Source: a virus
Lineage: Duplodnaviria > Caudoviricetes
Virus record (IMG/VR): IMGVR_UViG_3300021387_000661
Span: 64,001 to 128,000 of that record
Direction: 5' to 3' (one strand)
Length of the DNA stretch: 64,000 nucleotides
In this document: one piece after another, positions 1 through 64,000 of the stretch
How positions within the stretch are numbered: position 1 is the first letter of the stretch
How the letters are laid out: every line of letters begins with the position of its first letter
Notes under the pieces: model-generated
What the model saw: the letters and a program-made list of their open reading frames with translations, nothing else
What the model was told of the DNA's origin: nothing
Databases searched by the model: none
Made by a program: the position numbers and the translations under genes

Positions 1-687
1 CCAACCACTGTTTTTAACAAGTTCAAATACTTCATCAAATGTAAAGTAACAGTCTCCATCTTTTAATGAAAGGTCATCATCTGCCCACAAAACAGATCCT
101 CCCATATCAAGAGGTTTAAGAGATTTTATGTTTGTGAAATCATCTTCTTTCTTAACATCAGTTCCATTGCCTCTTCTCCTGATGTCATTCCAAACAGATT
201 CAGAAACATAATTCTTGTCTTTTACAAGGAAAACAAAAAGTCTGTTTATCGACTTGTTGAAGTTTGTAACATCAAAAACATTTGAATTATTAAATCCATA
301 TGCATATGCACTACTTGGGAATTTGGCATTGATTTCTTTTGTCCACATATGGAATCCATAACTTCCATTGGTCTTGAGTCTTAATTCATTTCCATCATAA
401 AATTTAAGGTGCTTACATCCTTCATACCAGGCAATCCTGATATTCCAATGCAACTGGTTCACTTCATCAACAGTAGGAAGTCTCCAACCATTATTGTTAT
501 AATCTTTTACATCATCAAAATGGAATTTCACCTCACCATCAATCTCAAGGTTGTCAATTGCCCAATAGATTGTTGTGTTTTCACCAAAGTCAACATAATC
601 TGGATTGAAAGCATCCTCTTGCTTGATATCAGTACCTATACCCCTTCTTCTGATGTCACTCCAGACTGATTCACTTAATTTCTTCAT
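1..687 (-). CDS. Tagged polyprotein-like protein, partial (runs off the left end); two ESxWxDIRRRG-tagged modules, each resembling the Bacteroidota 'VDLG...WA...WRLPT' (Lcl/DUF1566-like) domain
   Basis: Not in the ORF track (no stop inside the window). Translated by hand from ATG 687: MKKLSESVWSDIRRRGIGTDIKQEDAFNPDYVDFGENTTIYWAIDN...GWRLPTVDE...YVSESVWNDIRRRGNGTDVKKEDD...LDMGGSVLWADDDL... Confidence 0.75.
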   Translation of the reverse strand, partial: MKKLSESVWSDIRRRGIGTDIKQEDAFNPDYVDFGENTTIYWAIDNLEIDGEVKFHFDDVKDYNNNGWRLPTVDEVNQLHWNIRIAWYEGCKHLKFYDGNELRLKTNGSYGFHMWTKEINAKFPSSAYAYGFNNSNVFDVTNFNKSINRLFVFLVKDKNYVSESVWNDIRRRGNGTDVKKEDDFTNIKSLKPLDMGGSVLWADDDLSLKDGDCYFTFDEVFELVKNSGW

Positions 688-689
688 AG

Positions 690-1475
690 TTAATCTTTAA
701 ATTTTATGAATGCTACACCTTCTGTACCACTTGGATTGTTTTCATAATCCAATTCAAATTCTTTCAAATGTACCCATCCAAGTTTTGTATATGTGTCTAT
801 CAATTCTTTCCTTAAATCCTCATACCAGTTATCAAGCATAGGATATGTGATTATATGTATATCTTGAACCGTATCATAATCAACATCTTCTAATTCACAA
901 GGAGGTATTGTTGGATTTCCATCATCATCATACCAAGTTCCATCATCTTCATAGAGTATTGCACCACCAACATCATAATCAGTACCAATCAAATCATATA
1001 TGGTATATTTTGCAAATTCAGACATATGATTGTCTTCAAAAATCTTCTTTGTGTATTTGACAAGAATATCCTGGATTTCAAGTTCAGAACTATACATCTG
1101 CTCAAATCTTCCATTTTTAATCAACTCATCAATATAATCATCCCTGTCTTTATCTATATAATCTCTCAATACATAGACATCATATTCATCTTCACCAATA
1201 TCCCATTTATCACAACCAAATACACCTGCTATTTCTGTATCACCCCAGATTATGGTTGGATTGTTTTTGGGTCTATTAAATGCAAAACACCTCCAGGGGT
1301 CAGAGTTTTCTTCTTCATAAACATCTCCAAGTCCCCAGAAATCTTTCATAAGTTGATATTTAACACCATCAATGACAAGGGTAATACCTTTGTCTTCCTG
1401 TTTTACATCATCGCCAAGACCTCTTCTTCTGATGTCACCCCATATAGATTCAGTTATGTTACTTAATTTTTTCAT
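690..1475 (-). CDS. Hypothetical acidic protein with N-terminal ESxWxDIR tag (candidate internal head protein)
   Basis: Starts MKKLSNITESIWGDIRRRGLGDDVKQED; the rest is unlike its neighbours. Confidence 0.8.
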   Translation of the reverse strand: MKKLSNITESIWGDIRRRGLGDDVKQEDKGITLVIDGVKYQLMKDFWGLGDVYEEENSDPWRCFAFNRPKNNPTIIWGDTEIAGVFGCDKWDIGEDEYDVYVLRDYIDKDRDDYIDELIKNGRFEQMYSSELEIQDILVKYTKKIFEDNHMSEFAKYTIYDLIGTDYDVGGAILYEDDGTWYDDDGNPTIPPCELEDVDYDTVQDIHIITYPMLDNWYEDLRKELIDTYTKLGWVHLKEFELDYENNPSGTEGVAFIKFKD

Positions 1476-1490
1476 ATACTTCTCAATTTT

Positions 1491-2123
1491 TCATATACTT
1501 ATTAATATTCCAAATGAGTCCACAATGTCATCAATTGGTTTGATTACCTTATAATCAAGTTCATTCTCTTTACAGAACTTCCAGAATCCACACTTCTCAA
1601 TGTCTGGGTCTTTTATCCTGTTCTCAATAAATGCCTGGATCATATCTTCCTTCTTTGCATTTCCCTTACCGGAGAGATTCTTCTTTCCCTCTGTTGGAGA
1701 AATGATAACCAAACAGTCTTCACCAAAATCCTCCAGTAATTTAATCCTTAAAAATGAGTTGAACAGTGCCAGGTCCAGGGTCGATGATGATATACTTCCA
1801 TAAGAGAAACCTTCAAGTCCTATAATGACCTCTTCATCACCAACCAATTCTACCAATCTGTTTGAGATTTTGTTTGCGATCATTTTCGCAGCCCTCATCT
1901 TTGTTCTCTGTTCTTCCCTGTAGTCCTTCTTATCAATCTCCCTGGTGTATGGGTTGAGTTCTATAATACCTGAAAGTTGTCTGTGATAGTTGAAAGTCTT
2001 GTTCTTACCAGTCTTCCAGTCCTTTCCATAATCATCAAAGAAAGAGATGAAAGAATATTCACCATCTTTATATATACACACTGCCGGCGAAATCAAACTA
2101 TAATCTATTCCTATTTTAATCAT
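1491..2123 (-). CDS. RuvC-like Holliday junction resolvase (RNase H fold)
   Basis: IGIDYS strand, LEGFSYGS, SPTEGKK..SGKGNAKKEDM and DDIVDS acidic motifs typical of phage RuvC-like resolvases. Confidence 0.75.
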   Translation of the reverse strand: MIKIGIDYSLISPAVCIYKDGEYSFISFFDDYGKDWKTGKNKTFNYHRQLSGIIELNPYTREIDKKDYREEQRTKMRAAKMIANKISNRLVELVGDEEVIIGLEGFSYGSISSSTLDLALFNSFLRIKLLEDFGEDCLVIISPTEGKKNLSGKGNAKKEDMIQAFIENRIKDPDIEKCGFWKFCKENELDYKVIKPIDDIVDSFGILISI

Positions 2124-2620
2124 CTCAATGGTACTCCTTTTTCTCCATTAATTTCTGGTTCTTCCCTCAATACATACTCATTACTATATTTGTACACATA
2201 GAACTTCTTATTTTCAAGTCTGTATTTGATACTTCTTTTTTCCTGGATACTCATATCTGAATATTTTATAGGATTATAACTCTTGACACCATTGGCTTCC
2301 ATAGTATAGTTATCTGCACCATGTGATGTATTGTGGTAGATAGACAGATACCAGGCATCTTCATACTTGAAATGGATCCTTATTACATTTGGTTTCTCTA
2401 TATTCATCACTTTTTCAAGAGGCCATATGATGAGGTCATAAAGGAAATCATACAATCTCAATTCAGTTGATTTATACTTTGGTACAATATCAATAAGTAT
2501 GTTTCTCCACCAGTGTTCATAATCCTGTTCTGGTAAATCTTCCTGTTTGATGTCAGAACCTATACCTCTTTTTCTGATGTCATTCCAAACACTTTCAGTT
2601 ATACTACTCAGCTTCTTCAT
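2120..2620 (-). CDS. Hypothetical protein with N-terminal ESxWxDIR tag
   Basis: MKKLSSITESVWNDIRKRGIGSDIKQED; stop overlaps the start of the RuvC-like gene. Confidence 0.8.
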   Translation of the reverse strand: MKKLSSITESVWNDIRKRGIGSDIKQEDLPEQDYEHWWRNILIDIVPKYKSTELRLYDFLYDLIIWPLEKVMNIEKPNVIRIHFKYEDAWYLSIYHNTSHGADNYTMEANGVKSYNPIKYSDMSIQEKRSIKYRLENKKFYVYKYSNEYVLREEPEINGEKGVPLR

Positions 2621-3410
2621 CTACTGTAAACCAATTTTTAGTATATTCTTTATATTTCTTGAAGTTCTTCACTGTTGTTGCTGTGATAGGGATGCCAATG
2701 TTACAAGCATAATCATTGAATGACCAGACAATGAAAACAACATCATCTAATTCAGGGAATGTGTCAATCATACTTTCTTTATAATCAATTAAACTGGAGG
2801 CAGTACTTCCTTCGCCATATTTATCAGTATATTGTATTTCCCAATCATAAACATCTGATTCATCAATTAACTGTAAGATATAATCACTTTCATAATAAGA
2901 TATATTATCAAATTTTGTTTCAATAAAACCACCTTTATGTCTTGGTAGGTATGCAATGTCTCCACCAATCTCTTTTAGTTTGGTTGCAATACCTTTACAG
3001 ATTGATATATAGTCTTCTTCAGATACTCTGTCTTCAAAGTCATCCAGGTCAAAGTCTTTCATTTCATCATATGTCAAGAAATCTGCAATCAGGTCTGTAC
3101 CATGTCCTCCATCATATATAAGATATGTATAAGGTGCTTCAAATGCCCTGATGTTTTTCATTTCTTCTGGGGAATATGCCTTATCTCTGGTATTCAAGAT
3201 TGCAACCCTACATTCAACATAACTATCATTGTAATTAAGGATTTCTTTTATGAGTTCTTCATAATAAGAATCAGAAGCATTTTTCAGATAGATATCTACA
3301 TCAATACAAGTGTGAACTTTTTTACCATCCTCTTGTTTTACCTCAGTACCTATACCCCTTTTTCTGATGTCATTCCATACTGATTCTGTTATATTACTTA
3401 ATTTTTTCAT
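2604..3410 (-). CDS. Hypothetical acidic protein with N-terminal ESxWxDIR tag
   Basis: MKKLSNITESVWNDIRKRGIGTEVKQED; first gene after the minus-strand CATAAATA at 3432-3439. Confidence 0.8.
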   Translation of the reverse strand: MKKLSNITESVWNDIRKRGIGTEVKQEDGKKVHTCIDVDIYLKNASDSYYEELIKEILNYNDSYVECRVAILNTRDKAYSPEEMKNIRAFEAPYTYLIYDGGHGTDLIADFLTYDEMKDFDLDDFEDRVSEEDYISICKGIATKLKEIGGDIAYLPRHKGGFIETKFDNISYYESDYILQLIDESDVYDWEIQYTDKYGEGSTASSLIDYKESMIDTFPELDDVVFIVWSFNDYACNIGIPITATTVKNFKKYKEYTKNWFTVDEEAE

Positions 3411-3431
3411 TTATTAATAAAATATATAAGA

Positions 3432-3457
3432 TATTTATGGATTTTTGTTATATTTAG
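3432..3457. promoter_or_regulatory. Divergent promoter pair: late-type CATAAATA (-) back-to-back with TTTGTTATATTTAG (+)
   Basis: Same arrangement recurs at 5590-5626, 21031-21057, 23790-23833 and 59478-59504. Confidence 0.65.
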
Positions 3458-3494
3458 AATACTGAAAGAAGTTTAATTTTAAGTAGATAATAAT

Positions 3495-4304
3495 ATGTTT
3501 GAAAAAGTAAATCCTTCACATCCAGACAAGGTTGCTGATAGAATTGCAGGAGCATTGTTAGACCTTGCATATGCCAACCAGGAGAATCCAAAGGTTGCTG
3601 TTGAAGTACTCATTGGTCATGGTCTTTGTACAATCATTACAGAATCAAGTTTTGATTTCAATGAGGAAAATGTACTCCCCATTGTAAAGAGAATTGCCGG
3701 AGATGGTGTAGATCTTAAACTCATTGCTGTTCCACAGGATGAACATCTTGCACATAACCAGGATGATGAAATTCGCTGTGGCGATAATGGGATCTTCAAG
3801 GGTGAACCACTTGATGGAGAAGAAATGGAACTGAGTAAATTAGCACAGGAAATTTATCAGATTTATCCTACTGATGGTAAGTATATCCTGGATGAGAAAT
3901 CAAATACATTGATTGTTTGTCAAAGTAATGCTGATTCTGAAGAACTTAAAAATTGGTTGGAAGAAAAGTATCCTCATTATACAGTCATTGTGAATCCTCT
4001 TGGTGATTGGACTGGGGGACCAGATGTTGATTCTGGGGCAACCAACCGCAAGCTTGGTTCAGATATGGGTAGGTCTGTCACCGGTGGAGGACTTTGGGGG
4101 AAAGATGCATCAAAATGTGACTGGTCTGTAAATGTATATGCATTTCTTGAAGCACAACGAACTGGAAAACCTCAAAAGTTTTTTTGTGCAATTGGAGATA
4201 CAGAAATAAATGGTATACCATATTCTGAAATTGTAAAGATTGCCCTTGAATATGTTAAACAAATTGGTGGATTTGAATCTGCTGCATCTTGGGGACTCAT
4301 TTAA
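3495..4304 (+). CDS. metK: S-adenosylmethionine synthetase (short phage form)
   Basis: EKVNPSHPDKVADRIA, CGDNG, DSGATNRKL and GGGLWGKDASKCD match the MetK signature motifs. Confidence 0.9.
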   Translation: MFEKVNPSHPDKVADRIAGALLDLAYANQENPKVAVEVLIGHGLCTIITESSFDFNEENVLPIVKRIAGDGVDLKLIAVPQDEHLAHNQDDEIRCGDNGIFKGEPLDGEEMELSKLAQEIYQIYPTDGKYILDEKSNTLIVCQSNADSEELKNWLEEKYPHYTVIVNPLGDWTGGPDVDSGATNRKLGSDMGRSVTGGGLWGKDASKCDWSVNVYAFLEAQRTGKPQKFFCAIGDTEINGIPYSEIVKIALEYVKQIGGFESAASWGLI

Positions 4305-4308
4305 GAAG

Positions 4309-4339
4309 AAAGGAGAGAACTTAAAAAATTCTCTCTTTT
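4309..4339. terminator. Bidirectional intrinsic terminator between convergent genes
   Basis: aaaggagagaa ... ttctctctttt inverted repeat. Confidence 0.5.
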
Positions 4340-5520
4340 AATTTTTTAATATCATCACCTTTTAGAATTATGATATTATTTTTAATCATACATTGGTGTT
4401 TGGATTCAGCCAAACCATCTTTATACTCATTTCTATCATATGGGCAAATCATTTTATCTCCATCAAAGAATTGATCACCTTTTACTTCATATAATTTACC
4501 ATTAATACAAAAGTCAGGGTGATAATAATGTTTCATTTCTTCATATTCATATTCAAATGTAATATCTGGTTGATATTCACAAGGAATGTTATTTTCTTTA
4601 CAATATTGATAAATTTCTACTTCCCAAGATGAATCAAATGTTAAACCATCATAAAGAATCATCTTTTGTTTTTTGTGTGACCATTCTTTAGTTTGTGAAT
4701 AATTTATTACACCATATTTCTTCTTACAGGTTTCTTGCATTTTATCAAGACATTCTTGTGTTTGTGTATAACTTTCAACACCATATTTTTTTCTACAAGT
4801 TTCTTTTGCTTTTTGTCTGAATTCTTTGACTTGTAATGCATGTTCAACACCATATCTTTCTAACATCACAGATTTTTGTTTTTCTTTATATTCTGGTGTT
4901 TGTGTAAAATGTTCTACTCCATATTTTTCTAAACTTGTTTTTCTAACAGATTTTTTATATTCTTCTGATTGTTGATAATATTCTACTCCATATTTTTCAA
5001 CATTTGTTTGTTTTACTTTATTTCTACATTCAGATAAGGAAGAATAATTTTCTACGCCATATCTATCTTTTGATGTATTTTTATATTTTTGTCTGATTTG
5101 TATTGATTGTAAAGGGTGTTCAACACCATATTTTTCTAGACAAGTTGCTTTTATTTTTTCAAGACATTCTTTTGTTTGTGAATAATTTTCAACACCATAT
5201 CTATTAATACATGTTTCTTGCCTTTTTATTAAAGTGTTCTTATCTTTTATAGAACAATTTTTACAACAATGTAAGTTATATTCCTTACTAAATGATAAGA
5301 AAGTACATCTCTTTCCACAAACTGGACATAACCCAAGTTTTAATTCTGGGTCATCATTAAAGTAGTGAAATAGTTTTTGTGTGAATTTAAAATCAGATGG
5401 AAAATTCCAGGTAGATAAAATCTGATAGTGCTCAGGAAATTTCTTTTTGAATTGTGGTTCTTCTATATTACCATTTGGGTGTGTCTTAAGAATAGACAAC
5501 ACTTCTTCCTTTGTCATCAT
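4321..5520 (-). CDS. Free-standing homing-endonuclease-like protein (Zn ribbon + KYGVE repeats + PD-(D/E)xK nuclease)
   Basis: CPVCG...HCCKNC, tandem (E/K)(K/R)YGVE repeats, C-terminal FDSSWE...YHPDF...LYEVKG. Confidence 0.7.
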   Translation of the reverse strand: MMTKEEVLSILKTHPNGNIEEPQFKKKFPEHYQILSTWNFPSDFKFTQKLFHYFNDDPELKLGLCPVCGKRCTFLSFSKEYNLHCCKNCSIKDKNTLIKRQETCINRYGVENYSQTKECLEKIKATCLEKYGVEHPLQSIQIRQKYKNTSKDRYGVENYSSLSECRNKVKQTNVEKYGVEYYQQSEEYKKSVRKTSLEKYGVEHFTQTPEYKEKQKSVMLERYGVEHALQVKEFRQKAKETCRKKYGVESYTQTQECLDKMQETCKKKYGVINYSQTKEWSHKKQKMILYDGLTFDSSWEVEIYQYCKENNIPCEYQPDITFEYEYEEMKHYYHPDFCINGKLYEVKGDQFFDGDKMICPYDRNEYKDGLAESKHQCMIKNNIIILKGDDIKKLKERIF

Positions 5521-5544
5521 AAATATAGTGATATTTTATATATT

Positions 5545-5597
5545 AGAGCAGGTGGGACAATTTACCAGATTTACCATCTGCTCTTTCTATATTTATG
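5545..5597 (-). promoter_or_regulatory. Late promoter followed by a conserved leader hairpin
   Basis: agagcaggtgg/ccatctgctct stem enclosing tttaccaga, then ttctatatttatg; analogous element at 20982-21038. Confidence 0.55.
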
Positions 5598-5629
5598 AAA
5601 ATTTATATTTGGTTTGTTATATTTAGTGT

Positions 5630-6691
5630 ATGGAAAATAGGAAAATTTGGTTAATTGCAGACACTCACTTTGGATATAAAGGAGATGATGAAGAATTTTT
5701 AAATGACTACATTGGTTACTTTGAAGATGTTGTCATACCATTGATGAAGAAAGAGGTCAAGGATGGGGATATATTGATCCATTGTGGAGATGTCTTTGAC
5801 AACCGTTCCAATATTGGATTGAACACCATATACAGAGTAATTAAGTTATTTGAGTCATTTTCAAATATCTTCAATGACATCAGGATAACGGTTGGTAACC
5901 ATGACATTCTCAAGAAATCAACCAATGACATCACATCCATCAATATGTTGAAACATATACCACATATTAAGATTTATTATACACCTGAAGTGGAAGTTAT
6001 TGATGGAAAGACCTGTCTTTTTAATCCCTGGGTGGAAGATCCAGCAAAAGAGAAGGAGATACTTGCAGGAGTAAATGTAAATTATGTGTTTGGTCATCTT
6101 GAAATTGGAGGGTCACAGATGACAAGTAGGACAGGTATGAAGATTGAATTCCAGGGTGGTGTAAAACCATCAGACTTTAAGGATGCCCAGGTTTATGCTG
6201 GTCATATCCATATCAAACAGGATAATAAGAATATTCATTATCTTGGGAATCCTTATCATAAAGATAGAGGTGATAGGGGTAATCCAAAGGGTATAACTAT
6301 TCTTGACTTGAAAACTGGAAAGACCAGGTTTGTTGAAAACATTATTTCTCCAAGATATTTAAAGGAAAACATTTATGACATTCTTAATCTGACTGTTGCA
6401 GACCTCAAGACAAGGTGGAACAATAACAGGATAGACCTTCATATGAAGAATACAGATTATACAAAGTGTAGTTTTGATGAATTGAAGACTGCCCTGGGAA
6501 ACTGTTATAGGAGTTTTGAGCCACATGGGGATGAGGTTGTTGCAGAATTGAATATTGTGAATGACATCAATTTTAATGATGCAAAAAGTAGTGATGATTA
6601 TATGGATGATTTTCTTCACAATCAGGATGTAGATGAGAATATGATGAATGCCATAAAAGAGAAACTAATTGAGTATAGAGACAGATTATGA
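5630..6691 (+). CDS. gp47: Recombination endonuclease subunit (T4 gp47 / SbcD / Mre11 metallophosphoesterase)
   Basis: ADTHFG, GDVFDNR, VGNHD, FGHLE and AGHIH motifs. Confidence 0.9.
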   Translation: MENRKIWLIADTHFGYKGDDEEFLNDYIGYFEDVVIPLMKKEVKDGDILIHCGDVFDNRSNIGLNTIYRVIKLFESFSNIFNDIRITVGNHDILKKSTNDITSINMLKHIPHIKIYYTPEVEVIDGKTCLFNPWVEDPAKEKEILAGVNVNYVFGHLEIGGSQMTSRTGMKIEFQGGVKPSDFKDAQVYAGHIHIKQDNKNIHYLGNPYHKDRGDRGNPKGITILDLKTGKTRFVENIISPRYLKENIYDILNLTVADLKTRWNNNRIDLHMKNTDYTKCSFDELKTALGNCYRSFEPHGDEVVAELNIVNDINFNDAKSSDDYMDDFLHNQDVDENMMNAIKEKLIEYRDRL

Positions 6692-6954
6692 TAAAATTTC
6701 AAGCAGTAAATAATGTGGTTATATTGGTGAAGGATAAAGGAGAACCATCACCAATTATATTACCAAATCAGCAACCAAAGAATATGTATGAAATCCCAGA
6801 ACCATATACAGGTGTGATAGATAGTGTGGGGATAGACAATGAATGGAAGAAAGGAGACCATATTGCTTTCTGTGATATGGGTGGTGTTTATATGAAAGTA
6901 GATGATATTGAATATGTGGTCATTACTCCAGAAATGATAATTGGTAAATTGTAG
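6688..6954 (+). CDS. groES: GroES-like co-chaperonin
   Basis: 88 aa; IILP mobile loop, GVIDSVG, KKGDHIAF, VDDIEYVVI..EMIIGKL pattern. Confidence 0.7.
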   Translation: MIKFQAVNNVVILVKDKGEPSPIILPNQQPKNMYEIPEPYTGVIDSVGIDNEWKKGDHIAFCDMGGVYMKVDDIEYVVITPEMIIGKL

Positions 6955-6956
6955 TT

Positions 6957-7100
6957 ATGGAAGAAATTGTTTGGAACATAAGATTGGGAAAATTCAACAT
7001 CCGTTGGAAAAAGTATTATTATCCACCTTTCATTCAGAAAGATTTTTGTAAAGAATACAAGTATTTCAGTATTGGTAAACTTACATTTGTTATTATGTAA
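6957..7100 (+). CDS. Small hypothetical protein (47 aa)
   Basis: Hand-translated MEEIVWNIRLGKFNIRWKKYYYPPF...; fills the gap between groES and the exonuclease. Confidence 0.4.
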   Translation: MEEIVWNIRLGKFNIRWKKYYYPPFIQKDFCKEYKYFSIGKLTFVIM

Positions 7101-7117
7101 TTGTAAATTATGTAGAT

Positions 7118-7984
7118 ATGGATTTTGATGATATTTTTAATAATTCATTTGAGAAAAAGATAGAAGATAAGAACTTGGTGAACTTCAAGGTAAATGAATG
7201 TAGGAGACTTATTCTTGAGAAGTTTGGAGACATTAAGTTTATTGAGGAAGGTCATCAGTATTTTATTGGGGAGGAAGAATACATTCCTGTTAGTAACATC
7301 ATTAAAGAATATGAACCCGAAGTTGACTGGGATCAGAAAGCAGAAGATTATGCCAGAAAGTGGGGAAAAAAAAAGGAGGATGTACAGAAGGAGTGGAAAC
7401 TCAATAATCTGAAATCAACTATTTCCGGGACTAGGACACACTCTTTTGGTGAGAGTTATACCAATCTGTTGTGTGGTCATCCTGAACTCATCTGTGAGCA
7501 GAATAAACCACAGTATATTGAGGAATACAACACAATGGTTTCCACCTATCCAAAGGAGGATGCAGTGAAGAAGTTTTATGATGAATTGGAGACCAATTTA
7601 CATCCTATTGGTGCAGAGTTTAAACTTTCTTCAGAATACATAAAAGAATCCAGATCCATCTGTGGTACTTGTGACCTTTTGTTTTATGACAGTGAGAAAG
7701 ATGCTTATGTGATTGGTGACTGGAAGACAAACAAGTCATTGATAAAGGAATTTTCCAGGACTAATGGAATTCATATGACAGGGTGTATGAGTAAGTTTGT
7801 TGATGAACCTCTTTCACATTATACACTTCAATTCAATATTTATCAGAGAATGCTTGAATCTGTTGGATTGAAGATAATTGACAGGATACTGATATGGTTG
7901 AAGGATGATGGAACATATGAAAGGATAAATATTGAGAAGATTCCAGATAATGTTGTAGATAAGATTTTGAAAGGTGAGGATTAA
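7118..7984 (+). CDS. PD-(D/E)xK exonuclease (RecB/Cas4-like family)
   Basis: GTRTH, ICGTCDLLF, IGDWKTN and YTLQFNIY motifs. Confidence 0.8.
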   Translation: MDFDDIFNNSFEKKIEDKNLVNFKVNECRRLILEKFGDIKFIEEGHQYFIGEEEYIPVSNIIKEYEPEVDWDQKAEDYARKWGKKKEDVQKEWKLNNLKSTISGTRTHSFGESYTNLLCGHPELICEQNKPQYIEEYNTMVSTYPKEDAVKKFYDELETNLHPIGAEFKLSSEYIKESRSICGTCDLLFYDSEKDAYVIGDWKTNKSLIKEFSRTNGIHMTGCMSKFVDEPLSHYTLQFNIYQRMLESVGLKIIDRILIWLKDDGTYERINIEKIPDNVVDKILKGED

Positions 7985-7999
7985 TTCCCCACCTTTTCT

Positions 8000-8007
8000 C
8001 ATAAATA
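8000..8007 (+). promoter_or_regulatory. Late promoter CATAAATA
   Basis: Variant of the T4 late promoter TATAAATA, 5 nt before ATG 8013; recurs before most structural genes. Confidence 0.65.
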
Positions 8008-8012
8008 ATTGT

Positions 8013-10769
8013 ATGAGTACAACCAATGAATCAATATGGAATGACATCAGGAGAAGAGGTAATGGTTCTGATGTGAAGAAAGAAGATGATGTGAATCTTC
8101 TAGATATAGATGGACTCTATGATTATATCAAATCCAAATATGAGAAATATGTATTTGATTTAGATAAGGACACATTTGGTATATTAAATAAAAGGAATAT
8201 TGTTGTAGATATAATATCCAATGTGAGTCTGTTTACATCATATGATAAAAGTGGTAAATTGGATCACATTCTTTTATCTTGGACAAAAGTAAAGATAGGA
8301 ATGCCATTCTTTGATAAACTTTCAGAAAGGTTTAATGTACAATCACCAAATGTGTGTAGAAGAAGGATTACTGAAAAGGATGGTACCTGTACAAACCAGA
8401 CATATATAGATGTTATTGATTTCTTTTTGAAAAATATGGACAATATGTTAGTTAATGAATCAATATGGAATGACATTAGAAGAAGAGGTAATGGTGATGG
8501 CGTCAAGCAGGAAGAATTTACAGAAGAATTTATAGATAAAGTAAAATCGGATTTAATTTGTTTTACTATGTCAGTTGTAAATTATATAGAGAATTATGAA
8601 CTGACATTTGATGGTTTTTACAAGTATTTGGAAGAAATTGAGAATCCAGATGAAGTCAAAAAAATCATTTATTATGTAAAAACTCATAAAGATGAATGTG
8701 ATAAACTTTTAGAAAAAGACATCAAATTTGAAAATAAATTACTAGATGAAAAGATTAATGTCTATTTATTGAGATTTGTTGACAATATTGTATATGATGA
8801 AAAGTATCATAATACATTGTCAGATATAAAAAAGTTTGCATCTGAAATTTTTAAAGGACATAAAAGTTCATATGATTTCCATATAAACAAAAAACTGGTT
8901 TTTAAGGATAAGTCTGAATTGTTTAATGACTATATTGAAGATAAATGGGAAGACGGTTCTCTTAAACAAAAGATTGATGATTTGATTAAAAATGAAAATG
9001 ATGAAATATCCAAATATGGATTTGTAAAAGAACCAGGAAAAACCATATCTGAAACAGTTAATGATTGGTGGTATTCATTGGATGAAGACAAAAGAAATGA
9101 TTTGGGATGGGATGAATTTGGAGAAGATGCAGAAGGAGAATACTATTCAGATCACAATCCTGATTATAATGAATATACTGGTGAAGATTTTGAAGCAGAT
9201 GAGTGGTGGGATGATGCATATGGTATAAGAAGGGTTAAAATCTATTGTAGTGAACATTCAAAAACAAATGAGTCAGTTTGGGGTGACATCAGGAAACAAG
9301 GTCTTGGAGATACCTTAAAGAAAGAAGATGATCCATTTGTAGATAGAGATATAGATTCTTTATCCAAGTATGAGTTCTGTGATTATTTGAATTTTCATTA
9401 TGAACCACTTATGGGAAGGAGTATTCACACAAATGAACATACAAGAGAAGTGACAATACCTATATACATCCATCAAGGATATGCACATATGTATGCAACA
9501 TTTAATGATGATTCAAAACTTGTAGATATAAGTCTTCCTCTTACACAAAAAAATCCTCCAAGATTATATAATAGGATGTGCAAGAAATTTAATGTTATCC
9601 ACACAAGGCCACACTGGTCATATATTAAACCAATTGATGGTGATGAATTGACCAATACATTTTGTCTTGAAGTGATTGATTTTATTCTTGAGAATGTTAA
9701 TCATCCTTTACTGAAAAAGATTGTCTTACACAAGGTGAAAAAATTAAATGAATCAGTTTGGGGTGACATCAGAAAAAGAGGTAATGGTACTGATGTAAAG
9801 AAAGAAGATGAGATGACACAAGATGATTTGGAAGCACTTAATGATTTTATATTTGGATTTGCAACAAGAGTAGTATGGGATGGAGTGAGGGATTCTTTGA
9901 CAAATTTCTTAAAATATATTGATGAAAATCCTGAAGCACTTGACTGTGACATTGATAGGGTAAAGAAGTATGTTGAAGATAATTGGCATAAAAGTATATG
10001 TGATGATGTTGAAGCAGCAATAGAACAGGAAGATAAGGAAAAAGAAGAAGGTATGAATGAATCCATTTGGAATGACATCAGAAGAAGAGGTAATGGTACT
10101 GATGTAAGGAAAGAAGATGATATGACTTCTGATGATTATAGGAATTTGAAGGTAATATTGAAGATGTTTGGTCGTGAGGTCAGATTCTTTGGTAATCATA
10201 AAAACCAGAAATTCTTTCCAGTAAATGCCAAGAAATATGAAATTACTCTTGAAGACTGTTTGTATTTCATTGATGTACTTGTTGACGGTAAATTTACGGG
10301 TGCTGATTTTTCTAAACTGAAAAGATATATTGAAGTAAATTGGGAACGAGACCCTATGATTAAGAACATTATACAATGGACTGTTGATGGTAAAAATTCA
10401 AAAGAAATTGACCAAGAAATCAGGAATGCCTCAAAAAGTGATGAGTTTTGGGATTTGAATGAATGTGATGGTGTCCCTGGTGGATTAACACCTGCTGATG
10501 TAGGTGGAATGGGATCTGCATATTTTCCTGGACCAAATGGAGAACCTGGTTCCGGAGACCTTCCATTGCCAACTGGAATAGTTTATAAACAAGTTGCACC
10601 TTTTGATACATTTATCAAAATGAGAAGACCAAAAAAGAATAAAAAGAAAAAGTTCAGAAAGGAAGATGAACTATGTGTTCATAGTGAAAATCCACCAATA
10701 TATAGTCATGTTGATGATTTTAGAGATTATGTGGATAGGACATATAATAATATTGATAAAAGGAAATAA
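8013..10769 (+). CDS. Modular polyprotein: five ESxWxDIR-tagged modules plus a C-terminal capsid-N-arm-like segment
   Basis: Tags at ~8025, 8454, 9267, 9747 and 10056; ATG 8013 preferred over GTG 7974 because the promoter lies between them. Confidence 0.8.
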   Translation: MSTTNESIWNDIRRRGNGSDVKKEDDVNLLDIDGLYDYIKSKYEKYVFDLDKDTFGILNKRNIVVDIISNVSLFTSYDKSGKLDHILLSWTKVKIGMPFFDKLSERFNVQSPNVCRRRITEKDGTCTNQTYIDVIDFFLKNMDNMLVNESIWNDIRRRGNGDGVKQEEFTEEFIDKVKSDLICFTMSVVNYIENYELTFDGFYKYLEEIENPDEVKKIIYYVKTHKDECDKLLEKDIKFENKLLDEKINVYLLRFVDNIVYDEKYHNTLSDIKKFASEIFKGHKSSYDFHINKKLVFKDKSELFNDYIEDKWEDGSLKQKIDDLIKNENDEISKYGFVKEPGKTISETVNDWWYSLDEDKRNDLGWDEFGEDAEGEYYSDHNPDYNEYTGEDFEADEWWDDAYGIRRVKIYCSEHSKTNESVWGDIRKQGLGDTLKKEDDPFVDRDIDSLSKYEFCDYLNFHYEPLMGRSIHTNEHTREVTIPIYIHQGYAHMYATFNDDSKLVDISLPLTQKNPPRLYNRMCKKFNVIHTRPHWSYIKPIDGDELTNTFCLEVIDFILENVNHPLLKKIVLHKVKKLNESVWGDIRKRGNGTDVKKEDEMTQDDLEALNDFIFGFATRVVWDGVRDSLTNFLKYIDENPEALDCDIDRVKKYVEDNWHKSICDDVEAAIEQEDKEKEEGMNESIWNDIRRRGNGTDVRKEDDMTSDDYRNLKVILKMFGREVRFFGNHKNQKFFPVNAKKYEITLEDCLYFIDVLVDGKFTGADFSKLKRYIEVNWERDPMIKNIIQWTVDGKNSKEIDQEIRNASKSDEFWDLNECDGVPGGLTPADVGGMGSAYFPGPNGEPGSGDLPLPTGIVYKQVAPFDTFIKMRRPKKNKKKKFRKEDELCVHSENPPIYSHVDDFRDYVDRTYNNIDKRK
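8025..10120 (+). repeat. Five dispersed ~65-bp in-frame repeats encoding NES(I/V)W(N/G)DIR(R/K)xGxGxxxKxE(D/E)
   Basis: Visible in both DNA (core TGACATCAG) and protein; five more copies on the minus strand in 142-3410. Confidence 0.9.
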
Positions 10770-10772
10770 TTG

Positions 10773-10811
10773 AAAAGGAGTGGAGTTATCTACTCTTTTT
10801 TTACATAAATA
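10773..10811 (+). terminator. Intrinsic terminator immediately followed by late promoter CATAAATA (10804-10811)
   Basis: ggagtgga/tctactct stem, T-run, then acataaata. Confidence 0.6.
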
Positions 10812-10840
10812 TCTGTATAGAATGATATGATAAAAAAATT

Positions 10841-11788
10841 ATGGCAGATACCCTTGAAAACTCAATATCACATATTCAGGTAGGCAGTGAACTTCATCCA
10901 GTAGATGCAACTTTTTTAAATGGTAAACAAGACAGTGATTTTCAGGAAAAAAATATAGTCACAACTATAAATTCCGGTTCTACACATTCACAGTATCCAT
11001 CAGCAAGGGCAGTCAACAATAAGATAGCAGCATTGACAGGAGATGCCGCTATTGCATCAGAGGAAAATGGAGTTGTTACATTGAAGGCAGGAGTCGTTGA
11101 AACATCAGGTGTTATTTCCAACAGTAACACATCAGATATCATACTTCATAAGGTTGCAACAACCGGCTCTCCTAATGACATCACAGTTACATATAATGAA
11201 GAGACAGTTTCTTTGCAGACTGCCTTGGCAAATATCAAGACAGGTATTGACACTGCTGCATCAACAGGTACACAGTATATCATATCTACATCCAGGGCAA
11301 CAACACCTAACTCTACCACATATAATGGCCAGACTGGTACACTGTCACCATCATCTACAACAGCAGGTAAGGTATATCTTGTATCCAATGGCAATGACTC
11401 ATATGTTCAGTGGATTACGACACAAAGTGGAAGTAACTATTCTTGGACAAGTCTTGGAAGTACCACTGTTGACCTTTCTGGTGTTGTGAAAATCATCACT
11501 CTTAATGGTAGGCAGTATGCTGTTTCTTCAGGCACCACCCTTATTGACCTTGGCTATGTAGTCACCTCTGTGACGGGTCAGTCTACAATTGCAAACGGAA
11601 ATACTACATATGTTCATACGGTTACAACCACAACCACAGACACATCCACAGGTACAGATACAGTGACTTTGGAGACACAGGCAAAGATGGGTAATGTTGG
11701 AAACAATATTGCAGGACTTGCAGAAGCGACAGATGTGAAGGCAAATTTGGATAATAAGATAATAATAAGGACTTGGTCATCTAATTAA
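10841..11788 (+). CDS. Putative virion structural / fibre-associated protein
   Basis: T/S/G-rich, beta-type composition, YPSARAV motif, follows a late promoter. Confidence 0.55.
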   Translation: MADTLENSISHIQVGSELHPVDATFLNGKQDSDFQEKNIVTTINSGSTHSQYPSARAVNNKIAALTGDAAIASEENGVVTLKAGVVETSGVISNSNTSDIILHKVATTGSPNDITVTYNEETVSLQTALANIKTGIDTAASTGTQYIISTSRATTPNSTTYNGQTGTLSPSSTTAGKVYLVSNGNDSYVQWITTQSGSNYSWTSLGSTTVDLSGVVKIITLNGRQYAVSSGTTLIDLGYVVTSVTGQSTIANGNTTYVHTVTTTTTDTSTGTDTVTLETQAKMGNVGNNIAGLAEATDVKANLDNKIIIRTWSSN

Positions 11789-11790
11789 TT

Positions 11791-12105
11791 ATGAGTTTAT
11801 ATATTGGAAATAAAAAAGTTAGACAGGTTGGGGTTGTGTTTGCAGAAGGTGATACATCTCAATTGAAAGCTGAGAATATCAAGTCAGGAACATCAATACT
11901 TGGTATAAGCGGTACATACACAGGTTCTTCAACACTTGGTGGTGGTGAATCACCAATTACATCAGATACTGTAGTGAGTGGTTATTCCGGTTGGGTTGAT
12001 GGTGTAAAGGTTGAAGGTGGTTTGGATATCAATGTCTATTATACTGGATCATCTGAACCAACATCAGATATTGGAAATGATGGTGATATATATCTTAAGA
12101 AATAA
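11791..12105 (+). CDS. Small fibre-associated protein
   Basis: AENIKSGTSILGISGTY and YYTGSSEPTSDIGNDGDIYL motifs of the kind seen in phage fibre proteins. Confidence 0.55.
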   Translation: MSLYIGNKKVRQVGVVFAEGDTSQLKAENIKSGTSILGISGTYTGSSTLGGGESPITSDTVVSGYSGWVDGVKVEGGLDINVYYTGSSEPTSDIGNDGDIYLKK

Positions 12106-12833
12106 TGATTATGGAAAAGAATATTGCATTGGCTATACAGAAAGAGAAACAATACATTTATGATAAGACACATACAGACAATGTGTTTTTGAATATACAT
12201 AATTATCTTGCAGAAGCAGGATATACAGATTTGGATGAATATAGAAAGGATGCAAAGGATTATTGGGTTAAATCACAGAATTATGAAGTTGTTGAAGAAC
12301 CTGTAATCAATGCAGATGTACCTGTACCTTATTTGACAAATGGAACGCCTGCATTTTTATATACAATCAATTGTGCATATAATTATGCATTCATTCCAAT
12401 GAGTTATACCAATTATGAATTATTGGAACAATATGGTTATACACCTGTTAAACTTGGGTATGAAAATTCAAATGGACCAATCCTTTCAGTAAATGGTGAC
12501 TTGAGGATTTATCTTATGTTTAAAAAGAATGAATATATTGAGATAACATATCATTATTTTTTGATTAAGTTGAAGGAGTATCTTGATGACTATTTTGATG
12601 ATGTTGCAATAAGTAACAATGACATATTGATTAATGGCGAGAAGGTACTTGGTGGTGCAATGATTGAACTTAATGGAATGTTGATAGTTGTATTCCAGAT
12701 TAATTTTGTCAACAAGAGAGAAGACATCATCAACATTTGTGGAATTACTCCTAAAATTCCTGGATGTGTTGATTCATCTGTTGTGACTGCTGAACAAATA
12801 AAAAATGAATTTTTAACATGGCTTACACTATAA
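12105..12833 (+). CDS. Lipoate/biotin protein ligase-like (LplA/BPL fold) protein
   Basis: SNNDILINGEKVLGGA resembles the NDxxxxGxKxxG catalytic-Lys motif; the SGGG motif is degenerate. Confidence 0.5.
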   Translation: MIMEKNIALAIQKEKQYIYDKTHTDNVFLNIHNYLAEAGYTDLDEYRKDAKDYWVKSQNYEVVEEPVINADVPVPYLTNGTPAFLYTINCAYNYAFIPMSYTNYELLEQYGYTPVKLGYENSNGPILSVNGDLRIYLMFKKNEYIEITYHYFLIKLKEYLDDYFDDVAISNNDILINGEKVLGGAMIELNGMLIVVFQINFVNKREDIINICGITPKIPGCVDSSVVTAEQIKNEFLTWLTL

Positions 12834-13309
12834 ATCTTTATCCAACAAGTGATATTTCTTTCAGACATGAATCCAGTAGTGGAAATACTGGTTATAATAT
12901 GATAAATGAGACAGAACCTGATGAGGGTACAACATATATTCAGCAGGAATTGAGTAGCAATAATACAACTGTTATATCACAGTTTAATTGTGCTGCTGCA
13001 ACGGAGGATCCATCAAGACCAACAGGTAAAATAAAGGTAAGGAGTGTAAAAGTTGAAACATATTGGGGTTCTGTTGGTCAAAATGTTAGGTCTGTTACAG
13101 GTACATTGACAACAAGTGTTGCATTTGGTGATGGGAGTTATACTGCTGCCAGTTCAACAGATACACGAAATTCAACTACTATAAGTTATACACTTACAAA
13201 TTCAACATTCAATAATTTATCCATTGTTGGGACAGTATTTGAAAATATTGATGCTCTTGAAGCAAAATTACAATTAAGTACATCTGGTAGATATACCTCA
13301 TCAAATTAA
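12818..13309 (+). CDS. Putative structural protein (possibly the N-terminal part of a gene split at TAA 13307)
   Basis: S/T-rich; in frame with 13316..14242, separated only by TAA TAC ATT. Confidence 0.55.
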   Translation: MAYTINLYPTSDISFRHESSSGNTGYNMINETEPDEGTTYIQQELSSNNTTVISQFNCAAATEDPSRPTGKIKVRSVKVETYWGSVGQNVRSVTGTLTTSVAFGDGSYTAASSTDTRNSTTISYTLTNSTFNNLSIVGTVFENIDALEAKLQLSTSGRYTSSN

Positions 13310-13315
13310 TACATT

Positions 13316-14242
13316 ATGGGTTGGAATACTGCTGTTGGTGGATTAAGAATATCCACATCACATATTGTTCTTGAATATGACTTGGTATTTGATTGTAAGG
13401 CTGAAATCATATCAGGTCATGGTATATCATCAGTGACACCTTCAACAAATCAGGAAGTAGTTGAGGGTGAGAGTTGTACATTTACTGCAACTCTTGAATC
13501 ATCTGAATGGGTATTTGTTGGATGGTATTCATCATCTGATTTTTCTGGTTCTCCGGAATCAACAAGTTTGTCATACACAAAGACAATTACGGAGAACACT
13601 ACATTATATCCAAAGGCAATACACAAGAACAATATACATATATATGGTAATACAGACAGATTCACATATGTATTATCAAGTACATCTGCTCTTGAAAATG
13701 CACAGGTTACACTGACAGTAACACCAACAAACAGTATATATCAGTTCAGTAGTATATATGAGGCTGATGTCAATGGTAACAAGACTGCTGTACATATATC
13801 CAATGACAATCCATATACATTCACAATGCCAGATAATGATGTGTATTTATATGTTGAGGTTGGTAAGAAAGTAAATGTGTATGTTAATTGTCAGAATTGT
13901 CAATTGAGTACAGGTACATCTCCTATAGAGAGTAGTGGTGGTAAAATGGAGACCATAACAATAACATATGATTCTGAATCTGCTGATTGGTCTGGTATAT
14001 ATTCGGACAGGAATTATACAAATAAAGTATCTGACACTACAACATATACTTTTATGGTTGGTGAAAGTGATGTTTATTTGTATGCAAAGGCAATATCAAA
14101 ACAACAGATATATGTGAAGGAGAATGGGGTTTGGGAAGCATATTCAAAAGTATATGTGAAGGAGAATGGTACCTGGGTTGAGAAAACAGATCCATCAGAG
14201 ATATTTGATATTATAAAGAAATATAAAAGAGTAACAGTATGA
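13316..14242 (+). CDS. Fibre/adhesin-like protein with InlB-B/Flg_new-like repeats
   Basis: Repeated units with FVGWY, YTFTMP..DVYLY; C-terminal tandem YVKENG(V/T)W. Confidence 0.6.
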   Translation: MGWNTAVGGLRISTSHIVLEYDLVFDCKAEIISGHGISSVTPSTNQEVVEGESCTFTATLESSEWVFVGWYSSSDFSGSPESTSLSYTKTITENTTLYPKAIHKNNIHIYGNTDRFTYVLSSTSALENAQVTLTVTPTNSIYQFSSIYEADVNGNKTAVHISNDNPYTFTMPDNDVYLYVEVGKKVNVYVNCQNCQLSTGTSPIESSGGKMETITITYDSESADWSGIYSDRNYTNKVSDTTTYTFMVGESDVYLYAKAISKQQIYVKENGVWEAYSKVYVKENGTWVEKTDPSEIFDIIKKYKRVTV

Positions 14243-15306
14243 GAAGTAATGATACACAAGTAGGTCAGCTTGTCATCAATCTTGTAGAAACAAAAAGTCA
14301 GTTTGATGAAATAGCAAGTCAGGAAGGATTGAATGCAAATGAACTTTATCTTATATCCAATGATAATTCAGATCCATTGGTTAGGGTGAGTTATGCAAAT
14401 TCAAAAATCAGTTATACAACAGAAGGAGGTTCTACTGTTGATGTTATTAGTATATCCAATCTTAAATCTGAACTAGGTTTAACAAATGTTGCAACTGATG
14501 GTTCATATTCTTCATTGACTTCAAAACCACAAATTAATGGTGTTGAATTGACTGGAAACAAGACAACAAGTGATTTGGGTATATCATTGAATTATGCAAC
14601 AACACAGATAACAAATAAACCAAGTATTAATAGTGTTACTCTTACTGGTAATTTGACAACATCAGATTTGAATATCAGTTATGGTGATTTGAAAAATCTT
14701 CCTACAATTCCTACTGTATCAAGTACATATGTAACTGGTAATACAGGTGCTGCACTTACATCTGCCGGCGTTGACCAGGCACTTGAAAATTATGTACCAA
14801 AGACCAGGACTGTAAAGGGTGTTGGTGCTCTTGGTGGTGGTGGTGAATTAACAAGTAATAGGGAAATTACCCATAAAGATGCTCCAACAGGATTGTCAAC
14901 ATCGGCAGTAAAGATTGGAACAGATAGATATGGTCATGTTTGTCTTGGTGGTTCAATAACAGCAGAAGATGTAGGTGCAATTCCACTTTCATTATCATTA
15001 TCTGGAACTGCAACAAATATTGATGGTTCAAAGACAAATATTGTTGTATTTGGTCAGCAGTCTGAAACATTTGGTTTTTCTACAACACCTACATTGGGTA
15101 AGACCACCACAATACATTATGTAAATGAGACAGAGAATGCAATAAGCCTAACTATTCCTTACAACTTGGTAAACACCACATATTATAATGGTCAGAAATT
15201 GACAGCAAACAAAGTGGTGTCTATTCCAGTCAATACAAGTAAGAGATTTGATGTGTTGCTTGTACAGAATGGTTCAAATGTTTATGCAATGATAAATGAA
15301 TTATAA
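14239..15306 (+). CDS. Tail fibre-like protein
   Basis: KPQINGVELTGNKTTSDL / KPSINSVTLTGNLTTSDL repeats, GGSITAEDVGA. Confidence 0.6.
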   Translation: MRSNDTQVGQLVINLVETKSQFDEIASQEGLNANELYLISNDNSDPLVRVSYANSKISYTTEGGSTVDVISISNLKSELGLTNVATDGSYSSLTSKPQINGVELTGNKTTSDLGISLNYATTQITNKPSINSVTLTGNLTTSDLNISYGDLKNLPTIPTVSSTYVTGNTGAALTSAGVDQALENYVPKTRTVKGVGALGGGGELTSNREITHKDAPTGLSTSAVKIGTDRYGHVCLGGSITAEDVGAIPLSLSLSGTATNIDGSKTNIVVFGQQSETFGFSTTPTLGKTTTIHYVNETENAISLTIPYNLVNTTYYNGQKLTANKVVSIPVNTSKRFDVLLVQNGSNVYAMINEL

Positions 15307-15336
15307 CACATAAATATTGTATAAAAAGTATAGATT

Positions 15337-16194
15337 ATGAAGATATTTGGATTTGATGACTATCAGGTCTTGAATGAAAGTTTCAAGAGTGGTAAATTAA
15401 GAAATATTATCCAGCAGCATGGAATGCCAAAGTATGATTTGGACAGGAAGTTTCTTTATGACCTCCAGGATGATGATATTCTTGGTGTTATGGATTTTGA
15501 TGAGTGGTATGATTTTCACAGGGATAATAAGAATAGTTATCATATTGCCCTGGAAGATGGTAAGTATCTTGTACTTGGAAACATTGATACATTGAAGTAT
15601 TATGCTGATGATGAGGATTTCCAGGAAGAGTTTAAGAAAAGAAGGGATGAAAGACATCCTGGAAATGAACTCAATGATATTCCTTCATATGAAAGGGAAA
15701 AAGCCCTTGAAGATGAGACTACAAAACACTTCAGGGAGAAGAAGAATGAACTGGAACATAAGAGAAATCTTGAGACATTCAAGACCAATCTTGGTGACAA
15801 TCTTGGAAAACTTGCAGAGACTATAAGGGAAACTTTTGAATCAAATATAGAAGGCAAGATTTCAGACCTTGTTTTAGAATATAATGATAGTGTTTCTACA
15901 GAAATATCTGATGTCTTTGATGTTGAGTTTATGGGTATAACATATAATATTGATTATGATTATACCATCAATATTTCTGATGGATACAAAAAGTATGGTG
16001 CAACATATTATGATGTCACCATATCACCAAAGACAGCAAGAGTATATGATGATGAACTTGGTGATACATTTGATGTAACTGAACTCTTTGATGATCCAAG
16101 TGCTTTGCTGGCAGATTATGATATTGATGATGTGGAAGGAGAGATTTCTGACTACTATAAGTATTATGGTGTAAGCAGAGGAGATTTCTTTTAA
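15337..16194 (+). CDS. Hypothetical acidic protein with capsid-targeting-like propeptide
   Basis: MKIFGFDDYQVLNE|S; own CATAAATA at 15309-15316. Confidence 0.7.
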   Translation: MKIFGFDDYQVLNESFKSGKLRNIIQQHGMPKYDLDRKFLYDLQDDDILGVMDFDEWYDFHRDNKNSYHIALEDGKYLVLGNIDTLKYYADDEDFQEEFKKRRDERHPGNELNDIPSYEREKALEDETTKHFREKKNELEHKRNLETFKTNLGDNLGKLAETIRETFESNIEGKISDLVLEYNDSVSTEISDVFDVEFMGITYNIDYDYTINISDGYKKYGATYYDVTISPKTARVYDDELGDTFDVTELFDDPSALLADYDIDDVEGEISDYYKYYGVSRGDFF

Positions 16195-16232
16195 TGAATA
16201 ATTTTATAAATAAATAAAATAATAGTTAAAGT

Positions 16233-16709
16233 ATGGCATACATTAAGAAATTTAGTGAATTTATAAAAGAATCCATAGATTTTGATTCTTTTGAAGATAT
16301 CAATAGTTTAAGTATTGATGATATTTGTGATTATCTGATAAATGTGTATCCTAAATATCAGAATCCTAATAATCGCCATTATCAATATCCAACAAAAGAT
16401 ATTATTAAACCAAGTGATGATGGAATTTCTATGCAGATTGTAACAAATGTTGACTTTATTATAAGTAATACAAGAGGTCAATATGAATGTTTTTTATATT
16501 TTGATAAAGGATTTCCTGAAGAAAAGAAAAGAGGTTATTTTGATGTAATTACTGATATATGTTCTTTAGAAAAAGATAATGTTGAAGGATTTGAATGTAT
16601 TAAAGTAAGTCCTCTTGATAGTAAAGTTCTCACTCTTGATTTTTGTGTTAATGTTATAGATAGAATTAGTGAAAGTGACCCTGATAATGCATATTATATA
16701 AAGGCATAA
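16233..16709 (+). CDS. Hypothetical protein with capsid-targeting-like propeptide; resembles polyprotein modules 1 and 3
   Basis: MAYIKKFSEFIKE|S; DINSLSIDDICDYL...LTLDFCVNVID vs DIDSLSKYEFCDYL...LTNTFCLEVID. Confidence 0.7.
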   Translation: MAYIKKFSEFIKESIDFDSFEDINSLSIDDICDYLINVYPKYQNPNNRHYQYPTKDIIKPSDDGISMQIVTNVDFIISNTRGQYECFLYFDKGFPEEKKRGYFDVITDICSLEKDNVEGFECIKVSPLDSKVLTLDFCVNVIDRISESDPDNAYYIKA

Positions 16710-16730
16710 ATTTTAGTTAGTAATAAGATA

Positions 16731-16768
16731 AAAGAGCGGGATTTCAATCTCACTCTTTTTCATAAATA
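16731..16768 (+). terminator. Terminator fused to late promoter CATAAATA (16761-16768)
   Basis: aaagagcgggat/atctcactcttttt then cataaata. Confidence 0.6.
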
Positions 16769-16795
16769 CTATATTGAAAATATATAGTTAATATT

Positions 16796-18544
16796 ATGAG
16801 ATATACAAGTAAGGGATATTTCCCCCTTAATGAGAGTAAAAAAGCAAAGGACATCCAAGTTGTCTTTTTGTCATCCAGGGCAGAGAAGACTACAAAGAGT
16901 TCCAATTCAATGTTTTTCTTTGAAGAAGCAGCCAAGAAGGCAGGATTGAAATTGATTACCATTGATCCATCATCATCTACAATTTCAAAAGGTACTGGTG
17001 ATGATTATAATGTAGTTGAGGAAAATGGTGATGCAAAGAAGAATTTTACACTCAACCCAACCAATACGATTATCGTACCTCGTCGTACTGTTTTGAAGAA
17101 CATTGAATCAAGAGATTTCCTTACAGAACTACAGAATGATGGTTTCTTTGTATTGAACACATTGGATGCAATTGATAACTGTGAGGATAAGTTCATAACT
17201 TATAAGAAGTTGAAAGCATATGGTGTTCCAACTCCAAAGACAACTGTTGTTACCAGTTCATCAATGAATAAACTTCAGGAGAAGGTTGATGCAATTGGAA
17301 GTAATTTTCCTATCATTATCAAGATTACAAAGGGAACACAGGGTATTGGTGTTGCACAGATTGACTCAATGATTTCACTTAAGTCTGTCCTCCAGGCCAT
17401 CTTTGCACTTGTACCAAAGGCAGATATTCTTCTTCAGGAGAAAATCAATTCTGATTATGACCTTCGTATCCATGTTCTTTATAAGGGATTTGAAAGGATG
17501 ACACCAGGTATTGATAATTTTGAGATTATTGGATGTATGCAGAGAAATCAGCTTGCTGGTGATTTCAGAAGTAATTATTCTCTTGGTTCAACAGCAGAAA
17601 AAGGACACCTTACACCAGAACAGGAGAAGATTGCAAAGATGGCAGCAAAAGCAACTGGATGTAGATGGTGTGGTGTTGACCTTATTATGGACAGTAGGAC
17701 AAAGGCATCTTATGTTATTGAGGTTAATTCATCACCAGGTACAAAGGGTATTACAACTGCTGCCGGTGATGATGTTGTTGGAATATTGATGGATATGTTC
17801 AAGGACTTCAAATATACAAAGTATGATTCAGATCAGATTGGTAGGTATGAGACTGTTACATTCAAGAATCTTGATGATGGTGTTGATGCTGCTATGAAAT
17901 TTGATGATAGTAAGACATTCACAGAATTGGAATGTAGTTCGGTAAATGCAACTGATGATGATGTTACCTTCTTGTTCAATGGAGTTACTTATAAGGCAGA
18001 ACTTTCAGGTATGAGAAAGGGAAATCCTATGATTGAGTTAAACATTAAGTTCAATGGAACTATCTATAAAAATGAGTTGGTTGTATTGAAGACAGTCAAT
18101 GACAATATTAATAAAAATGTTGCTGTTGGTGGTAGTAAGTTTCTTCATAGAATTTCTGACAAGGCTGTTGTTGTAGAGAATTCATTCATCTTAACAGATA
18201 ACACAACTGGATTTGAAGTTCCAGTACAAAAACTTGATGAGGGTCTTGAAGTTAAGGAAAAGAAAGGTGATGAATTACTTGATTTAAAGGGATTGAAGAA
18301 ATTGTTCACAAGATTTATCAATGGTAGTCAGAATGTTTATGAATATGAAGGTTGGAAGATTAAGAGTGATGATGGTAGAGACAACTGGACATTAAAATTC
18401 AGAGGTAATGAAATAGTAGAGTGTAAGGAAAACTATAGTACATTCATTAGTGATTATTTGACTTTTGAGAAAGCATGTAAGGTTGCTGGAGTCATTGAAT
18501 CATTCTATGGACATGAAGTTGATTTATCAAAATACAATAAATAA
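16796..18544 (+). CDS. rimK: RimK-family ATP-grasp ligase fused to a degenerate RimB-like protease domain and an extra C-terminal domain
   Basis: PIIIKITKGTQGIGV, LLQEKI..YDLRI, FRSNYSLG, GVDLI and IEVNSSPG ATP-grasp motifs. Confidence 0.8.
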   Translation: MRYTSKGYFPLNESKKAKDIQVVFLSSRAEKTTKSSNSMFFFEEAAKKAGLKLITIDPSSSTISKGTGDDYNVVEENGDAKKNFTLNPTNTIIVPRRTVLKNIESRDFLTELQNDGFFVLNTLDAIDNCEDKFITYKKLKAYGVPTPKTTVVTSSSMNKLQEKVDAIGSNFPIIIKITKGTQGIGVAQIDSMISLKSVLQAIFALVPKADILLQEKINSDYDLRIHVLYKGFERMTPGIDNFEIIGCMQRNQLAGDFRSNYSLGSTAEKGHLTPEQEKIAKMAAKATGCRWCGVDLIMDSRTKASYVIEVNSSPGTKGITTAAGDDVVGILMDMFKDFKYTKYDSDQIGRYETVTFKNLDDGVDAAMKFDDSKTFTELECSSVNATDDDVTFLFNGVTYKAELSGMRKGNPMIELNIKFNGTIYKNELVVLKTVNDNINKNVAVGGSKFLHRISDKAVVVENSFILTDNTTGFEVPVQKLDEGLEVKEKKGDELLDLKGLKKLFTRFINGSQNVYEYEGWKIKSDDGRDNWTLKFRGNEIVECKENYSTFISDYLTFEKACKVAGVIESFYGHEVDLSKYNK

Positions 18545-18548
18545 ATAT

Positions 18549-18713
18549 ATGGGATGTAATTGTTCAAAAGATAGTACTCCTTTATCATTGAAACAGAAAT
18601 TGAGAAGGGAGTTTAAGCAGAAAGTTGCAGAGGTAAAAAAACTCTGGGAGGAAAGTGCTGATGGAAAGATTACATCAACAAAAGACCAATTAGGATTTAA
18701 ACCAAAAATATAA
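18549..18713 (+). CDS. Small hypothetical protein (MGCNC...)
   Basis: In-frame ATG at 18549 just after the rimK stop. Confidence 0.55.
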   Translation: MGCNCSKDSTPLSLKQKLRREFKQKVAEVKKLWEESADGKITSTKDQLGFKPKI

Positions 18714-18732
18714 AATAAAAACAGATAACATT

Positions 18733-19245
18733 ATGCTTAAGAAATTTAATGAATATATAGAGGAAGGTCTTATTTCAGATTTTCAGAAGAAACAGGAAGA
18801 AGTTTCTTCAAATGTATTGTCAGAGGAAAATAAACAATTTATAATTGAATTTTTAAGAAAAATGAATAGTGTTAATTTTCCTTGTGTATGTCATTTTGAT
18901 AACTGCTCTGTATGCTCTATAGAGAGGTATAATTTTGACGAAGAATCTGTTGGTGAGGACATTTATAAAGAATTAAAATCAATTAATCATATAAAAGATT
19001 CATTTGTTGAAAAGATTAAGATTAAAAGGAATGATATTATAGAATTTTCTGAAAAATTTGAAAAAAATAAATTATTAAATAATGCAATTTTAAAGTGGTT
19101 TAATGAAAGATTTGATACTTGGAAAGAAGAACATCCGATAAAAGTAAAAAAATCTGATGGGAAAGTATATGAAAAGCCAAACACATTTATGAGAGTTGGA
19201 TTTTTACTTGATTATAAGGATGAAATTATAGATGAAATATTTTAA
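18733..19245 (+). CDS. Hypothetical protein with capsid-targeting-like propeptide
   Basis: MLKKFNEYIEE|G. Confidence 0.7.
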   Translation: MLKKFNEYIEEGLISDFQKKQEEVSSNVLSEENKQFIIEFLRKMNSVNFPCVCHFDNCSVCSIERYNFDEESVGEDIYKELKSINHIKDSFVEKIKIKRNDIIEFSEKFEKNKLLNNAILKWFNERFDTWKEEHPIKVKKSDGKVYEKPNTFMRVGFLLDYKDEIIDEIF

Positions 19246-19254
19246 TAATATAAT

Positions 19255-19794
19255 ATGTTAAAGAAATTTGATGAATATATAAAGTCTTTAAATAAACAAG
19301 ATGAGAGTTTTATACCAGATGCACCTAAATCAACCCAAACTTCAGATGGTAAAGAAATAGCAGGAGTAAAGGAGGTTATTGAGATTGAAGGACTTGGTAA
19401 GATGAAGGTGAAATTAGATTCTGGGAATAGTGCCATCAACGCCTTAATAGTAAAAGACTATTATGAGGACAAAGATGAGAAGACTGTGAAGTTTGACTTC
19501 AATGGTGAGGAGAAGAAGTTTGATGTTGAGAAACACATCAGAATCTGGCATCATGGTAAATCAACTGAAAGACCCGTTATCAAAGTCAATATAAAGTTCA
19601 ATGGAAAGGAATATAAGGATGAACTTGTCGACCTCAAGATTTCTGACTTGACAGGTACAAAGAATTACAGAAGCAGGATGTTACTCTGCAAAGACTTTAT
19701 GTCCAGGGCCAATGTGGTGATTGATCCAAGTAAGGAGTTCAAACTGACTGACAAGAAAGACATAAAGAAGAAAAAGAAGAAGAGTGAGAGTTAA
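19255..19794 (+). CDS. RimB-like retropepsin-type aspartic protease (RimK-associated family)
   Basis: AGVKEVI, KVKLDSGNS, ERPVI and RMLLCKDFM...VVIDPS; N-terminus MLKKFDEYI. Confidence 0.75.
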   Translation: MLKKFDEYIKSLNKQDESFIPDAPKSTQTSDGKEIAGVKEVIEIEGLGKMKVKLDSGNSAINALIVKDYYEDKDEKTVKFDFNGEEKKFDVEKHIRIWHHGKSTERPVIKVNIKFNGKEYKDELVDLKISDLTGTKNYRSRMLLCKDFMSRANVVIDPSKEFKLTDKKDIKKKKKKSES

Positions 19795-19814
19795 AATCTC
19801 ACTCTTTTTTTTTT
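19779..19814. terminator. Bidirectional intrinsic terminator
   Basis: agagtgaga/tctcactct stem with a long T-run. Confidence 0.7.
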
Positions 19815-19815
19815 G

Positions 19816-20958
19816 TTATATACTGGATTCAAATAGTTTAATTACATCATCTATGTTGGTTGAAAATATTTCAATATAATTAAGTCCATTTTCTTTTGCA
19901 ATTTGTCTCTTGATTACATCTCTTACAGTCCAATTAGTTATTGCTTTATTATAATACTTTGATTTTTTAGATTTCCATTTTTCAACAATATTTAAATCAT
20001 CTTTATCATTTTTGTTGAATGGGTGTTTTCCATGTGTCCAATTTCCTTGTATTTCAATATATAAATCATAATCTGGTAAATAGAAATCACAATGATATGG
20101 ATATTGTTTAGAGTAATAGTTTCTTATGAATTTATAGTTTTGTTCAGAAAGATATTGAGAAAATTGTTCTTCTATATTTGAACTATTTGATGTATTATTC
20201 TTTTTCTTTGTTGAAAATATTTTATTTACTCTTTCTTTATTTTGGTCATTTAACTGTTCTTTGAATTTATCTGTTTTTGAATAGCTTGATACTCCATATT
20301 TTTCTAAACAAGTTTGTTTTGCTTTTTCTATATTGTTATAGTTTTTATCACCATATCTCTCTTCTTTTGTTATAAGTGCTTTAGAGTGATTGTTATAAAA
20401 TTCATATCCATATTTTTCTTTTTTGTGTAATTTTGCTTTTTCCTTTGAAGTATCATCTTGTGAAATATATTTTACACCTCTTTTCTTTATATTTGTTTCA
20501 ATGGACTTAATTTGTATATCTGGATTTTGCATTGGAAAATCATATCCAGTCTTTTGTTTATATGTTTGTTTTTGTTTCTCTACATATTCTGGTAACATAC
20601 TTGACATCTTCACACCATATCTTTCAAGATTTGTTTTGAATATTGATTCCATTCTTTCTGGAGATGTATATGCACATTTTTTTGAACAAAACTTTGTATA
20701 TCCTTCATAAAAGGACAAGAATTTACATCTGTTTTTACATATAGGACAAATACCTAATTCAAAAGTCATATCATTGTTGAAAAAATGATATAATTTTTGT
20801 GTGAATTTGAAATCTTGTGGAAAATTCCAATTACATAATATTGAATAAAGATGATTGAAATGTCTTGAAAATGACAATTCTCTTAAAAAGTTATAATTGG
20901 ATTTATCAGATAAGAATGATTTAACATCTTCAAAAGATGTACTTTGAATTTGTTTCAT
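19816..20958 (-). CDS. Free-standing homing-endonuclease-like protein (Zn ribbon + YG repeats + Vsr/PD-(D/E)xK-like nuclease)
   Basis: CPICKNRC..FCSKKC, ERYGV/EKYGV repeats, YHCDFYLPDYDLYIEIQGNWTHG; ATG 20958 preferred over TTG 20982. Confidence 0.7.
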   Translation of the reverse strand: MKQIQSTSFEDVKSFLSDKSNYNFLRELSFSRHFNHLYSILCNWNFPQDFKFTQKLYHFFNNDMTFELGICPICKNRCKFLSFYEGYTKFCSKKCAYTSPERMESIFKTNLERYGVKMSSMLPEYVEKQKQTYKQKTGYDFPMQNPDIQIKSIETNIKKRGVKYISQDDTSKEKAKLHKKEKYGYEFYNNHSKALITKEERYGDKNYNNIEKAKQTCLEKYGVSSYSKTDKFKEQLNDQNKERVNKIFSTKKKNNTSNSSNIEEQFSQYLSEQNYKFIRNYYSKQYPYHCDFYLPDYDLYIEIQGNWTHGKHPFNKNDKDDLNIVEKWKSKKSKYYNKAITNWTVRDVIKRQIAKENGLNYIEIFSTNIDDVIKLFESSI

Positions 20959-21083
20959 AAATATTATGTTACTTTGTATCAAGAGGATTTCAGAGGTTTA
21001 CCAGACCTCATTAATGAAGTCCTCTTTCTATATTTATGAAAGTTTTGTTATATTTAGAATATAAATTATAAATATGTTTTAGT

Positions 21084-22310
21084 ATGGCAAAAAGTTCAGG
21101 TGAGTTTACTTTTAATGATTTGAATAAAGAGATATCAAAAAACTCAAAATGGGGAGGACTTATGTCTGAACCTGGTAAGGGTGTATCAGAAATTACTGAA
21201 TATATTTCTGTTGGGAATTATGCTTGTAATGCATGTCTCAGTGGAAGTATTTTTGGAGGTATTCCTAATAATAGAATAACTGGATTTTCAGGCATTTCAG
21301 GAGTTGGAAAAACTTATTTATTACTCAATCTTGCAAGGGAAGCAATACTTAAAGATTATTTTGTTATATGGTATGATTCTGAAAATGCAATAGAATCAAA
21401 ACAACTCAAACAGTTTAATATTGATCCTACAAAATTTCGTTATGAACCAGCAACCAGTGTTGAAGAATTTAGAACATCAATAACTCAAATTATTGATTTG
21501 CTGACAGAAAAAAAGGAAGCTGGAATGTCTATACCTAAAGTACTTTTTGTTCTTGATTCACTTGGTGGACTTCCAAGTGCAAAAGAAATAGAAGATGCAA
21601 AAAGTGGTAGTGATAAAGCAGATATGACCAAGGCTAAAAAAATCAGGTCTATTTTTAGAATTATTTCTATGAAAATGGGTGTGATAGGTGCAACTATGGC
21701 ATTATCGAATCATGTGTATGAAAATACAAATGCATATGTTCCTACATCTGTTCAGTCTGGTGGTCAGGGTTTGGTTTATGGCGCAAGTGTTATTCTTAAT
21801 CTTTCAAAAGCAAAATTAAAAGAAGGTTCTGATAATACACAGACAGGTATTATTGTGACTGCAAAACCAGATAAAAATAGATTTTGTATTCCTCATACTG
21901 TTAAGTTTTATATAAGTTATATTTCCGGGTGTAATCCCTATGTAGGTCTGGAAGAATACATTTCATTTGAGAGATGTGGTATCCAGAGAGGTAAGTTCAT
22001 CACTGAGAAGGAATATCTGAAGAGTCCTAATGAAGACTATATCAGATGTGAGAACAATGGTGTTGTACAGTATTTCGTACCAAGTGAGACTGCCAGGGGA
22101 TATTGTCTTGATGATGGTACCACTATTCCTTTGAATCAGATATTCACATCCAAGGCATTCACCAAGGAAAGACTTGAAAGACTGGATGAGTATATCAAGT
22201 CAGAATTCAAGTATGCTGAAAGCAATGGTGTTGAGGAAGTCTTTGAAGATGATAATGAACCAGATGAGACTGTTGATGTGAATGATTTGATAGGAAGTCA
22301 GTTGAATTAG
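21084..22310 (+). CDS. uvsX: RecA/UvsX-like recombinase
   Basis: SGISGVGKT Walker A, WYDSENA, FVLDSLG, SNHVY and SGGQGLVYGAS motifs. Confidence 0.9.
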   Translation: MAKSSGEFTFNDLNKEISKNSKWGGLMSEPGKGVSEITEYISVGNYACNACLSGSIFGGIPNNRITGFSGISGVGKTYLLLNLAREAILKDYFVIWYDSENAIESKQLKQFNIDPTKFRYEPATSVEEFRTSITQIIDLLTEKKEAGMSIPKVLFVLDSLGGLPSAKEIEDAKSGSDKADMTKAKKIRSIFRIISMKMGVIGATMALSNHVYENTNAYVPTSVQSGGQGLVYGASVILNLSKAKLKEGSDNTQTGIIVTAKPDKNRFCIPHTVKFYISYISGCNPYVGLEEYISFERCGIQRGKFITEKEYLKSPNEDYIRCENNGVVQYFVPSETARGYCLDDGTTIPLNQIFTSKAFTKERLERLDEYIKSEFKYAESNGVEEVFEDDNEPDETVDVNDLIGSQLN

Positions 22311-22344
22311 AAAAAATCCAGGGTTTTATACTCTGGATTTTTTT
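22311..22344 (+). terminator. Intrinsic terminator after uvsX
   Basis: aaaaaatccagggt/actctggattttttt directly after the TAG stop. Confidence 0.7.
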
Positions 22345-22373
22345 GGATATGTCAGAAATTTTTATTATCTTTG
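22342..22373 (+). promoter_or_regulatory. Bacteroidota-type sigma-A (early) promoter
   Basis: TTTG (22342) + 20 nt + TATCTTTG (22366), matching the -33 TTTG / -7 TAnnTTTG consensus. Confidence 0.7.
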
Positions 22374-22398
22374 TAGTGAGAACAATAATAAAAAGATT

Positions 22399-22590
22399 AT
22401 GACATTTAAAATTTATCGCACTTCACACAGAGAAGTAAACTATCCAGGAGTTGTTGAGAATGATGGAAAATATTCAATTGAAATCAATTCTCTTGATGAT
22501 CTTGATAAAATTGAGAATACCTTTGAAGAGAAGTTAATTATCTCTATGAGGTATAAGACTATTGAGATCTATGATACTTACCGTGAGTAA
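22399..22590 (+). CDS. Small early hypothetical protein
   Basis: 63-aa ORF directly after a host-type promoter. Confidence 0.7.
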   Translation: MTFKIYRTSHREVNYPGVVENDGKYSIEINSLDDLDKIENTFEEKLIISMRYKTIEIYDTYRE

Positions 22591-22592
22591 TT

Positions 22593-22748
22593 ATGACAGC
22601 AATATATAAAGATTCTGTTGTTTCCTGTTATCCACAATATGTTGAAAATGGGATAACCTGGTATTGGATTCCTGGGACTGGTACTATTCCAGAAACAGAA
22701 CTATATTTTGGAGAATATAAACCAAATAGAGGAACTATGCCACTATGA
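22593..22748 (+). CDS. Small hypothetical protein (51 aa)
   Basis: Hand-translated MTAIYKDSVVSCYPQYVENGITWYWIPG...; starts 2 nt after the previous stop. Confidence 0.45.
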   Translation: MTAIYKDSVVSCYPQYVENGITWYWIPGTGTIPETELYFGEYKPNRGTMPL

Positions 22749-22868
22749 ACTTAAAAGGACAATGGAATAAATTTAATAAATTCCAACAATTGGATTTGAT
22801 ATTTTTTGCCAACAGAAAATTATGGAGACATTATTGGGGACTAAAGAAAAAATACTTAATTGAAAATG

Positions 22869-22899
22869 AAAAGAGTGAGGATTGAACCTCACTCTTTTT
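22869..22899. terminator. Bidirectional intrinsic terminator
   Basis: aaaagagtgagg/cctcactcttttt. Confidence 0.7.
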
Positions 22900-22901
22900 G
22901 T

Positions 22902-23759
22902 TTATTCTGTTTTGAATAAGAAGTCTTCAAATGAAAGAATTGTCTGTTGCTCATTGAGAATCTTCATATCATATTCATATTCTGTTGCCTCATCATATTC
23001 ATCATTACAGAATTCTTCAAGGAGTTTATCAAAGACTGTTATTTCAAGCCCTTCTTCTTCAAGGTCTGCCAAATCAGTTTCTTCTTCATTCTTGATTGCT
23101 GCTTTCTTATATACTTTATGTATGCTGCTTGAAAAATAATCCCAGATTGATTCAACCAAGTTTTTGAATGTCTTATTCAATTCTTTGTCATCTTTGAACT
23201 TTGCTTTAATTTCTTCAATTCTTTCAACATCAGCATCAGTAGTTTTTGCAAGATTAGTGAATTGTTTGTTGAATGTGGTTTCTGGTTTGAAAAGGAAAGG
23301 CTTCAATATACTCAATACTTCTTTGTTAAGTTTTAAATTACCATTTTCATTTACCAGATAAAGGAGTTTTTTGAAATTATCATCAGATGTCAATGTTCTG
23401 AAAAGTTTACCATGCTTTAGTAGGGGAATAATTTTGATATCAACAAAGTCATATGTTCTGTTTCTCTTATGTTCAGCGCACCATTTTTTGGATGCTCTTT
23501 TGAAATATACACCACTCTCTGCACCCTTTACATATGTTGGTCTTGATGGTTTCTCTTCTATGACACCAGCTTTAAATTTGTTCAAATCAACATCATATGC
23601 ATTCATCGCCTTTATATAGTCTTCTTTTGAGACTTTATAATATTTGATGTTTTCAATAGTAGGTCTGTTATTTGATGATTCTACACTTGAACTGTTATTT
23701 TCATAAATTGGTTCAGCATTTACCTGCTGGTTATAATAATCCTTAAATGTTAAGACCAT
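22902..23759 (-). CDS. Hypothetical late protein (candidate head-internal)
   Basis: Follows CATAAATA (23790-23797); MVLTFKDYY N-terminus and ILNE...ILSFEDFL C-terminus. Confidence 0.7.
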   Translation of the reverse strand: MVLTFKDYYNQQVNAEPIYENNSSSVESSNNRPTIENIKYYKVSKEDYIKAMNAYDVDLNKFKAGVIEEKPSRPTYVKGAESGVYFKRASKKWCAEHKRNRTYDFVDIKIIPLLKHGKLFRTLTSDDNFKKLLYLVNENGNLKLNKEVLSILKPFLFKPETTFNKQFTNLAKTTDADVERIEEIKAKFKDDKELNKTFKNLVESIWDYFSSSIHKVYKKAAIKNEEETDLADLEEEGLEITVFDKLLEEFCNDEYDEATEYEYDMKILNEQQTILSFEDFLFKTE

Positions 23760-23859
23760 AGTATTTTCCTTATTATATAAAGTATAAATTATTTATGGAA
23801 GGTTAAAAAAATTGTATCCTTGTTTGTTATTTTTATTATGATAAAAAATAGATGTTATA

Positions 23860-24126
23860 ATGATTGAATTAAACAAGGACAAAATTCAGGTAAGGTATAT
23901 AACCGGAATTAATAAATGCCTACCAGATTATCCAACACCACTTGATATACTTTATGAGAGTTGTGTGGAGAGTGCAGATAAGAATTTATTTTCAGAAGCA
24001 AAGATAGAAAATAGATATGGACTGGATGAAGATGGTGTAAAGAATATCATAGAATCACTTGAAAATCTTGAATATATTAAGAAAAATAACACGAGATATA
24101 AAATAGTTAAGACACCATGGGATTAA
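23860..24126 (+). CDS. Small hypothetical protein (possible winged helix)
   Basis: IIESLENLEYIKK...YKI pattern; overlaps the helicase start. Confidence 0.6.
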   Translation: MIELNKDKIQVRYITGINKCLPDYPTPLDILYESCVESADKNLFSEAKIENRYGLDEDGVKNIIESLENLEYIKKNNTRYKIVKTPWD

Positions 24127-25454
24127 AAACAAGTATAGATCAGGAAAAACTGATATTTGCATATGCATTGAAAAGACCACAGTACTTTTTGAGTATGGGT
24201 GGTGATTTTTATAATAATCCTGACATACAGTATCTGGCAAACAATGCCAAACTGTTCTTCCAAGAGTATAAGGAATCACCATCGAGGGAACAGATGAAGG
24301 CCATTATTAAAGGAGATAAGAAGGAATTACCTTCTGAAATTGTGGATAGTATCTATGATGTGGAAATCAATGCATATGATGATGAGTTCCTCAAGGACAC
24401 AACAGAAGGGTGGATTAGGTTCAGGTCTTTGAATCATAATCTGTTTGAAGCAGTGACTTTGGTTAAGACAACAGATATTACCCTGGAAAATGTAAATGAT
24501 GTTGTGAGAAGGGCTGCATCTGTTGTTGCTGATACCAACCTCATTTCATTTGACAGGGATTTGGGTGATGATTTCTGGAATCCTGAAAGTCATAAGAATA
24601 TAAAGGAAGATAAGATTCCTTCAACCTGGGAATATTGGAACAAAGTATCTCATGGTGGACTTGACCATAAGACTCTTACTGTGTATATTGGCGGTACTAA
24701 TGTTGGTAAGTCTATTGTCCTTTGTAATGATGCAGCAAGTTATGTGAGACAGGGTAAGAATGTCCTCTTCATCACTTGTGAGATGGCAAAGGAAAAGGTC
24801 ACCAGGCGTATATCTGCCAACCTTCTGGATATGACATTGGAGGATTATGACAAATTGGTGGAAGACCCTGTAAAGGTGAAGAGAAAACTCAACCAGTTCA
24901 TAAAGAACAGTTTCTTTGAACCAGGTAAGTTGAGAATCAAGGAACTACCAACTGGACAGGGTACAGTACTGGATGTTGAAAGATATATCAAGGAAGTTGA
25001 GGAGTCACAGAATTATAAAGTTGATGTGGTTATCATTGACTATATCAATATTATGTGTAATTATCGTCAACCAAACTCTGAAAATACTTATTTGAAAATC
25101 AAGACATTGGCTGAAGATTTGAGAGGTCTTGCAGTAAAGTATGATGTATTGATGATTACAGCATCCCAGATTGGTAGAGGTGCATTGGATAGTTCTGATA
25201 TTAATCTGACTGATGTGTCTGAATCAATGGGACTTATGCATACAGTTGATAATGGTATTGGTATCATTCAGACAGAGGAAATGAGGATAGGAGAACTTAT
25301 TGATGGTGTTGCTGTTCCTTATTACTGGATGAAGATTCTTAAAATCCGCGAAGGCGAGGGAAAAGGACATAAGTTCAGGGTTGATATCAATTATGATAAG
25401 ATGAAACTCATTGAAAGAACAGATTGTATAGATACAAATGATCATTTAGGATAA
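24117..25454 (+). CDS. gp41: Replicative DnaB-like helicase (T4 gp41 type)
   Basis: GGTNVGKS Walker A, FITCEM, VIIDYINIM, TASQIGR and SESMGL motifs. Confidence 0.9.
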   Translation: MGLKTSIDQEKLIFAYALKRPQYFLSMGGDFYNNPDIQYLANNAKLFFQEYKESPSREQMKAIIKGDKKELPSEIVDSIYDVEINAYDDEFLKDTTEGWIRFRSLNHNLFEAVTLVKTTDITLENVNDVVRRAASVVADTNLISFDRDLGDDFWNPESHKNIKEDKIPSTWEYWNKVSHGGLDHKTLTVYIGGTNVGKSIVLCNDAASYVRQGKNVLFITCEMAKEKVTRRISANLLDMTLEDYDKLVEDPVKVKRKLNQFIKNSFFEPGKLRIKELPTGQGTVLDVERYIKEVEESQNYKVDVVIIDYINIMCNYRQPNSENTYLKIKTLAEDLRGLAVKYDVLMITASQIGRGALDSSDINLTDVSESMGLMHTVDNGIGIIQTEEMRIGELIDGVAVPYYWMKILKIREGEGKGHKFRVDINYDKMKLIERTDCIDTNDHLG

Positions 25455-25455
25455 T

Positions 25456-26571
25456 ATGGCAAAAATACAAATAGGAAATTCAAATAAAGAGATTCAGAAC
25501 AATCTCTTTGTCAGGTCAAATTCATCTTCATTTGATGCAGATAGTTGGTATATTGATTTGTTTGGTATACTACCTGTATATGAGTTTTATGTTGATATAA
25601 ATAGGTGTGATGATGAAGACTTTGATATTTACAATGTGATTTATACCGACCTTGTTAAAAGTGGTGATTTCACATCAATTAAATATGAGTATAGTAAGTC
25701 AAAGGATAAGATGAAACCTAATTTTGAAAATGGACATAACACTTGTGTATCCAGATTTTATCTTGTATCAAATACAGAACCCATTGTGATTTATTATGAT
25801 TGTAATGGTCTTTATATCTTATCCCATCTTGGTGTTGACAAGATAAATGAGGTCTTTGAGAAATACCTTAAACAATATGATCAGGATGATGATAATGTCA
25901 AGTGTTATGTCATTGTTAAGGACCCTGATATGTACCTTGATAATTTTGATATCAAGCTTAATGGTGACCTGAATTTTGATTTATATAATGATGGGTTTGA
26001 TGAAATACACAAGAATATTGTAAATTCCATTGAGAATGATGAGAACGGTCTTTATCTTCTTTATGGAAAACCAGGTACTGGAAAGAGTACATATATCAGG
26101 CATCTTATCAAGGAGTGTGGAACTGATAAACGGAAATTTGTATATGTTCCAAGCGGATTGTTTGAGGACTTTACTGATCCAGGTATCCTTCCTTTCCTTT
26201 TGAGGAACAAGGGTTGTGTGTTTATCATTGAGGACTGTGAGAGTCTTGTTACCATTGATGGAGGAGGAAGGAGTGAAGGAATTACAGATTTGTTGAATAT
26301 GACAGATGGTCTTCTTGCGGATGCACTCAACATCAAGATTATTTGTACTTTTAACACTGATTATGAAAAGATTGATGATGCTCTTATGAGACCTGGTAGA
26401 TGTAGGTGTAAGTATGAGTTCAATTTACTTGATAAGAAGAAGGCAAATAAGGTTGCAAAGAAGTTTGGACTTGGCAAAGTAGATAGGGATATTTCCCTGG
26501 CAGAACTGTTTAATCCTGAATTGGATTTTGCAGAAGAAAAGAAAAGGAAGATAGGGTTCAGTGTAAATTAA
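25456..26571 (+). CDS. AAA+ ATPase
   Basis: LLYGKPGTGKS, FIIEDCE, LNMTDG, DDALMRPGR, C-terminal RKIGF. Confidence 0.85.
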   Translation: MAKIQIGNSNKEIQNNLFVRSNSSSFDADSWYIDLFGILPVYEFYVDINRCDDEDFDIYNVIYTDLVKSGDFTSIKYEYSKSKDKMKPNFENGHNTCVSRFYLVSNTEPIVIYYDCNGLYILSHLGVDKINEVFEKYLKQYDQDDDNVKCYVIVKDPDMYLDNFDIKLNGDLNFDLYNDGFDEIHKNIVNSIENDENGLYLLYGKPGTGKSTYIRHLIKECGTDKRKFVYVPSGLFEDFTDPGILPFLLRNKGCVFIIEDCESLVTIDGGGRSEGITDLLNMTDGLLADALNIKIICTFNTDYEKIDDALMRPGRCRCKYEFNLLDKKKANKVAKKFGLGKVDRDISLAELFNPELDFAEEKKRKIGFSVN

Positions 26572-26572
26572 A

Positions 26573-26604
26573 TTTGTAATTGTCAGGAAAAATCAGTATC
26601 TTTG
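26573..26604 (+). promoter_or_regulatory. Bacteroidota-type sigma-A (early) promoter
   Basis: TTTG (26573) + 20 nt + TATCTTTG (26597); shares TGTCAG and downstream TAGTG with the 22342 copy. Confidence 0.7.
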
Positions 26605-26622
26605 TAGTGTAAAGATAAAGTT

Positions 26623-27411
26623 ATGAGAATTATAGACAATAAGAAAGATTATTATGATTATCTGGCAGGAGTCTTTGGTATAGATGGTTATATCACTTAT
26701 GACCGTAGGAACTCCAAACGTCTGGTCAATAAGACATCTGACCTTATAAATGAGCGATATCCTATGGGGTATGGAAATGTTTTCTGTACCTGGAAAAATG
26801 GTATCAGTCCAAATATTACAGGAAACCAGTGTTCTTATGGTTGGGATAATGGTTATGAGAACAGGGGATGGGCATATAGGAAATGGGGTTCTGGATATCA
26901 ACCTATGAAATCTGAACAGTTTCCTGATGCATATAATGTGTCTTCAGATTGGTTTGGACTTATCATTGGTTCTGTTGCATATATGTTCATTGTCTATAGG
27001 GTACTCCAGAATGAGACAGATGCAGAAGTGAAGATTATTCCCAAATTGATGAGGAAGTTTGCTTTTGACAGGTCACATACAAAATCAAAAGCACCAATTC
27101 TGATAGGTGAACTTACATATAATCATCTTGACATTCCATGGCAGATTTCTTGTAAAAAGGATGATGAGTTTTATGAAGCTGTTGCAAAAGTAGGTTATAT
27201 TGCACCTGATAAGTATGGTGATTACAAGGAGAATCCCATATTGGAAGGTACTTGGATTCCTTCATTGATTCCTGCTGAAGAGGTCTGGAATAACATCACA
27301 GATTATCTTCTTTCTATCAAAGAACCTGTGATTGTTGATAACAGGACAGATGTTCAGCATCTGGAATCACATGGGTTTGATAAAAAGACTTCATTCCGTA
27401 ATGTGAAGTAA
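26623..27411 (+). CDS. Early hypothetical protein
   Basis: 262-aa ORF after a host-type promoter; MRIIDNKKDYYDY...HGFDKKTSFR. Confidence 0.75.
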   Translation: MRIIDNKKDYYDYLAGVFGIDGYITYDRRNSKRLVNKTSDLINERYPMGYGNVFCTWKNGISPNITGNQCSYGWDNGYENRGWAYRKWGSGYQPMKSEQFPDAYNVSSDWFGLIIGSVAYMFIVYRVLQNETDAEVKIIPKLMRKFAFDRSHTKSKAPILIGELTYNHLDIPWQISCKKDDEFYEAVAKVGYIAPDKYGDYKENPILEGTWIPSLIPAEEVWNNITDYLLSIKEPVIVDNRTDVQHLESHGFDKKTSFRNVK

Positions 27412-27434
27412 TTATTTGTCATATTTTGTTTTTT

Positions 27435-27470
27435 CCTCCCACCTGTATAAATATAGGTGGGAGGTTTTTT
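27435..27470 (+). terminator. Strong hairpin/terminator with TATAAATA at its apex
   Basis: cctcccacct/aggtgggagg perfect stem followed by a T-run. Confidence 0.65.
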
Positions 27471-27485
27471 GTTATTTTTTAATAT

Positions 27486-28328
27486 ATGGTAGATGTTCCT
27501 TGTGTTGTGAAGTGGATTGGGTCTAAAAGAATCCAGAGTGGGGAGATTGTTCAATACTTCCCAAATTTCATAGATACATATTATGAACCTTTTTGTGGGG
27601 GATGTTCTGTCCTCTTTCAACTACTGTCATCCCCAGACCATTTTGTGAATCAGTGTGTATGTTCTGATGTCAATGGTGATTTGATTGACCTTTGGAATAC
27701 AATTAAGAGAGATCCAGATGGACTTTATGAAGAATATGTCCGGATGTGGACAGAGATGGGGTTATTGGAAGATAAGCAGGATAAAAGGAAGTATTTTGAG
27801 ATGGTCAGGGAAGAGTTTAATCAGACCAGAAGTCCTTATTGTTATTTCTTTCTGTTGAGAACATGTACCAATGGAATACCAAGATATAACAGGTTTGGAG
27901 AGTTCAATAATTCACTTCATCTTACCAGAGATGGTGTAAAACCAAAGATTATTAAGAAGATTATATACAGATGGAGTAAACTTCTTAATGAGCATAATGT
28001 CATATTCAAAAGATGTGACTATAGGTCTATTCTGGATAATATGACTGAAGATGATTTTGCTTACCTGGATCCCCCTTATGAGATAACCAGGAGTACTGGT
28101 AAATATTTTGGAAAGATTGATTATCTGGATATGTTTGACAGGTTGAGATTACTTAAAGATAAAGGTATAAGATTTGCTTTGAGTTATGATTCTGATGATG
28201 AAGAACTTATTGTTCCTGGTGATTGTTATGAAAATTATATCAATGTCACATCCAAGAACAGTGGGTATAGGAGGACACTATTGAGAATGGATAATAAAGA
28301 TGTTTATGAAAGTTTGTATGTAAATTAA
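27486..28328 (+). CDS. dam: DNA adenine methyltransferase (Dam/D12 class)
   Basis: KWIGSK, YYEPFCGGCSV, SDVN and YLDPPY motifs. Confidence 0.9.
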   Translation: MVDVPCVVKWIGSKRIQSGEIVQYFPNFIDTYYEPFCGGCSVLFQLLSSPDHFVNQCVCSDVNGDLIDLWNTIKRDPDGLYEEYVRMWTEMGLLEDKQDKRKYFEMVREEFNQTRSPYCYFFLLRTCTNGIPRYNRFGEFNNSLHLTRDGVKPKIIKKIIYRWSKLLNEHNVIFKRCDYRSILDNMTEDDFAYLDPPYEITRSTGKYFGKIDYLDMFDRLRLLKDKGIRFALSYDSDDEELIVPGDCYENYINVTSKNSGYRRTLLRMDNKDVYESLYVN

Positions 28329-28373
28329 TCTTTCATAAATAACTTATATTATATAAATCATAAGAAATAAGAT

Positions 28374-30389
28374 ATGATAAAAAGATTCAAGAATTTTGAT
28401 GCTGATGAATATCTTGAAAAGAAAAATGCCTTAAGAGAAGCAACTGAAACAGTTGATAACATTGAGGATGTTGATCAGACAATGGAAATTCCAGAGGATG
28501 ATCCAGATGATATTCCAGAGGATGAAGTTATATTTGGCACTCCTGTTTATAAAGACCCATATCTTTTGAAAATCTCCCATATTGTTGGTAAGAAATTGAA
28601 GGCAGCAGGTCTTGGAAATTTTGGTGTTGCATATAATATTGTTTATTTGAATAATGTTTCTGGTGTTAGATTTTATGAGACAGAAGGTACCAGGAGTATT
28701 GTATGTTGCCGTGACACAAATGAAAAATCTATTTCCATTTTCAATAATTTTGAGGTTGGTAAAGAGAATGTTGCAATAGTTACTTATTCAACAAAGAAAC
28801 TTGGTTTCAAGGATATGATTGATCAGTTGATTGATGACTTGAAGGGTGATACTGTAAATGAAGGAGTTATTAATGAGGCTACTGATAGATATGGTTCAGG
28901 TTGGACAGCAAAGGAGGTTATGTCTTTTGAGAAACTTGACCATGATGAAAGAGATTTTGTATATAGTTTCATTAGAAAATTCGGTAAGACAACGGCAGCA
29001 GCACAGTTCCTTGCATTGGCATCTGGTGGTGATCCAGTAGCCACAAGGGTTTGGAAGAAATATAAAGGTACAGATGATGTTAAAGGTGGTCCGGTTAAGT
29101 ATATGATGGATATGGCCAACACAGTTGTAACTGCTGCAAATGGAGTGAAACAGAGTGGTAGTTATCAGGCAGCTGTTGATGACAGGATTCTTGATAATTT
29201 GATTGCCGATTGTAAGGGTGCTGGTCCGGCTATTGTAACTAAATCAGAAGTCTCATATGACACTGGTGAAGAGGTTGATGAGTTTGAGGCAAGAAGGGCA
29301 GAAATGGAAGCAAAACATGAGACTGAGATTGAGGAGGATGCAAAACATTATGAGGAAACTATGGACTCTATTAGGTCTATCACAGAGGCAATGTGTAATT
29401 ATGTAAAGCAGAATGGTAAACTTGACAGAGATGATAAATCTATTATGTCAAGAAGGGGTGTCCTCATCACTGGTAAAGGTGGTATTGGTAAGACACATTC
29501 AATCAAGGAAGCACTTAAGGAAAAGAATATGATTATCAATAGAGACTATGTTTGGGCTGGTTCGGGTAATTCAACAGCAGATACAGTTTATAAACTTATG
29601 TATGATTTTAATGGTAAATTATTGATATTTGATGATTCACCAAACCTTTTTGATGGTGACTATCGTATATCAATGTGGAAGAATGCTCTTCAGACAGAAT
29701 TGGAAGACTGTTTGATTAGTTATCCTGGAAAGGAATCTAAATTGTCAATATATGATGTTAGAGATCTTAAGGGTGATAGACAGAGGAAATACTACACAGA
29801 GATTGGTCGTAAATCAATTGATGATAAAAATGATTTCTATAAAAGGGAAATGAAGAGATATGGTATTAAGTTCTCTGGAATTTCTGGAAAGGCTGTACCT
29901 ACTGCTTCTTCAGATCTTAGTCAAGAAGAGGTTGATGAAATCATGTTGAAACTTGATGAAAGGTGGAAGGATGAAGAGACAAAAACTAAACCAGCTATGC
30001 CTAATGAATTTATCTTTACTGGTTTGGTAATTATTATTTCCAACTATAGTAGAGACAGATTCATCCAGGAAGTTGGAACAGGTAACTGGGATGCTATTTC
30101 ATCAAGATTTACCAACTTTGATGTTTCACCAATGGCGGAGTCATTGTGGAGAGTTATGAAGAAGAGAATTCTCAGTGATTACAATGATAAGTCTATTGAT
30201 GATGAGAACTGTGCAATTCCAAGAGATATGGTGGAAGAATTTATTGAAGAAGTTGAATCATTGATTTCCAATAAAGATTACCAGTCAATCAACTGGCGTA
30301 CAATTACAATGTTCCATGATATTTTGAATGGTGCTCCTGGCCGTAAGACTTGGAAGTCAACATTAAGAGATGAATTATCAAGAAAATAA
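28374..30389 (+). CDS. AAA/P-loop ATPase with long acidic N-terminal region (late gene)
   Basis: LITGKGGIGKT, LLIFDDS, IIISN..R, AISSR; CATAAATA at 28334; internal VNE|G, INE|A. Confidence 0.75.
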   Translation: MIKRFKNFDADEYLEKKNALREATETVDNIEDVDQTMEIPEDDPDDIPEDEVIFGTPVYKDPYLLKISHIVGKKLKAAGLGNFGVAYNIVYLNNVSGVRFYETEGTRSIVCCRDTNEKSISIFNNFEVGKENVAIVTYSTKKLGFKDMIDQLIDDLKGDTVNEGVINEATDRYGSGWTAKEVMSFEKLDHDERDFVYSFIRKFGKTTAAAQFLALASGGDPVATRVWKKYKGTDDVKGGPVKYMMDMANTVVTAANGVKQSGSYQAAVDDRILDNLIADCKGAGPAIVTKSEVSYDTGEEVDEFEARRAEMEAKHETEIEEDAKHYEETMDSIRSITEAMCNYVKQNGKLDRDDKSIMSRRGVLITGKGGIGKTHSIKEALKEKNMIINRDYVWAGSGNSTADTVYKLMYDFNGKLLIFDDSPNLFDGDYRISMWKNALQTELEDCLISYPGKESKLSIYDVRDLKGDRQRKYYTEIGRKSIDDKNDFYKREMKRYGIKFSGISGKAVPTASSDLSQEEVDEIMLKLDERWKDEETKTKPAMPNEFIFTGLVIIISNYSRDRFIQEVGTGNWDAISSRFTNFDVSPMAESLWRVMKKRILSDYNDKSIDDENCAIPRDMVEEFIEEVESLISNKDYQSINWRTITMFHDILNGAPGRKTWKSTLRDELSRK

Positions 30390-30409
30390 TAAGTAAAAAA
30401 TATAATAAT

Positions 30410-33181
30410 ATGACTATAGAACAATTACTATGTCCTGCTGTTATCAGGTGGGAATCAGAGTTTAGAAAAAAACTCAATGAGAGTAATATTGAAATGTCTG
30501 AAGATGAAATTGATGCAGAATTTGATAAGTGGCTTGTAGAGAATGAGGAACTTATCAATCAGTCTGTCAAAGATAACATCAATCGTATCAATGAGACAAT
30601 TGAAAGAAATAAGCAGAAATTCGCAAAAAAACTGAATGAAAAATTTGATTTTGGTTTTGATGATGATGATTTTGCTAATGAAGATGGTGATGATACAAAA
30701 AAACCAGAAGAACCAGTTATTGAAGAACCAGAAGAGAAGATTGATCCTGATGAACCAGAAGAAGTAAGGACTATTACAGGTGCTATAAAACTTGTTGATA
30801 AGAAGGACTCAAAGTATAATATTTTTGGTGTGATTAATGACTTATATGATATGATTGAGGAGGAACATACCAATGAGATGACACATAGGTCAATTTTAAG
30901 GAAATTGGATGTATCAGACATTACAAATATGTCTGCATTGTTTGCATTTACAAATCTTCCAAATATTGATTTGAGTGCTTGGAATACAGGTAGGGTAAGA
31001 ACTATGGAAGGTATGTTCTACAAATCAACATTCAACAATGACACTATTTGTGAATGGGATGTTAGTTCTTGTAAGGACTTTAAGAATATGTTCTTGTTCT
31101 GTCCATTCAATCAGTCATTGAAGAAATGGACTCCTGCATTTGTAGAAAAGACCTTTACCAATCCTGACGGAACAAGGGAGAAAAGGTCAGTAAGACAGGA
31201 TCTTCCAGTCATTGGTGGTACAGAAGATGAAACAAGAAGTGTTGCCAAGAAATTCAGACGTGGTATGTTCCAGGCAATGAGGGATGAGGATGAAGTTGCT
31301 GAAAGTAAGAAATATACACATGTTGTTGATTATGATTCTTTCATAAATGAAGGAAAGTTTAAAGATTTTATACATAAGGGTGTTGAAAAGGTTAAGAGTT
31401 TCTTCAAGACCATTATGATGAAGTTTGGTGATTTCATAACTTTCTTTAATGAGAATGGTGATATTTATCCTGCTGTTAGTCCTTATTCATCATTGAATGC
31501 TATTGCTGCTGGAGAAATTCCTGGGGTTTCAGCATTTTGTGATGTTGAGAATGATTGCCTTAATGGTGTAAGTAATGAGGCAAGTGTTGTTGAAAGTCCT
31601 GAATACTATGGTATCATTGACAAGGACAGTATTGAGTACAGAAACTATGAGACCTTTAAGGGTATGATCAATGAACATTATGCAAAGTATGGTAACACTG
31701 GTGCTTTCCAGATGGTTAATGAGGAAGAATTCAAGAGAGTTGGTTTCTCTGCTGCTGAAGGTGGTGTTGCTGCAAGGGACATCTATAGTGATGATTTGAG
31801 GGAAATCCTTGAAGACCTTGTTGAGAATGTTCCTGCTTATAAAGGTGATAGACATGGTGGCGCTGTATTTATCTGGGGTGCTCCAGGTATTGGTAAATCA
31901 ACTATTCCAAAGGCAATTGTAAAGGCATGGAATAAAGAAAAGGGTGACGCCCTTCATAAGAAAGCACTTATGGTTGTTCAGTGTGGTGACTTGACTATAG
32001 ATGGTTTCTCACTTCCTATTCCAATTGAGAAATCTATTGAAGATTATCTTGATGAAAGACCAATTTTGAAAGATAAGGTTACATCACAAGGTATTTCAAC
32101 AGATACTCTTGAGAAGATAAAGAAGAATATGCATAAGGTGTCAGCAGAGGCTCCAAAGACTTGGCTACCTGCTTTCAAGATGAATGCAACCCAGGAAGAG
32201 ATTGATGTTCTTAATGATATTGCTAATGGTTATCTTGAGATTAAGAATAAGGATGGTAAAATTGTTAAGACTGAAACTACAGAGGGAGGTATTCTTCTCT
32301 TTGATGAATTCTTCCGTGCAAATGAGGAAGTATTCAAGATTATGATGCAGATTATCCTTAACCGTGAATACAGTGGATATATGCTTGGTAATAAGTGGGG
32401 TATTCTTTGTTGTTCTAACCGTCCAGAGGATGATGAGGAAGTAAGGGCAGGTTTTGAAAAGACTGGTGCTGTGGTAGGTACTCGTATGTTGTCAGGCGCT
32501 TATAACTTCATCCCTTCATTTGATGAGTGGAAAAAGTGGGCAGTCTCTGAAGGTGGTTTTGATGAGATTACTCTTGAGTTCCTTAAGTTTGATAAGGATT
32601 CTGGAAATGGTGAATATACCAACTGGCATACCATCAGACCAGATGAATATATTCAGAAGGGTAAAACTGCTTGGCCAACACCTCGTACTTGGTCTGCACT
32701 TATGAATGAACTCAATCTTTATAAGGAGAATCATGGATATGCAAATATTATTGATATTCCTAGCGAAAAGATTCGTAGAATGGCAGATGGTATTATTGGT
32801 GAGGATATGGCAGTCAGATATGTTTCTTTCCTTCAGAGTCATGCTTCTTCAATTGCTGTTGATGCAAAGGCTGTATTGGAAGACCCTGATTATGTAATTC
32901 CATCATCATCAAAATGTGCAGATGTTGTAAGACAGATTGAAAATTATGTTACAATTAAGTATGATGATACAGATCTTCCAGATGTAAGTCTTTTGATGAA
33001 TATGTTCAACAAACTTAATGATACATATTCTGGTTCAAAGGATAACTTTGTAAAACTTATGCACTTGAATATCATTAAACATTTCAAGGTTATGAGTAAT
33101 AAGGATAACAGACTTGCATTGAGGGAGTATCTCGAAGCAACAAATGACAGATATAATTTTGATAAAGCTGATTTTGCTTAA
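30410..33181 (+). CDS. MoxR-like AAA+ ATPase with an N-terminal BspA/DUF285-like repeat module
   Basis: WGAPGIGKS, ILLFDEFFRA, CSNR and WPTPRTW; LDVSDITNMSALF/WNTGRVRTMEGMF/WDVSSCKDFKNMF repeats. Confidence 0.8.
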   Translation: MTIEQLLCPAVIRWESEFRKKLNESNIEMSEDEIDAEFDKWLVENEELINQSVKDNINRINETIERNKQKFAKKLNEKFDFGFDDDDFANEDGDDTKKPEEPVIEEPEEKIDPDEPEEVRTITGAIKLVDKKDSKYNIFGVINDLYDMIEEEHTNEMTHRSILRKLDVSDITNMSALFAFTNLPNIDLSAWNTGRVRTMEGMFYKSTFNNDTICEWDVSSCKDFKNMFLFCPFNQSLKKWTPAFVEKTFTNPDGTREKRSVRQDLPVIGGTEDETRSVAKKFRRGMFQAMRDEDEVAESKKYTHVVDYDSFINEGKFKDFIHKGVEKVKSFFKTIMMKFGDFITFFNENGDIYPAVSPYSSLNAIAAGEIPGVSAFCDVENDCLNGVSNEASVVESPEYYGIIDKDSIEYRNYETFKGMINEHYAKYGNTGAFQMVNEEEFKRVGFSAAEGGVAARDIYSDDLREILEDLVENVPAYKGDRHGGAVFIWGAPGIGKSTIPKAIVKAWNKEKGDALHKKALMVVQCGDLTIDGFSLPIPIEKSIEDYLDERPILKDKVTSQGISTDTLEKIKKNMHKVSAEAPKTWLPAFKMNATQEEIDVLNDIANGYLEIKNKDGKIVKTETTEGGILLFDEFFRANEEVFKIMMQIILNREYSGYMLGNKWGILCCSNRPEDDEEVRAGFEKTGAVVGTRMLSGAYNFIPSFDEWKKWAVSEGGFDEITLEFLKFDKDSGNGEYTNWHTIRPDEYIQKGKTAWPTPRTWSALMNELNLYKENHGYANIIDIPSEKIRRMADGIIGEDMAVRYVSFLQSHASSIAVDAKAVLEDPDYVIPSSSKCADVVRQIENYVTIKYDDTDLPDVSLLMNMFNKLNDTYSGSKDNFVKLMHLNIIKHFKVMSNKDNRLALREYLEATNDRYNFDKADFA

Positions 33182-33203
33182 AAATTACAATCTTAATATA
33201 TAG

Positions 33204-33239
33204 AAAAGGAAGAGGAAACTCTTCCTTTTTTCATAAATA
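33204..33239 (+). terminator. Terminator fused to late promoter CATAAATA (33232-33239)
   Basis: aaaaggaagag/ctcttcctttt then cataaata. Confidence 0.65.
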
Positions 33240-33268
33240 CCATATATTATATATTAAAGTAAATTTAT

Positions 33269-35143
33269 ATGTACAATAGGTATAATGCTTTGAATGAAGC
33301 ATCAACATATGAATCATTATATAGTAATGAAGATATCATAGAGAAACTTGGAGAGATTGATATTTATGATTATGAAAAAAAGGCATATGTAAAAATGAAT
33401 GCTTCTGATATTATAAAGGTTGCAAGTGATGCACTTTATAAGATGCAGAGGGATTATAATTATTTGTATCAGTTTATTACAAAGTGTAAATTAATGTATC
33501 TTCCAACATTCCCAAGTGAAATTACCAACACAATGGCTGTTGATAATCTTAATAATCTTTGGATGAATCTGACATTTATTTATAATGATTGTAAAATGGA
33601 TTCTGAGAATGTATTTGGTATTCTTTTCCATGAGATGTTCCATATTTTCTTTGAACATCTTTTGAGATTTGACAAGAAATTCCCTAAAACAATGTTTGCT
33701 TCCGCTGGTCCTGGTGTTTATAAAAGAGCAAATACAAAGGCAAATCTTTGTATGGACTATGAAGTGAATGCTTCAATGGTTGATGATGGTATTGTTAAAG
33801 ATGATTTCTTCAAGAATATGGGAGGTCTTTATAAGAAAGAATATACAGGTATGACCTGGGAGGAAATTCTTGATAAGTATGGTGATAAAGAATATGATGA
33901 GTGGTTGTTGAAAAATGGAGAAACTCTTGATAATGTAGAGAAACAAGTTCTTGATGCAATTGAGGAAGCAGCAAAGGTATTGATGGATCCAGAATCAGAT
34001 GAGGCAGACAAGAGGTTTGCAAGAAAGAGACTCCAGGAGAAACTTGACAAGATATTTGGTAAACAGGATACTGGTGAGAAATCTCTTCAGGATATATTTG
34101 AAGATTTGGCAAAGACAAAGTTGGCAGATCATGGTGAGATTGCAAGTGACCTTGAAGATGTTGCTGATGACCTTATGAGGAATCCAGAGAATATGACTGG
34201 TCCGGAACTTGATAAGACATTGAATGACATCAATAAGTTGATTGATGAGATTGAGGAAAATTCAGATGCAGTTGGTGATGATTTCAACAAGACAGCAGAT
34301 GAGGTTCATGAAGATGCAGAAAAGGCAAGACAGGCATTGAAGGATGCTATGAAGAAAATTAATGAAGGTGGATTGTCAAAAGAAGAGAAGAAAGAACTTC
34401 TTGACAAGGCAAAGGATGCTCTTGAAGATGTTATCTCTGATGAAACAGAAAAGGATAGGTTAAAGGAGAAGAGAGCAGAGAGGGATGCAAAGAGAGAGGC
34501 GGAAAAGAAAGAGAAATTAAAGAAAATACATCCATTAAGAAAGTTATTGATAGTTCTTAAGAACCTTGCTGAATTATATGATATTCAACTTGTTTCAGAG
34601 AACACAAGGGATATATTGAATAAATGTGTTGATGATATTGATATTCTTACAGAAAAGACTTTTAGTGATATGAAGAAATCAGATTTGAAGAATATTGGTG
34701 ATCATCTTAATGAATTGTATGATCCTATTCTTGCTGATTTGGTCAAGTTGATTGAGAATGAGACCATTCTTCAGAAGACAGAGGATGATATGAAGAAGAT
34801 TCTTGATGATGTGTTTGAAACTGTATTCAATGCATTGAAGAGAATATTTGATCCAGGCCTTGATGACAGTGCAAAGGGTTCATTGATAAAGGCGGCAGCC
34901 ATGAAGTTGAGGACTATTGGTAAGTTATTGAAGACTCAAAAAAAGTGGAGGGTTGGGGATGACTTCAAGAATGGTTATGTTGATGAAATGAAAAGACTTA
35001 TGGAAATCCGTAAGGATGGTGGTGATGAAGCTCTCTTTAAGGAACTCTATGATAAGGGAGTTATTCAGCCTATGATGTTGGATGAGCATGGTATGGAATT
35101 GCTGGGTAAACTCATTGAATCTGGTGAAATTGATGATGAATAA
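33269..35143 (+). CDS. Zincin-like metallopeptidase (vWA-associated, DUF2201-N-like) with helical C-terminus
   Basis: TMAVD, ILFHEMFH (HExxH) and ANLCMDYEVN motifs. Confidence 0.75.
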   Translation: MYNRYNALNEASTYESLYSNEDIIEKLGEIDIYDYEKKAYVKMNASDIIKVASDALYKMQRDYNYLYQFITKCKLMYLPTFPSEITNTMAVDNLNNLWMNLTFIYNDCKMDSENVFGILFHEMFHIFFEHLLRFDKKFPKTMFASAGPGVYKRANTKANLCMDYEVNASMVDDGIVKDDFFKNMGGLYKKEYTGMTWEEILDKYGDKEYDEWLLKNGETLDNVEKQVLDAIEEAAKVLMDPESDEADKRFARKRLQEKLDKIFGKQDTGEKSLQDIFEDLAKTKLADHGEIASDLEDVADDLMRNPENMTGPELDKTLNDINKLIDEIEENSDAVGDDFNKTADEVHEDAEKARQALKDAMKKINEGGLSKEEKKELLDKAKDALEDVISDETEKDRLKEKRAERDAKREAEKKEKLKKIHPLRKLLIVLKNLAELYDIQLVSENTRDILNKCVDDIDILTEKTFSDMKKSDLKNIGDHLNELYDPILADLVKLIENETILQKTEDDMKKILDDVFETVFNALKRIFDPGLDDSAKGSLIKAAAMKLRTIGKLLKTQKKWRVGDDFKNGYVDEMKRLMEIRKDGGDEALFKELYDKGVIQPMMLDEHGMELLGKLIESGEIDDE

Positions 35144-35163
35144 GAAAATAACTTGGTAGGAAA

Positions 35164-36930
35164 ATGAATATATTTGAACAATTAGATAAGATTTTGAATC
35201 CTGTTAATGAATCAGAAGAAGTAGAGACTGCCAAGGAAAAGGCAGAAAGGATTGTCAAGGCAATTCCTGTTAATCCTGAAATGGAAACTGAAAAACAGGG
35301 AAGGCAAAAGGCATGGGAGAAACTTGCCAAGTATTTCTATAAACTTTCAATGGGTGGTAGTCCTGGTGATAAGCTTACTCGTAAAGATGATATTGATTTA
35401 CCTGATGATTTCCTTGATCCAAAGATGAAAGGTAAGATGAGCGGTAAGATAGAAGACAAAGAGTTTGAGGCAAATAAGGTAGTTTGGGACCAGGATGAAG
35501 AGATGGAGAAACTGGAGAAGGAGATTGATGTTGATATGCATGGTTCTGATGATGATTTTGATGACTTTGATTATAGAGATAACAGTTTTGGTGATGATAT
35601 TGATAAAGATGAGTTGGATACTGATGATTTAGATAATGATGGTGGTGGTTCTGGAGATGATTCTGACAAATCTGAAGATGAAAAATTGAGAGACACCATT
35701 GATAATGCTCTTGATAAGATGAGTGATAGTGGTGACCTTGATGGTGACCAAGAAGGACAACAAGGTGGTCAAGAAGGTGACCAACAGGAAGGTCAGCAAG
35801 GTGGTCAAGAAGGTGAAAATAGGGAAGGTTCTGGTGGAAAAAACAGTGGAAATGGTGCTCCTGAAACAAGAAAGGACAAGAGATTGAAGGAACTCAAGAA
35901 TGCAATTGACAATAATGATACAGAAGGTGTAGATAAATCCATTGATGAATTGAAGGAAGGTGGAGATGGTTCTGGTGAACTTGCCGGCGAGAGAATTGGA
36001 GAGGTATCTGATAAAGATTTGAGAGGAGATATGTCCAAGGTGGGTGTTTCAGAAAAAGATATTGAAGAAATGTCCAAAGCAACAAAGGACAACAAGATGG
36101 GTGAGATGAGTGAAGAGGAAGCAAAGAAACTTAAGAAACAGGTTGTTGATGGTCTTGAAAAGAAATGTGAAGGAAAGGGTGGTTCAGCATTGGCAAAGAC
36201 AGTTGTTAAAAATGCATTGAGGTCAAAGGTCAATGATGATGAATGGAGATCAATGCTGAAGTTATTCCTTAAGTCCAAGTCAGTCAATAATGGTGATATG
36301 TCAAAGACAAGAAATGGTATCAAGTTTGGACACAAGAATCATCTTTGGAGAGATGCAGTGTTACCAACCAAGGGCCCAAGTAAAGGTACTGTCCAGACAA
36401 TATATTGTTTTGTTGACTTCTCTGGTTCAGTTGAACAGGATTTGGTTTACACATTCCTGGGAAGGGTTATTGATCTTTGTGCAGAGTTGAATTATACAGA
36501 TATCGTTGTTTATGGATTTGGTGAGAGGATAGTATTACCAAGAAAAATCAATGGTAGAATGTTGAAGAAAGATGGTAAGGATGTTGTACTTGCACAGACT
36601 TGGGATTATATTAACAGTCAGAAACCAGGTCCTGGAACAGAAAACTTCAGGGATGTTGCCAATGAAATAATGGAAATAAGAAAGAGACAGAGAGATGCTG
36701 TATATCTTATTTTTGGTGATGCTCTTTGGCAGGATCCTTATGATGGACCAGCATGCTTGAAGGGAATATGTGGAGAGAGACTTCTTGATAGAATGTGTGT
36801 ATTGACATATTATGATCCAGATGGTTATTGGTTTGATATATTCAAGGGATGTATATCAATGTTGAAAGAACTTGTTGGATTAAAGAATGTGATTACAACA
36901 AAGACATCAAGAATAAGAATGGATAAATAA
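35164..36930 (+). CDS. vWA-domain protein with long acidic/low-complexity linker
   Basis: MIDAS-like FVDFSGSV, GPGTENF, LIFGD; QEGQQGG repeats at ~35745-35820. Confidence 0.8.
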   Translation: MNIFEQLDKILNPVNESEEVETAKEKAERIVKAIPVNPEMETEKQGRQKAWEKLAKYFYKLSMGGSPGDKLTRKDDIDLPDDFLDPKMKGKMSGKIEDKEFEANKVVWDQDEEMEKLEKEIDVDMHGSDDDFDDFDYRDNSFGDDIDKDELDTDDLDNDGGGSGDDSDKSEDEKLRDTIDNALDKMSDSGDLDGDQEGQQGGQEGDQQEGQQGGQEGENREGSGGKNSGNGAPETRKDKRLKELKNAIDNNDTEGVDKSIDELKEGGDGSGELAGERIGEVSDKDLRGDMSKVGVSEKDIEEMSKATKDNKMGEMSEEEAKKLKKQVVDGLEKKCEGKGGSALAKTVVKNALRSKVNDDEWRSMLKLFLKSKSVNNGDMSKTRNGIKFGHKNHLWRDAVLPTKGPSKGTVQTIYCFVDFSGSVEQDLVYTFLGRVIDLCAELNYTDIVVYGFGERIVLPRKINGRMLKKDGKDVVLAQTWDYINSQKPGPGTENFRDVANEIMEIRKRQRDAVYLIFGDALWQDPYDGPACLKGICGERLLDRMCVLTYYDPDGYWFDIFKGCISMLKELVGLKNVITTKTSRIRMDK

Positions 36931-36959
36931 AAGGAGGAGGTTTTAAGACCTCCTCTTTT
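36929..36959. terminator. Bidirectional intrinsic terminator
   Basis: aaaaggaggagg/cctcctctttt. Confidence 0.7.
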
Positions 36960-36960
36960 G

Positions 36961-37683
36961 TTATTTATCACTCCAATCTCTTAACTTCTTTATAACTTTT
37001 GGTATAATTGGATTTCTTACTACTTCATCATCATTAAAGTGACAATAACCTATATAATCTTCATCTTTGAAAATATCTATAATATGTTGTAGGGCTGATT
37101 GTTTTCTTTTCTTTTCCTGGTCAAAATCAACTTGCTCAATATCTCCAAGGAATATCATCTTACTTTCATCACCTATTCTTGTAATTATTGACTTGAATAA
37201 ATTCATTGTAATATTCTGTGACTCATCAATTATAATATAAGATTTATCCAGTGTCACGCCTCTGATATATGCTAATGGAAGTACTTCTACTTTCTTTTCT
37301 TTGAATAATCTTTCTACATTATCTTCACTTTTGAGCATTTTCTTCATATTACCTTTATAAGATATAATATGTGGCTCCATTTTTTCATCAATTGTTCCGG
37401 GGATGTATCCGATATCTTCATTTGGCGTAGATATTACTGATTTACATAAAATTATTTTTTCATATCTTTTTGCCAGAACTCCCAACAGACCTTCATAAAG
37501 AGCTATGTATGTTTTTCCTGACCCTGCGATTCCATCGCAAATTGTTATGTCATGGTTTCTGATTTCACTTAAGAAAAATTTCTGTTTTGGATTCCTACAT
37601 TTAAGCGGTAAAAGAGTTATTGGATTTTTATCTACTATTATTTCAGGAATTTGGGGTTCTTCAGATTTTTTCTTTTTTGGCAT
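36961..37683 (-). CDS. phoH: PhoH-like ATPase
   Basis: GIAGSGKT, IGYIPG, PLAYIRGVTL, IIDESQN, TRIG, GDIEQVD and VRNPII motifs. Confidence 0.93.
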   Translation of the reverse strand: MPKKKKSEEPQIPEIIVDKNPITLLPLKCRNPKQKFFLSEIRNHDITICDGIAGSGKTYIALYEGLLGVLAKRYEKIILCKSVISTPNEDIGYIPGTIDEKMEPHIISYKGNMKKMLKSEDNVERLFKEKKVEVLPLAYIRGVTLDKSYIIIDESQNITMNLFKSIITRIGDESKMIFLGDIEQVDFDQEKKRKQSALQHIIDIFKDEDYIGYCHFNDDEVVRNPIIPKVIKKLRDWSDK

Positions 37684-37747
37684 ATAATTTAAAATATTTT
37701 AGTATATAAAAGAAAAAAAAAGGTGGGACAAAAATCCCACCTATCTT

Positions 37748-38338
37748 TTATTCATAGACAGGAAGTCCAACAGTCAAATCATCCCAGCAGTCTGCCTGGA
37801 AGGTCATTGTAATTTCATTTGCTTCATTACCACTGTCATAGTTGCGGTCATTCATACCTGTTGGCTGTCCAGGGATTACATTGATACAAGTAATCTTTCT
37901 CCAGATGGAACCATCACGGTTGTATTCAATGATGACCATAGAGCCACAGTAATCTTTCTTAAGACCATATGCACCTGTTGCAGGGTTGAAAGACTTGTTG
38001 TACCATTTACGGAGAGTTGTATAGATGTAGTTCTCATTAGAATCATTCAAGTTCAAGGAGAATGTCATCTGTAATTCAAGGTGTGTCTGTTCTGGAACAC
38101 CAAGGTAAACTCTTTCTGCTTGTTTGTATTTCTGGATTACAGTACCCATTGGAGGGTTAATACCATCAAGACCAGAAATGGATCTTACATGCTCAAGAAG
38201 AAGCTGTGTTGTTAAGGATGCACCCTCTTTGTCACCATCGAGTTCTGGAGGAAGGATAGTAACCTCAAAAAAGGCAGGATTTACAACTTCCCACTTGTTA
38301 ACTGCGGCATGTGAATTTTTAAAATGGCTAAGTGACAT
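37748..38338 (-). CDS. gp19: Tail tube protein (T4 gp19-like)
   Basis: 196 aa; TLRKWYN..FNPATG..GLKKDY, EITMTFQAD.W; divergent from the sheath gene; late promoter at 38393-38400. Confidence 0.75.
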   Translation of the reverse strand: MSLSHFKNSHAAVNKWEVVNPAFFEVTILPPELDGDKEGASLTTQLLLEHVRSISGLDGINPPMGTVIQKYKQAERVYLGVPEQTHLELQMTFSLNLNDSNENYIYTTLRKWYNKSFNPATGAYGLKKDYCGSMVIIEYNRDGSIWRKITCINVIPGQPTGMNDRNYDSGNEANEITMTFQADCWDDLTVGLPVYE

Positions 38339-38481
38339 ATTTTATGTTTTTTTATTTTATATACTATGTAAAGACTCCGCCTTTACACACATTATTTATG
38401 AAATCATATAATGGTTTGGAACATAATTTCAAAAAACAAGTTTTCATAAATATCTTATAAATATAATAAAAAGTAAAAATT

Positions 38482-41400
38482 ATGGCTTTAGATGCAGAAT
38501 TAATTAATTTGAAATCAGCAGGTACTTATCGTTTTGAGAGAGATAAGTCTGAAATTTCAAATAATGGTGCAATTACAATCTCTAATATGAGATTGATTGT
38601 CGGTTTTAGCAAGATGGGTCCATTCAATACAGTAAGATTGGTAACTTCACCAGCACAGTTTATCAAACTCTATGGTAACATTGACCGTTCACTTGAGAAG
38701 AAGGGTTCTTTCTTCCATAGGAGTGCCTTGGTTGCCTTGAGTGCAGGTCCTATTCTTTGCTTGAATCTTTTGAATCTTGATCCTGATAAAGACCAGGTGG
38801 TTGAGAAATCATTCTCTGTAGGTTCAACAGATATAAATAAAAAGTCAGTCACACTTCCTTTACAGTCACTTTATAATACAGATAAATTCTGGTTTGCAAG
38901 TGATGAGGCATATCTTGATGCCGTTGATAAGATTCTTGGCACAGCAAATCCACAAGAAGATGGAGCTCAAGTTGATTGGAAAAATGGTATTCTTCATTTG
39001 ACCAATATAGGTAAGAAACCTGTTTCTGTTTTAATTAAGAAGGCAAGTGATTATGCTTCAAAGGGTTATCAACTTACTCTCAATGAGTGGTATGGTGAGG
39101 GTAATGTCCCTGAATATCTCAATGGTACTTCATATGTAAGTGATTATCTTGTTGAGGTTTATGTTGTTGGTGGTGATTTCGGTCCAGCTCTTAAGAGTGA
39201 TACAATTTATTCAGGTGTTGACTTGGATGATGATAATATTAATGGTAAAGGAGATGCACTTACAATGTTCTCAATCTATACAGAAAAGGATGAAAATAAT
39301 GTAGATGTTAAAATTCCTTACAAGAGATTTTCTTCAGATATTGTTTATCAGTCATACTTTGATGAAGATGGATTTATCAGGGGTGAAAATGATGCAAATC
39401 TCATTAAGTTCTTGAATCTTCCTTCAGTTGACCTTCGTGCAAAGTATGTTGGTTCATTGATTCCTAATTTTGTTGACAAACTTGGTAGAAATATCTGGAT
39501 TCAGAAGTTGATAAATGATGACACTGACACTATTGGTCTTCTTTGTACAGAGAATGTTGAATTACTTGAAGATGTAGATTTTGATGGTGATTTCATTAAT
39601 GAAAAGATTGATTTGCTTGGGCATAATATCTTTGCAAAATATCAGGAAAAACTTAAAGGTGGTGAATCCATATCATTTGATTTCTTGGGTTATAATTTTA
39701 CATATACAGATGATTTCCAGGAAGTTATTATAGATGGAAGTCTATATAAAAAATTACCTCCTCTTGAGGATGAGGTTATTGAATCACAATCACATCCATA
39801 TCCATTTAAGTGGGAAAAAATAGATGAAAGTGAAGAGGGTACTGATGAATATCTATATTCATCTTCATCAGTTTTGACAGTTGGACAGAGAGTTTATGAC
39901 ACCCCTGATGGTGATGATAGTTCAGATTCAGATGTTGATTATGAACATATTGTAGATTCTATTAAAAAGAGTGTAAAACCTATATTTACAGAATTTGCTG
40001 AATTAGGAAATTCAGAATTTTATCTGGATGCACAGAATAACAAGCCATATGTATATAGAGACAATGAAGTTGTTCTTGACAAGAAAGCAAATGTAAATGT
40101 TGGTGATTATTTCCTTTCTGACTCTGATAATACACATTCAAGAATCACAAGAGTTGTTGAAGTAAAATATGTTTATAATGATACTGCAGTATATGATAAT
40201 GAAACAGGTACATATACAACATTAGCAGAGAAGGCTGGTATCCTTGTAGTTTGTGCTGACAAGATTTACAAGACTGCTCATAGTGTTCCTAATAATGTTG
40301 TAATTAAGATTACACCTATTGATAATATTGCTGATAGACTTCAGTGGGTATGTCTCAATGGCTTCCAGGTAAGGAAGGCAGCAATGCCTAATGGTACAAA
40401 TGAGCGTCAGAATGAGATTCTTGATATGCTCCGAGAGAATCCAGAATATCCTTCAACAGTATCAAATCTCTACAAGGCACTCATTGACCGTGACTATGTA
40501 CAGTTCAGATATCTGGTTGATTCATTTGGTTTTGGTCTTGAGGAAGAATGTAAGAAGGTTTATACCCAGTTATGTAAGGGTAGAAAATCAGCATTGGCAA
40601 TTGTCAACTGTCCTTCACAGCTTGATTTCAAGAAGAGTCTTGATCCTTCCTTCACAAACAAGGTTGGTGGTGTTGAAGCAGAGTTCATTGCCAAGGGTGG
40701 TGACCTTTCAAAGAATCCTTCATTCTTGTTCAGTCTTCCAAAACTTGAGAATGGTGCTTCTTATGGTGCTTACTACTATCCATATTTGAGAATCACTGAT
40801 TTGAGTGCACCTAAATCTGTACCTCCAGCAGCATATGTGTCTAACCTTTATATCCAGAAGTATAATAGGGGATTTGCATGGTCTATTGTTGCTGGTCAGA
40901 AGAGGGGAGTCATTTCAGGAAACCAGGTGGTTGGTGTTGAGGCAACTCTTATCCATGACAACAGAGACTGGTTGGAACCAATGGGTATCAACTCCATTAT
41001 CTGGGAGCAGGGTGTCGGTGTTGAGATTTATGCAAACAAAACTGCAAAACAGACTCCTGTTTCAGCACTTTCTTCAATCCATGTCCGTGAGGCTGCTATC
41101 TATATCCAGGATGGTGTAGAAGATATTTTGAGAAGATATGTATTTGAGTTCAATACTGCACAGTCAAGACTTGAAATCAAGACATTGGTTGATGAGTTCC
41201 TTGAGACAATGAAGAACAATGGTGGTCTTTATGATTTCAGAACAGTTATGGATACCACTAACAATACAGCAGAGGTCATTGATAACAATATGGGTGTCAT
41301 CGACATTTATGTTGAAGTTGTTAGAGGTCTTGAAATCATTGCTCAAAGACTCACAATTCTTAAGACTGGTGCAATTGCTGCTGGTGGATTTGACGAATAA
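38482..41400 (+). CDS. gp18: Contractile tail sheath protein (T4 gp18-like, with insertions)
   Basis: SAGTYRFERD, VGFSKMGPFN, YYYPYL..VPPAAYV, AGQKRG, SSIHVRE, FEFNT, DTTNNTAEVID. Confidence 0.9.
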   Translation: MALDAELINLKSAGTYRFERDKSEISNNGAITISNMRLIVGFSKMGPFNTVRLVTSPAQFIKLYGNIDRSLEKKGSFFHRSALVALSAGPILCLNLLNLDPDKDQVVEKSFSVGSTDINKKSVTLPLQSLYNTDKFWFASDEAYLDAVDKILGTANPQEDGAQVDWKNGILHLTNIGKKPVSVLIKKASDYASKGYQLTLNEWYGEGNVPEYLNGTSYVSDYLVEVYVVGGDFGPALKSDTIYSGVDLDDDNINGKGDALTMFSIYTEKDENNVDVKIPYKRFSSDIVYQSYFDEDGFIRGENDANLIKFLNLPSVDLRAKYVGSLIPNFVDKLGRNIWIQKLINDDTDTIGLLCTENVELLEDVDFDGDFINEKIDLLGHNIFAKYQEKLKGGESISFDFLGYNFTYTDDFQEVIIDGSLYKKLPPLEDEVIESQSHPYPFKWEKIDESEEGTDEYLYSSSSVLTVGQRVYDTPDGDDSSDSDVDYEHIVDSIKKSVKPIFTEFAELGNSEFYLDAQNNKPYVYRDNEVVLDKKANVNVGDYFLSDSDNTHSRITRVVEVKYVYNDTAVYDNETGTYTTLAEKAGILVVCADKIYKTAHSVPNNVVIKITPIDNIADRLQWVCLNGFQVRKAAMPNGTNERQNEILDMLRENPEYPSTVSNLYKALIDRDYVQFRYLVDSFGFGLEEECKKVYTQLCKGRKSALAIVNCPSQLDFKKSLDPSFTNKVGGVEAEFIAKGGDLSKNPSFLFSLPKLENGASYGAYYYPYLRITDLSAPKSVPPAAYVSNLYIQKYNRGFAWSIVAGQKRGVISGNQVVGVEATLIHDNRDWLEPMGINSIIWEQGVGVEIYANKTAKQTPVSALSSIHVREAAIYIQDGVEDILRRYVFEFNTAQSRLEIKTLVDEFLETMKNNGGLYDFRTVMDTTNNTAEVIDNNMGVIDIYVEVVRGLEIIAQRLTILKTGAIAAGGFDE

Positions 41401-41471
41401 TATTACAGTCTATGACTTCATAAATAAAGGAGAAGGTGATAAACTTTCTCCTTTATTGTTATTTTTAAGGT

Positions 41472-43115
41472 ATGAATAAATTGGAAGTACTGAAATATAT
41501 AACTGACCATAATAAAGAATTTGCTGGTAGATTGGTTACAGAAATTGGATTCAAAAAACATTTTCCAGAATTGTATGAAGAAATGTCAAAGATTGAATAT
41601 CCTGATTCTTTTTCATCATTTGATTTCAAACAAAAGTTGTGGCATTTTTTAAGGGATGATTATACAATTCATTATTGTAAATGTGGTGGACTTTTGAAAT
41701 TCAGGAGTTTTTGGTATGGTTACAATGAATTTTGTAGGATGAATTGTCCGGCAATGGTTGAAAACCAAAAAAAATGTGTTGTTGAAAAAAATAAAACAAG
41801 GACAGATGATGAAAAGAAGCAGATATATAATAAAGTGAAAGACACATTTTTGAAGAAATATGGAGTTGAAAGGTATTCGCAAACAAAAGAATGGAAAGAA
41901 AAAACACTTCAAAAAAATAGAGAGAAATTTGGTACTGACTGGTATACACAAACAGAAGAATATAAAAAAGAATATGAAAAACATTGTATAGATAAATATG
42001 ATGTTAAAAATGCATTCCAGGCAGAAGATGTAAAGGCAAAAATACTTAATAAATTTTATGACAGTTTCAAATCAAGACATAAGAATGTAATAGAAATAAA
42101 GAAAGATACATTATTGTGTAAATGTACTGATGAAACTTGTACATTATGTGAAAAGAAAATATATGAGATAAAAAAGACAACATTTTCTGATAGGATATGC
42201 CACAATATAGATACTTGTACAATAAGAACACCATATGGAGACATATGTTCTGGTAGTGAAACATTTGTTTGGGAATATATTAAAAGCATATATAATGGAT
42301 GTATAATAAAGAATGACAGGTCTGTTTTATTGGGTAAAGAACTTGACATTTATCTTCCTGAATTGAATATAGCATTTGAATTCAATGGGGTTTATTGGCA
42401 TAATGAATTCAATAAACCAAGGTATTATCATCAAGAAAAATCTTTGGAGTGTAAAGAAAAAGGTATTCAGTTGATACATATATGGGAAGATGACTGGTTA
42501 TATAGGAATGATATAGTAAAAGATATTATAAAATCAAAACTTGGTTTATCTGATTTCAATATAGGTGCCAGGAAGTGTGAAATTAGAAATGTATCAAACA
42601 AGGATGCAATTGATTTCTTGAACAAATACCATATCCAAGGTGGAGTTTTAAATGGTAAATCAATAGGTCTGTATTATCAAAATAATCTTGTTGAAATATT
42701 GACATTTGGTCAATTGAGAAAAAATATGGGAAGTATACCTGAAAATGAAAAATATGAAATTTACAGGGTATGTTCAAAGGCAGGATATAATATTCAAGGT
42801 GGATTTAGTAGATTACTTCATTTTTTTGAAACTGAATATAAACCAAAAGAAATAATAACATATGGCAATTTGGATTATACTTATGGAAATGTTTATCTTA
42901 AGTGTGGATTTATAGAATGTGGATTATCTGCTCCAACTTATACATGGGTTGTTGATGGAAAAAGATGCCATAGGTCTAATTTTATGAAATCAAAATTGGA
43001 TGAATGTAAATCAAATCCAGAATTGACGGAAAGCGATGTTATGCACAGTAGAGGATGTTGGAAATGTTGGGATGCAGGAAAAATAAAATTTATAAAAATA
43101 TATGAAAGAGGGTAG
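41472..43115 (+). CDS. Free-standing homing-endonuclease-like protein (Hef-like C-terminal region)
   Basis: Shared N-terminal FPELY..QKLWHF..CKCG module, KYGVE repeat, ELDIYLPELNIAFEFNGVYWH, IHIWEDDW, GARKCEIR. Confidence 0.75.
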   Translation: MNKLEVLKYITDHNKEFAGRLVTEIGFKKHFPELYEEMSKIEYPDSFSSFDFKQKLWHFLRDDYTIHYCKCGGLLKFRSFWYGYNEFCRMNCPAMVENQKKCVVEKNKTRTDDEKKQIYNKVKDTFLKKYGVERYSQTKEWKEKTLQKNREKFGTDWYTQTEEYKKEYEKHCIDKYDVKNAFQAEDVKAKILNKFYDSFKSRHKNVIEIKKDTLLCKCTDETCTLCEKKIYEIKKTTFSDRICHNIDTCTIRTPYGDICSGSETFVWEYIKSIYNGCIIKNDRSVLLGKELDIYLPELNIAFEFNGVYWHNEFNKPRYYHQEKSLECKEKGIQLIHIWEDDWLYRNDIVKDIIKSKLGLSDFNIGARKCEIRNVSNKDAIDFLNKYHIQGGVLNGKSIGLYYQNNLVEILTFGQLRKNMGSIPENEKYEIYRVCSKAGYNIQGGFSRLLHFFETEYKPKEIITYGNLDYTYGNVYLKCGFIECGLSAPTYTWVVDGKRCHRSNFMKSKLDECKSNPELTESDVMHSRGCWKCWDAGKIKFIKIYERG

Positions 43116-43170
43116 GTGACTACTCTCTTTCTTTTTTATCATAAATACTATATATTATCTCTATACTATT

Positions 43171-43464
43171 ATGATACAAAAATATGATGAATATTTTAGT
43201 GATGATATTCAATTGAATGAATCACAGGAAAGGATGATAAATGAAGCTGCAGAAATAATTGCAAAAAAAATCAAGAATGGGGAGGAAGTAGATGAAGGAA
43301 TCCTGGGCAGTGTTGTTGGTGGACTTACCGGTGTTACAATCGGGCCTGCAATCGGTAGGGCAATATGTAAAGCTCTTGGTATTACTGGAGGAATGTTATA
43401 TGACCTCTTTACAAGTAGGTTGTTTACAACTGCTGTTTCTGCATATATAGGATATAAGAATTAA
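43171..43464 (+). CDS. Small late protein: acidic propeptide plus hydrophobic glycine-zipper peptide
   Basis: MIQKYDEY..LNE|S..INE|A..VDE|GILGSVVGGLTGVTIGPAIG; CATAAATA at 43140. Confidence 0.7.
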   Translation: MIQKYDEYFSDDIQLNESQERMINEAAEIIAKKIKNGEEVDEGILGSVVGGLTGVTIGPAIGRAICKALGITGGMLYDLFTSRLFTTAVSAYIGYKN

Positions 43465-43479
43465 TTTATTGTTTGAACT

Positions 43480-46407
43480 ATGAGTGATATAATTAAAATT
43501 AAAAAAACTGACATTATTTCAGATTCAGTAGATGTTATCAATCAGAATTTTGATATAATTCAGGGAATTATTGAATCAGATAATTATGTAAAGTCTCTTC
43601 AACTTGGTGACATTGAGACCAGGCTTAATAACCTTGAAAATAAAAATAATCAGAATTTTTCCGATCTGGTAAAAGACCTTAATGATTTAACTGAAAAAAT
43701 TGAGGATGAATTTGATGAAAACAACATCCAAGATATGATTAATAAATCTTTAACGAAATCTGCATCTGATTTAGAAGATTTTATTAAACGTACTGCTGGT
43801 CAACAAGTTTACAAAGCACTGGGACCATATGCCACAACAAGTACTATAGATGGTAAAATAGAACAAAAACTTCAAGGGTATTTAAAACAAGGTGATTTGG
43901 ATGAGTATGATAATTATGTAAAAAATGAGTTGCTTGCTCAATATAATAAATCATCTGCATTTACACAATATCAATCTGATGCTGACAGAAAATATGCAGA
44001 AGTATCCACAATAGTTGCAAACTCTAAATTTTATTTTGAGAAAAATAGTAATGGTGTTGATTGTCTTTATTCAGTAACAGAACCAGTTGGAATAACCAAT
44101 TATACAAGTATAGAGGATTTTTATGATAAAGGAAAGGTTACTTTAGATTCTAATGGTAAAGTTGTTGGTTTGGGGAGTAAACCAGTTAAGGAAGTTGTGG
44201 ATCCAACTAATGCCACTCTCAAAGATTTAACTGTTCTTAAAAACCTTATACAAATATGTGAGAAATTGTTTAAAACTATTTCAACGGAAATGGTAACACT
44301 CAGACAGAGTGTTGGTGAAAATAAAGCAGAATTTGACATCATTGCTGCTATAAAGGGTCCTGATGGTCAAGATATTGCTGCTTCAATATTTGCTTATGCA
44401 GATAAGGAGGGTTCCAGACTTATATTGAGTGGTGATAATATAAATTTGAATGCAGACAAAAAATTGAAGCTCAAATCTGGAACTTTTGAATTGGATTCAA
44501 AGGAGATGTCACTTAATTCTGATGGAAAACTCACAATAAATTCAGAAAATCTAAAACTCAATGATGATGAGTTGATGATGAAGGGAAATATATATGCCAC
44601 TAATCAGAATAATCAGATTACAGCGGGAATTATTGGTGCAAGAAAAAACACAAATGGTAATAATAGAGTGGTGAGATTTTTTGCAGGAACAGAATCAACA
44701 AAAGAGGGTGATGAATATAAACTATTAGAGGAAGATATTGAAAATGCAAAATTTAAAGTATATGATGATGGACATGTTGTTGCAAAAGATATTGAATTAG
44801 TATTTAATGGAAACCACACATCAATTGATGAAGATGGTATTCTACATGCAAATGGTGCAGAGATTTCTGGAAATGTGACTGCAAATAAAATTGATGTAAC
44901 AAGTACCAATAATACAATTACTGTAAAGGGACCAGGTGAAATTAATTATACAGGTAATTTGACTTATGAGACAAATATATCTGCAGATAATTTTAGAATT
45001 TCTGTTGATGGTGAGTTGAAAGCAGAAAGTGGTGATTCCATAAAAATTAAAAATACTAAGAATTATCTTGAATTTGGTATACTTGATGAAATTGACAATA
45101 CCAATAATGAGATAAAAGATGAGAAAGGTGATCCAGCCACGAAATTATATGGTGTACCTAGTTTAATTATGTATTATAATGGAAAACCATTTTATTTGAA
45201 TCCAACTTGTTGGCTGAATAAAGGTACAGAATATAAGGGTGGAAATATGAGGTGGATAAAACAATATGATGCATATAACTATGCAAATCCAAATAATATA
45301 ATAAATAATCAAACTTATACATCAACATCTGGTGTTCTTAAGAATAATCAGGGAAGATATTGTATTGCTCGTCCAAAAAGTGCATTGGAAAATTTATTAA
45401 ACAGTAATGGTTCTAGTAGTGATGAAGTTGTAAGATTGACAATACTTGAATGGGGTGAAAATGAGGGAGATAAAAGAACTTGGTTGAAACGATCTGGTTT
45501 AATGAATGATGGTGATGAAAATGAAGGTGTATTCACTAAAAAATCAATCTTGGGTTCAAGTGGGTATTATGGAAACCCATCATTTACCAGGACTGAAATT
45601 ACTGAAGCTACATGTGAGGCATTTAAAAATAAAGTTCCAAATAGTCAAACTGTGTGGGCAAAGTGTAACTTTTACTATTATGTAGAATGGGTAAAAGATA
45701 ATGGTGAAGATGGTAAAGATTCTATTATAAAAAAAACTGATTTTCCAATAAAGAAAATTTGTACATTGATGCATAATATAGCTAAAGCCCAAAGTGCACC
45801 AACAGATGGTTATGAAAACTGTTGTTGGGGAAGACCAGGAAAATATATTAAAATTGTTAATTTTGATGACATCTTACCATTTACAGAAAAAACAATAACT
45901 GAGGATCGTTTTGATTATGATATGGGTGATGGTGATGGACAATATTTGGAGATAAACATTGATTATTGTCCTTTCTTTGAAATAAAGAATGGTATACCTA
46001 TGGATACTACTAAAAAAATATATGGAAAATGTCAAATTCAGATGGGTGGAAATAATTATAAAAATAAGATACAATATACAATTTATAACTCTATATCAGG
46101 TTCTGAATATGAGAATCTTCAGAGTGTGACTTTAAATTTAAATTTTGATTTTTATTTAGAGTTAAATAATGCTACCAATTTTTCTCATTTGGATGAAGCA
46201 CAAGAAAAGTTTACATTTTGTGAGTCAACTGATTTAGATAAAAGAGAATTATTAAAAAATGTAATAATAAAGTTCTTTGAGAATGAAGATATATATAATA
46301 CTAGTTCTATAAATCCAAATGATTTTTCATTTTCTGGAGTAATAGAAACAGATATGAATAGATATGAAAAAAGTAGTTGGAATCAAGAGGATGCATGGGA
46401 TGTTTAA
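43480..46407 (+). CDS. Large putative virion structural protein (tail/baseplate fibre-like)
   Basis: N-terminal SVDVINQNF, coiled coil, then beta-rich repeats (FKVYDDG, GAEISGNVTA). Confidence 0.55.
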   Translation: MSDIIKIKKTDIISDSVDVINQNFDIIQGIIESDNYVKSLQLGDIETRLNNLENKNNQNFSDLVKDLNDLTEKIEDEFDENNIQDMINKSLTKSASDLEDFIKRTAGQQVYKALGPYATTSTIDGKIEQKLQGYLKQGDLDEYDNYVKNELLAQYNKSSAFTQYQSDADRKYAEVSTIVANSKFYFEKNSNGVDCLYSVTEPVGITNYTSIEDFYDKGKVTLDSNGKVVGLGSKPVKEVVDPTNATLKDLTVLKNLIQICEKLFKTISTEMVTLRQSVGENKAEFDIIAAIKGPDGQDIAASIFAYADKEGSRLILSGDNINLNADKKLKLKSGTFELDSKEMSLNSDGKLTINSENLKLNDDELMMKGNIYATNQNNQITAGIIGARKNTNGNNRVVRFFAGTESTKEGDEYKLLEEDIENAKFKVYDDGHVVAKDIELVFNGNHTSIDEDGILHANGAEISGNVTANKIDVTSTNNTITVKGPGEINYTGNLTYETNISADNFRISVDGELKAESGDSIKIKNTKNYLEFGILDEIDNTNNEIKDEKGDPATKLYGVPSLIMYYNGKPFYLNPTCWLNKGTEYKGGNMRWIKQYDAYNYANPNNIINNQTYTSTSGVLKNNQGRYCIARPKSALENLLNSNGSSSDEVVRLTILEWGENEGDKRTWLKRSGLMNDGDENEGVFTKKSILGSSGYYGNPSFTRTEITEATCEAFKNKVPNSQTVWAKCNFYYYVEWVKDNGEDGKDSIIKKTDFPIKKICTLMHNIAKAQSAPTDGYENCCWGRPGKYIKIVNFDDILPFTEKTITEDRFDYDMGDGDGQYLEINIDYCPFFEIKNGIPMDTTKKIYGKCQIQMGGNNYKNKIQYTIYNSISGSEYENLQSVTLNLNFDFYLELNNATNFSHLDEAQEKFTFCESTDLDKRELLKNVIIKFFENEDIYNTSSINPNDFSFSGVIETDMNRYEKSSWNQEDAWDV

Positions 46408-46461
46408 TATATAATAATTCATAAATATATAGTATAGTGTAACTTTTAATACAGACTTTTT

Positions 46462-48177
46462 ATGGCTGGGTTTACAAATACAAATAGAAATAATACAAGT
46501 AATCCCAATCCTGTAACCAGGATGATTCGTAACTTGTCAAGACTTGGAATGAACTACAAGGATGATGTCATCAAGAATGTACGTTCCATGAATCTTGATA
46601 TTACCCAACAGCAGTTACAGACAAATCCAGTTACTGGTCAGGTTGGTTCTATCAATGATGAGAACATCCAGGTTCTTTTTGCCCGAATGTCTGCAACAGA
46701 CCCTTCCATTTCAAAGGGATATTTCAACTTATCAGAAGAGAATTATCAGAAGAAGAAGGAACAGTTGAGAAGATTTGCTCTCCAGGATGAAATTGAAGAA
46801 ATTCTAGATATCATCTGTGAGGAGAGTATTGTTTTTGATGGTGCCAACAAGTTTGCAAACATAAAACTCAACTATAAGGCAGACCAGGATATACTTGATG
46901 AATTTGCAGAAGAGTATAATAAGATTTATAATTACTTTGGATTCTATGATACAGTCCAGGCAACGGATTATTTTAGGAAATGGTTGATTGATGGTTTCCT
47001 TGCATTTGAAATAGTCTATAATGAAGACCAGACTGAAATCATAGGATTCATTGAACTTGACCCTGCTTGTCTTACTCCTGGTGTTGACCCAGAGACCAAT
47101 GAGAAAATCTGGTTTGTCAATCAGAGGGTTGGTATCAATGGTCAGACCACACAGGACAGGGTTCTTTATGATTCACAGATTATCTACCTTTCTTATGCAA
47201 AAGCAGACACTGTTTCCAGGATTTCTTATGTTGAAAGACTTATCCGTTCATTCAACATCTTGAGGACAATGGAGGCAACCCGTATCATCTGGGCTGTTAC
47301 AAATGCATCTTACAAAACACAGTATATCATTCCTGTTGGTTCAGTACAGTCACCAAGAGGTAGACAGACTTTAGCCCAGGCAATGGCAAACTACAAGGAA
47401 CTTGTGGACTTTGACTGGGATTCCGGTGAGATTAAGACCAATGGTAGGCCGATGCTTCAGTTCTACAAGGATATCTTTATGGCATCTGAAGGTGGTGAGA
47501 CTCCACAGATTCAGAACCTTGGTGGTGATGGTCCTGAAATTTCAGACACAGAGGCATTGAGATATTTCCGCGATAAACTTCGTCAGGCGTCAAAAATTCC
47601 TTTCACAAGGTTTGAGAAAGAACAGGGTGAAGGTCAATATACTATGAGTGCCGAAGGTATTGCAAGGGAGGAAATCAGGTTCAGTAAGTTCATTGGTAGA
47701 TTGAGGGCAATCTTTGCTGAAATCCTTATCAAGCCTGTTTATCTTCAGATGTGTCTCAAGCACAAGAGTATTATGTCTGATATGAACTTCAGGGTAAACC
47801 TTGGTCTTGATTATAATAAGGATTCTGTATTTGAAGAGAACAAGGAAGTTGAACTTCTTCAGAAGAAAGCAGATTTCATATCATCTATTATGGGTTCTAT
47901 TGTAGAGACTGATGATGAAGGTAATGAACATCCTTATTTTGATTTAGACTTCCTTGTAAGAGAGTATCTTGGTTTGAGTGATGAGAAACTTGCTTTAAAT
48001 CAAAGATATAAGGATGAGAAGGAATTGAAGAAAGAGGGATATAAACAGGAAGATATTGCCAAGATTCTTGATGGCGCTCCAAAGTCAGAGTTTAAGCCAG
48101 ACAAGAAAAAAGCAAAGGAAAATGAAGAAGAAAATGAAGATAATGGAGGTGGAGGTAATCCACTTGGAGGACTTTAA
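46462..48177 (+). CDS. gp20: Portal vertex protein (T4 gp20-like)
   Basis: EIEEILDII, FRKWLIDG, SYVERLIR.FN.LR.ME, YFRDKL..ASKIP..RF and REEIRFSKFI.RLR motifs. Confidence 0.92.
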   Translation: MAGFTNTNRNNTSNPNPVTRMIRNLSRLGMNYKDDVIKNVRSMNLDITQQQLQTNPVTGQVGSINDENIQVLFARMSATDPSISKGYFNLSEENYQKKKEQLRRFALQDEIEEILDIICEESIVFDGANKFANIKLNYKADQDILDEFAEEYNKIYNYFGFYDTVQATDYFRKWLIDGFLAFEIVYNEDQTEIIGFIELDPACLTPGVDPETNEKIWFVNQRVGINGQTTQDRVLYDSQIIYLSYAKADTVSRISYVERLIRSFNILRTMEATRIIWAVTNASYKTQYIIPVGSVQSPRGRQTLAQAMANYKELVDFDWDSGEIKTNGRPMLQFYKDIFMASEGGETPQIQNLGGDGPEISDTEALRYFRDKLRQASKIPFTRFEKEQGEGQYTMSAEGIAREEIRFSKFIGRLRAIFAEILIKPVYLQMCLKHKSIMSDMNFRVNLGLDYNKDSVFEENKEVELLQKKADFISSIMGSIVETDDEGNEHPYFDLDFLVREYLGLSDEKLALNQRYKDEKELKKEGYKQEDIAKILDGAPKSEFKPDKKKAKENEEENEDNGGGGNPLGGL

Positions 48178-48237
48178 AAATAAGTAAAAATTATTTTCAT
48201 AAATACCATATAAAATATATAAGAAAATCATTTGAAA

Positions 48238-50199
48238 ATGAAAGAGAAGAAACTATTGATAGTAGAACGCTCTAATGCTCCACTTAATTATTCAGTGGAA
48301 CAGGCATTGAATGAAAACAATGAACACAGCGATTCTATAGTATTAACTGGACTTTTCACATCATTCAATACTAAAAACCGTAACGGCAGAATTTATGAGT
48401 CTGCTGATTTCCTTCCACATGTTGAGGCATTGAGGGAACAGATTGAAAGTAAGAGACTTCTTGGTGAGTTGGATCATCCACATGGATTTGAAATCTCACT
48501 TGGTAATGTTTCTCATGTTGTTGAAAGTCTTGAATTTGACCCACAACAGAATGCTATTGTAGGTAAGATTAGACTCCTTAATACTACTGCTGGTAAGGAA
48601 GCACAGGCACTTGTAAGAGATGGTATTCCATTGAATATCTCATCAAGGGCTGCTGGTACTGTGGATGAATCTGGACATGTTAAACTCCAGCAGTTGTTTA
48701 CATATGACCTTGTTGCAGACCCTGGTTTTGCAAATGCACAGCTTAAGAGGGTTAATGAGTCATATGGATTTGGTGATGATGATAATATTGACATCTATGA
48801 TATTTCAGAAGATGCCAATACAGAGTTGGATCCACAGGTGACCAAGACTGCCGATTATGCAGAACCACAGGCACAGAAGAATGAAGATACATTAAAAAAT
48901 ACAAATATGGAAGACAATAATAATGAATTCATCCAATATGGTGATTTCCAGAAGTACAGTGAACATCTGTCAGAGATTGTCGGTGAACTCCAGTCTGCCA
49001 TTTCTAACATCAAGGATGAGTTAATTAGTTATAAGGAGAAGGGTGGTGAAACTCCTACCCAGACCTTTGATGCTGCTAATATTGATAATTCAATGATTGC
49101 AGACCTTGTTGCAAAAGAGGTTGCAAGGATTACCGGTGAAGGTGCTGCTGTTGTTGGCGGTACAGATGCAAAGGCAGATACTGCTGCTCTTGAATCAAAA
49201 TTAGCAGAGATTGAAGAGAAGTATAACAATCTTAAGGCATACACTAATTATCTTGCTGAAACTCTTGACAAGTCTATTATTCATCAGGATTATATTGCTG
49301 ATGAGGCAAACAAGGTTATTGAACATAACAATTATCTTGCTGAAAGTATGAATAAGATGATTGGTCATCAGGATTATCTTGCAGAGAAGATGAATCAGAT
49401 GATTGCACATCAGGATTATCTTGCTGAAAATATCAATGATACTATTTCTTATCAGAACTATGTGGCAGAAATGTTGGATAAGTCTATTGACTATTCAAAT
49501 ATGCTTGCTGAGGAACAGAACAAGAGTATTGCCCATAATGATTACCTTGCAGAGAAGATGAATCAGATGATTGAACATCAGGATTACATTGTTGAGGAAG
49601 TTAATAAGATTGGTGGTAATGTCCTTGAAGAGAACAAGACAGAAGACACAAAGTCAGAAGAAACTCCTGCTGAAAATGTTAATGAAAACAATGAAGTAAA
49701 GACAGAGGAAACTCCTGTTGAGGAAAACAAGACAGAAGATACAAAGTCAGAAGAAACTCCTGTTGAAAAGTTTGATACAAAGGCATACCAGACAGCACTT
49801 ACTGAAAAACTTGATGCTATCCTTGCTGCTGCAAAGGCACAGTATGCTGAAGCAAAGAGACTTGAGGAAGAGGCAATTAAGGAATCAAAGAAGAATGTTG
49901 ATACAAAGAACTTCACACTTATCAACTATATGCCTGAAAGACTCCAGGAAAGATGGTCAAAACTTTCTGATGAGAGAAAGCAGGAAATTCTTGCAGAGTC
50001 CAAAATGTTTGTAATTAGTAATGAAGCAAGTGCAGTTTATTTCTGGAACACACGTGATTTCAGAGACAAGCAGGTAGAACTTCAGAAGATTGATGAATCT
50101 GCTGTTGCACAACCAAATGCCATCAATGAAAATACTGTTTCTGAAGAAAGGCTCAATGCAATGAAAGAGCAGATTCAGAAAAGAATGAGGAGATGGTAA
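48238..50199 (+). CDS. gp21: Prohead core protease (T4 gp21-like) fused to a scaffold/core domain
   Basis: KNRNGRIYE, LGELDHP, VSHVV, ISSRAAG and TYDLVADPGF motifs; long acidic coiled-coil C-terminus; ATG 48238 preferred over TTG 48232. Confidence 0.9.
   Translation: MKEKKLLIVERSNAPLNYSVEQALNENNEHSDSIVLTGLFTSFNTKNRNGRIYESADFLPHVEALREQIESKRLLGELDHPHGFEISLGNVSHVVESLEFDPQQNAIVGKIRLLNTTAGKEAQALVRDGIPLNISSRAAGTVDESGHVKLQQLFTYDLVADPGFANAQLKRVNESYGFGDDDNIDIYDISEDANTELDPQVTKTADYAEPQAQKNEDTLKNTNMEDNNNEFIQYGDFQKYSEHLSEIVGELQSAISNIKDELISYKEKGGETPTQTFDAANIDNSMIADLVAKEVARITGEGAAVVGGTDAKADTAALESKLAEIEEKYNNLKAYTNYLAETLDKSIIHQDYIADEANKVIEHNNYLAESMNKMIGHQDYLAEKMNQMIAHQDYLAENINDTISYQNYVAEMLDKSIDYSNMLAEEQNKSIAHNDYLAEKMNQMIEHQDYIVEEVNKIGGNVLEENKTEDTKSEETPAENVNENNEVKTEETPVEENKTEDTKSEETPVEKFDTKAYQTALTEKLDAILAAAKAQYAEAKRLEEEAIKESKKNVDTKNFTLINYMPERLQERWSKLSDERKQEILAESKMFVISNEASAVYFWNTRDFRDKQVELQKIDESAVAQPNAINENTVSEERLNAMKEQIQKRMRRW
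49240..49600 (+). repeat. 14-aa tandem repeats (..HQDYLAE..) in the scaffold region
   Basis: About nine periodic Y(L/I/V)AE-type units in the translation. Confidence 0.8.
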
Positions 50200-50206
50200 T
50201 ATTTTT

Positions 50207-50250
50207 TCCGGATGGGTGGAGTAACATCCACTCATCTGGACCCCCTTTTT
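50207..50250 (+). terminator. Long GC-rich hairpin (terminator or RNA element) after the protease/scaffold gene
   Basis: tccggatgggtgga/tccactcatctgga 14-bp stem with G-U pairs, then ccccc ttttt. Confidence 0.55.
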
Positions 50251-50279
50251 ATACAAACTAAAGCATATAACAAGAAACA

Positions 50280-50750
50280 ATGTCAGACATACTTCTACAA
50301 TTATTGGGTTATTTAGGAACTTTTGTAGGTGGTGGTGGTCTAGTTGGTATTTTCTATTACAAACTAAATAAAAGACTTAAGGCTGCTGAAGTAAAAGCTG
50401 CTGAAAGTGATGTGAAAACAAAAGAGATTGCAAATCTTTCTGCATCAAATGAAGAGTGGATAAAATTATATCATACTTGTAATGATGAGAAGACAAAACT
50501 TGAGGAAGCTCTTGCAAATATGACAGATAAGTTTGATGAAGCCTACAAGATGAAAGATGCTGCAATGGACAGATATAGTGATTGCAGGTCAGAGTGTAAT
50601 AAAAAGGATATGGTCATTGCTGAACTCAACTGGTATAGGTGTGAAGTAAATGGATGTCCTTATAGAAGACCACCTAGAAAGTTTGGTGAAATGGATTTTC
50701 CAAAGGATGCAATTGATCCAACACAACATCCAGATCCGGAATATCTTTAA
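50280..50750 (+). CDS. Holin-like membrane protein (N-terminal TM helix + coiled coil + CxxxC tail)
   Basis: LLGYLGTFVGGGGLVGIFYY, coiled coil, WYRCEVNGCPYRRPP. Confidence 0.5.
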   Translation: MSDILLQLLGYLGTFVGGGGLVGIFYYKLNKRLKAAEVKAAESDVKTKEIANLSASNEEWIKLYHTCNDEKTKLEEALANMTDKFDEAYKMKDAAMDRYSDCRSECNKKDMVIAELNWYRCEVNGCPYRRPPRKFGEMDFPKDAIDPTQHPDPEYL

Positions 50751-50933
50751 TAATAAATATTCTATGTAGAGGGTGATACCTCTTCATAGAGCCAAAAAAA
50801 TCAAAAATTGATTTACATAAATATAGTATAACACAACAATATGAAGAGAATCTAAAAAAAGATAATAGAAGCAAAGATCTATTTTTAGGTTGATTCAATA
50901 AATAAAAATACAAAAAAAATCAAAACTAAAATT

Positions 50934-52661
50934 ATGTTACAGAATGTTATTTTGAACGAGGCTGAAGTTTTGAAAACTTGGTCAGGTTTTATTACTGAGT
51001 CAACTGGCGTTACTGATCGTGCTAAATTGACTTGGATGTCAAAGTACTGTGCTTATCATGATATGAATGAGAAGCAGAGTCTTAATGAGAGTGCTCTTGG
51101 TTATGCACATCTCAATCCTAATATGAATGTTGGTGGTATGGGTGCTGCTTACTTCCCAGGTGCAAATCCTAACAATGGTTATGATGGTGTACGTGGTTCA
51201 GGTGATAACCCATTCTCACTCCTTCCTCTTGCAGTTCAGGTCGCAGCTCAGACAATCGCTCTTGACCTTGTTCCTGTAGTTCCTATGCAGGGTCCTCTTG
51301 GCATCCTCCAGTATATGGACTATGTATACGAAGGTGGTAAGACTAACTTCCGTCCTCGTTTCGAGGGTGCAGATGAGTCAAAAACTGCTCCTCTTATGGT
51401 TAAGTTGACTCTTTCAAAGGGTGACGCTAATTCAGACAGTGATGTTGAGAATGCTCTCAAGTCAGATGCTGCTCTTATAAATGAAGATGCTATTGCACAT
51501 GCAGCAAGTTTCAAGGAACTCCGTGAGGATTTCAAGCCTCATATGGCTCCTATTACTATCGGTGACTTTGAGCTCATCTTTGTTGCTCTTGGTCGTATTG
51601 ATGGTCGTCCTATCTTCCAGGTAAAGGAGAAGTCATATTTTGGTGGTAATCCTCTTAATGGTGGTGAAGGTGCTGGTGCTACTCTTGCTGAAACTCTTCT
51701 TACAGATGAGAAGGTTATCCTTGACAAGTACTATGTAGTTGACATTGACACTGTAAAGGCTCTTGAGGACTTCATCCCTGGTTTTACTGGTGCTGGTTTC
51801 AAGAATGGTGATCCTATGTCTGCACAGTCATATGACAGAGAGACTGGTGAATCAACTCCTTCAAACATTATGTCACTCAACACCTTCACATTGAGTGTGA
51901 AGGCTAAGACCATCCAGGTTAAGGGTGCTATCACTCGTGAGCAGATCCAGGATCTTAAGGCTTATGGTATTGATGCAGTTGCTCAGGTAGAAGCAGAGCT
52001 TGTAAATGAGTTGACACAGCATATCAACCGTGAAATCCTTAATGAGATCTTCGCACTTGGTGATCAGAACCATGTTGAAGCAGAGGCATTTGAGGGTATC
52101 AACCTTAATACCTACTTTGTTGTAGATCCTGCTGATGCTGATGTTGAGGGTTATGTTAAGTCATATGTTGGTGGTGGTGCTGAAACCCTTGGCACAATCC
52201 AGAGAAGAATTATGAGTAAGGTTCTTGCTGCTTCCAACCTCATCGCACAGAGAGGTCGTAGAGGTGCTGGTACATTTGCAGTATGCTCAGCAGCTATTGC
52301 AACAGCTCTTCAGGATTGCGCTGGTTTCACCGCTTATCCACTTTCAAATACAATCAACCAGAATGCTGGTTCTCTCTACCCAGTAGGTGCAATTTCAGGT
52401 GTATCTATCTATGTAGATCCTAACCTCCCTTGGAGTGCAACTAAGATAGTTGTTGGTAGAAAGGGTAAGGACAATGAGCCTGGTCTTGTGTTCATGCCTT
52501 ACTTGATGGCTGACAAACTCTCATATCCTGCAGAGGGTATGGAAGGTGCTCCTGTTACTTCATTGAAGTCAAGATATGCTCTTGTTCGTGCAGGTCATCA
52601 TCCACAGTTGTACTACTACTCATTTGACATCAAACTTGGTAATGGTGTAAGTCTTTATTAA
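50934..52661 (+). CDS. gp23: Major capsid protein (T4 gp23-like)
   Basis: AQTIALDLVPVVPMQGP, TREQIQDLK, ELTQHINREIL, RRGAG, GLVFMPY, LKSRYAL; high-expression codon bias; CATAAATA at 50816. Confidence 0.95.
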   Translation: MLQNVILNEAEVLKTWSGFITESTGVTDRAKLTWMSKYCAYHDMNEKQSLNESALGYAHLNPNMNVGGMGAAYFPGANPNNGYDGVRGSGDNPFSLLPLAVQVAAQTIALDLVPVVPMQGPLGILQYMDYVYEGGKTNFRPRFEGADESKTAPLMVKLTLSKGDANSDSDVENALKSDAALINEDAIAHAASFKELREDFKPHMAPITIGDFELIFVALGRIDGRPIFQVKEKSYFGGNPLNGGEGAGATLAETLLTDEKVILDKYYVVDIDTVKALEDFIPGFTGAGFKNGDPMSAQSYDRETGESTPSNIMSLNTFTLSVKAKTIQVKGAITREQIQDLKAYGIDAVAQVEAELVNELTQHINREILNEIFALGDQNHVEAEAFEGINLNTYFVVDPADADVEGYVKSYVGGGAETLGTIQRRIMSKVLAASNLIAQRGRRGAGTFAVCSAAIATALQDCAGFTAYPLSNTINQNAGSLYPVGAISGVSIYVDPNLPWSATKIVVGRKGKDNEPGLVFMPYLMADKLSYPAEGMEGAPVTSLKSRYALVRAGHHPQLYYYSFDIKLGNGVSLY

Positions 52662-52687
52662 TTGATAATCAAGTGATTAATAGTCAC

Positions 52688-52724
52688 AAAAAAGAGAGAA
52701 ATTGAAAAATTTCTCTCTTTTTTT
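52688..52724 (+). terminator. Intrinsic terminator after the major capsid gene
   Basis: aaaagagagaaatt/aatttctctcttttt. Confidence 0.7.
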
Positions 52725-52776
52725 GTTATATTTATATAGGATGACATCCACAGCAAAAAATATTTTTATAACATTT

Positions 52777-54483
52777 ATGGAGAAAATTGAGTTATTTAAG
52801 TATTTACAATCTATTGAAGATAAATCTGGTGGATTTAAGAAACCAGATTCTATCAAGAAGAATTACCCAGAAATTTATGATGAACTTGAGAGAGTAGATT
52901 TCCCAAAAGAATATACATTTATCCAGAAATTGTGGCATTTCTTACAAGATGATTATACAATTCATAGATGTAAATGTGGAAATCCGGTTCATTTTATAGA
53001 TTTCAAAAAAGGTTATAGACAATATTGTTCTAAAACTTGTCCAAGTGTTGTTGAGTATAATAAATCAACAATACAGAATGCACAAGTTGTTTCCAGAAGA
53101 AAGGAATCCAGGGATAAAGCTGTTAATACTACAAAGAAAAAACATAATGGAAACTTTTGGTCTGATGAACAGTTACACAGAATTCAAGAAAATATTGTAA
53201 ATAATAGGAAAGTAATAAATGAGAAGAATAAAGTTAAAATCAAGGAATATATAAAAGAGTTCAAAGAATTATCTGGAAAAGGAATTTCTGGTTGTTCTTC
53301 AAGAGTTGAGATTGATTTTTATAAGTATTTAATCAACACTTTTGGTTTTGATAATGTAGATCCCCAACATTATGATGATACTTATCCATATTCTTGTGAT
53401 TTCTTCATTCCTGGACTCAATCTTTATATAGAAATCCAAGGTAGTTGGACACATGGGAAGCATCCATTTGATACTAATAATTCCAAGGATGTAGAAAAAC
53501 TCAATTACTGGAAAAGTAAGGATAATGAGTATTACAATAATGCAATCTATACCTGGACAGATTTAGATGTCAGGAAGAGAGTGTGTGCAAAAGACAATCA
53601 TCTTAATTATCTTGAAATCTTCTCTAATAAAATAGATGATTGTATTAATATATTTGAAAATTACCTTACTGAAAAGATTGTTGATTATTGTCTGACTCAA
53701 GATCTTCCAGGGAATGGTAAATGGCCTGCAAATCATCCTATTTGGGATTGTTATGTTGGTAAGAATATTTCTCCAAGGGATGCTTGGTATAAGAGAGATT
53801 ATTTGACTAAGGCAGTTAAGAATATCTTCTATATGTTACCAAAAGATGAAAAATTCAGAATCAAGCATATCTATGAATTATTGAACTGTAAGATGGAAGA
53901 TGGAAAAATTATCAATTCAACACAGAAATTTCTTCAACAGATACAGGATAGGTTTACTATTGCCAAGATCGCCCCAAAGGTGACAGCAATTTCTGAATAC
54001 AGTGTAAAGAAAATTATAGATGAATCAGGTATTGATATTACCAGGGGTGTATATGTACCAATGTCTGGATTTGGTGGGATTATAGATGGTGTCAAATTGT
54101 GGGGAAAGGAACATAATAAAGAAGTTGAATGTGAATGTTATGACATCAATCAGAGGTTATGTGACTGGTATGGATGGAAACAGAGGGATATGTTGGCGCA
54201 AAAGGTGACCACTGACAAAGTGTGTATCTGTTGTCCTCCTTTTGGTGAGAAATATGAACACTGGAAAGGAACACCAAGGGAGATGAGTGATATTGATTTC
54301 AAGGAGTGGTATAAATTGATAAAGGAATATGTCATTGCTCCGGAGTATATTATAATCGGTCCTGAAGTTGACAAGACAGGAACTGGAAGTAACAAGGGAT
54401 TGGATACTGGTGGTAAGAAACAATCAGGATTATTCACAAAAACTGTTGGAATTATGATGTGGACTGATGATATGGTGTATTAA
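52777..54483 (+). CDS. Homing-endonuclease-like protein fused to a DNA methyltransferase-like domain
   Basis: Shared N-terminal module, YSCDFFIPGLNLYIEIQGSWTHG nuclease, then VYVPMSGFGG (motif I-like) and CCPPF (motif IV-like); ATG 52777 preferred. Confidence 0.6.
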   Translation: MEKIELFKYLQSIEDKSGGFKKPDSIKKNYPEIYDELERVDFPKEYTFIQKLWHFLQDDYTIHRCKCGNPVHFIDFKKGYRQYCSKTCPSVVEYNKSTIQNAQVVSRRKESRDKAVNTTKKKHNGNFWSDEQLHRIQENIVNNRKVINEKNKVKIKEYIKEFKELSGKGISGCSSRVEIDFYKYLINTFGFDNVDPQHYDDTYPYSCDFFIPGLNLYIEIQGSWTHGKHPFDTNNSKDVEKLNYWKSKDNEYYNNAIYTWTDLDVRKRVCAKDNHLNYLEIFSNKIDDCINIFENYLTEKIVDYCLTQDLPGNGKWPANHPIWDCYVGKNISPRDAWYKRDYLTKAVKNIFYMLPKDEKFRIKHIYELLNCKMEDGKIINSTQKFLQQIQDRFTIAKIAPKVTAISEYSVKKIIDESGIDITRGVYVPMSGFGGIIDGVKLWGKEHNKEVECECYDINQRLCDWYGWKQRDMLAQKVTTDKVCICCPPFGEKYEHWKGTPREMSDIDFKEWYKLIKEYVIAPEYIIIGPEVDKTGTGSNKGLDTGGKKQSGLFTKTVGIMMWTDDMVY

Positions 54484-54524
54484 TTTGTTATATTTTATTT
54501 GGTATATAGAAAATAGATAATATT

Positions 54525-55286
54525 ATGAATGAAAGACCAATTGTATTTTTTGATCTGGAGACTACAGGTAAGTCACAGAATCCAGATAATGTGAGGATTA
54601 TTGAGATATCTGCCATAAAGGTAGATGCAAACACATTGGATGTGATTGATAGCCTATATTTCAAATGTAACAATGGTGATGTTCCTATTGACCCAGATGC
54701 AACAGAGAGGCATGGAATGACAGAGGCAGACTTGGTTGGTTGTCCTACTTTCCAGGAGTGTGCAAAGGTAACATTTGATTTCTTCCAGGGTTGTGATGTG
54801 GGAGGTTATTATTGTTCTGTGTTTGATATACCTATTCTTTATTATTCATTCATCAGGGCTGGATTGACTTGGGATTATAAGACCTTGAAGAATTATGATA
54901 TCTATACCCTTTATAGGAAGTTCAATTCAGGTAAGCTTGCTGATGTATATATGAAATATACAGGTAAGGATTTGACCAATGCTCACCAGGCATCTGCTGA
55001 TGTTGATGCAACCCTTGAAGTATATAAGGAGATGAGGAAGAGAAATGAAGAGTTTGAGGATGTGGATCTTGATTATTTCAATGACAGATTGGATTTACCT
55101 GGAAATTTCAAGATTAGGATTTTGGAATCTGGTGTCAAGGAGATTTATGTTGATTTTGGTAAATGGAAAGGAAGCAGTATTGACAAGGTAGATAAATCCT
55201 ATTTCAAATGGATGATGGAGTCAGATATCTTCCCTGTTGATACCAGACATTATGCAAAGCTGATTTATGAAAGGAAAGGTAATTAA
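54525..55286 (+). CDS. DnaQ-like DEDDh 3'-5' exonuclease
   Basis: FFDLETTG, FDIPIL and AHQASADV; C-terminal FGKWKG..YFKWM module. Confidence 0.88.
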   Translation: MNERPIVFFDLETTGKSQNPDNVRIIEISAIKVDANTLDVIDSLYFKCNNGDVPIDPDATERHGMTEADLVGCPTFQECAKVTFDFFQGCDVGGYYCSVFDIPILYYSFIRAGLTWDYKTLKNYDIYTLYRKFNSGKLADVYMKYTGKDLTNAHQASADVDATLEVYKEMRKRNEEFEDVDLDYFNDRLDLPGNFKIRILESGVKEIYVDFGKWKGSSIDKVDKSYFKWMMESDIFPVDTRHYAKLIYERKGN

Positions 55287-55488
55287 GACAGTCTATTTAA
55301 AATTGAATTCCTGGGGAAGTATTGTGGATGATGATAAGTTATTTTATGATAATCTACCTTTCAGGATGTATTTCTGTAATAGGAAATCCAGAAGATTTGA
55401 TACAAAGGAACAACTATATAAGTTCTTCAGACAACCAGTTGATGATAGTTATCCATTGTATATAGATATATTAGAAAAGGAGAGGTAA
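55267..55488 (+). CDS. Small hypothetical protein
   Basis: 73-aa ORF overlapping the exonuclease end and followed by a terminator hairpin (55475-55503). Confidence 0.5.
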   Translation: MKGKVIKTVYLKLNSWGSIVDDDKLFYDNLPFRMYFCNRKSRRFDTKEQLYKFFRQPVDDSYPLYIDILEKER

Positions 55489-55521
55489 TCACCTCTCCTT
55501 TTTGTGTGTTTTATTGTTTGT

Positions 55522-57063
55522 TTAGTCAGCGACAACTTCAAATACAGGAACACCATCTTCTTCAGTTTCAACAACATGGTATCCCTTTGCTACATAACTT
55601 ACGGGACCATTTGGTTCACCATAGGTTTCTGCTGGGTTAAAGTTGTAGAACTTACCACCATAGACATTGATTTTTGCTGTTCCTGCTGTATAGTTTGCAT
55701 CATAACAGTTCAAAAGGAATTTGCAGTGACCCTTTGAATCAAGTTCTGGATTCTCATCAAGAAGTTTGAATGAACCACCATAGACATTGATTGTACCCTT
55801 TTCAGAATATAATACATGTGTGTAAGCTTCAACATCACAGTTGTAGATATTGACTGTTGTGTTTTCAGAATTTGTCCAGATACCATATATACCGCTTGAT
55901 TCAACAATCTTACCTGGACCATAGATATTTATCTTTGGATTAGTGCCTCTGAAATACATTGCAGCAAAATTACCACCCTTCAATGAAACAGTGTGATCAT
56001 TTAAGTTGTATCTGTATGTACCATTAGCAAAGAGACCAAAAGCAACCCTACTTGTACTTACCACATCTTCAACTACATTTGAAACACCATTCTTTGAGAA
56101 TCCTGATATTGATGCATTTGAGATTTCATAAGTGACAGGAATTAATACATTTTCATCTTCAACTACCAATTCATCTACAAGATCATGAATGTCTGCTGCA
56201 GCATAGGAGATGTTACCCTTTCTTACAACAAGTTTCTTTGCATGGAATGCACCAGAAATCTCCAATGTGTTTTCTGCGCAAGATATGGTCAATGTATCAT
56301 ACTGACCACCACTCATAACAACTGTTGCATTTGGAGTATTGATGTTTACTGATGGTTCATTTGCTGAATTAGTATTGGATATTGTAATCCTACCTTCTGC
56401 ATCTGAAATAAGTGTTGAGTTGTCTTGCCAGGAAGCGCCAACACTCATAGAAGCAGTATCATCAACAGGGTCTAATACAATTGTTCCATTGACAGGCGCA
56501 GATACTGTAAGTTTATTTGTCTCTGCATAGATGTCATTAAATCCTGCATCACCCTTGAGCGTGAAGGATGCTGACCTATCTGTATTGGATACTGTAATGT
56601 CAATGGGTTCTTCACCTGTATTATTGACTGTTACATACTTTGGACTCTCATTACTGAAAGTTGCACCATTCTGAACCGGACCGTTCACTGTGACTGATTT
56701 TGGTGCAGATGCAGGGATGGTAACATTATTAATCACCTCATATTCACCGGCTGTATATGCATTACCGGCTGCTATGGCATTGGCGATACTCTCTGATGTC
56801 AAATCCTGTTCTTCAGTATTTTCAATTTCTACTGGTTTTGCTGGGAGTATTGAAACATTTTCCACCTCATTTACAGTATGAATAGAATATAAGATTTTCC
56901 TATAATTGTCATATTGTTCTTGAGTATAAGTAAGATAAGGAGTAATATCTTCTGGTTCAGATCCATATTTTGCAATATACTTCTTAATCTCTTGTCTTGC
57001 ATTTATCCTCTTCAAACGTTCAATTTGTTGAGGAGTAAGATCAAATTTATCAAAAGAAATCAT
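55522..57063 (-). CDS. Putative virion surface / beta-helix-like protein
   Basis: Repeated IN(V/I)YGG.F units, V/N/S/T-rich; late promoter at 57091-57098. Confidence 0.55.
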   Translation of the reverse strand: MISFDKFDLTPQQIERLKRINARQEIKKYIAKYGSEPEDITPYLTYTQEQYDNYRKILYSIHTVNEVENVSILPAKPVEIENTEEQDLTSESIANAIAAGNAYTAGEYEVINNVTIPASAPKSVTVNGPVQNGATFSNESPKYVTVNNTGEEPIDITVSNTDRSASFTLKGDAGFNDIYAETNKLTVSAPVNGTIVLDPVDDTASMSVGASWQDNSTLISDAEGRITISNTNSANEPSVNINTPNATVVMSGGQYDTLTISCAENTLEISGAFHAKKLVVRKGNISYAAADIHDLVDELVVEDENVLIPVTYEISNASISGFSKNGVSNVVEDVVSTSRVAFGLFANGTYRYNLNDHTVSLKGGNFAAMYFRGTNPKINIYGPGKIVESSGIYGIWTNSENTTVNIYNCDVEAYTHVLYSEKGTINVYGGSFKLLDENPELDSKGHCKFLLNCYDANYTAGTAKINVYGGKFYNFNPAETYGEPNGPVSYVAKGYHVVETEEDGVPVFEVVAD

Positions 57064-57124
57064 ATTAGTTTTATTTGTTTGTTTATACCATATTTATGAA
57101 AAAGGGAGAGAAAATCTCTTCCTT

Positions 57125-57328
57125 TTAAATCATTGTACCATGCTGTCCAGTTGTTTCCGGATCAGATTGAACTCTGTTTCTTTTGACTCTTTTCATTGCC
57201 TGTTTTTCCTTTATCTCATAGAATTTTTTTGTGTTTTCTATGGTATATAAAGAATCCCATTTGTGTTCTGAAGCCAAAAACCTTGAATCATATTCAAAGT
57301 TTTCTAAATCTTTTCTAAAACTTCCCAT
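57125..57328 (-). CDS. Small hypothetical protein
   Basis: In-frame ATG at 57328 just after the stop of the YkuK-like gene. Confidence 0.45.
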   Translation of the reverse strand: MGSFRKDLENFEYDSRFLASEHKWDSLYTIENTKKFYEIKEKQAMKRVKRNRVQSDPETTGQHGTMI

Positions 57329-57345
57329 AGTTGTTATGTTATTAT

Positions 57346-57831
57346 TTATCTCTTTACTATCCAGTCTGCAAAAGATGTGATAAGAGGACCCAATGTCTTC
57401 CACCTACATTCAAACCCTTCTGCTTCAATCCAACCCTTGGAAGCATCAAATGCCTGATTGGATCCAGTCCCTTTCTTGGGATTGATGTCAATGTCAACAA
57501 ACTCTATCTTAATGCCAGCATCTCTTAACTTCTTTGCAGTATTAATACTTTCTTCAGTTTCCTTCATCAGTCTGTCAAGTCTTTGTTCCTTCTTGTATCT
57601 TGGAACTGACCAGCGTCTATAAACACAGTGAGCACCATGCCCCTGAATACCATCACCATGGTCATACATTGCCACCACTGTTGAAAATTTTGTTTTTCCA
57701 CCTTCTGTTTGAGAATCTGTACCAACCATCACATCAATGTTAGGATGTGTATCTATATAATTCTTTACATATTCTTCAAGATTTGGTATGTTCTCTCCTG
57801 AACTCTTTCTGAAATCTACAATTTCAATCAT
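57346..57831 (-). CDS. RNase H-like YkuK/DUF458 family protein
   Basis: VMVGTDSQ, GHGAH, RLMKETEESI, DIDIN and ADWIV motifs. Confidence 0.8.
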   Translation of the reverse strand: MIEIVDFRKSSGENIPNLEEYVKNYIDTHPNIDVMVGTDSQTEGGKTKFSTVVAMYDHGDGIQGHGAHCVYRRWSVPRYKKEQRLDRLMKETEESINTAKKLRDAGIKIEFVDIDINPKKGTGSNQAFDASKGWIEAEGFECRWKTLGPLITSFADWIVKR

Positions 57832-57898
57832 TTTACTTAACTTTAATAATAAACTACCTATATTTCATTTTTATCCATATATAAATATACCAAAAAAA

Positions 57899-59455
57899 TT
57901 ATTCTTCTCTCCACCTCAAAGTGGTTTCTGGAACACCATCTTTGAATATGTTAAAAACTTGATGGTCTTTCACTATGACAATATCACTATTATTTACAAT
58001 ATAAAAACCATTTCTTAATGTCTGTATGTCTTTTGTGAGGTCATCCAATGTTTTTGTTTCATACTCTGTACTGATAACAGTAGCATCTTTGATACCCCTA
58101 TAATCTTCAATTTTCAAATACTCTTTAGAGACATCTGTTTTGGTTATATATTTATCAGCGACAGCAGTTTTTGTAGGATAAATATTTGATGCTTCTACTT
58201 TTGAAAGAATATTGCTATTAATGTATGCCTTATCATATACACTGTTTTTCTTTGCATAAGCAGCAAGTGTATTGGATAGTGAAGACTGTGTTACATATCC
58301 ATTTAAATCAGATTTCTTTGTATATATATCTTCCTTATCTGATAAATATCTCTGTTCTTCAACCCAGGCCTGTGTTGCAAATCCACTTAAATCTGGAATC
58401 TCTGACTTTTTTGCATAGTTGGATAATGATTGATGTTTGGTGAGATATTTTTTTGATATTACCCAACTTTCTGTGGCAAGACCATCTAATGAAGGAATCT
58501 CATTTTTGGTTGCCAGGTTGGATATGTCAGGAATTTCAGATTTTTTTGCATAATCAGATAATGACTGATGCTTGGTAAGATATTTCTTTGATTCCACCCA
58601 ACTTTCAGAAGCAAGACCATCCAATGAAGGAATCTCATCTTTGGTTGCAAGATTACTGATATCTGGAATCTCTGATTTCTTGGCATAATCATCCAATGAT
58701 TGGTGACTGGTGAGATATTTCTTTGATTCTACCCAACTTTCTGTAGCAAATCCATCTATTGAAGGAATCTCATCTTTAGTTGCCAGGTTGGATATGTCAG
58801 GAATTTCATCTTTGACTACAAAATTAGATACATCAGGAATCTCTGATTTCTTGGCAAAATTAGATACATCAGGAATATCAGATATCTTGGCATAATCATC
58901 CAATGATTGATGATCAGTGAGATAACCCTTTGATTCCACCCAACTTTCTGTGGCAAATCCATCCAATGAAGGAATCTCATCTTTGGTTGCAAGATTACTG
59001 ATATCTGGAATCTCTGATTTTTTGGCATATTTTACATCATTTGTTAATTGTGATACCTTTGTGGGCATTTCAGATTTAAGTGCAAATGAACCTTCTTTGT
59101 CAGATGATATTGTTCCTGTTTCAACATCTATCAATCTATCTTTGATGGCAACAATCTCACCCTTTATACCCAGAATATCATTATTGAGTCTTGCTATTGC
59201 ATCATCATCTGTTATTTTATTGACTGTATCGACAACAACAAGATTGGCTTTTTTAATAAGTGTATTGATTTCATTTTTGGATATATAAGAATGCTCTTTT
59301 AACCAGGTACTTAATGCTTCTGATGAAATATATCCAACATCATTTCTGAATGAACTTATGTTTTTTGGAAGTTCACTTTTCTTTAGATATATACTGGATT
59401 CAGATACAGTATTTACATTTGATGTTGTTTTCTGTTGTGTGTTGTTGTTAACCAT
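57899..59455 (-). CDS. Repeat-rich fibre-like structural protein
   Basis: Tandem ATKDEIPSLDGxATESWVESKKYLTxHQSLxDYAKKSEIPD units; late promoter at 59478-59485. Confidence 0.65.
   Translation of the reverse strand: MVNNNTQQKTTSNVNTVSESSIYLKKSELPKNISSFRNDVGYISSEALSTWLKEHSYISKNEINTLIKKANLVVVDTVNKITDDDAIARLNNDILGIKGEIVAIKDRLIDVETGTISSDKEGSFALKSEMPTKVSQLTNDVKYAKKSEIPDISNLATKDEIPSLDGFATESWVESKGYLTDHQSLDDYAKISDIPDVSNFAKKSEIPDVSNFVVKDEIPDISNLATKDEIPSIDGFATESWVESKKYLTSHQSLDDYAKKSEIPDISNLATKDEIPSLDGLASESWVESKKYLTKHQSLSDYAKKSEIPDISNLATKNEIPSLDGLATESWVISKKYLTKHQSLSNYAKKSEIPDLSGFATQAWVEEQRYLSDKEDIYTKKSDLNGYVTQSSLSNTLAAYAKKNSVYDKAYINSNILSKVEASNIYPTKTAVADKYITKTDVSKEYLKIEDYRGIKDATVISTEYETKTLDDLTKDIQTLRNGFYIVNNSDIVIVKDHQVFNIFKDGVPETTLRWREE
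58340..59030 (-). repeat. Tandem coding repeats (~138-bp units plus 36-bp IPDxSNxAxKxE subunits)
   Basis: Directly visible in DNA and translation. Confidence 0.85.
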
Positions 59456-59524
59456 AGAACAATTTTCTTATTTATAATATTTATGAAGATTTTGTTATAT
59501 TTAGTATATAAAAAATTTTGAGAT

Positions 59525-59878
59525 ATGGATTTACAGGAAAGAATCAATGTACTCACCCAGGGTGTCGAACTCGCACAGAAGGGTGGTGTTTTAACCCTTG
59601 ACGAAGCATATTATGCCAAACAGGCAATTGATGCTTTGAAAAATAATGTTTCTTTGAAACCAGCATTAGAAATTCTTCTCAAGTTGGTTATTGGAGCACA
59701 AAAGAAGGGGGTTTATACATTAAGAGATGCTTATGTACTTTATTTGGCATCAGATAATATTGATAGTGTAATACCTGCTCCACAACCTGCTCCACAACCT
59801 GCTCCACAACCAGAACCTGTAGTAGAGACCACAGCACATCCAGTTGAGAAAAAATCAAGAACAAAAAAAGAGAGTTAA
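59525..59878 (+). CDS. Hypothetical protein with an internal duplication and a PAPQ linker
   Basis: AQKGGVLTLDEAY / AQKKGVYTLRDAY; (cctgctccacaa)x3 at 59774-59809. Confidence 0.7.
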   Translation: MDLQERINVLTQGVELAQKGGVLTLDEAYYAKQAIDALKNNVSLKPALEILLKLVIGAQKKGVYTLRDAYVLYLASDNIDSVIPAPQPAPQPAPQPEPVVETTAHPVEKKSRTKKES

Positions 59879-59893
59879 TTAAAACTCTCTTTT

Positions 59894-61168
59894 TTATTTT
59901 AATGTCTTAAGGTCTTGTTCCCTCTTCTTTTCTGAATCTTCTTTCAACTTGTTTGCTTTGTCAGTAACTTTTTTAAAGACATCTTTTGCATTCTGGATAA
60001 AGTTTGAAGGAACTTTTATGTCTTCATTATTTACAGATTTAAGTTTACCTGATACAATCTCACCAAGTCTGTCAGTGAAATAGTTTCCAGCATCATTACC
60101 TGTCTTGTCATTTAGAGGAAGATTATAACTCAAAGCACCATTTGAAAGGATAGCACATCTTGCCATCAATTCAATCTGTGATTCATCAAACTTACCTGTT
60201 GTTGAACCACACATTCTTACAAATGAATTCATAGAAATACACATTGCCTGGACAGATTGTGCAGGGGTGTCTTTGAATAATTTACTGTCTGCATTCAACT
60301 TGTTATAGAAAGAATCAAGGATGTTGAATGACCTGTCACTCATCTTCAATTCATTTGATCCATTTGTACTTTTGAAGATATGTTTTATACCAAGAAGTAC
60401 ATCATTCTTTGCTGATTCTATGAATTTTGCCTTATCATGGTCTTTGAACAATGCGGAAAGTTTCGCAACTTCCTTATCTCCTGTCACATCTCCTTTTTCT
60501 GGAGTTGCATTTACATTGGTGATAAGAGCTTCTCTTTCTTTCTGTATAGCATCAAGTTGGTCTTTCTGCCATTTCTCCATCTGCTTGTTGCTTTCTTCAC
60601 TCTTCTTCAATGTCTCTGCCTTTTCCTTTTCAAGTTCTTTCTTTACATCATCATCTTTGATGTTTGGAGATATTGCATCATTGATAACAATCTTCATATC
60701 ATCAAGAAGTCTTTGTGACCATTTGAGCATTTGTTCATCATCCCCGGCAATCTCTTTAATTTTCTTCTGGAGTAAATCAAGGTTTTCACGGAGATTGTCA
60801 TTCTTGAACTTCATAGATTTTGCAGGTTTTGGATCCTCACCAGATTCCTTTGCCTTGTTCATCTTAAGTTCATACCAGTCACATGCCATATCAACAAGAG
60901 CTTGACGGATTTGATTGCATTCATCCTTCTTACTCAACTTCATAATTGAATAACCAGTAAGTTTGTCATCAAGTTCTTTATATATAGCAATGATATTAGA
61001 ATCACCTTTAATAGTTTCCCAGTCTTTCTTGAAAAGGTTCTTGGCCATACCAAAAAGAGTCTTAAGAAGACCTTCATTAATCATCTTTAACTCCTCATAT
61101 TGTTTTTGTTCCATCATAGGGTTATATACCTCATTGATGTACTCATCTCTTTTCAAAATCTTATTCAT
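59894..61168 (-). CDS. Helical protein with capsid-targeting-like propeptide
   Basis: MNKILKRDEYINE|V...MINE|GLLKTLFGMAKNLFKK. Confidence 0.7.
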   Translation of the reverse strand: MNKILKRDEYINEVYNPMMEQKQYEELKMINEGLLKTLFGMAKNLFKKDWETIKGDSNIIAIYKELDDKLTGYSIMKLSKKDECNQIRQALVDMACDWYELKMNKAKESGEDPKPAKSMKFKNDNLRENLDLLQKKIKEIAGDDEQMLKWSQRLLDDMKIVINDAISPNIKDDDVKKELEKEKAETLKKSEESNKQMEKWQKDQLDAIQKEREALITNVNATPEKGDVTGDKEVAKLSALFKDHDKAKFIESAKNDVLLGIKHIFKSTNGSNELKMSDRSFNILDSFYNKLNADSKLFKDTPAQSVQAMCISMNSFVRMCGSTTGKFDESQIELMARCAILSNGALSYNLPLNDKTGNDAGNYFTDRLGEIVSGKLKSVNNEDIKVPSNFIQNAKDVFKKVTDKANKLKEDSEKKREQDLKTLK

Positions 61169-62765
61169 TTATGTTTAAAGTTATTTTTGGTAATTTATTT
61201 ACATTTCCTATTTGTGTTGTTCCTAGACCATATGATTTTCCATTGACCATAACAGCACCATTGACACTTAAGTTCCCTGATGGTAAGTTTGAGGTGATTT
61301 CAGAAGGGAGACAAAGTTGTGATTTACCTTTGTTTTTTATGGTCTCCTTACATATTTCTATCCTGTCAATAAGACATTCACTATCTGCATTTATACTAAT
61401 ATCTGACTTGTTACATTTGCTGAAATAAAATTCATATGATTTGAAGTCATCTGTTGAAACTACCTGACTCAAGGAGTTATCATTCACATCAACATATATT
61501 TCACAAGTATCTTCAGATTTTGCATGGATGATAATTTTAACCCCATCTTCAATATTTTTTGATGAAACTATAAGGGTACCATTATTAAAATAAAGGAATC
61601 CGTCACCATCTATATATTTTTGATATACTTCATTTATATATAAGACATTTTCATTACCATAATAATCAAATATCTCCACATCTGAAAATATGGTGTTTAT
61701 ATGGATACCTTCTTCATCAAATTCATCAAGATAAACTATGTCCTCATCTTCAATATCATAATAAGGAACAGGACCGCTACAGTTTGCCTTCAATTTGATT
61801 ATATCATTGTCTTCAAATAATCCAGTATCCTTTCCTATGACAAAACATCTACACCTGTCAGTATTTCCATCCTTCCAACTTATGAACTCATATGTCATAT
61901 CATTATCGGGATCACTATCACCATCAAACCTGTCTGTACTTGGAATACATTTAACAACCATATGATAACCCTCAAGAACATCAACATAATCATGACTGTC
62001 ATCAAATCCATCTTTGTTTCTGTTTGAGATATGATGGTCTATATGGTCATAATTGACATTGAAATGTGAATACATATTTGTAGAATCAGAAACCACATGA
62101 TAAACTTTCCTCGGTCTATAAAGTGCTATTATTGTGGTATCCTCATTGATGGTAAACCTGTATATGTTTTTTGTACTTATAATATTGTCATATATTGTGT
62201 CATCTTCACATTCATCATCATCAAAATCAAATGATGCCCAACCAATGAAGATATGTGTGGAAGTGTCATATGCCGCAACCTCCACTTCAGTACCAGAATA
62301 AAAATCACTTTCCTGGATATTGCTGAATATCTCAGAACTATCATTTTCAACATCCAGCATATATAACTTGAGATAGCACAGATTCTTGTCTTCTGGTGCA
62401 ATTGTATATAGGACAGGATACTCTTCTATCTGTTGTGAAGATATGTTGTCTGGGTATGAAAATGTACCATATGTACAATTATACTGCCCGATTAAATTTA
62501 ATGAAATGGCATCCACATCCCTCAAGTCAACAAGTTCTTTTCCAGATGTGCCCAAATTCTGATCATCATTTTTCAGTTGGTCTGCATATTGCTTCCCTGC
62601 ATAATCGACAATATAGAAATCTAAACAAACATCCTGACCTTTTGTGATTTCTTTCAGACATGGGAAATAAAGAGCATATCCATCTGTACAATATTGTGTA
62701 CCAACATCACAGGAGTTGGTGCCAATATTATATACATTCCTAATTATGTTAGTTGATAAATCCAT
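61161..62765 (-). CDS. Putative structural protein with InlB-B-like repeats
   Basis: HIFIGW..YRFTINEDTTIIALY and YEFISWKDG; late promoter at 62785-62792. Confidence 0.55.
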   Translation of the reverse strand: MDLSTNIIRNVYNIGTNSCDVGTQYCTDGYALYFPCLKEITKGQDVCLDFYIVDYAGKQYADQLKNDDQNLGTSGKELVDLRDVDAISLNLIGQYNCTYGTFSYPDNISSQQIEEYPVLYTIAPEDKNLCYLKLYMLDVENDSSEIFSNIQESDFYSGTEVEVAAYDTSTHIFIGWASFDFDDDECEDDTIYDNIISTKNIYRFTINEDTTIIALYRPRKVYHVVSDSTNMYSHFNVNYDHIDHHISNRNKDGFDDSHDYVDVLEGYHMVVKCIPSTDRFDGDSDPDNDMTYEFISWKDGNTDRCRCFVIGKDTGLFEDNDIIKLKANCSGPVPYYDIEDEDIVYLDEFDEEGIHINTIFSDVEIFDYYGNENVLYINEVYQKYIDGDGFLYFNNGTLIVSSKNIEDGVKIIIHAKSEDTCEIYVDVNDNSLSQVVSTDDFKSYEFYFSKCNKSDISINADSECLIDRIEICKETIKNKGKSQLCLPSEITSNLPSGNLSVNGAVMVNGKSYGLGTTQIGNVNKLPKITLNINE

Positions 62766-62844
62766 ATATAAAATCTATATATGGTATTTATGAAAAAAAG
62801 GAGATGATTGCTCACCCCCCTCTCAATAAAGTTATGGATAATTA

Positions 62845-63558
62845 TTAAGTCCAAAGACTATGGAAATATTCTCTGAATAAATCAAGAGACCTTTCTATGA
62901 TTTTCTCTTCATCATCTGTTCTTTCAGTGTCTTGTGATAGAATTTCAAATCCTTTCAACATCTCCTCAAGTATATTAATCCACTTGTCAAATGTCAGATT
63001 AGATGGATATACACCTATTGTTTTTGTGTCCTCAATAAACACCTTGAGTCTTGGATAAATGAACTTTGCTATTGTACCATCAAGACTCCAGGTCTCTGAA
63101 TCATCAAACCCCCTTTCAAGTCTTTGCTGTGTATATTTTTCCCATCTGCTGTCATCTGCATCAATCAAGGAAAAACACACATTAGGAATACCATATGGAT
63201 CCTTTGATGACACTTCGGGGTCTCTCCTGTCATATGAATAATAGAATTTGGCAATATCATAAGTTCTTACCTGGTCATATTTCAAATCAACTACATATTC
63301 AGAAGAACCTATGGATGGTGTAAGTACTATCAAATCGTTCACCTCCTTGTATAGGTCATATGTGTTTTCATCAGAATGGTTGTGTATATATGACATATAC
63401 AGATTTCTGAAAAATCTTGAATATGCCTTATAATCAAAGAATGTGTACTTTTTCTTTACATTACATTCTTTGACAAGAACATCATCAATTGTGACTTTGA
63501 CAATACCACCATGATTGAAAAACTCAAGTGGTGTAAGTTCATCCAATATTACTTCCAT
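62845..63558 (-). CDS. Hypothetical phage protein
   Basis: 237-aa ORF ending RGFDDSETWSLD...LDLFREYFHSLW; middle-type motif at 63583-63594 (-). Confidence 0.7.
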   Translation of the reverse strand: MEVILDELTPLEFFNHGGIVKVTIDDVLVKECNVKKKYTFFDYKAYSRFFRNLYMSYIHNHSDENTYDLYKEVNDLIVLTPSIGSSEYVVDLKYDQVRTYDIAKFYYSYDRRDPEVSSKDPYGIPNVCFSLIDADDSRWEKYTQQRLERGFDDSETWSLDGTIAKFIYPRLKVFIEDTKTIGVYPSNLTFDKWINILEEMLKGFEILSQDTERTDDEEKIIERSLDLFREYFHSLWT

Positions 63559-63667
63559 AGTACTAATTAATTCTTATGAAATAAAAATAACAAAAAGTTA
63601 TTTGAATTTTTTTTTAGTGATATACAAATGGGCCAAACATTATTTTGTTATATTTAATGTGTTAATT

Positions 63668-64000
63668 ATGGATAAATGTAGATACATAGAATTATTTGCT
63701 GGTGTGGGTGGCTTCCATGTTGGACTTGACAGGTCTGACAAGGATTTTTATAAGTGTGTGATGGCAAACCAGTGGGAACCAGGTGCTAAAGACCAATTTG
63801 CAGCAAATATATACAGGAAGAGATTTCCCAATGATTTGTTGGTAAATGATGATATTTGTAAGGTTTCTGGGAAAGACTTGGAAGCAGACCTTATGGTTGG
63901 AGGATTTTGCTGTCAGGATTACAGTGTAGCAAACAATAAATCAAGAGCATTAGGTATTGAAGGAAAGAAAGGTGTTCTCTGGTGGGAAATCATTAGACTC
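63668..64000 (+). CDS. C5-cytosine DNA methyltransferase, partial (M.Sau3AI-like)
   Basis: Hand-translated MDKCRYIELFAGVGGF...ANQWEP...DLMVGGFCCQDYSVA...GIEGKKGVLWWEII; runs off the right end. Confidence 0.85.
   Translation, partial: MDKCRYIELFAGVGGFHVGLDRSDKDFYKCVMANQWEPGAKDQFAANIYRKRFPNDLLVNDDICKVSGKDLEADLMVGGFCCQDYSVANNKSRALGIEGKKGVLWWEIIRL

Follow-up and report, generated by a model that had tools for sequence, protein, structure and literature searches.

Among described systems, the internal proteins of bacteriophage T4 (IPI, IPII, IPIII and Alt), processed with gp21, offer the closest comparison for the locus analyzed here. In T4, a capsid targeting sequence is carried by diverse internal proteins (PMC3012670, PMC9026906), and this leader suffices to package foreign proteins, after which it is removed (PMC9026906, PMC3012670, PMC10229621). 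An earlier note on this DNA knew of no described system of this form; the T4 targeting sequence is a direct precedent (PMC3012670, PMC9026906). The giant phages phiKZ, 201phi2-1 and SPN3US possess a gp21-related protease and many paralogous head-internal proteins, the numbers of which vary between relatives, and some of these paralogs have identical N-terminal propeptides and several cut sites (PMC5694885, PMC9026906). The phiKZ-type inner-body or ejection proteins are cut by gp175/gp245 after (S/A)-x-E, and their propeptides are often longer than 100 aa and are discarded. Neither a retained tag nor multi-cargo polyproteins have been described for phiKZ-type systems.

The phage studied here is T4-like, not phiKZ-like, and PF12699, the phiKZ-like inner-body family, matched none of the carrier proteins at E<=0.1 or 0.01. 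Like T4, it has a head module made up of a portal, an S77 protease and a gp23-like capsid protein, and short leaders at protein N termini that end in (L/I)-x-E. Also in common are late-promoter-like boxes and an N-terminal element conserved among diverse, fast-changing proteins. In contrast to T4, a second conserved element of about 20 aa follows the presumed cut and would remain on the mature protein. Further differences are that modules occur in polyproteins of up to eight units, that copies of the retained peptide in a given genome evolve in concert, that leaderless copies exist, and that no body has sequence similarity to T4 internal-protein families. As in RNA-virus polyproteins, one ORF encodes independently folding units separated by sites for the virus's own protease, although here the sites are putative, any cutting would occur inside the prohead, the virus is a dsDNA tailed phage, and the units are accessory modules rather than replication or capsid proteins.

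The tag and its carriers

We analyzed a window of 64,000 nucleotides from a genome of 344,746 bp. Across all six frames of the window, the motif W.DIR..G had 10 matches, compared with 0.008 expected, and all 10 lie within positions 1-10769. The coordinates given in the earlier note held on re-examination: four minus-strand genes each open with a leader and a tag, the gene starting at 687 contains a second, internal tag, and the ORF at 8013-10769 contains five. The tag consensus is S(V/I)W.DIR(K/R)RG.G...K.ED, about 20 residues, and each of the 10 copies is preceded by (L/I/V/T/M)-x-E. The features are as follows, with tag extents given from the Ser to +22 aa.

1-687, minus strand: two-module tagged gene crossing the window edge (full ORF at genome positions 63650-64687, 345 aa); leader MKKLSE; tags at 604-669 and 133-198; internal junction VSE at 199-207
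690-1475, minus strand: single-module tagged gene, 261 aa; leader MKKLSNITE at 1449-1475; tag at 1383-1448
2120-2620, minus strand: single-module tagged gene, 166 aa; leader at 2594-2620; tag at 2528-2593
2604-3410, minus strand: single-module tagged gene, 268 aa; leader at 3384-3410; tag at 3318-3383; 240-aa alpha/beta body
3432-3439, minus strand: CATAAATA late-promoter-like box, 21 nt upstream of the ATG at 3410
8000-8007, plus strand: CATAAATA box, 5 nt upstream of the polyprotein ATG at 8013
8013-10769, plus strand: polyprotein, 918 aa; leader MSTTNE; five tagged modules (aa 7-146, 150-417, 421-577, 581-680 and 684-814), then a sixth, untagged tail piece
8031-8096, 8460-8525, 9273-9338, 9753-9818 and 10062-10127, plus strand: polyprotein tags
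10464-10766, plus strand: C-terminal tail piece, aa 818-918, after LNE|C
48238-50199, plus strand: prohead protease, Peptidase_S77 (aa 1 to about 175) fused to a scaffold-like C-terminal part
50934-52661, plus strand: gp23-like major capsid protein (PF07068 Gp23, E=6.7e-36)

Genome-wide, 27 tags were located in 16 ORFs, and a tag profile, of the kind that the earlier note had proposed, matched 370 clusters of metagenome proteins with up to eight tags apiece; orthologs of the polyprotein span 381-1159 aa and carry 2-7 tags. The pattern is therefore confirmed as real and as reaching far past the window. We know of no cultured member of these tagged phages. The box CATAAATA, which lies just upstream of both tag loci as had been proposed for a late promoter, precedes the sheath, portal, protease and tag operons; the stretches of 60 nt ahead of ORFs, which amount to 4% of the sequence, hold 55 of its 85 copies.

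Portability and concerted evolution of the tag

The bodies that follow the tag had been described as mostly different, which proved partly correct. Once the tag is stripped off, modules 1 and 3 of the polyprotein fall into a single "core" body family of about 130 aa, which accounts for 12 of the 27 genome modules and 288 of 424 (68%) metagenomic modules. Modules 2, 4 and 5 link to a second family via metagenomic intermediates, and the gene starting at 687 has two mutually similar modules, both weakly Lcl_C/DUF1566-like. For the remaining bodies, no similarity was detectable. Most bodies are acidic, including that of the gene at 690-1475, which has no known fold.

The size of the core family would suit an account in which all carriers are diverged paralogs of a single domain and the tag is built into their common fold. 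However, the core-body profile matched none of the other 15 genome modules, and a leaderless carrier at genome positions 296495-296893 matched PF10902 WYL_2, an Sm-like SH3 barrel, over residues 32-104, directly after the tag (45.8 bits, cut-off 26.7, E=7.8e-12). The 240-aa body of the gene at 2604-3410 differs from the core body in its secondary-structure plan. An AlphaFold model of this protein, built from a 22-sequence alignment, placed residues 1-29 at pLDDT 40-52 and the body at about 85 (pTM 0.79). A two-module model gave two domains with pLDDT above 90 and junctions at 46-57. Thus, in two unrelated carriers, the tag was modelled at pLDDT 40-57 and the bodies at above 85-90; the tag was unpacked in both, and structural matches began after it. 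These confident bodies and low-confidence tags indicate that the tag is an unstructured linear motif outside the folds, portable across different bodies as the earlier note had claimed, and they make the shared-fold account extremely improbable. The two-module model likewise comprises independently folding units joined by flexible, low-pLDDT linkers, and its modules are free-standing genes in relatives.

Modules also exchange fused and free forms, in agreement with the claim that the tag labels both single genes and polyprotein modules. The same modules are fused in one genome and separate in a close relative, with the joins and splits falling at the tags, and the module repertoire changes quickly between near-identical phages. 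G004 encodes the modules of the gene starting at 687 as two separate genes (80% and 89% identity), and in G001 a two-module gene has the ortholog of the gene at 2120-2620 as its second module. Orthologs of the gene at 2604-3410 differ in leader class and have lineage-specific tags.

Tags share 72.5% identity when they sit in one protein and 48% when they sit in different ones. Every copy in a genome conforms to that genome's version, DIR(K/R)RGNG in G000, DIH(K/R)RSNG in G001 and DMM(R/K)RGSG in G004, even though the capsid proteins are 91-92% identical. Five of the six genome-specific columns lie in the tag and the sixth just after it, with none in the conserved core body. The within-genome concerted evolution points to a single shared partner, but R at P7' is encoded by AGA or AGG in nearly all copies, a uniformity that would be hard to attain without some gene conversion, so concerted evolution alone is no proof of a partner.

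Modules change locus, and switch from fused to free or back, precisely at tags. This would also be expected if the tag were maintained chiefly as DNA, serving cassette shuffling as a recombination anchor, and its peptide had no function. Codon identity among tags (0.59-0.66, compared with 0.47 expected) fits this idea, as does the Asp at P5', encoded by GAC in 25 of 26 copies despite 76% use of GAT genome-wide. In contrast, the fixed tag residues are written with different codons: those for Ser, Val, Arg, Gly and Glu vary freely among copies, and the fixed Ser at P10' in G001 is encoded by AGT, AGC or TCC. The GAC bias falls to 21 of 35 copies in G001, and the invariant residues hold over 370 diverged clusters. 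We regard a mainly DNA-level role as very improbable.

Leaders, candidate cut sites and the polyprotein tail

The prohead protease (PF03420 Peptidase_S77, 34.9 bits, cut-off 27; phrog_207, E=3e-39) is adjoined by a T4-like portal (PF07230 Portal_T4, E=1.9e-70) and the gp23-like capsid protein. In the capsid protein, LNE|S at aa 50-53 (nt 51081-51092) is a probable maturation site; it lies close to where T4 gp23 is cut and persists down to 47% identity. VNE|S lies after the protease domain (nt 48751-48762) and ends this domain in five genomes, and the C-terminal part of the protease contains about eight 14-aa repeats, each with (L/V/I)AE. Of 424 tags, drawn from 150 cluster representatives, 96% have Glu at P1, 94% an aliphatic residue or Thr (I/V/L/T/M) at P3 and 97% Ser at P1'; of the 131 N-terminal tags, 100% have Glu at P1 and 92% L/I at P3. 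Asn occupies P2 in 61% of internal junctions. The x-E at each tag is compatible with a gp21-type cut, in support of the earlier note's proposal: the genome encodes an S77 protease, and the capsid protein, the protease/scaffold junction and the polyprotein tail have aliphatic-N-E|S/C in common.

The hydrophobic P3 and the tag V/I, W and I/M positions (P2', P3' and P6') are helically spaced. An amphipathic helix could therefore account for part of the apparent site conservation.

Leaders are 6, 9 or 11 aa long, end in aliphatic-x-Glu, and fall into the classes MKKLS.I.E, MKKLSE and MIPDFKTYI.E. T4 IPII and IPIII begin MKTYQEFIAE|A, and non-tag proteins of this phage begin MIKKFEEFINE|S and similar. 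Of 18 non-tag cases, 8 had [LIVMT]NE[SC] within residues 4-25, compared with an expectation of 1.8 (p=1.6e-4); no excess of this kind was seen for control patterns in which P1 was D, Q or K. MIPDFKTYI.E, MSKFYEHITE and MIKKFEEFINE look like the T4 leader MKTYQEFIAE, although these sequences are too short for statistics and, since M.KF.E(F/Y)I N termini are common in AT-rich phages, the likeness may be partly compositional. Given this resemblance and the T4 precedent, the leader is more likely than the tag to be the packaging signal.

Leaderless MS(V/I)W starts were found in 4 proteins of this genome and in about 10 of G001. These proteins lack the Glu, just where nothing requires removal, and after loss of the Met they would have the same mature N terminus as the cut modules. 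They map to a region of small ORFs where late boxes are scarce, which argues that the family is not purely late or virion. Both the apparent T4-like leaders and the leaderless versions are new points. In T4, Alt is packaged and injected and ModA/ModB are made early, so that paralogs of one family are delivered by two routes, ready-made in the capsid with a cleavable leader or expressed early and lacking one; leader-bearing and leaderless tagged proteins may split in the same way, but the element they share is a 20-aa peptide on unrelated bodies, not an enzyme domain.

These features bear on an alternative in which the carriers are uncut multi-domain cytoplasmic proteins, the tag is a linear motif that brings many phage proteins, alone or in multivalent strings, to a single hub of host or phage origin, x-E is the start of the motif's helix and no packaging takes place. 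The location of the leaderless proteins, the helical spacing, the disorder of the tag in the models, like that of hub-binding motifs, and a genome-specific co-variation compatible with one partner would all agree with it. However, it leaves unexplained why the 6-11-aa leaders are conserved, why it is precisely the leaderless forms that lack the Glu, why Asn is preferred at P2 as in the capsid-protein and protease sites, and why late-type boxes stand ahead of the operons. Nor does it explain why aliphatic-x-E precedes the polyprotein tail piece whether 10 or 830 residues come before. We consider this cytoplasmic alternative rather unlikely.

The tail piece is Gly/Pro-rich and contains a GGMG.AYFPG...GSGD segment resembling aa 66-91 of the capsid-protein N-arm, followed by a Lys-rich stretch. 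The C terminus of the polyprotein is an apparent look-alike of this N-arm, which is also a new point. The tag-less relative G002 encodes the tail piece separately, as a 104-aa ORF whose 10-aa leader ends in INE, and in G006 it is a 190-aa ORF; the sole conserved feature upstream of it is aliphatic-x-E. The N-arm likeness, the dominance of a core family that has no enzyme-like fold, and the fusion of the protease to a scaffold-like domain would be in keeping with modules that are protease-cut core or scaffold filler, sizing a very large prohead with no role in the next infection. However, G002 and G003, with capsid proteins 75% and 49% identical and genomes of 363 and 413 kb, keep the same capsid-protein site and have no tags or core bodies, so such a head can be built in their absence and the tag system is accessory to head assembly. 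In addition, folded 15-kDa pieces could not exit the shell as T4 scaffold peptides do, and fast module turnover between near-identical phages is unusual for assembly parts. A filler role is thus improbable.

A proposed modular head-cargo system

The reading that fits the locus best is a variant of T4's internal-protein system. We consider it somewhat better than an even chance that it is a T4-style head-cargo system, enlarged and modular, whose modules are loaded into the capsid and cut apart. Late genes would encode single modules or module strings, with a 6-11-residue T4-targeting-like leader at the N terminus and, at internal junctions, a Lys-rich linker ending in (V/I/L/T/M)-N-E. The leader, perhaps joined in the big polyprotein by the capsid-protein-like tail, would bring the chain into the prohead core, where the gp21-family protease would cut after every Glu. 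Folded modules of 12-30 kDa, too big to exit the shell, would be freed, each starting with the same peptide of about 20 residues, S(V/I)W.DIR(K/R)RG.G...K.ED. The analysis shows the anatomy and distribution of the tagged modules, their shuffling, the concerted evolution of the tags and their unpacked state in the models; cleavage, packaging and injection, and the existence of a partner for this peptide, are what we infer from these patterns.

The earlier note had viewed the modules as effectors and the tag as a docking or ejection signal. Neither suggestion is supported here. Family and structure comparisons of the carrier bodies revealed no known toxin or enzyme fold, and searches of all carriers against Pfam, PHROG and NCBIfam gave no match to an internal-protein or Alt family; the modules thus have no recognizable effector fold. 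The leaderless tagged proteins in the late-box-poor region better fit a role after release. Because the tag is unstructured in the models, has lineage-specific residues and forms the same N terminus in leaderless proteins, it is most likely a handle for one shared, fast-evolving partner, acting after release inside the head or the infected cell.

More tentatively, and with doubt prevailing, the tag may be a programmable address label, by which one phage or host receptor sorts dozens of unrelated proteins to one place or fate. Capsid-delivered and newly made proteins would both be sorted, and receptor and label would co-evolve fast, the label differing between phages with 92% identical capsid proteins. 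If this is true, the address label would constitute a phage protein-sorting code and provide a ready-made handle for loading chosen proteins.

A portable tag and its bodies

A peptide tag of about 20 residues, with the consensus S(V/I)W.DIR(K/R)RG.G...K.ED, occurs ten times in window positions 1-10769, against 0.008 copies expected for the pattern W.DIR..G, exactly where an earlier note had placed it.

Tag carriers in the window
Minus strand, start 687: gene opened by the tag, with a second copy inside
Minus strand, starts 1475, 2620 and 3410: three genes, each opened by the tag
Plus strand, 8013-10769: polyprotein ORF of 918 aa, five copies

The whole genome (a single contig of 344,746 bp, 34.7% G+C, of which the window is bases 64001-128000) holds 27 copies in 16 ORFs, two additional groups of which lie at genome positions 183.8-189.1 kb and 198.5-201.2 kb. 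A profile of these 27 tags matched 370 proteins at E<=1e-3 (114 at E<=1e-10) among 1.84 billion cluster representatives. The family thus numbers 370 protein clusters, and genomes carry from 27 to over 40 copies each; the metagenome matches carry up to eight tags per protein, at a median tag-to-tag spacing of 153 aa. Every member checked came from metagenome assemblies and was without a name. The family is likewise unnamed in Pfam, PHROGs and NCBIfam, we found no paper describing it, and it is not described in the Jug-phage paper (PMC12880540). The phage has no DNA match in the GenBank phage collection; its closest records, uncultured huge phages (LR756500 and others) and Lak megaphages, are similar at the protein level only. 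The polyprotein has no protein match in that collection, although the portal retrieves LR756500 and the Lak phages.

The domains behind the tags had been described as mostly different. When tags were stripped before comparison, 12 of the 27 modules (tag plus body) proved to have one body of about 130 aa in common, the core body. Among 424 metagenomic modules, 68% belong to the core body family, 84 to a second family that includes polyprotein modules 2, 4 and 5, and 23 to a third, with about 14 BLAST clusters in total. Other bodies are unlike these: one carrier lacking a leader (the 6 to 11 residues preceding an N-terminal tag) has a Pfam WYL_2 domain right after the tag (E=7.8e-12), and in 2604-3410 the body is an alpha/beta unit of 240 aa, with a DUF285 extension in some orthologs. 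In AlphaFold models of a two-module core protein (36 sequences) and of 2604-3410 (22 sequences), pLDDT was >90 and about 85, respectively, for the bodies and 40 to 57 for leader and tag, and structural alignments began downstream of the tag. These sequence comparisons and predicted structures thus argue that the tag is a linear motif on different folds; the alternative of a tag integral to one shared fold was examined, and the outcome favors portability, as the note had proposed.

Fold searches of the two models (Foldseek and VIA-align) recognized no enzyme or toxin fold. For the core module, Foldseek against PDB and BFVD gave nothing significant and the best VIA-align Z was 6.6 (an immunity protein, 84 residues); the T4 MotA C-domain, UBC/RWD, frataxin and type III chaperone-like sandwiches scored Z 4 to 6, the range of common arrangements. 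For 2604-3410, Foldseek gave nothing and the best Z was 5.1. Pfam, PHROGs and NCBIfam held no family for the five window carriers except a sub-threshold Lcl_C match, and the ESM Atlas gave no usable match.

Presumed cut sites, leaders and the tail piece

The head and tail block of the window is T4-like and encodes a gp21-family enzyme.

Head and tail genes in the window
38482-41400: tail sheath
46462-48177: Portal_T4
48238-50199: Peptidase_S77 (gp21-family) protease, its protease domain at 48238-48762
50934-52661: gp23-like capsid protein

A large homing/HNH endonuclease gene (41472-43115; phrog_3339, E=1.6e-113) separates the tail sheath gene from the portal block. The protease, whose gene is separate from that of the scaffold in T4 (gp21 and gp22), is fused here to a scaffold-like C-terminal part. 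That part is about 480 aa long and contains some eight repeats of 14 aa (type HQDYLAEKMNQMI), with an (L/V/I)AE site in each.

T4 gp21 cleaves after L/I-x-E (PMC9026906), and changing this Glu to Asp blocks processing in T4. Recombinant phiKZ gp175 cleaves in vitro (PMC9026906). The 424 tags have Glu at P1, the residue before the presumed cut, in 96% of cases, I/V/L/T/M at P3 in 94% and Ser at P1' in 97%; the internal junctions are rich in Lys, with Asn at P2 in 61%. The same type of site occurs at three places where the analogy predicts a cut, namely the capsid protein, the end of the protease domain and the scaffold-like repeats. The capsid protein has LNE/S (slash, presumed cut) 14 residues upstream of the stretch aligning with the mature gp23 start, kept down to 47% identity, and a conserved VNE/S immediately follows the protease domain in five genomes, in keeping with the self-processing that gp21, gp175 and gp245 undergo at their C termini (PMC5694885). 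Of 18 cases of [LIVMT]NE[SC] in non-tag proteins of this phage, 8 fall within residues 4 to 25 against 1.8 expected (p=1.6e-4), and control motifs with D, Q or K at P1 showed no excess at these N-termini. About 14 proteins start MS(V/I)W and lack the Glu exactly where nothing precedes the tag for removal. Several lines of sequence evidence therefore agree on the x-E before the tag as a putative cut site. Since P3, P2', P3' and P6' are helically spaced, part of the conservation could be structural.

The N-terminal leaders fall into the classes MKKLS.I.E, MKKLSE and MIPDFKTYI.E; T4 IPII and IPIII begin MKTYQEFIAE/A. In T4 this ten-residue leader is enough to send proteins to the core, and it is removed afterwards (PMC9026906, PMC10229621). 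Leader classes differ among the orthologs of a single cargo, which fits an interchangeable signal. Given the T4 precedent and this swapping, we would assign targeting to the leader and not, as the earlier note had suggested, to the tag.

Short leaders ending in aliphatic-N-E/S also precede non-tag proteins, which are candidates, on their N-termini, for further capsid-targeted, protease-processed proteins.

Non-tag proteins with such leaders
Window 15337-16194, 16796-18544, 30410-33181, 35164-36930 and 43171-43464
Genome 177964-178314

Among them are a protein of 923 aa that contains an ATPase and a RimK-like ATP-grasp enzyme, whose leader MRYTSKGYFPLNE is retained in a relative.

The last 101 residues of the polyprotein, after LNE/C, form a conserved tail piece. 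Aliphatic-x-E/C stands just before it in 21 of 26 representatives, among which no other upstream feature is conserved. In the tag-less relative G002 (L035:1465-1779), the piece makes up an ORF of its own (104 aa), headed by the leader MEDIEKNINE of 10 aa, and in G006 (L050:1255-1827), also a tag-less relative, it follows a 79-aa tag-less part; in both it adjoins a UvsX/RecA-like gene. By its appearance, the tail piece may be an old, small head protein that acquired the tagged modules by later fusion. A complex prediction with capsid protein residues 96 to 575 scored 0.00, which speaks neither for nor against binding. Covariation of the capsid N-arm and the tail piece across genomes was dropped as a candidate, the six pairs being only partly consistent.

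Distribution, uniformity and shuffling of tags

IMG/VR relatives of the phage under study (G000) were retrieved via the capsid protein. Each tagged genome has its own tag version in all copies.

Relatives, capsid-protein identity to G000 and tags
G000 and a syntenic relative: version DIR(K/R)RGNG
G001: 411 kb; 92%; 42 tags; DIH(K/R)RSNG in at least 35 copies, leaderless ones included
G004: 233-kb fragment; 91%; 10 tags; DMM(R/K)RGSG
G002: 363 kb, 96% complete; 75%; 0 tags
G003: 413 kb; 49%; 0 tags
G005: ALWKGVIDRSKSN, more distant, on orthologous cargos

In G005 (L038:1498-2812), the orthologs of window cargos 1-687 and 2604-3410 have a leader of the same kind, followed by a tag that has diverged strongly, ALWKGVIDRSKSN..R.ED; these tags escaped the first profile, so the counts for tag-less relatives may be underestimates. 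The core body family, too, is absent from G002 and G003, which argues, on this distribution, that the tag system is an accessory, clade-specific expansion and not a part of core assembly.

Tags of one protein are 72.5% identical to each other and those of different proteins 48%, and G001 and G004 differ in tag from G000 despite capsid proteins that are 91 to 92% identical to its own. Five of six genome-specific columns lie inside the tag and the sixth just past it; the conserved core body has none. The idea that recent gene conversion alone produced this uniformity was rejected because synonymous codons vary: fixed tag residues use varied codons, with a codon identity of 0.59 to 0.66 against 0.47 expected. 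Some gene conversion probably also contributes. Such a pattern suggests that the tags share a single, rapidly changing reader. The protease domain is an unlikely partner, being near-identical in G000, G001 and G004 despite their differing tags; the core body is not supported either, with no genome-specific columns and no docking of the tag in cis in the model. The Asp at tag position 5 (e.g., 8043-8045) is GAC in 25 of 26 copies, while GAT makes up 76% of the genome's Asp codons; the bias is weaker in G001 (21 of 35). A constraint acting on the nucleotides, or a crossover core, may lie behind it.

Modules also move between contexts. In G004, the two modules of the gene starting at 687 are encoded by two neighboring single-module genes (80% and 89% identity), one N-terminal module here is internal in a three-module gene of G001 (89% identity), and other modules occupy differing loci in differing genomes. 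By these comparisons free and fused forms are equivalent, a natural consequence if the strings are cut. Genes for DUF7487 proteins, which combine many 'YGVE' repeats of about 33 aa with a nuclease-like C-terminal part, border the polyprotein locus in this phage (window 4321-5520) and in the syntenic relative (L007, three paralogs); they may be mobile endonuclease-like genes contributing to rearrangement of the locus.

Expression and relation to known systems

The late-promoter-like box noticed earlier ahead of the tag loci was borne out: CATAAATA precedes the sheath, portal and protease genes and the first gene of tag operons, and of its 85 copies, 55 fall in the 60 nt before an ORF start, a space making up 4% of the sequence. 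Four leaderless carriers lie in a plus-strand region of small ORFs (260-320 kb) with few such boxes. In about ten genes (window 8000-8015; e.g., genome 198527, 258376, 263343 and 340940), CATAAATA or TATAAATA ends 4 to 5 nt before the ATG; if these are T4-like late promoters, the mRNAs would be leaderless or nearly so.

Giant phage heads contain many proteins, and to our knowledge how they are selected is known in detail for T4 only. [quoted passage not shown] Unlike these, the tagged family keeps a concertedly evolving peptide after the presumed cut. It also arrays its modules in polyproteins, whose cassettes turn over, includes copies with no leader and has a tail piece resembling the capsid protein. 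The sequences suggest that uncultured T4-related giant phages may have scaled up the T4 trick, with strings of polyprotein cargo, cassette shuffling and a common peptide left on each product. The family predicts semi-specific peptides beginning S(V/I)W in existing metaproteomes. If this reading is true, it would offer a direct handle to predict virion cargo from sequence, a test case of a short peptide co-evolving with its reader, and a natural design for packing several proteins into one capsid.

Follow-up and report, generated by a model that had tools for sequence, protein, structure and literature searches.

In a 345-kb gut phage (genome G000, 344,746 bp), the whole ~60-nt repeat that encodes a protein tag, and not the nine-letter core inside it, probably acts at the DNA level, with recombination and gene conversion at this repeat shuffling the cassettes of the tagged genes. 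The data are best read as general homologous recombination together with gene conversion across the entire tag, and its 60 letters do seem to provide the homology stretch for swapping, fusing and splitting cassettes. The analysis covered a window of 64,000 nucleotides of this genome, to which the coordinates refer unless otherwise stated, together with its relatives. A preliminary description of the window had proposed that the core TGACATCAG (Asp-Ile-Arg together with the last base of the preceding codon) is invariant at the DNA level and marks a possible crossover site for cassette shuffling. Its observation on the core was partly confirmed and its interpretation partly supported: the relatives, the hybrid tags and the homogenised tags agree with recombination among tag copies that moves, duplicates and fuses modules, but the 9-nt core did not hold as the site.

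Organization of the tag copies

Ten tag copies are present in 142-10120, with Trp codons at 192, 663, 1442, 2587 and 3377 on the minus strand and at 8037, 8466, 9279, 9759 and 10068 on the plus strand, and 27 copies were counted genome-wide. The tag spans ~20 residues, and its consensus is an [I/V/T/M/L]-x-Glu|Ser junction followed by Ser-[I/V]-Trp-x-Asp-Ile-Arg-[R/K]-Arg-Gly-x-Gly-..-Lys-x-Glu-Asp. The repeat is coding and lies inside open reading frames; it is not an intergenic promoter with a stem-loop. As the preliminary description had noticed, the same tag both heads single genes (MKKLS..ITES... starts) and joins fused modules as internal copies.

On the minus strand, the copy at 142..201 (60 nt, Glu-Ser..Glu-Asp) is inside the fused two-cassette ORF 1-687, both cassettes of which are separate genes in L001, and the copy at 613..672 is at the head of this ORF (MKKLSES...), with a DUF1566/Lcl_C-like cargo. 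The copies at 1392..1451, 2537..2596 and 3327..3386 head the stand-alone gene 690-1475 (cargo KGITLVIDG...), the gene 2120-2620 (cargo LPEQDYEHWW...) and the gene 2604-3410 (cargo ..HTCIDVDIY..), respectively, and the last one has orthologues in L006, L001 and L013. The recombination genes said to lie in or near the array were all located: a RuvC-like Holliday-junction resolvase gene inside it (1491-2123, minus strand; PHROG 159, E 1.9e-14), which is also found in the L006 and L001 arrays and is missing from the L013 array, a gp47/SbcD-like recombination nuclease subunit (5630-6691, plus strand), which was the anchor for finding syntenic relatives, and a RecA/UvsX-like gene (21129-21929). A homing-endonuclease-like gene (4321..5520, minus strand) sits between both arrays, outside the tag system, and is not in one sheep-gut strain.

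On the plus strand, the polyprotein P0001 (8013..10769, 918 aa) contains five tagged cassettes and a C-terminal piece, with tag copies at 8028..8087, 8457..8516 (the copy carrying GAC ATT AG), 9270..9329, 9750..9809 and 10059..10118. At the third copy, sheep-gut contigs lose collinearity at 9272/9273, which is the Glu|Ser junction, this evidence coming from short Logan assembly contigs that break at repeats and not from single molecules. The left array of L006 carries an inserted paralogue of the cargo of the fourth copy, and the 5' part of the fifth copy matches the 5' part of an L006 hybrid tag.

Predicted processing of the tagged proteins

The genome encodes a prohead protease (Peptidase_S77, PF03420, E 3.5e-10, G000:112331-112672). 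As a sequence motif, 435/435 tags have Glu at P1 and 429/435 have I/V/T/M/L at P3, and the cut sites of T4 Alt are given as ITE and LTE in PMC5694885. Judging from this motif, a T4-type prohead protease would cut after Glu, and the tag would be the retained N-terminus of the cargo. The conserved 20 residues lie C-terminal to the Glu|Ser junction and are not a removed N-terminal propeptide; four tag copies begin directly with Met-Ser-[V/I]-Trp. The uniformity of the tag may be selected since all copies would have to fit one partner in the head.

Concerted evolution of the tags

Tag spelling is specific to each genome, while the cargo remains orthologous. The identity of the 39-nt tag core is 0.83-0.91 among paralogues within one genome and 0.54-0.68 among orthologues across differently spelled genomes, the latter being not above that of non-orthologues. 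In all six orthologous alignments, which include 11 tags, conservation is lower in the tag (0.63-0.90) than elsewhere (0.78-0.91); in the L001 and L013 alignments the tags reach 0.63-0.78 versus 0.78-0.89 for the remaining sequence. Furthermore, a comparison of 436 tags from 111 polyproteins gave a core identity of 0.92 for tags of one protein versus 0.77 between proteins sharing a cargo family, and every major cargo family was found behind 11-21 tag spellings.

Genome-specific spellings are also compatible with co-evolution with a protein partner, and the tag could have no role as DNA at all: illegitimate recombination would shuffle the modules, selection would keep the in-frame tagged products, and the uniformity would reflect parallel protein-level co-evolution with one receptor or protease. 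The protein-level constraint on the tag is indeed very strong, and most of the "odd" codons are explained by codon context. However, parallel change in up to 27 copies at ~6 residues each is far less parsimonious than conversion, and the orthologous cargo is meanwhile 78-89% identical in DNA.

Synonymous sites may also argue against a purely protein-level origin. Tag codon pairs for the same residue are identical at a frequency of 0.605, versus 0.49-0.50 expected from context models, and synonymous identity is higher for same-array than for different-array pairs (2/5000 permutations). Two adjacent tags, at 134938 and 135418 in window coordinates, have 16 of 17 same-residue codons in common and an exact tract of 44 nt, although their cargo is only 29% identical as protein; exact tracts of 44, 42 and 35 nt are shared by neighbouring tags despite cargo that is 26-34% identical. 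The best single tag pair has P = 1.1e-4 among 351 pairs of copies that are not independent and, with codon context taken into account, synonymous sites give no more than moderate evidence of gene conversion. Short homology patches (<50 bp) suffice for T4-type recombination, according to the citation of Singer et al. 1982 in PMC2839356, which also speaks for a role of the tag as DNA.

Cassette rearrangements among relatives

Module order is far from identical across relatives. Cassettes are gained, lost, replaced, fused, split or reordered between them, in every case at tags. Relative to window 1453-1486, L006 carries an insertion of 922 bp, and its collinear homology stops at 1452, the 5' edge of the tag 1392..1451. 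Both L006 junction tags (5496 and 5814) are hybrids, each combining parts that match two different window tags, and they are 38/39 identical to one another. One junction maps to a 19-nt interval containing the core and the other falls between codons +8 and +10, on the 3' side of the core; these are the only two junctions mapped at the DNA level, both in this one relative, and later homogenisation may have wiped the original crossover points.

In addition, a cassette is replaced between window 2124-2615 and L001 7478-7986, which is DUF1566-like in L001, and the fused cassettes of the window (1-687) and L006 (3722-4741) correspond to the separate L001 genes 6354-6848 and 5775-6350. The module orders of the polyproteins differ between the window, L001 and L013, and the 111 tagged homologous polyproteins present 82 module orders. 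The P5-P3 residues track the upstream module (AMI 0.6-0.7) and P20' onward tracks the downstream cargo (AMI 0.44-0.70), while the tag, from P1 to P19', tracks neither flank (AMI at most 0.15). The modules are tag-defined, so breakpoints at tags are partly circular at the protein level, and this evidence is also qualified by selection, which would discard out-of-frame or untagged products of illegitimate recombination. Both points suit a tag without a DNA role; the L006 junction tags, being seamless in-register hybrids of two parental tags, do not, and such an origin is regarded as unlikely.

Under recombination across the whole tag, the general recombination machinery of the phage would use the tag copies as short homology patches. 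By analogy with T4-type phages, this machinery would consist of UvsX, gp46/47 and the RuvC-like resolvase. Gene conversion would keep the tag copies alike, and crossovers between tags would produce the rearrangements, always in frame.

Spelling of the core

The core TGACATCAG was found in nine of the ten local copies, as previously stated, and the exception described near ~8454 as GAC ATT AG is the copy with its Trp codon at 8466, which has TGACATTAG at 8471-8479. Genome-wide, the exact core is present in 16/27 copies, the Asp codon is GAC in 25/27, and the Ile codon is ATC in 16, ATT in 7 and ATA in 4. The remark that other tag positions vary synonymously is true for the Ser, Val/Ile and Arg columns only; other columns are as uniform as the core, namely Glu (GAA 22/23), Asn (AAT 18/18 and 20/21), Lys (AAA 14/15 and 15/16) and Thr (ACT 13/14). 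The TGA-CA-TCA interrupted palindrome seen in the core has arms of 3 bases only and carries no weight.

Plain codon usage makes the GAC of the tag look anomalous, as its share is 25% in the genome and 15% in the cargo of tagged genes. The genomic share of GAC varies with the next codon (71% before ATC, 37% before ATT, 29% before ATA, 3% before ATG and 2% before G-starting codons), that of ATC is 45% before AGA and 65% before AGG, and the genome has a CpG ratio of 0.19 and a CATG ratio of 0.39. The core is uniform because its residues are invariant and the context rules favour GAC before ATC and ATC before AGR. The claimed DNA-level invariance was thus not upheld, since the spelling matches this genomic bias and that of the 11 non-tag Asp-Ile-Arg sites: GAC occurs in 9/11 of them versus 25/27 tags (Fisher p 0.56), and GAC-ATC-AGR in 6/11 versus 16/27 (Fisher p 1.0). 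Hence, the nine-letter core is the usual spelling of Asp-Ile-Arg in this genome and no signal by itself. The two observations on which the crossover proposal hinged went separate ways: GAC and ATC are explained by codon bias, in the form of context bias and not of late-gene bias, and module order is not identical among relatives. GAC in 25/27 tags is still above the rough context expectation of ~0.54, with a non-tag comparison set of 11 members only, which leaves some residual effect of a founder haplotype, conversion or selection.

Among the compared genomes, TGACATCAG is confined to G000 and L006, and 7/7 tags of L006 carry GACATCAG. The core is TGATATGATG in G001, and GAT ATG ATG is found in 9/9 L001 tags and 10/10 G001 tags. 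L013 has GAT ATG CAG (GAT in 6/8 tags), and G002 has GAC/GAT ATA/ATT/ATG CAY (GAY ATH/ATG CAY), never using ATC; in its 27 tags, Asp is GAC at 12/16 sites followed by Ile and at 3/11 followed by Met. Concerning a dedicated enzyme, no tyrosine or serine recombinase turned up in the genome (344,746 bp) in a search with PF00589 and PF00239 (0 matches), while the controls found their targets in 14 and 12 of the 14 genomes searched.

A functional hairpin in the tag DNA or mRNA is another possible explanation of the spelling: its inverted repeat, and not the peptide, would fix the third bases of GAC, ATC and [A/T]CT, and it could act as an RNA signal or let a hairpin nuclease (gp46/47) enter. ACATCAG in the core has its complement, CTGATGT, 17 nt downstream in the codons Thr/Ser-Asp-Val, and Watson-Crick pairs occupy 137/189 cells versus at most 77/189 for slid partners, a control inflated by the derivation of the structure from the tested sequences themselves. 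A 7-bp stem without mismatches is seen in 8/27 copies and one with at least 6 pairs in 14/27, codon +10 (ACT 13/14, TCT 8/8) exceeds context expectations of 0.37-0.39, and z is below -2 for 2/6 tags folded as DNA. On the other hand, the stem has little stability (-1.7 to -4.9 kcal/mol; loop of 17 nt), conservation is <60% at 3/7 pairs, no compensatory changes or covariation were seen in the 27 copies, 7 of which keep GAC opposite the partner base A, and an equivalent stem was not found in the L001 or L013 tag sets; a functional hairpin is regarded as quite improbable.

A dedicated, DNA-invariant crossover site in the 9-nt core, where modules would be excised, duplicated and fused by site-specific or hotspot recombination with the aid of the RuvC-like resolvase, is highly improbable and already largely refuted: the exact local and genomic copies, the inclusion of T-GAC-AT, in ~60% of 351 tag pairs, in the longest tract that both tags share exactly (median 12 nt), and the L006 junction in the 19-nt interval favour it, whereas the core is spelled as at non-tag sites and differs in G001, L013 and G002, no tyrosine or serine recombinase was found, one mapped junction out of two falls outside the core, the L013 array has no RuvC-like gene, the entire tag from P1 to P19' and not the core alone is unlinked from both flanks, and the palindrome arms are 3 nt long.

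Comparison with known systems

Integrons resemble the tag arrays as exchangeable cassette arrays in which each cassette is bounded by a repeated site (attC), and they require a tyrosine recombinase (IntI) and structured attC sites. In the phage, however, such a recombinase was not found in the genome, the site is unconserved among relatives, and the exchange takes place in frame within coding sequence. With regard to an integron-type fold, the 7-bp inverted repeat is perfect in those 8/27 tags, lacks covariation and is not in L001/L013.

In Rhs/CDI polymorphic toxins, a conserved coding motif likewise borders a constant part and a variable cargo, and its DNA provides the homology for in-frame cargo swaps. 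These systems differ in being bacterial, with one constant N-terminal body, a C-terminal swap, immunity genes and no multi-cassette string; a genome-specific tag spelling is not known for them. Orphan toxin cassettes were reportedly described by Koskiniemi et al. in 2014.

PeSL shuffling in T4-type phages is also similar, as described by Arbiol et al. 2010 (PMC2839356), where the comparison with integrons is drawn too, and Comeau et al. 2014 (PMC4122927). In both systems a short conserved sequence in many copies flanks variable cassettes, close relatives differ by repeat-bounded insertion, deletion or replacement of cassettes, junction repeats are chimeric (here the L006 tags 5496 and 5814), and efficient homologous recombination by the phage itself, acting on patches <50 bp, is put forward as the agent. 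Excised mini-circles are demonstrated for PeSLs in that literature. PeSLs are ~100 bp intergenic promoter and stem-loop elements with their own transcription signals, whereas the tag is coding and in frame, so exchange also fuses and splits genes within polyproteins.

Moreover, the T-even internal protein loci with the capsid targeting sequence (CTS), as described by Rao and Black 2010 (PMC3012670) and Ali et al. 2017 (PMC5694885), contain highly diverse small proteins sharing only a short conserved N-terminal element by an [I/L]-x-Glu gp21-type protease site. These loci are hyperplastic, and flanking repeats have been proposed to drive their shuffling (Repoila et al. 1994, cited in PMC2839356). 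The T4 CTS is a propeptide of 10-20 residues that is removed, whereas here the 20 residues after the predicted cut would stay on the cargo. According to the same sources, T4 internal proteins are single genes in two loci and their proposed recombination sites are promoter-like flanks; in this phage the tag occurs in 27 copies spread over several arrays, polyproteins among them, and the corresponding site would be the coding tag.

Tag copies and neighbouring genes

The tag, a peptide repeat of about 20 residues coded by about 60 nt, is present in 27 copies in the whole virus record (G000; 344,746 bp, 34.7% G+C), with the consensus Glu-Ser-[I/V]-Trp-[N/G/S]-Asp-Ile-Arg-[R/K]-[R/K/Q]-Gly-x-Gly-..-Lys-x-Glu-Asp. 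Ten copies lie in window 142-10120: five on the minus strand (Trp codons at 192, 663, 1442, 2587 and 3377) head or join genes, and five on the plus strand (8037, 8466, 9279, 9759 and 10068) belong to one 918-aa polyprotein. The preliminary description had proposed the 9-nt core encoding Asp-Ile-Arg as a DNA-level invariant crossover site for the shuffling of cassettes, that is, tags with the module (cargo) behind them. The underlying count was confirmed, as nine of the ten copies hold TGACATCAG and the exception is the copy at 8466 (TGACATTAG at 8471-8479). The neighbours that it named were also borne out: a RuvC-like gene (1491-2123), a gp47/SbcD-like gene (5630-6691) and a RecA/UvsX-like gene (21129-21929).

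The 9-mer has 13 exact matches in the window, nine in tags and four elsewhere. With at most one mismatch there are 42 matches versus 28 expected, a number reached in 0 of 100 shuffles. One of the matches outside any tag is inside gp47 (5875-5883), where Asn-Asp-Ile-Arg is written AAT GAC ATC AGG, and it gave the first hint that the core spelling is generic.

Core spelling and codon context

Against plain codon usage, the core looks conserved beyond its coding function. GAC is used in 25/27 tags and ATC in 16/27, versus 25% and 26% in 340 long ORFs and 15% (66/434) and 15% in the cargo of the same genes. Since this cargo is so low in both codons, late-gene or gene-level codon bias was ruled out as the cause. 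The third base in G000 depends very strongly on the next codon. GAC accounts for 71% of the Asp codons before ATC, 37% before ATT, 29% before ATA, 3% before ATG (5/156) and 2% before codons starting with G, and ATC for 45% of the Ile codons before AGA and 65% before AGG. Relative to base composition, CpG (ratio 0.19), ACGT (0.05), CTAG (0.07), TCGA (0.14), AGCT (0.21), GCGC (0.23), CATG (0.39) and GATC (0.49) are all depleted, and this avoidance of short palindromes and codon contexts suggests restriction avoidance. GATATC avoidance (EcoRV-type; 186 observed versus a Markov expectation of 292) was rejected as the sole cause; it can account for GAC only where ATC follows, not where ATT or ATA does.

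The direct control was a small set of 11 non-tag Asp-Ile-Arg(AGR) sites in ORFs of at least 120 aa, taken from a crude long-ORF list. GAC is found in 9/11 of these sites versus 25/27 tags (Fisher p 0.56), and the full GAC-ATC-AGR in 6/11 versus 16/27 (Fisher p 1.0), so that the spelling of non-tag sites is indistinguishable from that of the tags. Moreover, other tag columns equal the core in uniformity (GAA 22/23; AAT 18/18 and 20/21; AAA 14/15 and 15/16; ACT 13/14). The GAC and ATC of the core are therefore caused by codon context and not by gene-level bias, with a modest unexplained residue of GAC, which at 25/27 still exceeds a rough context expectation of ~0.54. The proposal of the core as a special DNA-level site is not supported, as non-tag sites are spelled alike and the core differs in relatives. 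In G000, which avoids CpG, CATG and further short palindromes and whose third-base choice is so dependent on the codon that follows, "DNA-level conservation" of short coding motifs should be judged against codon-context expectation and not against plain codon usage.

The tag also contains an inverted repeat, whose arms appeared as paired matches of the 9-mer search on the two strands. ACATCAG can pair with CTGATGT (codons Thr/Ser-Asp-Val), which lies 17 nt further downstream, and the complementarity reaches 9 bp in some copies. The repeat, of 7-9 bp, is seen for example at window 8043-8050 with 8068-8074. Pairing occurs in 137/189 cells versus at most 77 for slid partners, and the third bases of GAC, ATC and [A/T]CT are involved. 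The stem folds weakly. It is perfect in 8/27 copies, and three of its seven pairs each occur in less than 60% of the copies. No compensatory changes were found among the 27 copies, nor a counterpart in the relatives' loci L001 and L013, which have other tag spellings. The inverted repeat is probably incidental.

Tag spelling in relatives

Syntenic loci of relatives were found with gp47 as the anchor: L006 (90% gp47 identity, same tag spelling as the window), L001 on contig G001 (75%) and L013 (76%). A 411-kb phage (G002) was added through a search with the conserved C-terminal piece; loci L035-L037, also matched by this piece, lack tags and were set aside. The core is GACATCAG in 7/7 tags of L006, GAT ATG ATG in 9/9 tags of L001 (10/10 across its contig) and GAT ATG CAG GAC in L013, with GAT in 6/8. 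In the 27 tags of G002, GAC is used in 12/16 cases before Ile and 3/11 before Met, and ATC is never used. The core is thus not conserved among relatives. The switch between GAC and GAT tracks the next codon, in line with the context rule, and is therefore no evidence for or against gene conversion. Reading GAC in G000 and GAT in L001 and L013 as a fixed synonymous difference proving conversion was rejected, because GAC before ATG is almost absent genome-wide (5/156) and GAT ATG is forced by context.

The whole tag is likewise spelled differently in each genome: ESVWNDIRRRGNG in G000 and L006, ESAWGDMMRRGSG in L001, ESIWSDMQDRSxG in L013 and ESVWADIHKRSNG in G002. Megablast and tblastn searches against GenBank phages gave no match, degenerate tag patterns matched either the single relative contig or nothing in IMG/VR, and in GTDB genomes they gave 6 single matches, about the chance level (~9, estimated by hand). 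A limited search of open-access literature text gave no description of this tag or of tagged polyproteins in huge phages.

Concerted evolution of the tag

Tag spelling is genome-specific, and the cargo that follows remains orthologous and syntenic. Over the 39-nt tag core, paralogues within a genome are 0.83-0.91 identical; orthologous tags of genomes with different spellings reach 0.54-0.68, not above non-orthologous tags. The tag is the less conserved part in 6/6 orthologous alignments (11 tags), with identities inside versus outside the tag of 0.63-0.78 versus 0.78-0.89 for L001 and L013 and 0.87 versus 0.91 for L006. When G000 and L006 are compared, the tag core is as similar between orthologues (0.851) as between non-orthologues (0.847) and so gives no orthology signal; such a signal is present in the 3' 21 nt of the tag (0.848 versus 0.713).

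The same pattern is seen in homologous polyproteins. A protein search matched 130, and among the 120 listed and analysed, 111 are tagged by our pattern and use dozens of spellings. The core identity of tags falls from 0.92 inside one protein to 0.77 for tags of different proteins that share a cargo family, and to 0.71 in the remaining comparisons, and each major cargo family is found behind 11-21 tag spellings.

At synonymous sites the evidence for conversion is moderate. Codon pairs for the same residue are identical in 0.605 of cases versus 0.49-0.50 under context models, and tag pairs from the same array exceed those from different arrays in codon identity (2 of 5000 permutations). Eight of the 351 tag pairs have P below 1/351. 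The best pair, neighbours at 134938 and 135418 (window numbering carried into the rest of the record), shares 16/17 codons and a 44-nt exact tract, and the cargo of these two tags is 29% identical as protein.

Cassette exchange and probable crossover positions

A block collinear with L006 at 89.5% identity stops at window 1452, the first codon of a tag, where the left array has 922 bp in L006 (5507-6428) versus 34 bp in the window (1453-1486). Within this insert lie a 197-aa gene that has no tag and a paralogue of the polyprotein's fourth cargo. In place of the window cassette 2124-2615, L001 has an unrelated cassette that is DUF1566-like (7478-7986). Furthermore, two cassettes are fused in one ORF in the window (1-687) and in L006 (3722-4741) and form two genes in L001; in L013 other cassettes are fused and the array has no RuvC-like gene. 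The untagged gene of L006 (5843-6436, minus strand), between the RuvC-like gene and the tagged cassettes, has the MKKLSKI leader of the tagged stand-alone genes.

The internal order of the polyprotein also differs among the window, L001 and L013. P0002, a homologous polyprotein with the window's tag spelling, begins with two additional cassettes, one of them orthologous to a G000 cassette in another array (window coordinate 135891). Module families were clustered at strict cut-offs, since looser single linkage merged all into one cluster. The 111 tagged homologues, a sample biased to proteins with modules in common with the query, show 82 different module orders, such as C-A-E-C-D-B, C-E-A-D-B and A-E-F-D-B; the internal families are arranged in many ways, with a fairly constant last cargo and C-terminal piece. 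In the largest spelling group (266 tags), with P1 as the Glu before the predicted cut, residues P5-P3 track the upstream module (AMI 0.58-0.72) and those from P20' on the downstream cargo (AMI 0.49-0.69), and P1-P19' track neither flank (AMI at most 0.15). The whole tag is therefore an evolutionary unit unlinked from both flanks. In another homologue, P0060 (714 aa), three tags are spelled ESIWSDIQDRSMG and the fourth ESVWTDMQKRSSG, typical of polyprotein P0018, which fits the uptake of a foreign cassette along with its tag.

Crossovers could be mapped only for the L006 event. The downstream hybrid tag resembles the polyprotein tags up to and including TGG AAT and the window 1442 tag from GGT CTT on, so that the switch falls within GACATCAGRARAAGAGGT, core included. 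In the upstream one, the part up to and including CTT resembles the 1442 tag and the part from codon +10 the fourth polyprotein tag, with the switch 3' of the core. CTT is present in both hybrid tags, which are 38/39 identical to each other. This is impossible by one simple reciprocal crossover, and conversion or a second event is needed. Over the 351 tag pairs, the longest exact tract in common has a median of 12 nt (at least 20 in 36 pairs and at least 30 in 8), and about 60% of these tracts include T-GAC-AT. In many pairs the core is therefore the best microhomology, and its preferential use has no support. An integrase or resolvase-type recombinase was searched for and not found. Homologous recombination along the whole tag, together with gene conversion, is the best explanation and a fairly likely one.

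Tag function and known systems

The junction before the tag reads [I/V/T/M/L]-x-Glu, followed by Ser, in 429-435 of 435 tags, and INE, LNE and similar triplets of residues stand before the C-terminal piece. A family S77 prohead protease is encoded in the genome. The T4 protease cuts Alt at ITE and LTE (PMC5694885) and removes targeting propeptides of 10-20 residues (PMC5694885; PMC3012670). In the T4 CTS the propeptide is removed, whereas here the conserved part would stay on the cargo after the predicted cut. Four tag copies start directly at Met-Ser-[V/I]-Trp and would yield the same N-terminus without cleavage. Judging from these sequence features, the tagged proteins are probably packaged in the head.

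The closest known mechanism is the PeSL-mediated modular shuffling described for T4-type phages (PMC2839356), which has in common with the tag system a repeated flanking element, indels between close relatives, chimeric junctions and reliance on the phage's own recombination (PMC2839356). Unlike PeSLs, which are intergenic regulatory repeats (PMC2839356), the repeat here is a coding, in-frame tag. A broader proposal, which we put forward only tentatively, is that the tag DNA has a dual use, as peptide address and as in-frame recombination linker. Its copies would form a homology-driven network of cassette exchange across a large family of gut and rumen huge phages, integron-like without a recombinase, and the genome-specific spelling, kept by gene conversion, would be a compatibility code. 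A foreign cassette would arrive with its foreign tag, as in P0060, and become resident once conversion rewrites that tag.

If the reading of the tag as a site of homologous exchange holds, these huge phages have a simple way to diversify a probably head-packaged protein set: by means of a 60-nt coding repeat, their ordinary machinery of recombination would move cassettes in frame from array to array and from one genome to another, turning single genes into polyproteins and back. The PeSL idea, which concerns intergenic regulatory repeats, would then also cover a coding peptide tag. Moreover, the genome-specific spellings offer a route to the head partner of the tag, through proteins that co-vary with the spelling.

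Strain variation and mobile elements

Contigs of four runs from other samples were placed on the window at ≥85%. In the polyprotein region they break at tags, and several connect one tag to the flank of another. The joints link 9272 with 10065 (AGT intervening), 3394 with 9811 (opposite strands) and 9829 with 10458; in addition, 10123 is joined back to 10058 and 9644. These joints show assembly graphs branching at tags; their sides are only 30-42 nt, in contigs ending inside the repeat, and cannot prove junction molecules. They are for this reason only a hint that cassettes have other neighbours in strains of the sheep and goat gut. The low cover of 9279-9750 in X6 and X7 carries no weight as evidence.

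Window 163-4031 and 5614-7564 are collinear with one 6605-nt sheep-gut contig, in which position 4234 is followed by 118 other letters and then by 5614. This contig lacks the homing-endonuclease-like gene (4321-5520, within window 4235-5613; DUF7487, PHROG homing endonuclease), an absence consistent with a mobile gene.

Other insertions were seen in the relatives. The DNA polymerase ORF of L013 (5-3568, 1187 aa) has ~667 nt (1766-2432), between YIDTDS and IYTSYEDI, that are absent from G000 and L006; with Cys at its start and His-Asn at its end, this insert looks like an intein. In L035 an insert beginning with Cys apparently interrupts the RecA/UvsX-like ORF (2928-3893 and 1257-1922) after ...VQSGG, and a large gene separates the two halves, possibly an intein or homing element; the homologue in L036 (2672-3892) is continuous.

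Follow-up and report, generated by a model that had tools for sequence, protein, structure and literature searches.

A tagged polyprotein ends in a unit of a different kind

The window analysed here is a stretch of 64,000 nucleotides from the 344,746-bp genome of a T4-related gut phage (Caudoviricetes). It carries a polyprotein gene and, further downstream, the genes for the prohead protease and the major capsid protein (MCP). The relevant features are as follows (the arrow marks a predicted cut):

8013..10769, plus strand: polyprotein gene, 918 aa from its ATG; five tagged units and a terminal module
8022..10127, plus strand: span of the tagged units with five x-N-E↓S sites (P1' codons 8031, 8460, 9273, 9753 and 10062)
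10455..10466, plus strand: last protease site of the polyprotein, L-N-E↓C, predicted from family conservation
10464..10766, plus strand: terminal module, 101 aa, predicted mature small basic protein (17 K+R, 14 D+E)
10464..10598, plus strand: look-alike of the MCP N-terminus, first 45 aa of the module (18 Gly+Pro)
10617..10661, plus strand: polybasic tract, 15 aa with 11 K/R
10719..10760, plus strand: conserved C-terminal helix, VDD[FY]R-x-YV-x-RTY region, from the module alignment and AF2
48232..50199, plus strand: prohead protease (S77, T4 gp21 type) fused to a repeat-rich scaffold, from domain matches
50934..52661, plus strand: MCP, gp23 family, the single PF07068 gene of the genome
51081..51089, plus strand: predicted MCP maturation site, L-N-E (residues 50-52), from the T4 gp21 specificity L/I-x-E (PMC9026906)
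51090..51245, plus strand: MCP residues 53-104, the segment that the look-alike copies, placed by colinearity with T4 gp23

The polyprotein open frame begins at a GTG at 7974, but the gene as annotated in databases, an identical 918-aa form (P0004), starts at the ATG at 8013. Neither a Pfam nor a PHROG family was found for the polyprotein. Each of the five x-N-E↓S sites is followed by a tag of about 22 aa (S-[IV]-W-x-D-I-R...K-x-E-D), which was seen about 27 times across some 15 frames of the genome. Sibling tagged polyproteins of the same genome lack the terminal module. The module is preceded by about 817 residues of tagged units, and the 6-residue leader of the polyprotein is unlike the CTS, the N-terminal propeptide that is removed from T4 internal proteins.

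The translation of window positions 10455-10571 reads LNE, then C, then a Gly/Pro-rich segment. This look-alike contains GGMG-x-AYFPG, GSGD and an LP-x-P...QVA stretch. The very basic stretch that a sequence-only reading of this DNA had reported behind it was located at 10617-10661. The module has no Pfam match, not even to the PF07068 model of the HK97-type capsid fold, and its likeness to the MCP covers only residues of about 53-104. Modelled alone in AF2 it is largely coil (mean pLDDT 59), and the C-terminal helix is the sole regular element predicted. By eye, this helix seemed similar to the C-terminal end of the scaffold, a resemblance that gained no support from BLAST against all frames of the genome.

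For the MCP, cleavage is predicted before S53, and the next Glu downstream is E133. Residues 53-104 are conserved in relatives and, by colinearity with T4 gp23, are predicted to correspond to the N-fist and the first part of the N-arm; residues 105-132 align with gp23 104-131. The x-N-E sites are expected to be substrates of the S77 protease encoded in the genome. For the MCP, AF2 gave a model (mean pLDDT 51.5, residues 46-152 below 50) that was too poor for mapping the arm or for a fold search, and a complex prediction with two copies of MCP 113-575 and module residues 1-60 scored 0.00 and gave no verdict. A gp24-like vertex paralogue that would leave arm-less lattice sites was also considered; the genome has only one PF07068 gene, so gene content gives it no support.

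The look-alike matches the predicted mature N-terminus of the MCP

The sequence-only reading had claimed that the polyprotein ends, behind an LNE site, in a near-copy of the MCP N-terminal arm. Both quoted segments (10455-10571 and 51081-51230) were confirmed, and comparison of the two ends by BLASTP, two sequences against each other, gave E 6e-8. GGMG is separated from the cut by 13 residues in the polyprotein and by 14 in the MCP, in agreement with the almost equal spacing that had been pointed out. The tail was then compared with the six-frame translation of the genome, which comprises 3,464 open frames with a minimum length of 40 aa. The MCP was the only significant match (E 1.25e-4), and the runner-up had an E of about 1. 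When 36 sliding 45-aa windows of the MCP were used as queries, only those over residues 31-105 matched another frame, which was the polyprotein (best E 4.9e-6). The remaining windows gave E values of at least 0.029. The search for further GGMG..PG..GSGD proteins that had been suggested returned the MCP and the polyprotein only: GGMG, and likewise a fuzzy form of the core motif, occurs at two places genome-wide, after the LNE of the MCP and after the last LNE of the polyprotein. In a shuffle test the likeness had a z of 9.3, and none of 2000 shuffles reached the observed score.

Of 20 degenerate residues shared by module and MCP, only 5 have the identical codon. Thus the likeness is old and kept at the protein level, and does not reflect a recent DNA copy. 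It is also limited to the part of the MCP that is retained after cleavage, leaving out the propeptide; this restriction suggests that the segment acts after maturation.

A search for module homologues gave 53 protein clusters at E up to 1e-3. In all of them the module is either placed C-terminal to a protein of 85-1159 aa or stands alone behind a leader of about 5-30 aa; the stand-alone genes in relatives encode about 110 aa. In one relative it is a gene of its own, downstream of the same exonuclease and tagged-gene synteny. At the L-N-E↓C site the P1' Cys is invariant and the Glu almost so. C1, GMG, PG and GSGD are invariant in the family. A motif not conserved in homologues of the polyprotein had been named as an observation that would speak against mimicry; the residues shared with the MCP are in fact invariant across the 53 clusters, and the objection falls away. 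Among 11 paired genomes of the window's clade, a D-type MCP occurs with a D/N-type module in 4/4 cases, and an A-type MCP with a D/N-type module in 1/7. These cases are not phylogenetically independent, and the co-variation of MCP and module is at most suggestive.

The same design occurs in other huge-phage lineages

We defined a common design as a protease site, followed by a look-alike of the phage's own MCP N-terminus and then a polybasic tract near the C-terminus. Small basic proteins of this design were found in LR756500, LR756501, LR756502 (twice) and the cultured Tenacibaculum phage PTm1, and Lak-C1 is a weak case (E 0.005). The basic tract lies downstream of the look-alike in every lineage. 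In PTm1, LR756501 and LR756502 the distance from cut to motif is 9-15 residues, compared with 10-11 in the MCP. For 6/6 look-alikes the phage's own MCP was the best-scoring of seven MCPs. The LR756501 and LR756502 copies have CTS-like leaders. The PTm1 member is ORF-299, encoded between the portal and the protease-scaffold genes; an initial guess of a ParB-like domain in this protein was dropped, as there was no Pfam match.

A protein-mode search of five related records with the window module gave no match. To bring out the look-alikes, the query had to be either a degenerate DNA pattern or the MCP segment of the phage in question. With the module HMM, the LR756500 and LR756501 copies are reached via the basic tract. 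In PAU, MA9V-1 and pT24, searches of limited sensitivity yielded no look-alike, although their MCPs retain the motif or a variant of it; the look-alike is thus not obligatory. MaF61 gave no match in a search of limited sensitivity, made solely with a 30-60-nt-gap DNA pattern.

One of the LR756502 copies shares 18/22 codons with its own MCP and has thus been re-copied recently, and likeness to the own MCP may come partly from gene conversion rather than co-adaptation. Such copying at the DNA level would also be expected if the look-alike were a functionless remnant of recombination between an MCP gene and a cargo gene. We find this barely credible, given that the MCP-like residues are invariant in 53 clusters with synonymous sites randomised and that the design is found from T4 up to 735-kb phages.

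T4 gp61.1 has the same layout

The T4 member is gp61.1 (NP_049649.1), a protein of 54 aa that is annotated as hypothetical. It begins with MKTFKEFIKE, an IP-type targeting leader with an IKE site. This leader pattern occurs only four times in T4, in ipI, ipII, ipIII and 61.1. From P1' (Asp11) onward, the part behind the leader is 50% identical to gp23 66-93 (the N-fist), with a register of zero, and a KKKK run follows. The match to gp23 had an E of 1.9e-5 per genome and a Smith-Waterman score of 82, compared with 21 +/- 3.8 for shuffles (0/5000 reached 82). Searches against the PDB with gp61.1 matched gp23 chains only. The protein is conserved in 1,389 phage records. Family members have either a short leader or an upstream domain; in RB43, Ac42 and Miro gp61.1 is fused downstream of a domain of about 105-145 aa. 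Across T4-like phages the preference for the own MCP is weak (diagonal sum second of 120 permutations), because these phages have almost the same gp23 N-fist.

For the window module and gp61.1, no direct sequence homology was detected (hhalign probability 0.5%), and they are linked by design only. The lack of similarity follows from each copying its own, very different MCP N-terminus. Both have a predicted Glu cleavage site, an own-MCP look-alike in register and then a polybasic tract near the C-terminus. The conserved C-terminal helix of the module has no equivalent in gp61.1. In T4 and RB43 a short acidic or mixed tail comes after the polybasic tract. Judged by this layout, the window module is the huge-phage form of a design that is also present in T4 as gp61.1. 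The literature searched on gp61.1, capsid-mimic cargo and megaphage polyproteins held no description of this design, nor of gp61.1 as a head protein. The capsid-arm look-alike design in several huge-phage lineages and in T4 is, as far as these searches reach, unreported.

The gp61.1 RNA is classed as early, as are those of ipI-III (PMC9697503, supplementary file 4). Early expression would suit a decoy that travels in with the DNA and occupies a defence sensor of the host directed at the capsid N-terminal region, and T4 internal proteins can be injected anti-defence factors, e.g. IPI (PMC3012670). However, no sensor of this MCP segment is known and the basic tail would be left without explanation, which makes a decoy very improbable.

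The constant spacing bears on a further possibility, namely that the segment 10-40 residues past the cut is a protease exosite through which cleavage of the protein would coincide with that of the MCP. The spacing of cut and motif is indeed kept (13 and 14 residues in the window, register zero in T4), and the S77 protease offers a conserved possible partner. Against this, about 27 other predicted sites in the genome lack the segment and bear a different tag, and T4 gp21 has been described as requiring little besides L/I-x-E (PMC9026906). We regard a docking or timing signal for the protease as quite improbable.

A possible docking element for a small DNA-binding head protein

That capsid mimicry of some kind is at work, as the sequence-only reading had proposed, is very likely, since the likeness is significant, is kept in homologues and recurs in distant lineages. 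The particular version put forward there, in which the segment binds, on the inner face of the capsid, the groove for the N-arm and so anchors the complete polyprotein in the prohead by a packaging route distinct from the T4 targeting sequence, is not supported in any of its three parts. In T4, residues 66-105 of gp23 have no ordered structure within the unexpanded prohead and move to the outside at expansion, where they form N-fist and N-arm (PMC9546572, PMC9958956). By homology this disfavours an inner-surface groove, external exposure of the capsid segment having been named beforehand as an observation that would refute it. Tethering of the polyprotein fits poorly with sibling tagged polyproteins that lack the module and with relatives that encode it as a separate gene. 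As to a distinct route, gp61.1 has both an IP-type targeting leader and a gp23 look-alike. The look-alike is thus what remains after leader removal and no replacement for the leader; the LR756501 and LR756502 copies bear targeting-type leaders of their own as well. The real and conserved likeness and the basic tract that follows it would suit such a tether, which we consider distinctly unlikely as a whole.

We favour, at a probability of roughly 45%, that the look-alike would not be a packaging signal but would serve, after cleavage, to dock a small head protein that binds DNA. The module would enter the prohead within the tagged polyprotein, or in relatives through a short T4-like targeting leader, and would be cut free at the same time as the MCP. 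Its capsid-like N-terminus would then go where the freed N-termini of the MCP go. The favoured target would be sites of the MCP lattice without an N-fist of their own, e.g. beside the vertices or the portal, and the basic tail would remain on the packaged DNA. Around the T4 portal, five gp23 N-fists are disordered. As the mature N-fist lies on the outer surface in T4, an internal peptide would have to thread through the shell, as the arm of the MCP does. By analogy with T4, the need for such threading speaks against docking. The absence of the look-alike from PAU, MA9V-1 and pT24 also counts against it, as does the absence of a gp61.1 chain from published T4 head structures in a sequence search of deposited chains, not of maps.

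The prohead stage of T4 allows another reading. While the MCP N-terminal region is still internal, before expansion, the look-alike might bind the scaffold or core that this region touches. Residues 66-105 of gp23 lie inside the unexpanded prohead, and the length-altering substitutions A66D, A94V and G97S suggest that this region contacts the core (PMC9546572). A shared core partner is less likely in our view, and equally so its corollary that the protein co-assembles at the core-shell boundary like gp67/gp68 and may influence head size. The map position of PTm1 ORF-299, which is that of gp67/gp68, argues for it, as do the basic C-terminal half of gp68 and a weak likeness of gp67 to gp23 51-67. 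On the other hand, GMG and GSGD hardly vary from one lineage to the next, in a comparison that did not extend to the scaffolds, and the likeness omits the cleaved-off propeptide, the usual scaffold-binding part. The three phages that yield no look-alike despite an MCP motif or variant also stand against a shared core partner.

Extending the docking proposal, we tentatively suggest, with clearly more doubt than for docking itself, a class of unrecognised small head proteins in the T4 superfamily, from T4 itself up to 735-kb phages. In these proteins a free-standing copy of the N-fist/N-arm would, once the maturation cut is made, plug arm-less lattice sites near vertices or portal and thereby rivet a basic DNA-binding tail, sometimes with fused cargo, to the shell.

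Comparison with known systems

To our knowledge, the N-terminal targeting sequence is the only known means of positioning non-scaffold proteins in T4-type heads, and we know of nothing that holds DNA and cargo relative to the T4-type shell. A small basic protein that bears a conserved copy of the MCP N-terminus would add a second principle of positioning, one that acts after cleavage. From T4 to the largest known phages, the copy follows the MCP of the respective phage. Since T4 has a member, the uncharacterised 54-residue gp61.1, the idea is testable at once. The design also accounts for the label 'major capsid protein' that some annotation pipelines give to these small genes.

T4 internal proteins occur in the mature head and are ejected with the DNA. 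They are small, often basic, loaded into the prohead core and cut by a gp21-type protease after L/I-x-E (PMC9026906). Like IPI, IPII, IPIII and Alt with their CTS, the stand-alone relatives of the module have short leaders, which are CTS-like in the LR756501/LR756502 copies and in gp61.1. The window module, in contrast, is the last unit of a polyprotein, and in some lineages gp61.1 is fused behind a larger domain. The CTS, a propeptide of about 10-19 residues of the MKT[YF][QK]EF type, is removed, whereas the MCP look-alike lies behind the predicted cut, would stay on the protein and resembles the capsid protein. T4 gp67 and gp68 are small, protease-cut head-assembly proteins, the C-terminal half of gp68 being basic. 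They share a map position with PTm1 ORF-299 but have no N-fist copy; the short, weak gp23 likeness of gp67 lies just before its cut, on the propeptide side (E 0.17, four-protein search).

A more distant parallel is found in adenovirus, where the N-terminal peptides of the pVI and pVII precursors share one site in the hexon cavity. The lineage and fold are unrelated, and the shared peptides are propeptides and not copies of the major capsid protein. Like the module, however, pVI and pVII are protease-processed proteins with similar peptides that compete for one capsid site, and one of them is basic and condenses DNA.

The polyprotein and its genome setting

The phage genome that holds the window comprises 344,746 bp at 34.7% G+C and is an estimated 94% complete. 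Judged by the major capsid protein (MCP), its nearest complete relatives are the uncultured huge phages LR756500-LR756504, the Lak phages and Bacteroidota jumbo phages such as Tenacibaculum phage PTm1.

Features of the window (nucleotide positions; a slash in a motif marks the predicted cut)
8013-10769: polyprotein of 918 aa, ATG at 8013
10455-10466: sixth polyprotein site, L-N-E/C, ahead of the last 101 residues (the module, 10464-10766)
~142-3410 (minus strand) and 8013-10127: tag, E/S-[IV]-W-x-D-I-[RK]...K-x-E-D
48232-50199: gp21-type (S77) prohead protease fused to scaffold, directly upstream of the MCP gene
50934-52661: MCP of the T4 gp23 family

Pfam and PHROG searches with the polyprotein returned no family. 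Five x-N-E/S sites are present, each followed by a tag of ~22 residues. Genome-wide, ~27 tag copies were counted in ~15 frames, where they stand behind short MKKLS-type leaders, right after the start methionine or, in multi-unit proteins, between domains. W-S-D-M-Q-D-R and W-S-D-I-H-K-R are variants of the tag in relatives. The scaffold part of the protease fusion contains about nine tandem ~14-residue repeats ending H-[QN]-D-Y-[LI]-A-E, and x-N-E sites are numerous. Two long ORFs on either side of the head-gene block (41472-43115 and 52702-54483) share an N-terminal K-L-W-H-F-L-x-D-D-Y-T-I-H-x-C-K-C-G and may be homing-endonuclease-like paralogues.

Likeness of the module to the MCP

The sequence-only reading had set the end of the polyprotein (10455-10571) beside the MCP (51081-51230), and both peptides were confirmed. 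In a six-frame translation of the whole genome, GGMG-x-AYFPG occurs only twice. When the tail was searched against the 3,464 open frames of the genome, the MCP was the sole significant match (E 1.25e-4; next ~1), with z = 9.3 relative to shuffles. In the reverse search, a second frame was matched only by MCP windows covering residues 31-105. In the tail, 13 residues separate the predicted cut from GGMG; the MCP has 14. At shared residues only 5/20 codons are identical and synonymous sites are randomised; the likeness is therefore old and maintained at the protein level. We regard the sequence finding, an MCP look-alike on a predicted small basic protein, as robust.

The last 132 residues of the polyprotein were then compared with 1.84 billion representative proteins. 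All 53 clusters matched carry the module at the C-terminus of an 85-1159-aa protein, or consist of a ~110-aa protein preceded by a short leader with a final Glu. A 30-member alignment shows the post-cut Cys, GMG, PG and GSGD to be invariant, together with a few tail positions that are aromatic or acidic. These include exactly the residues common to module and MCP, so the motif is kept in polyprotein homologues, and its loss there, which the sequence-only reading had named as a refutation, is not what is observed. Three members retain the longer MCP spacer N-P-N-N-G-Y-D-G-[VE]-R. Upstream of the module lie variable strings of tagged units, and one IMG/VR relative encodes the module as a gene of its own, which overlaps the preceding tagged gene, with the same exonuclease gene ahead as in the window. 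Structure prediction for the module alone gave coil over most of its length and a single helix at the C-terminus. Its first residue after the cut (10464) is the invariant Cys, and look-alikes of other lineages begin with D, S or N. A second Cys (10671-10673), within E-D-E-[PL]-C-x-H, is kept in most members; the pair could form a disulfide or metal site.

Look-alikes in other huge and jumbo phages

The pattern G-M-G ... G-S-G-D after an x-x-E site is kept in the MCPs of LR756500, LR756501, LR756502, PTm1, PAU and MA9V-1; Lak MCPs retain GSGD and carry GVG instead of GMG. These genomes were searched with degenerate DNA patterns or with the phage's own MCP segment, and second copies were found in non-capsid frames of five.

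Look-alikes outside MCP genes
PTm1: ORF-299, 277 aa, at 4795-5628 of locus L015, between the portal and protease-scaffold genes (E 4.9e-9 per genome)
LR756502: two small frames
LR756501: one small frame
LR756500: one frame (E 3.1e-7)
Lak-C1: weak (E 0.005)

Searches of PAU, MA9V-1 and pT24 turned up none. An x-x-E site stands 9-15 residues ahead of G-[MI]-G in all copies except the weak Lak-C1 case, where no Glu precedes the look-alike. A polybasic tract follows each copy, Lak-C1 included, and the module HMM aligned with the LR756500 and LR756501 proteins through this tract. Scored against seven MCP segments, the look-alikes matched their own phage's MCP best in 6/6 cases. One LR756502 copy shares 18/22 codons with its own MCP; hence re-copying at the DNA level occurs. 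The window's clade shows no recent event of this kind.

ORF-299 of PTm1 occupies the gp67/gp68 position of T4, with its look-alike internal and x-x-E sites on both sides; a Pfam search gave no family. In LR756502, LR756501 and LR756500 the genes (loci L009, L020 and L050) sit in small-gene clusters whose product leaders, e.g. MKHLKKFE-, MKYIKLFE- and MEFVKTYLEFINE-, resemble the T4 capsid targeting sequence (CTS). By such leaders, large sets of head-internal proteins may be recognisable in huge phages.

T4 gp61.1

Querying the T4 genome with gp23 residues 56-125 yielded gene 61.1 (NC_000866 18966-19130, minus strand; L065:967-1131), encoding a 54-aa hypothetical protein (E 1.9e-5). Its leader, MKTFKEFIKE, follows a pattern found in T4 only in ipI, ipII, ipIII and 61.1. 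After the I-K-E site, 28 residues are 50% identical to gp23 66-93 from P1' on. The Smith-Waterman score was 82 versus 21 +/- 3.8 for shuffles, none of 5000 scoring as high, and a search of the whole PDB matched gp23 chains only. Beyond the look-alike come a KKKK run and an acidic end. Across phages the protein is kept in 1,389 records, and the segment ends a ~150-165-aa protein in RB43, Ac42 and Miro. Several GenBank records, that of Klebsiella phage Miro (L069) among them, label orthologues 'major capsid protein', presumably because automatic annotation picked up the N-fist likeness. In the data of PMC9697503 (supplementary file 4), the RNA of gene 61.1 falls into the early class, as do those of ipI-III, and the protein is unclassified. 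A literature search found no description of gp61.1 as a head protein or of its gp23 likeness. From its sequence, gp61.1 appears to be a CTS-bearing head protein that has gone unrecognised, the fourth in T4. Direct comparison with the window's module revealed no sequence similarity; the two share a design, each copying its own MCP.

Proposed function

Colinear alignment pairs MCP residues 105-132 with gp23 104-131, which places MCP 53-104 opposite gp23 66-103. By homology, the copied segment would comprise the N-fist (gp23 66-91) and the start of the N-arm. The T4 region is disordered within the unexpanded prohead, where it probably touches the core. Expansion brings it to the outer surface; there it contributes to the Soc site and is bound to four adjacent subunits, and portal-facing N-fists remain disordered (PMC9546572, PMC9958956, PMC7136217). 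This behaviour was carried over to the present phage by homology, the AF2 model of its MCP being too poor to contribute. The MCP propeptide lies outside the likeness, which starts at the same distance from the new N-terminus or within one residue, and in T4, LR756501 and LR756502 the look-alike stands behind a separate targeting-type leader. We therefore read it as an element that most likely acts after the maturation cut, and we do not take it for a packaging signal. Once freed, the peptide would engage the same partners as freed MCP N-termini, with lattice sites lacking an arm of their own as first-choice target and the core-shell boundary of the prohead as the main rival; the basic tail would contact DNA. 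What the data show is sequence; cleavage, packaging and binding of the module we infer. The earlier proposal, in which the segment occupies an inner-surface groove, tethers the entire polyprotein and gives a packaging route distinct from that of T4, fits less well: sibling tagged polyproteins in the genome lack the module, the module is often a separate gene, and in T4 a CTS-type leader accompanies the look-alike.

Comparison with known systems

T4 offers a direct experimental handle on the look-alike design. Among described systems, the T4 internal proteins with their CTS and the core proteins gp67 and gp68 come closest. Residues 33-48 of gp67 (L042:6782-7024) weakly resemble gp23 51-67 (8946 onward), just ahead of the cut in gp23 (E 0.17, search of four proteins). 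What is new relative to all of these is a retained copy of the mature MCP N-terminus that tracks the phage's own MCP.
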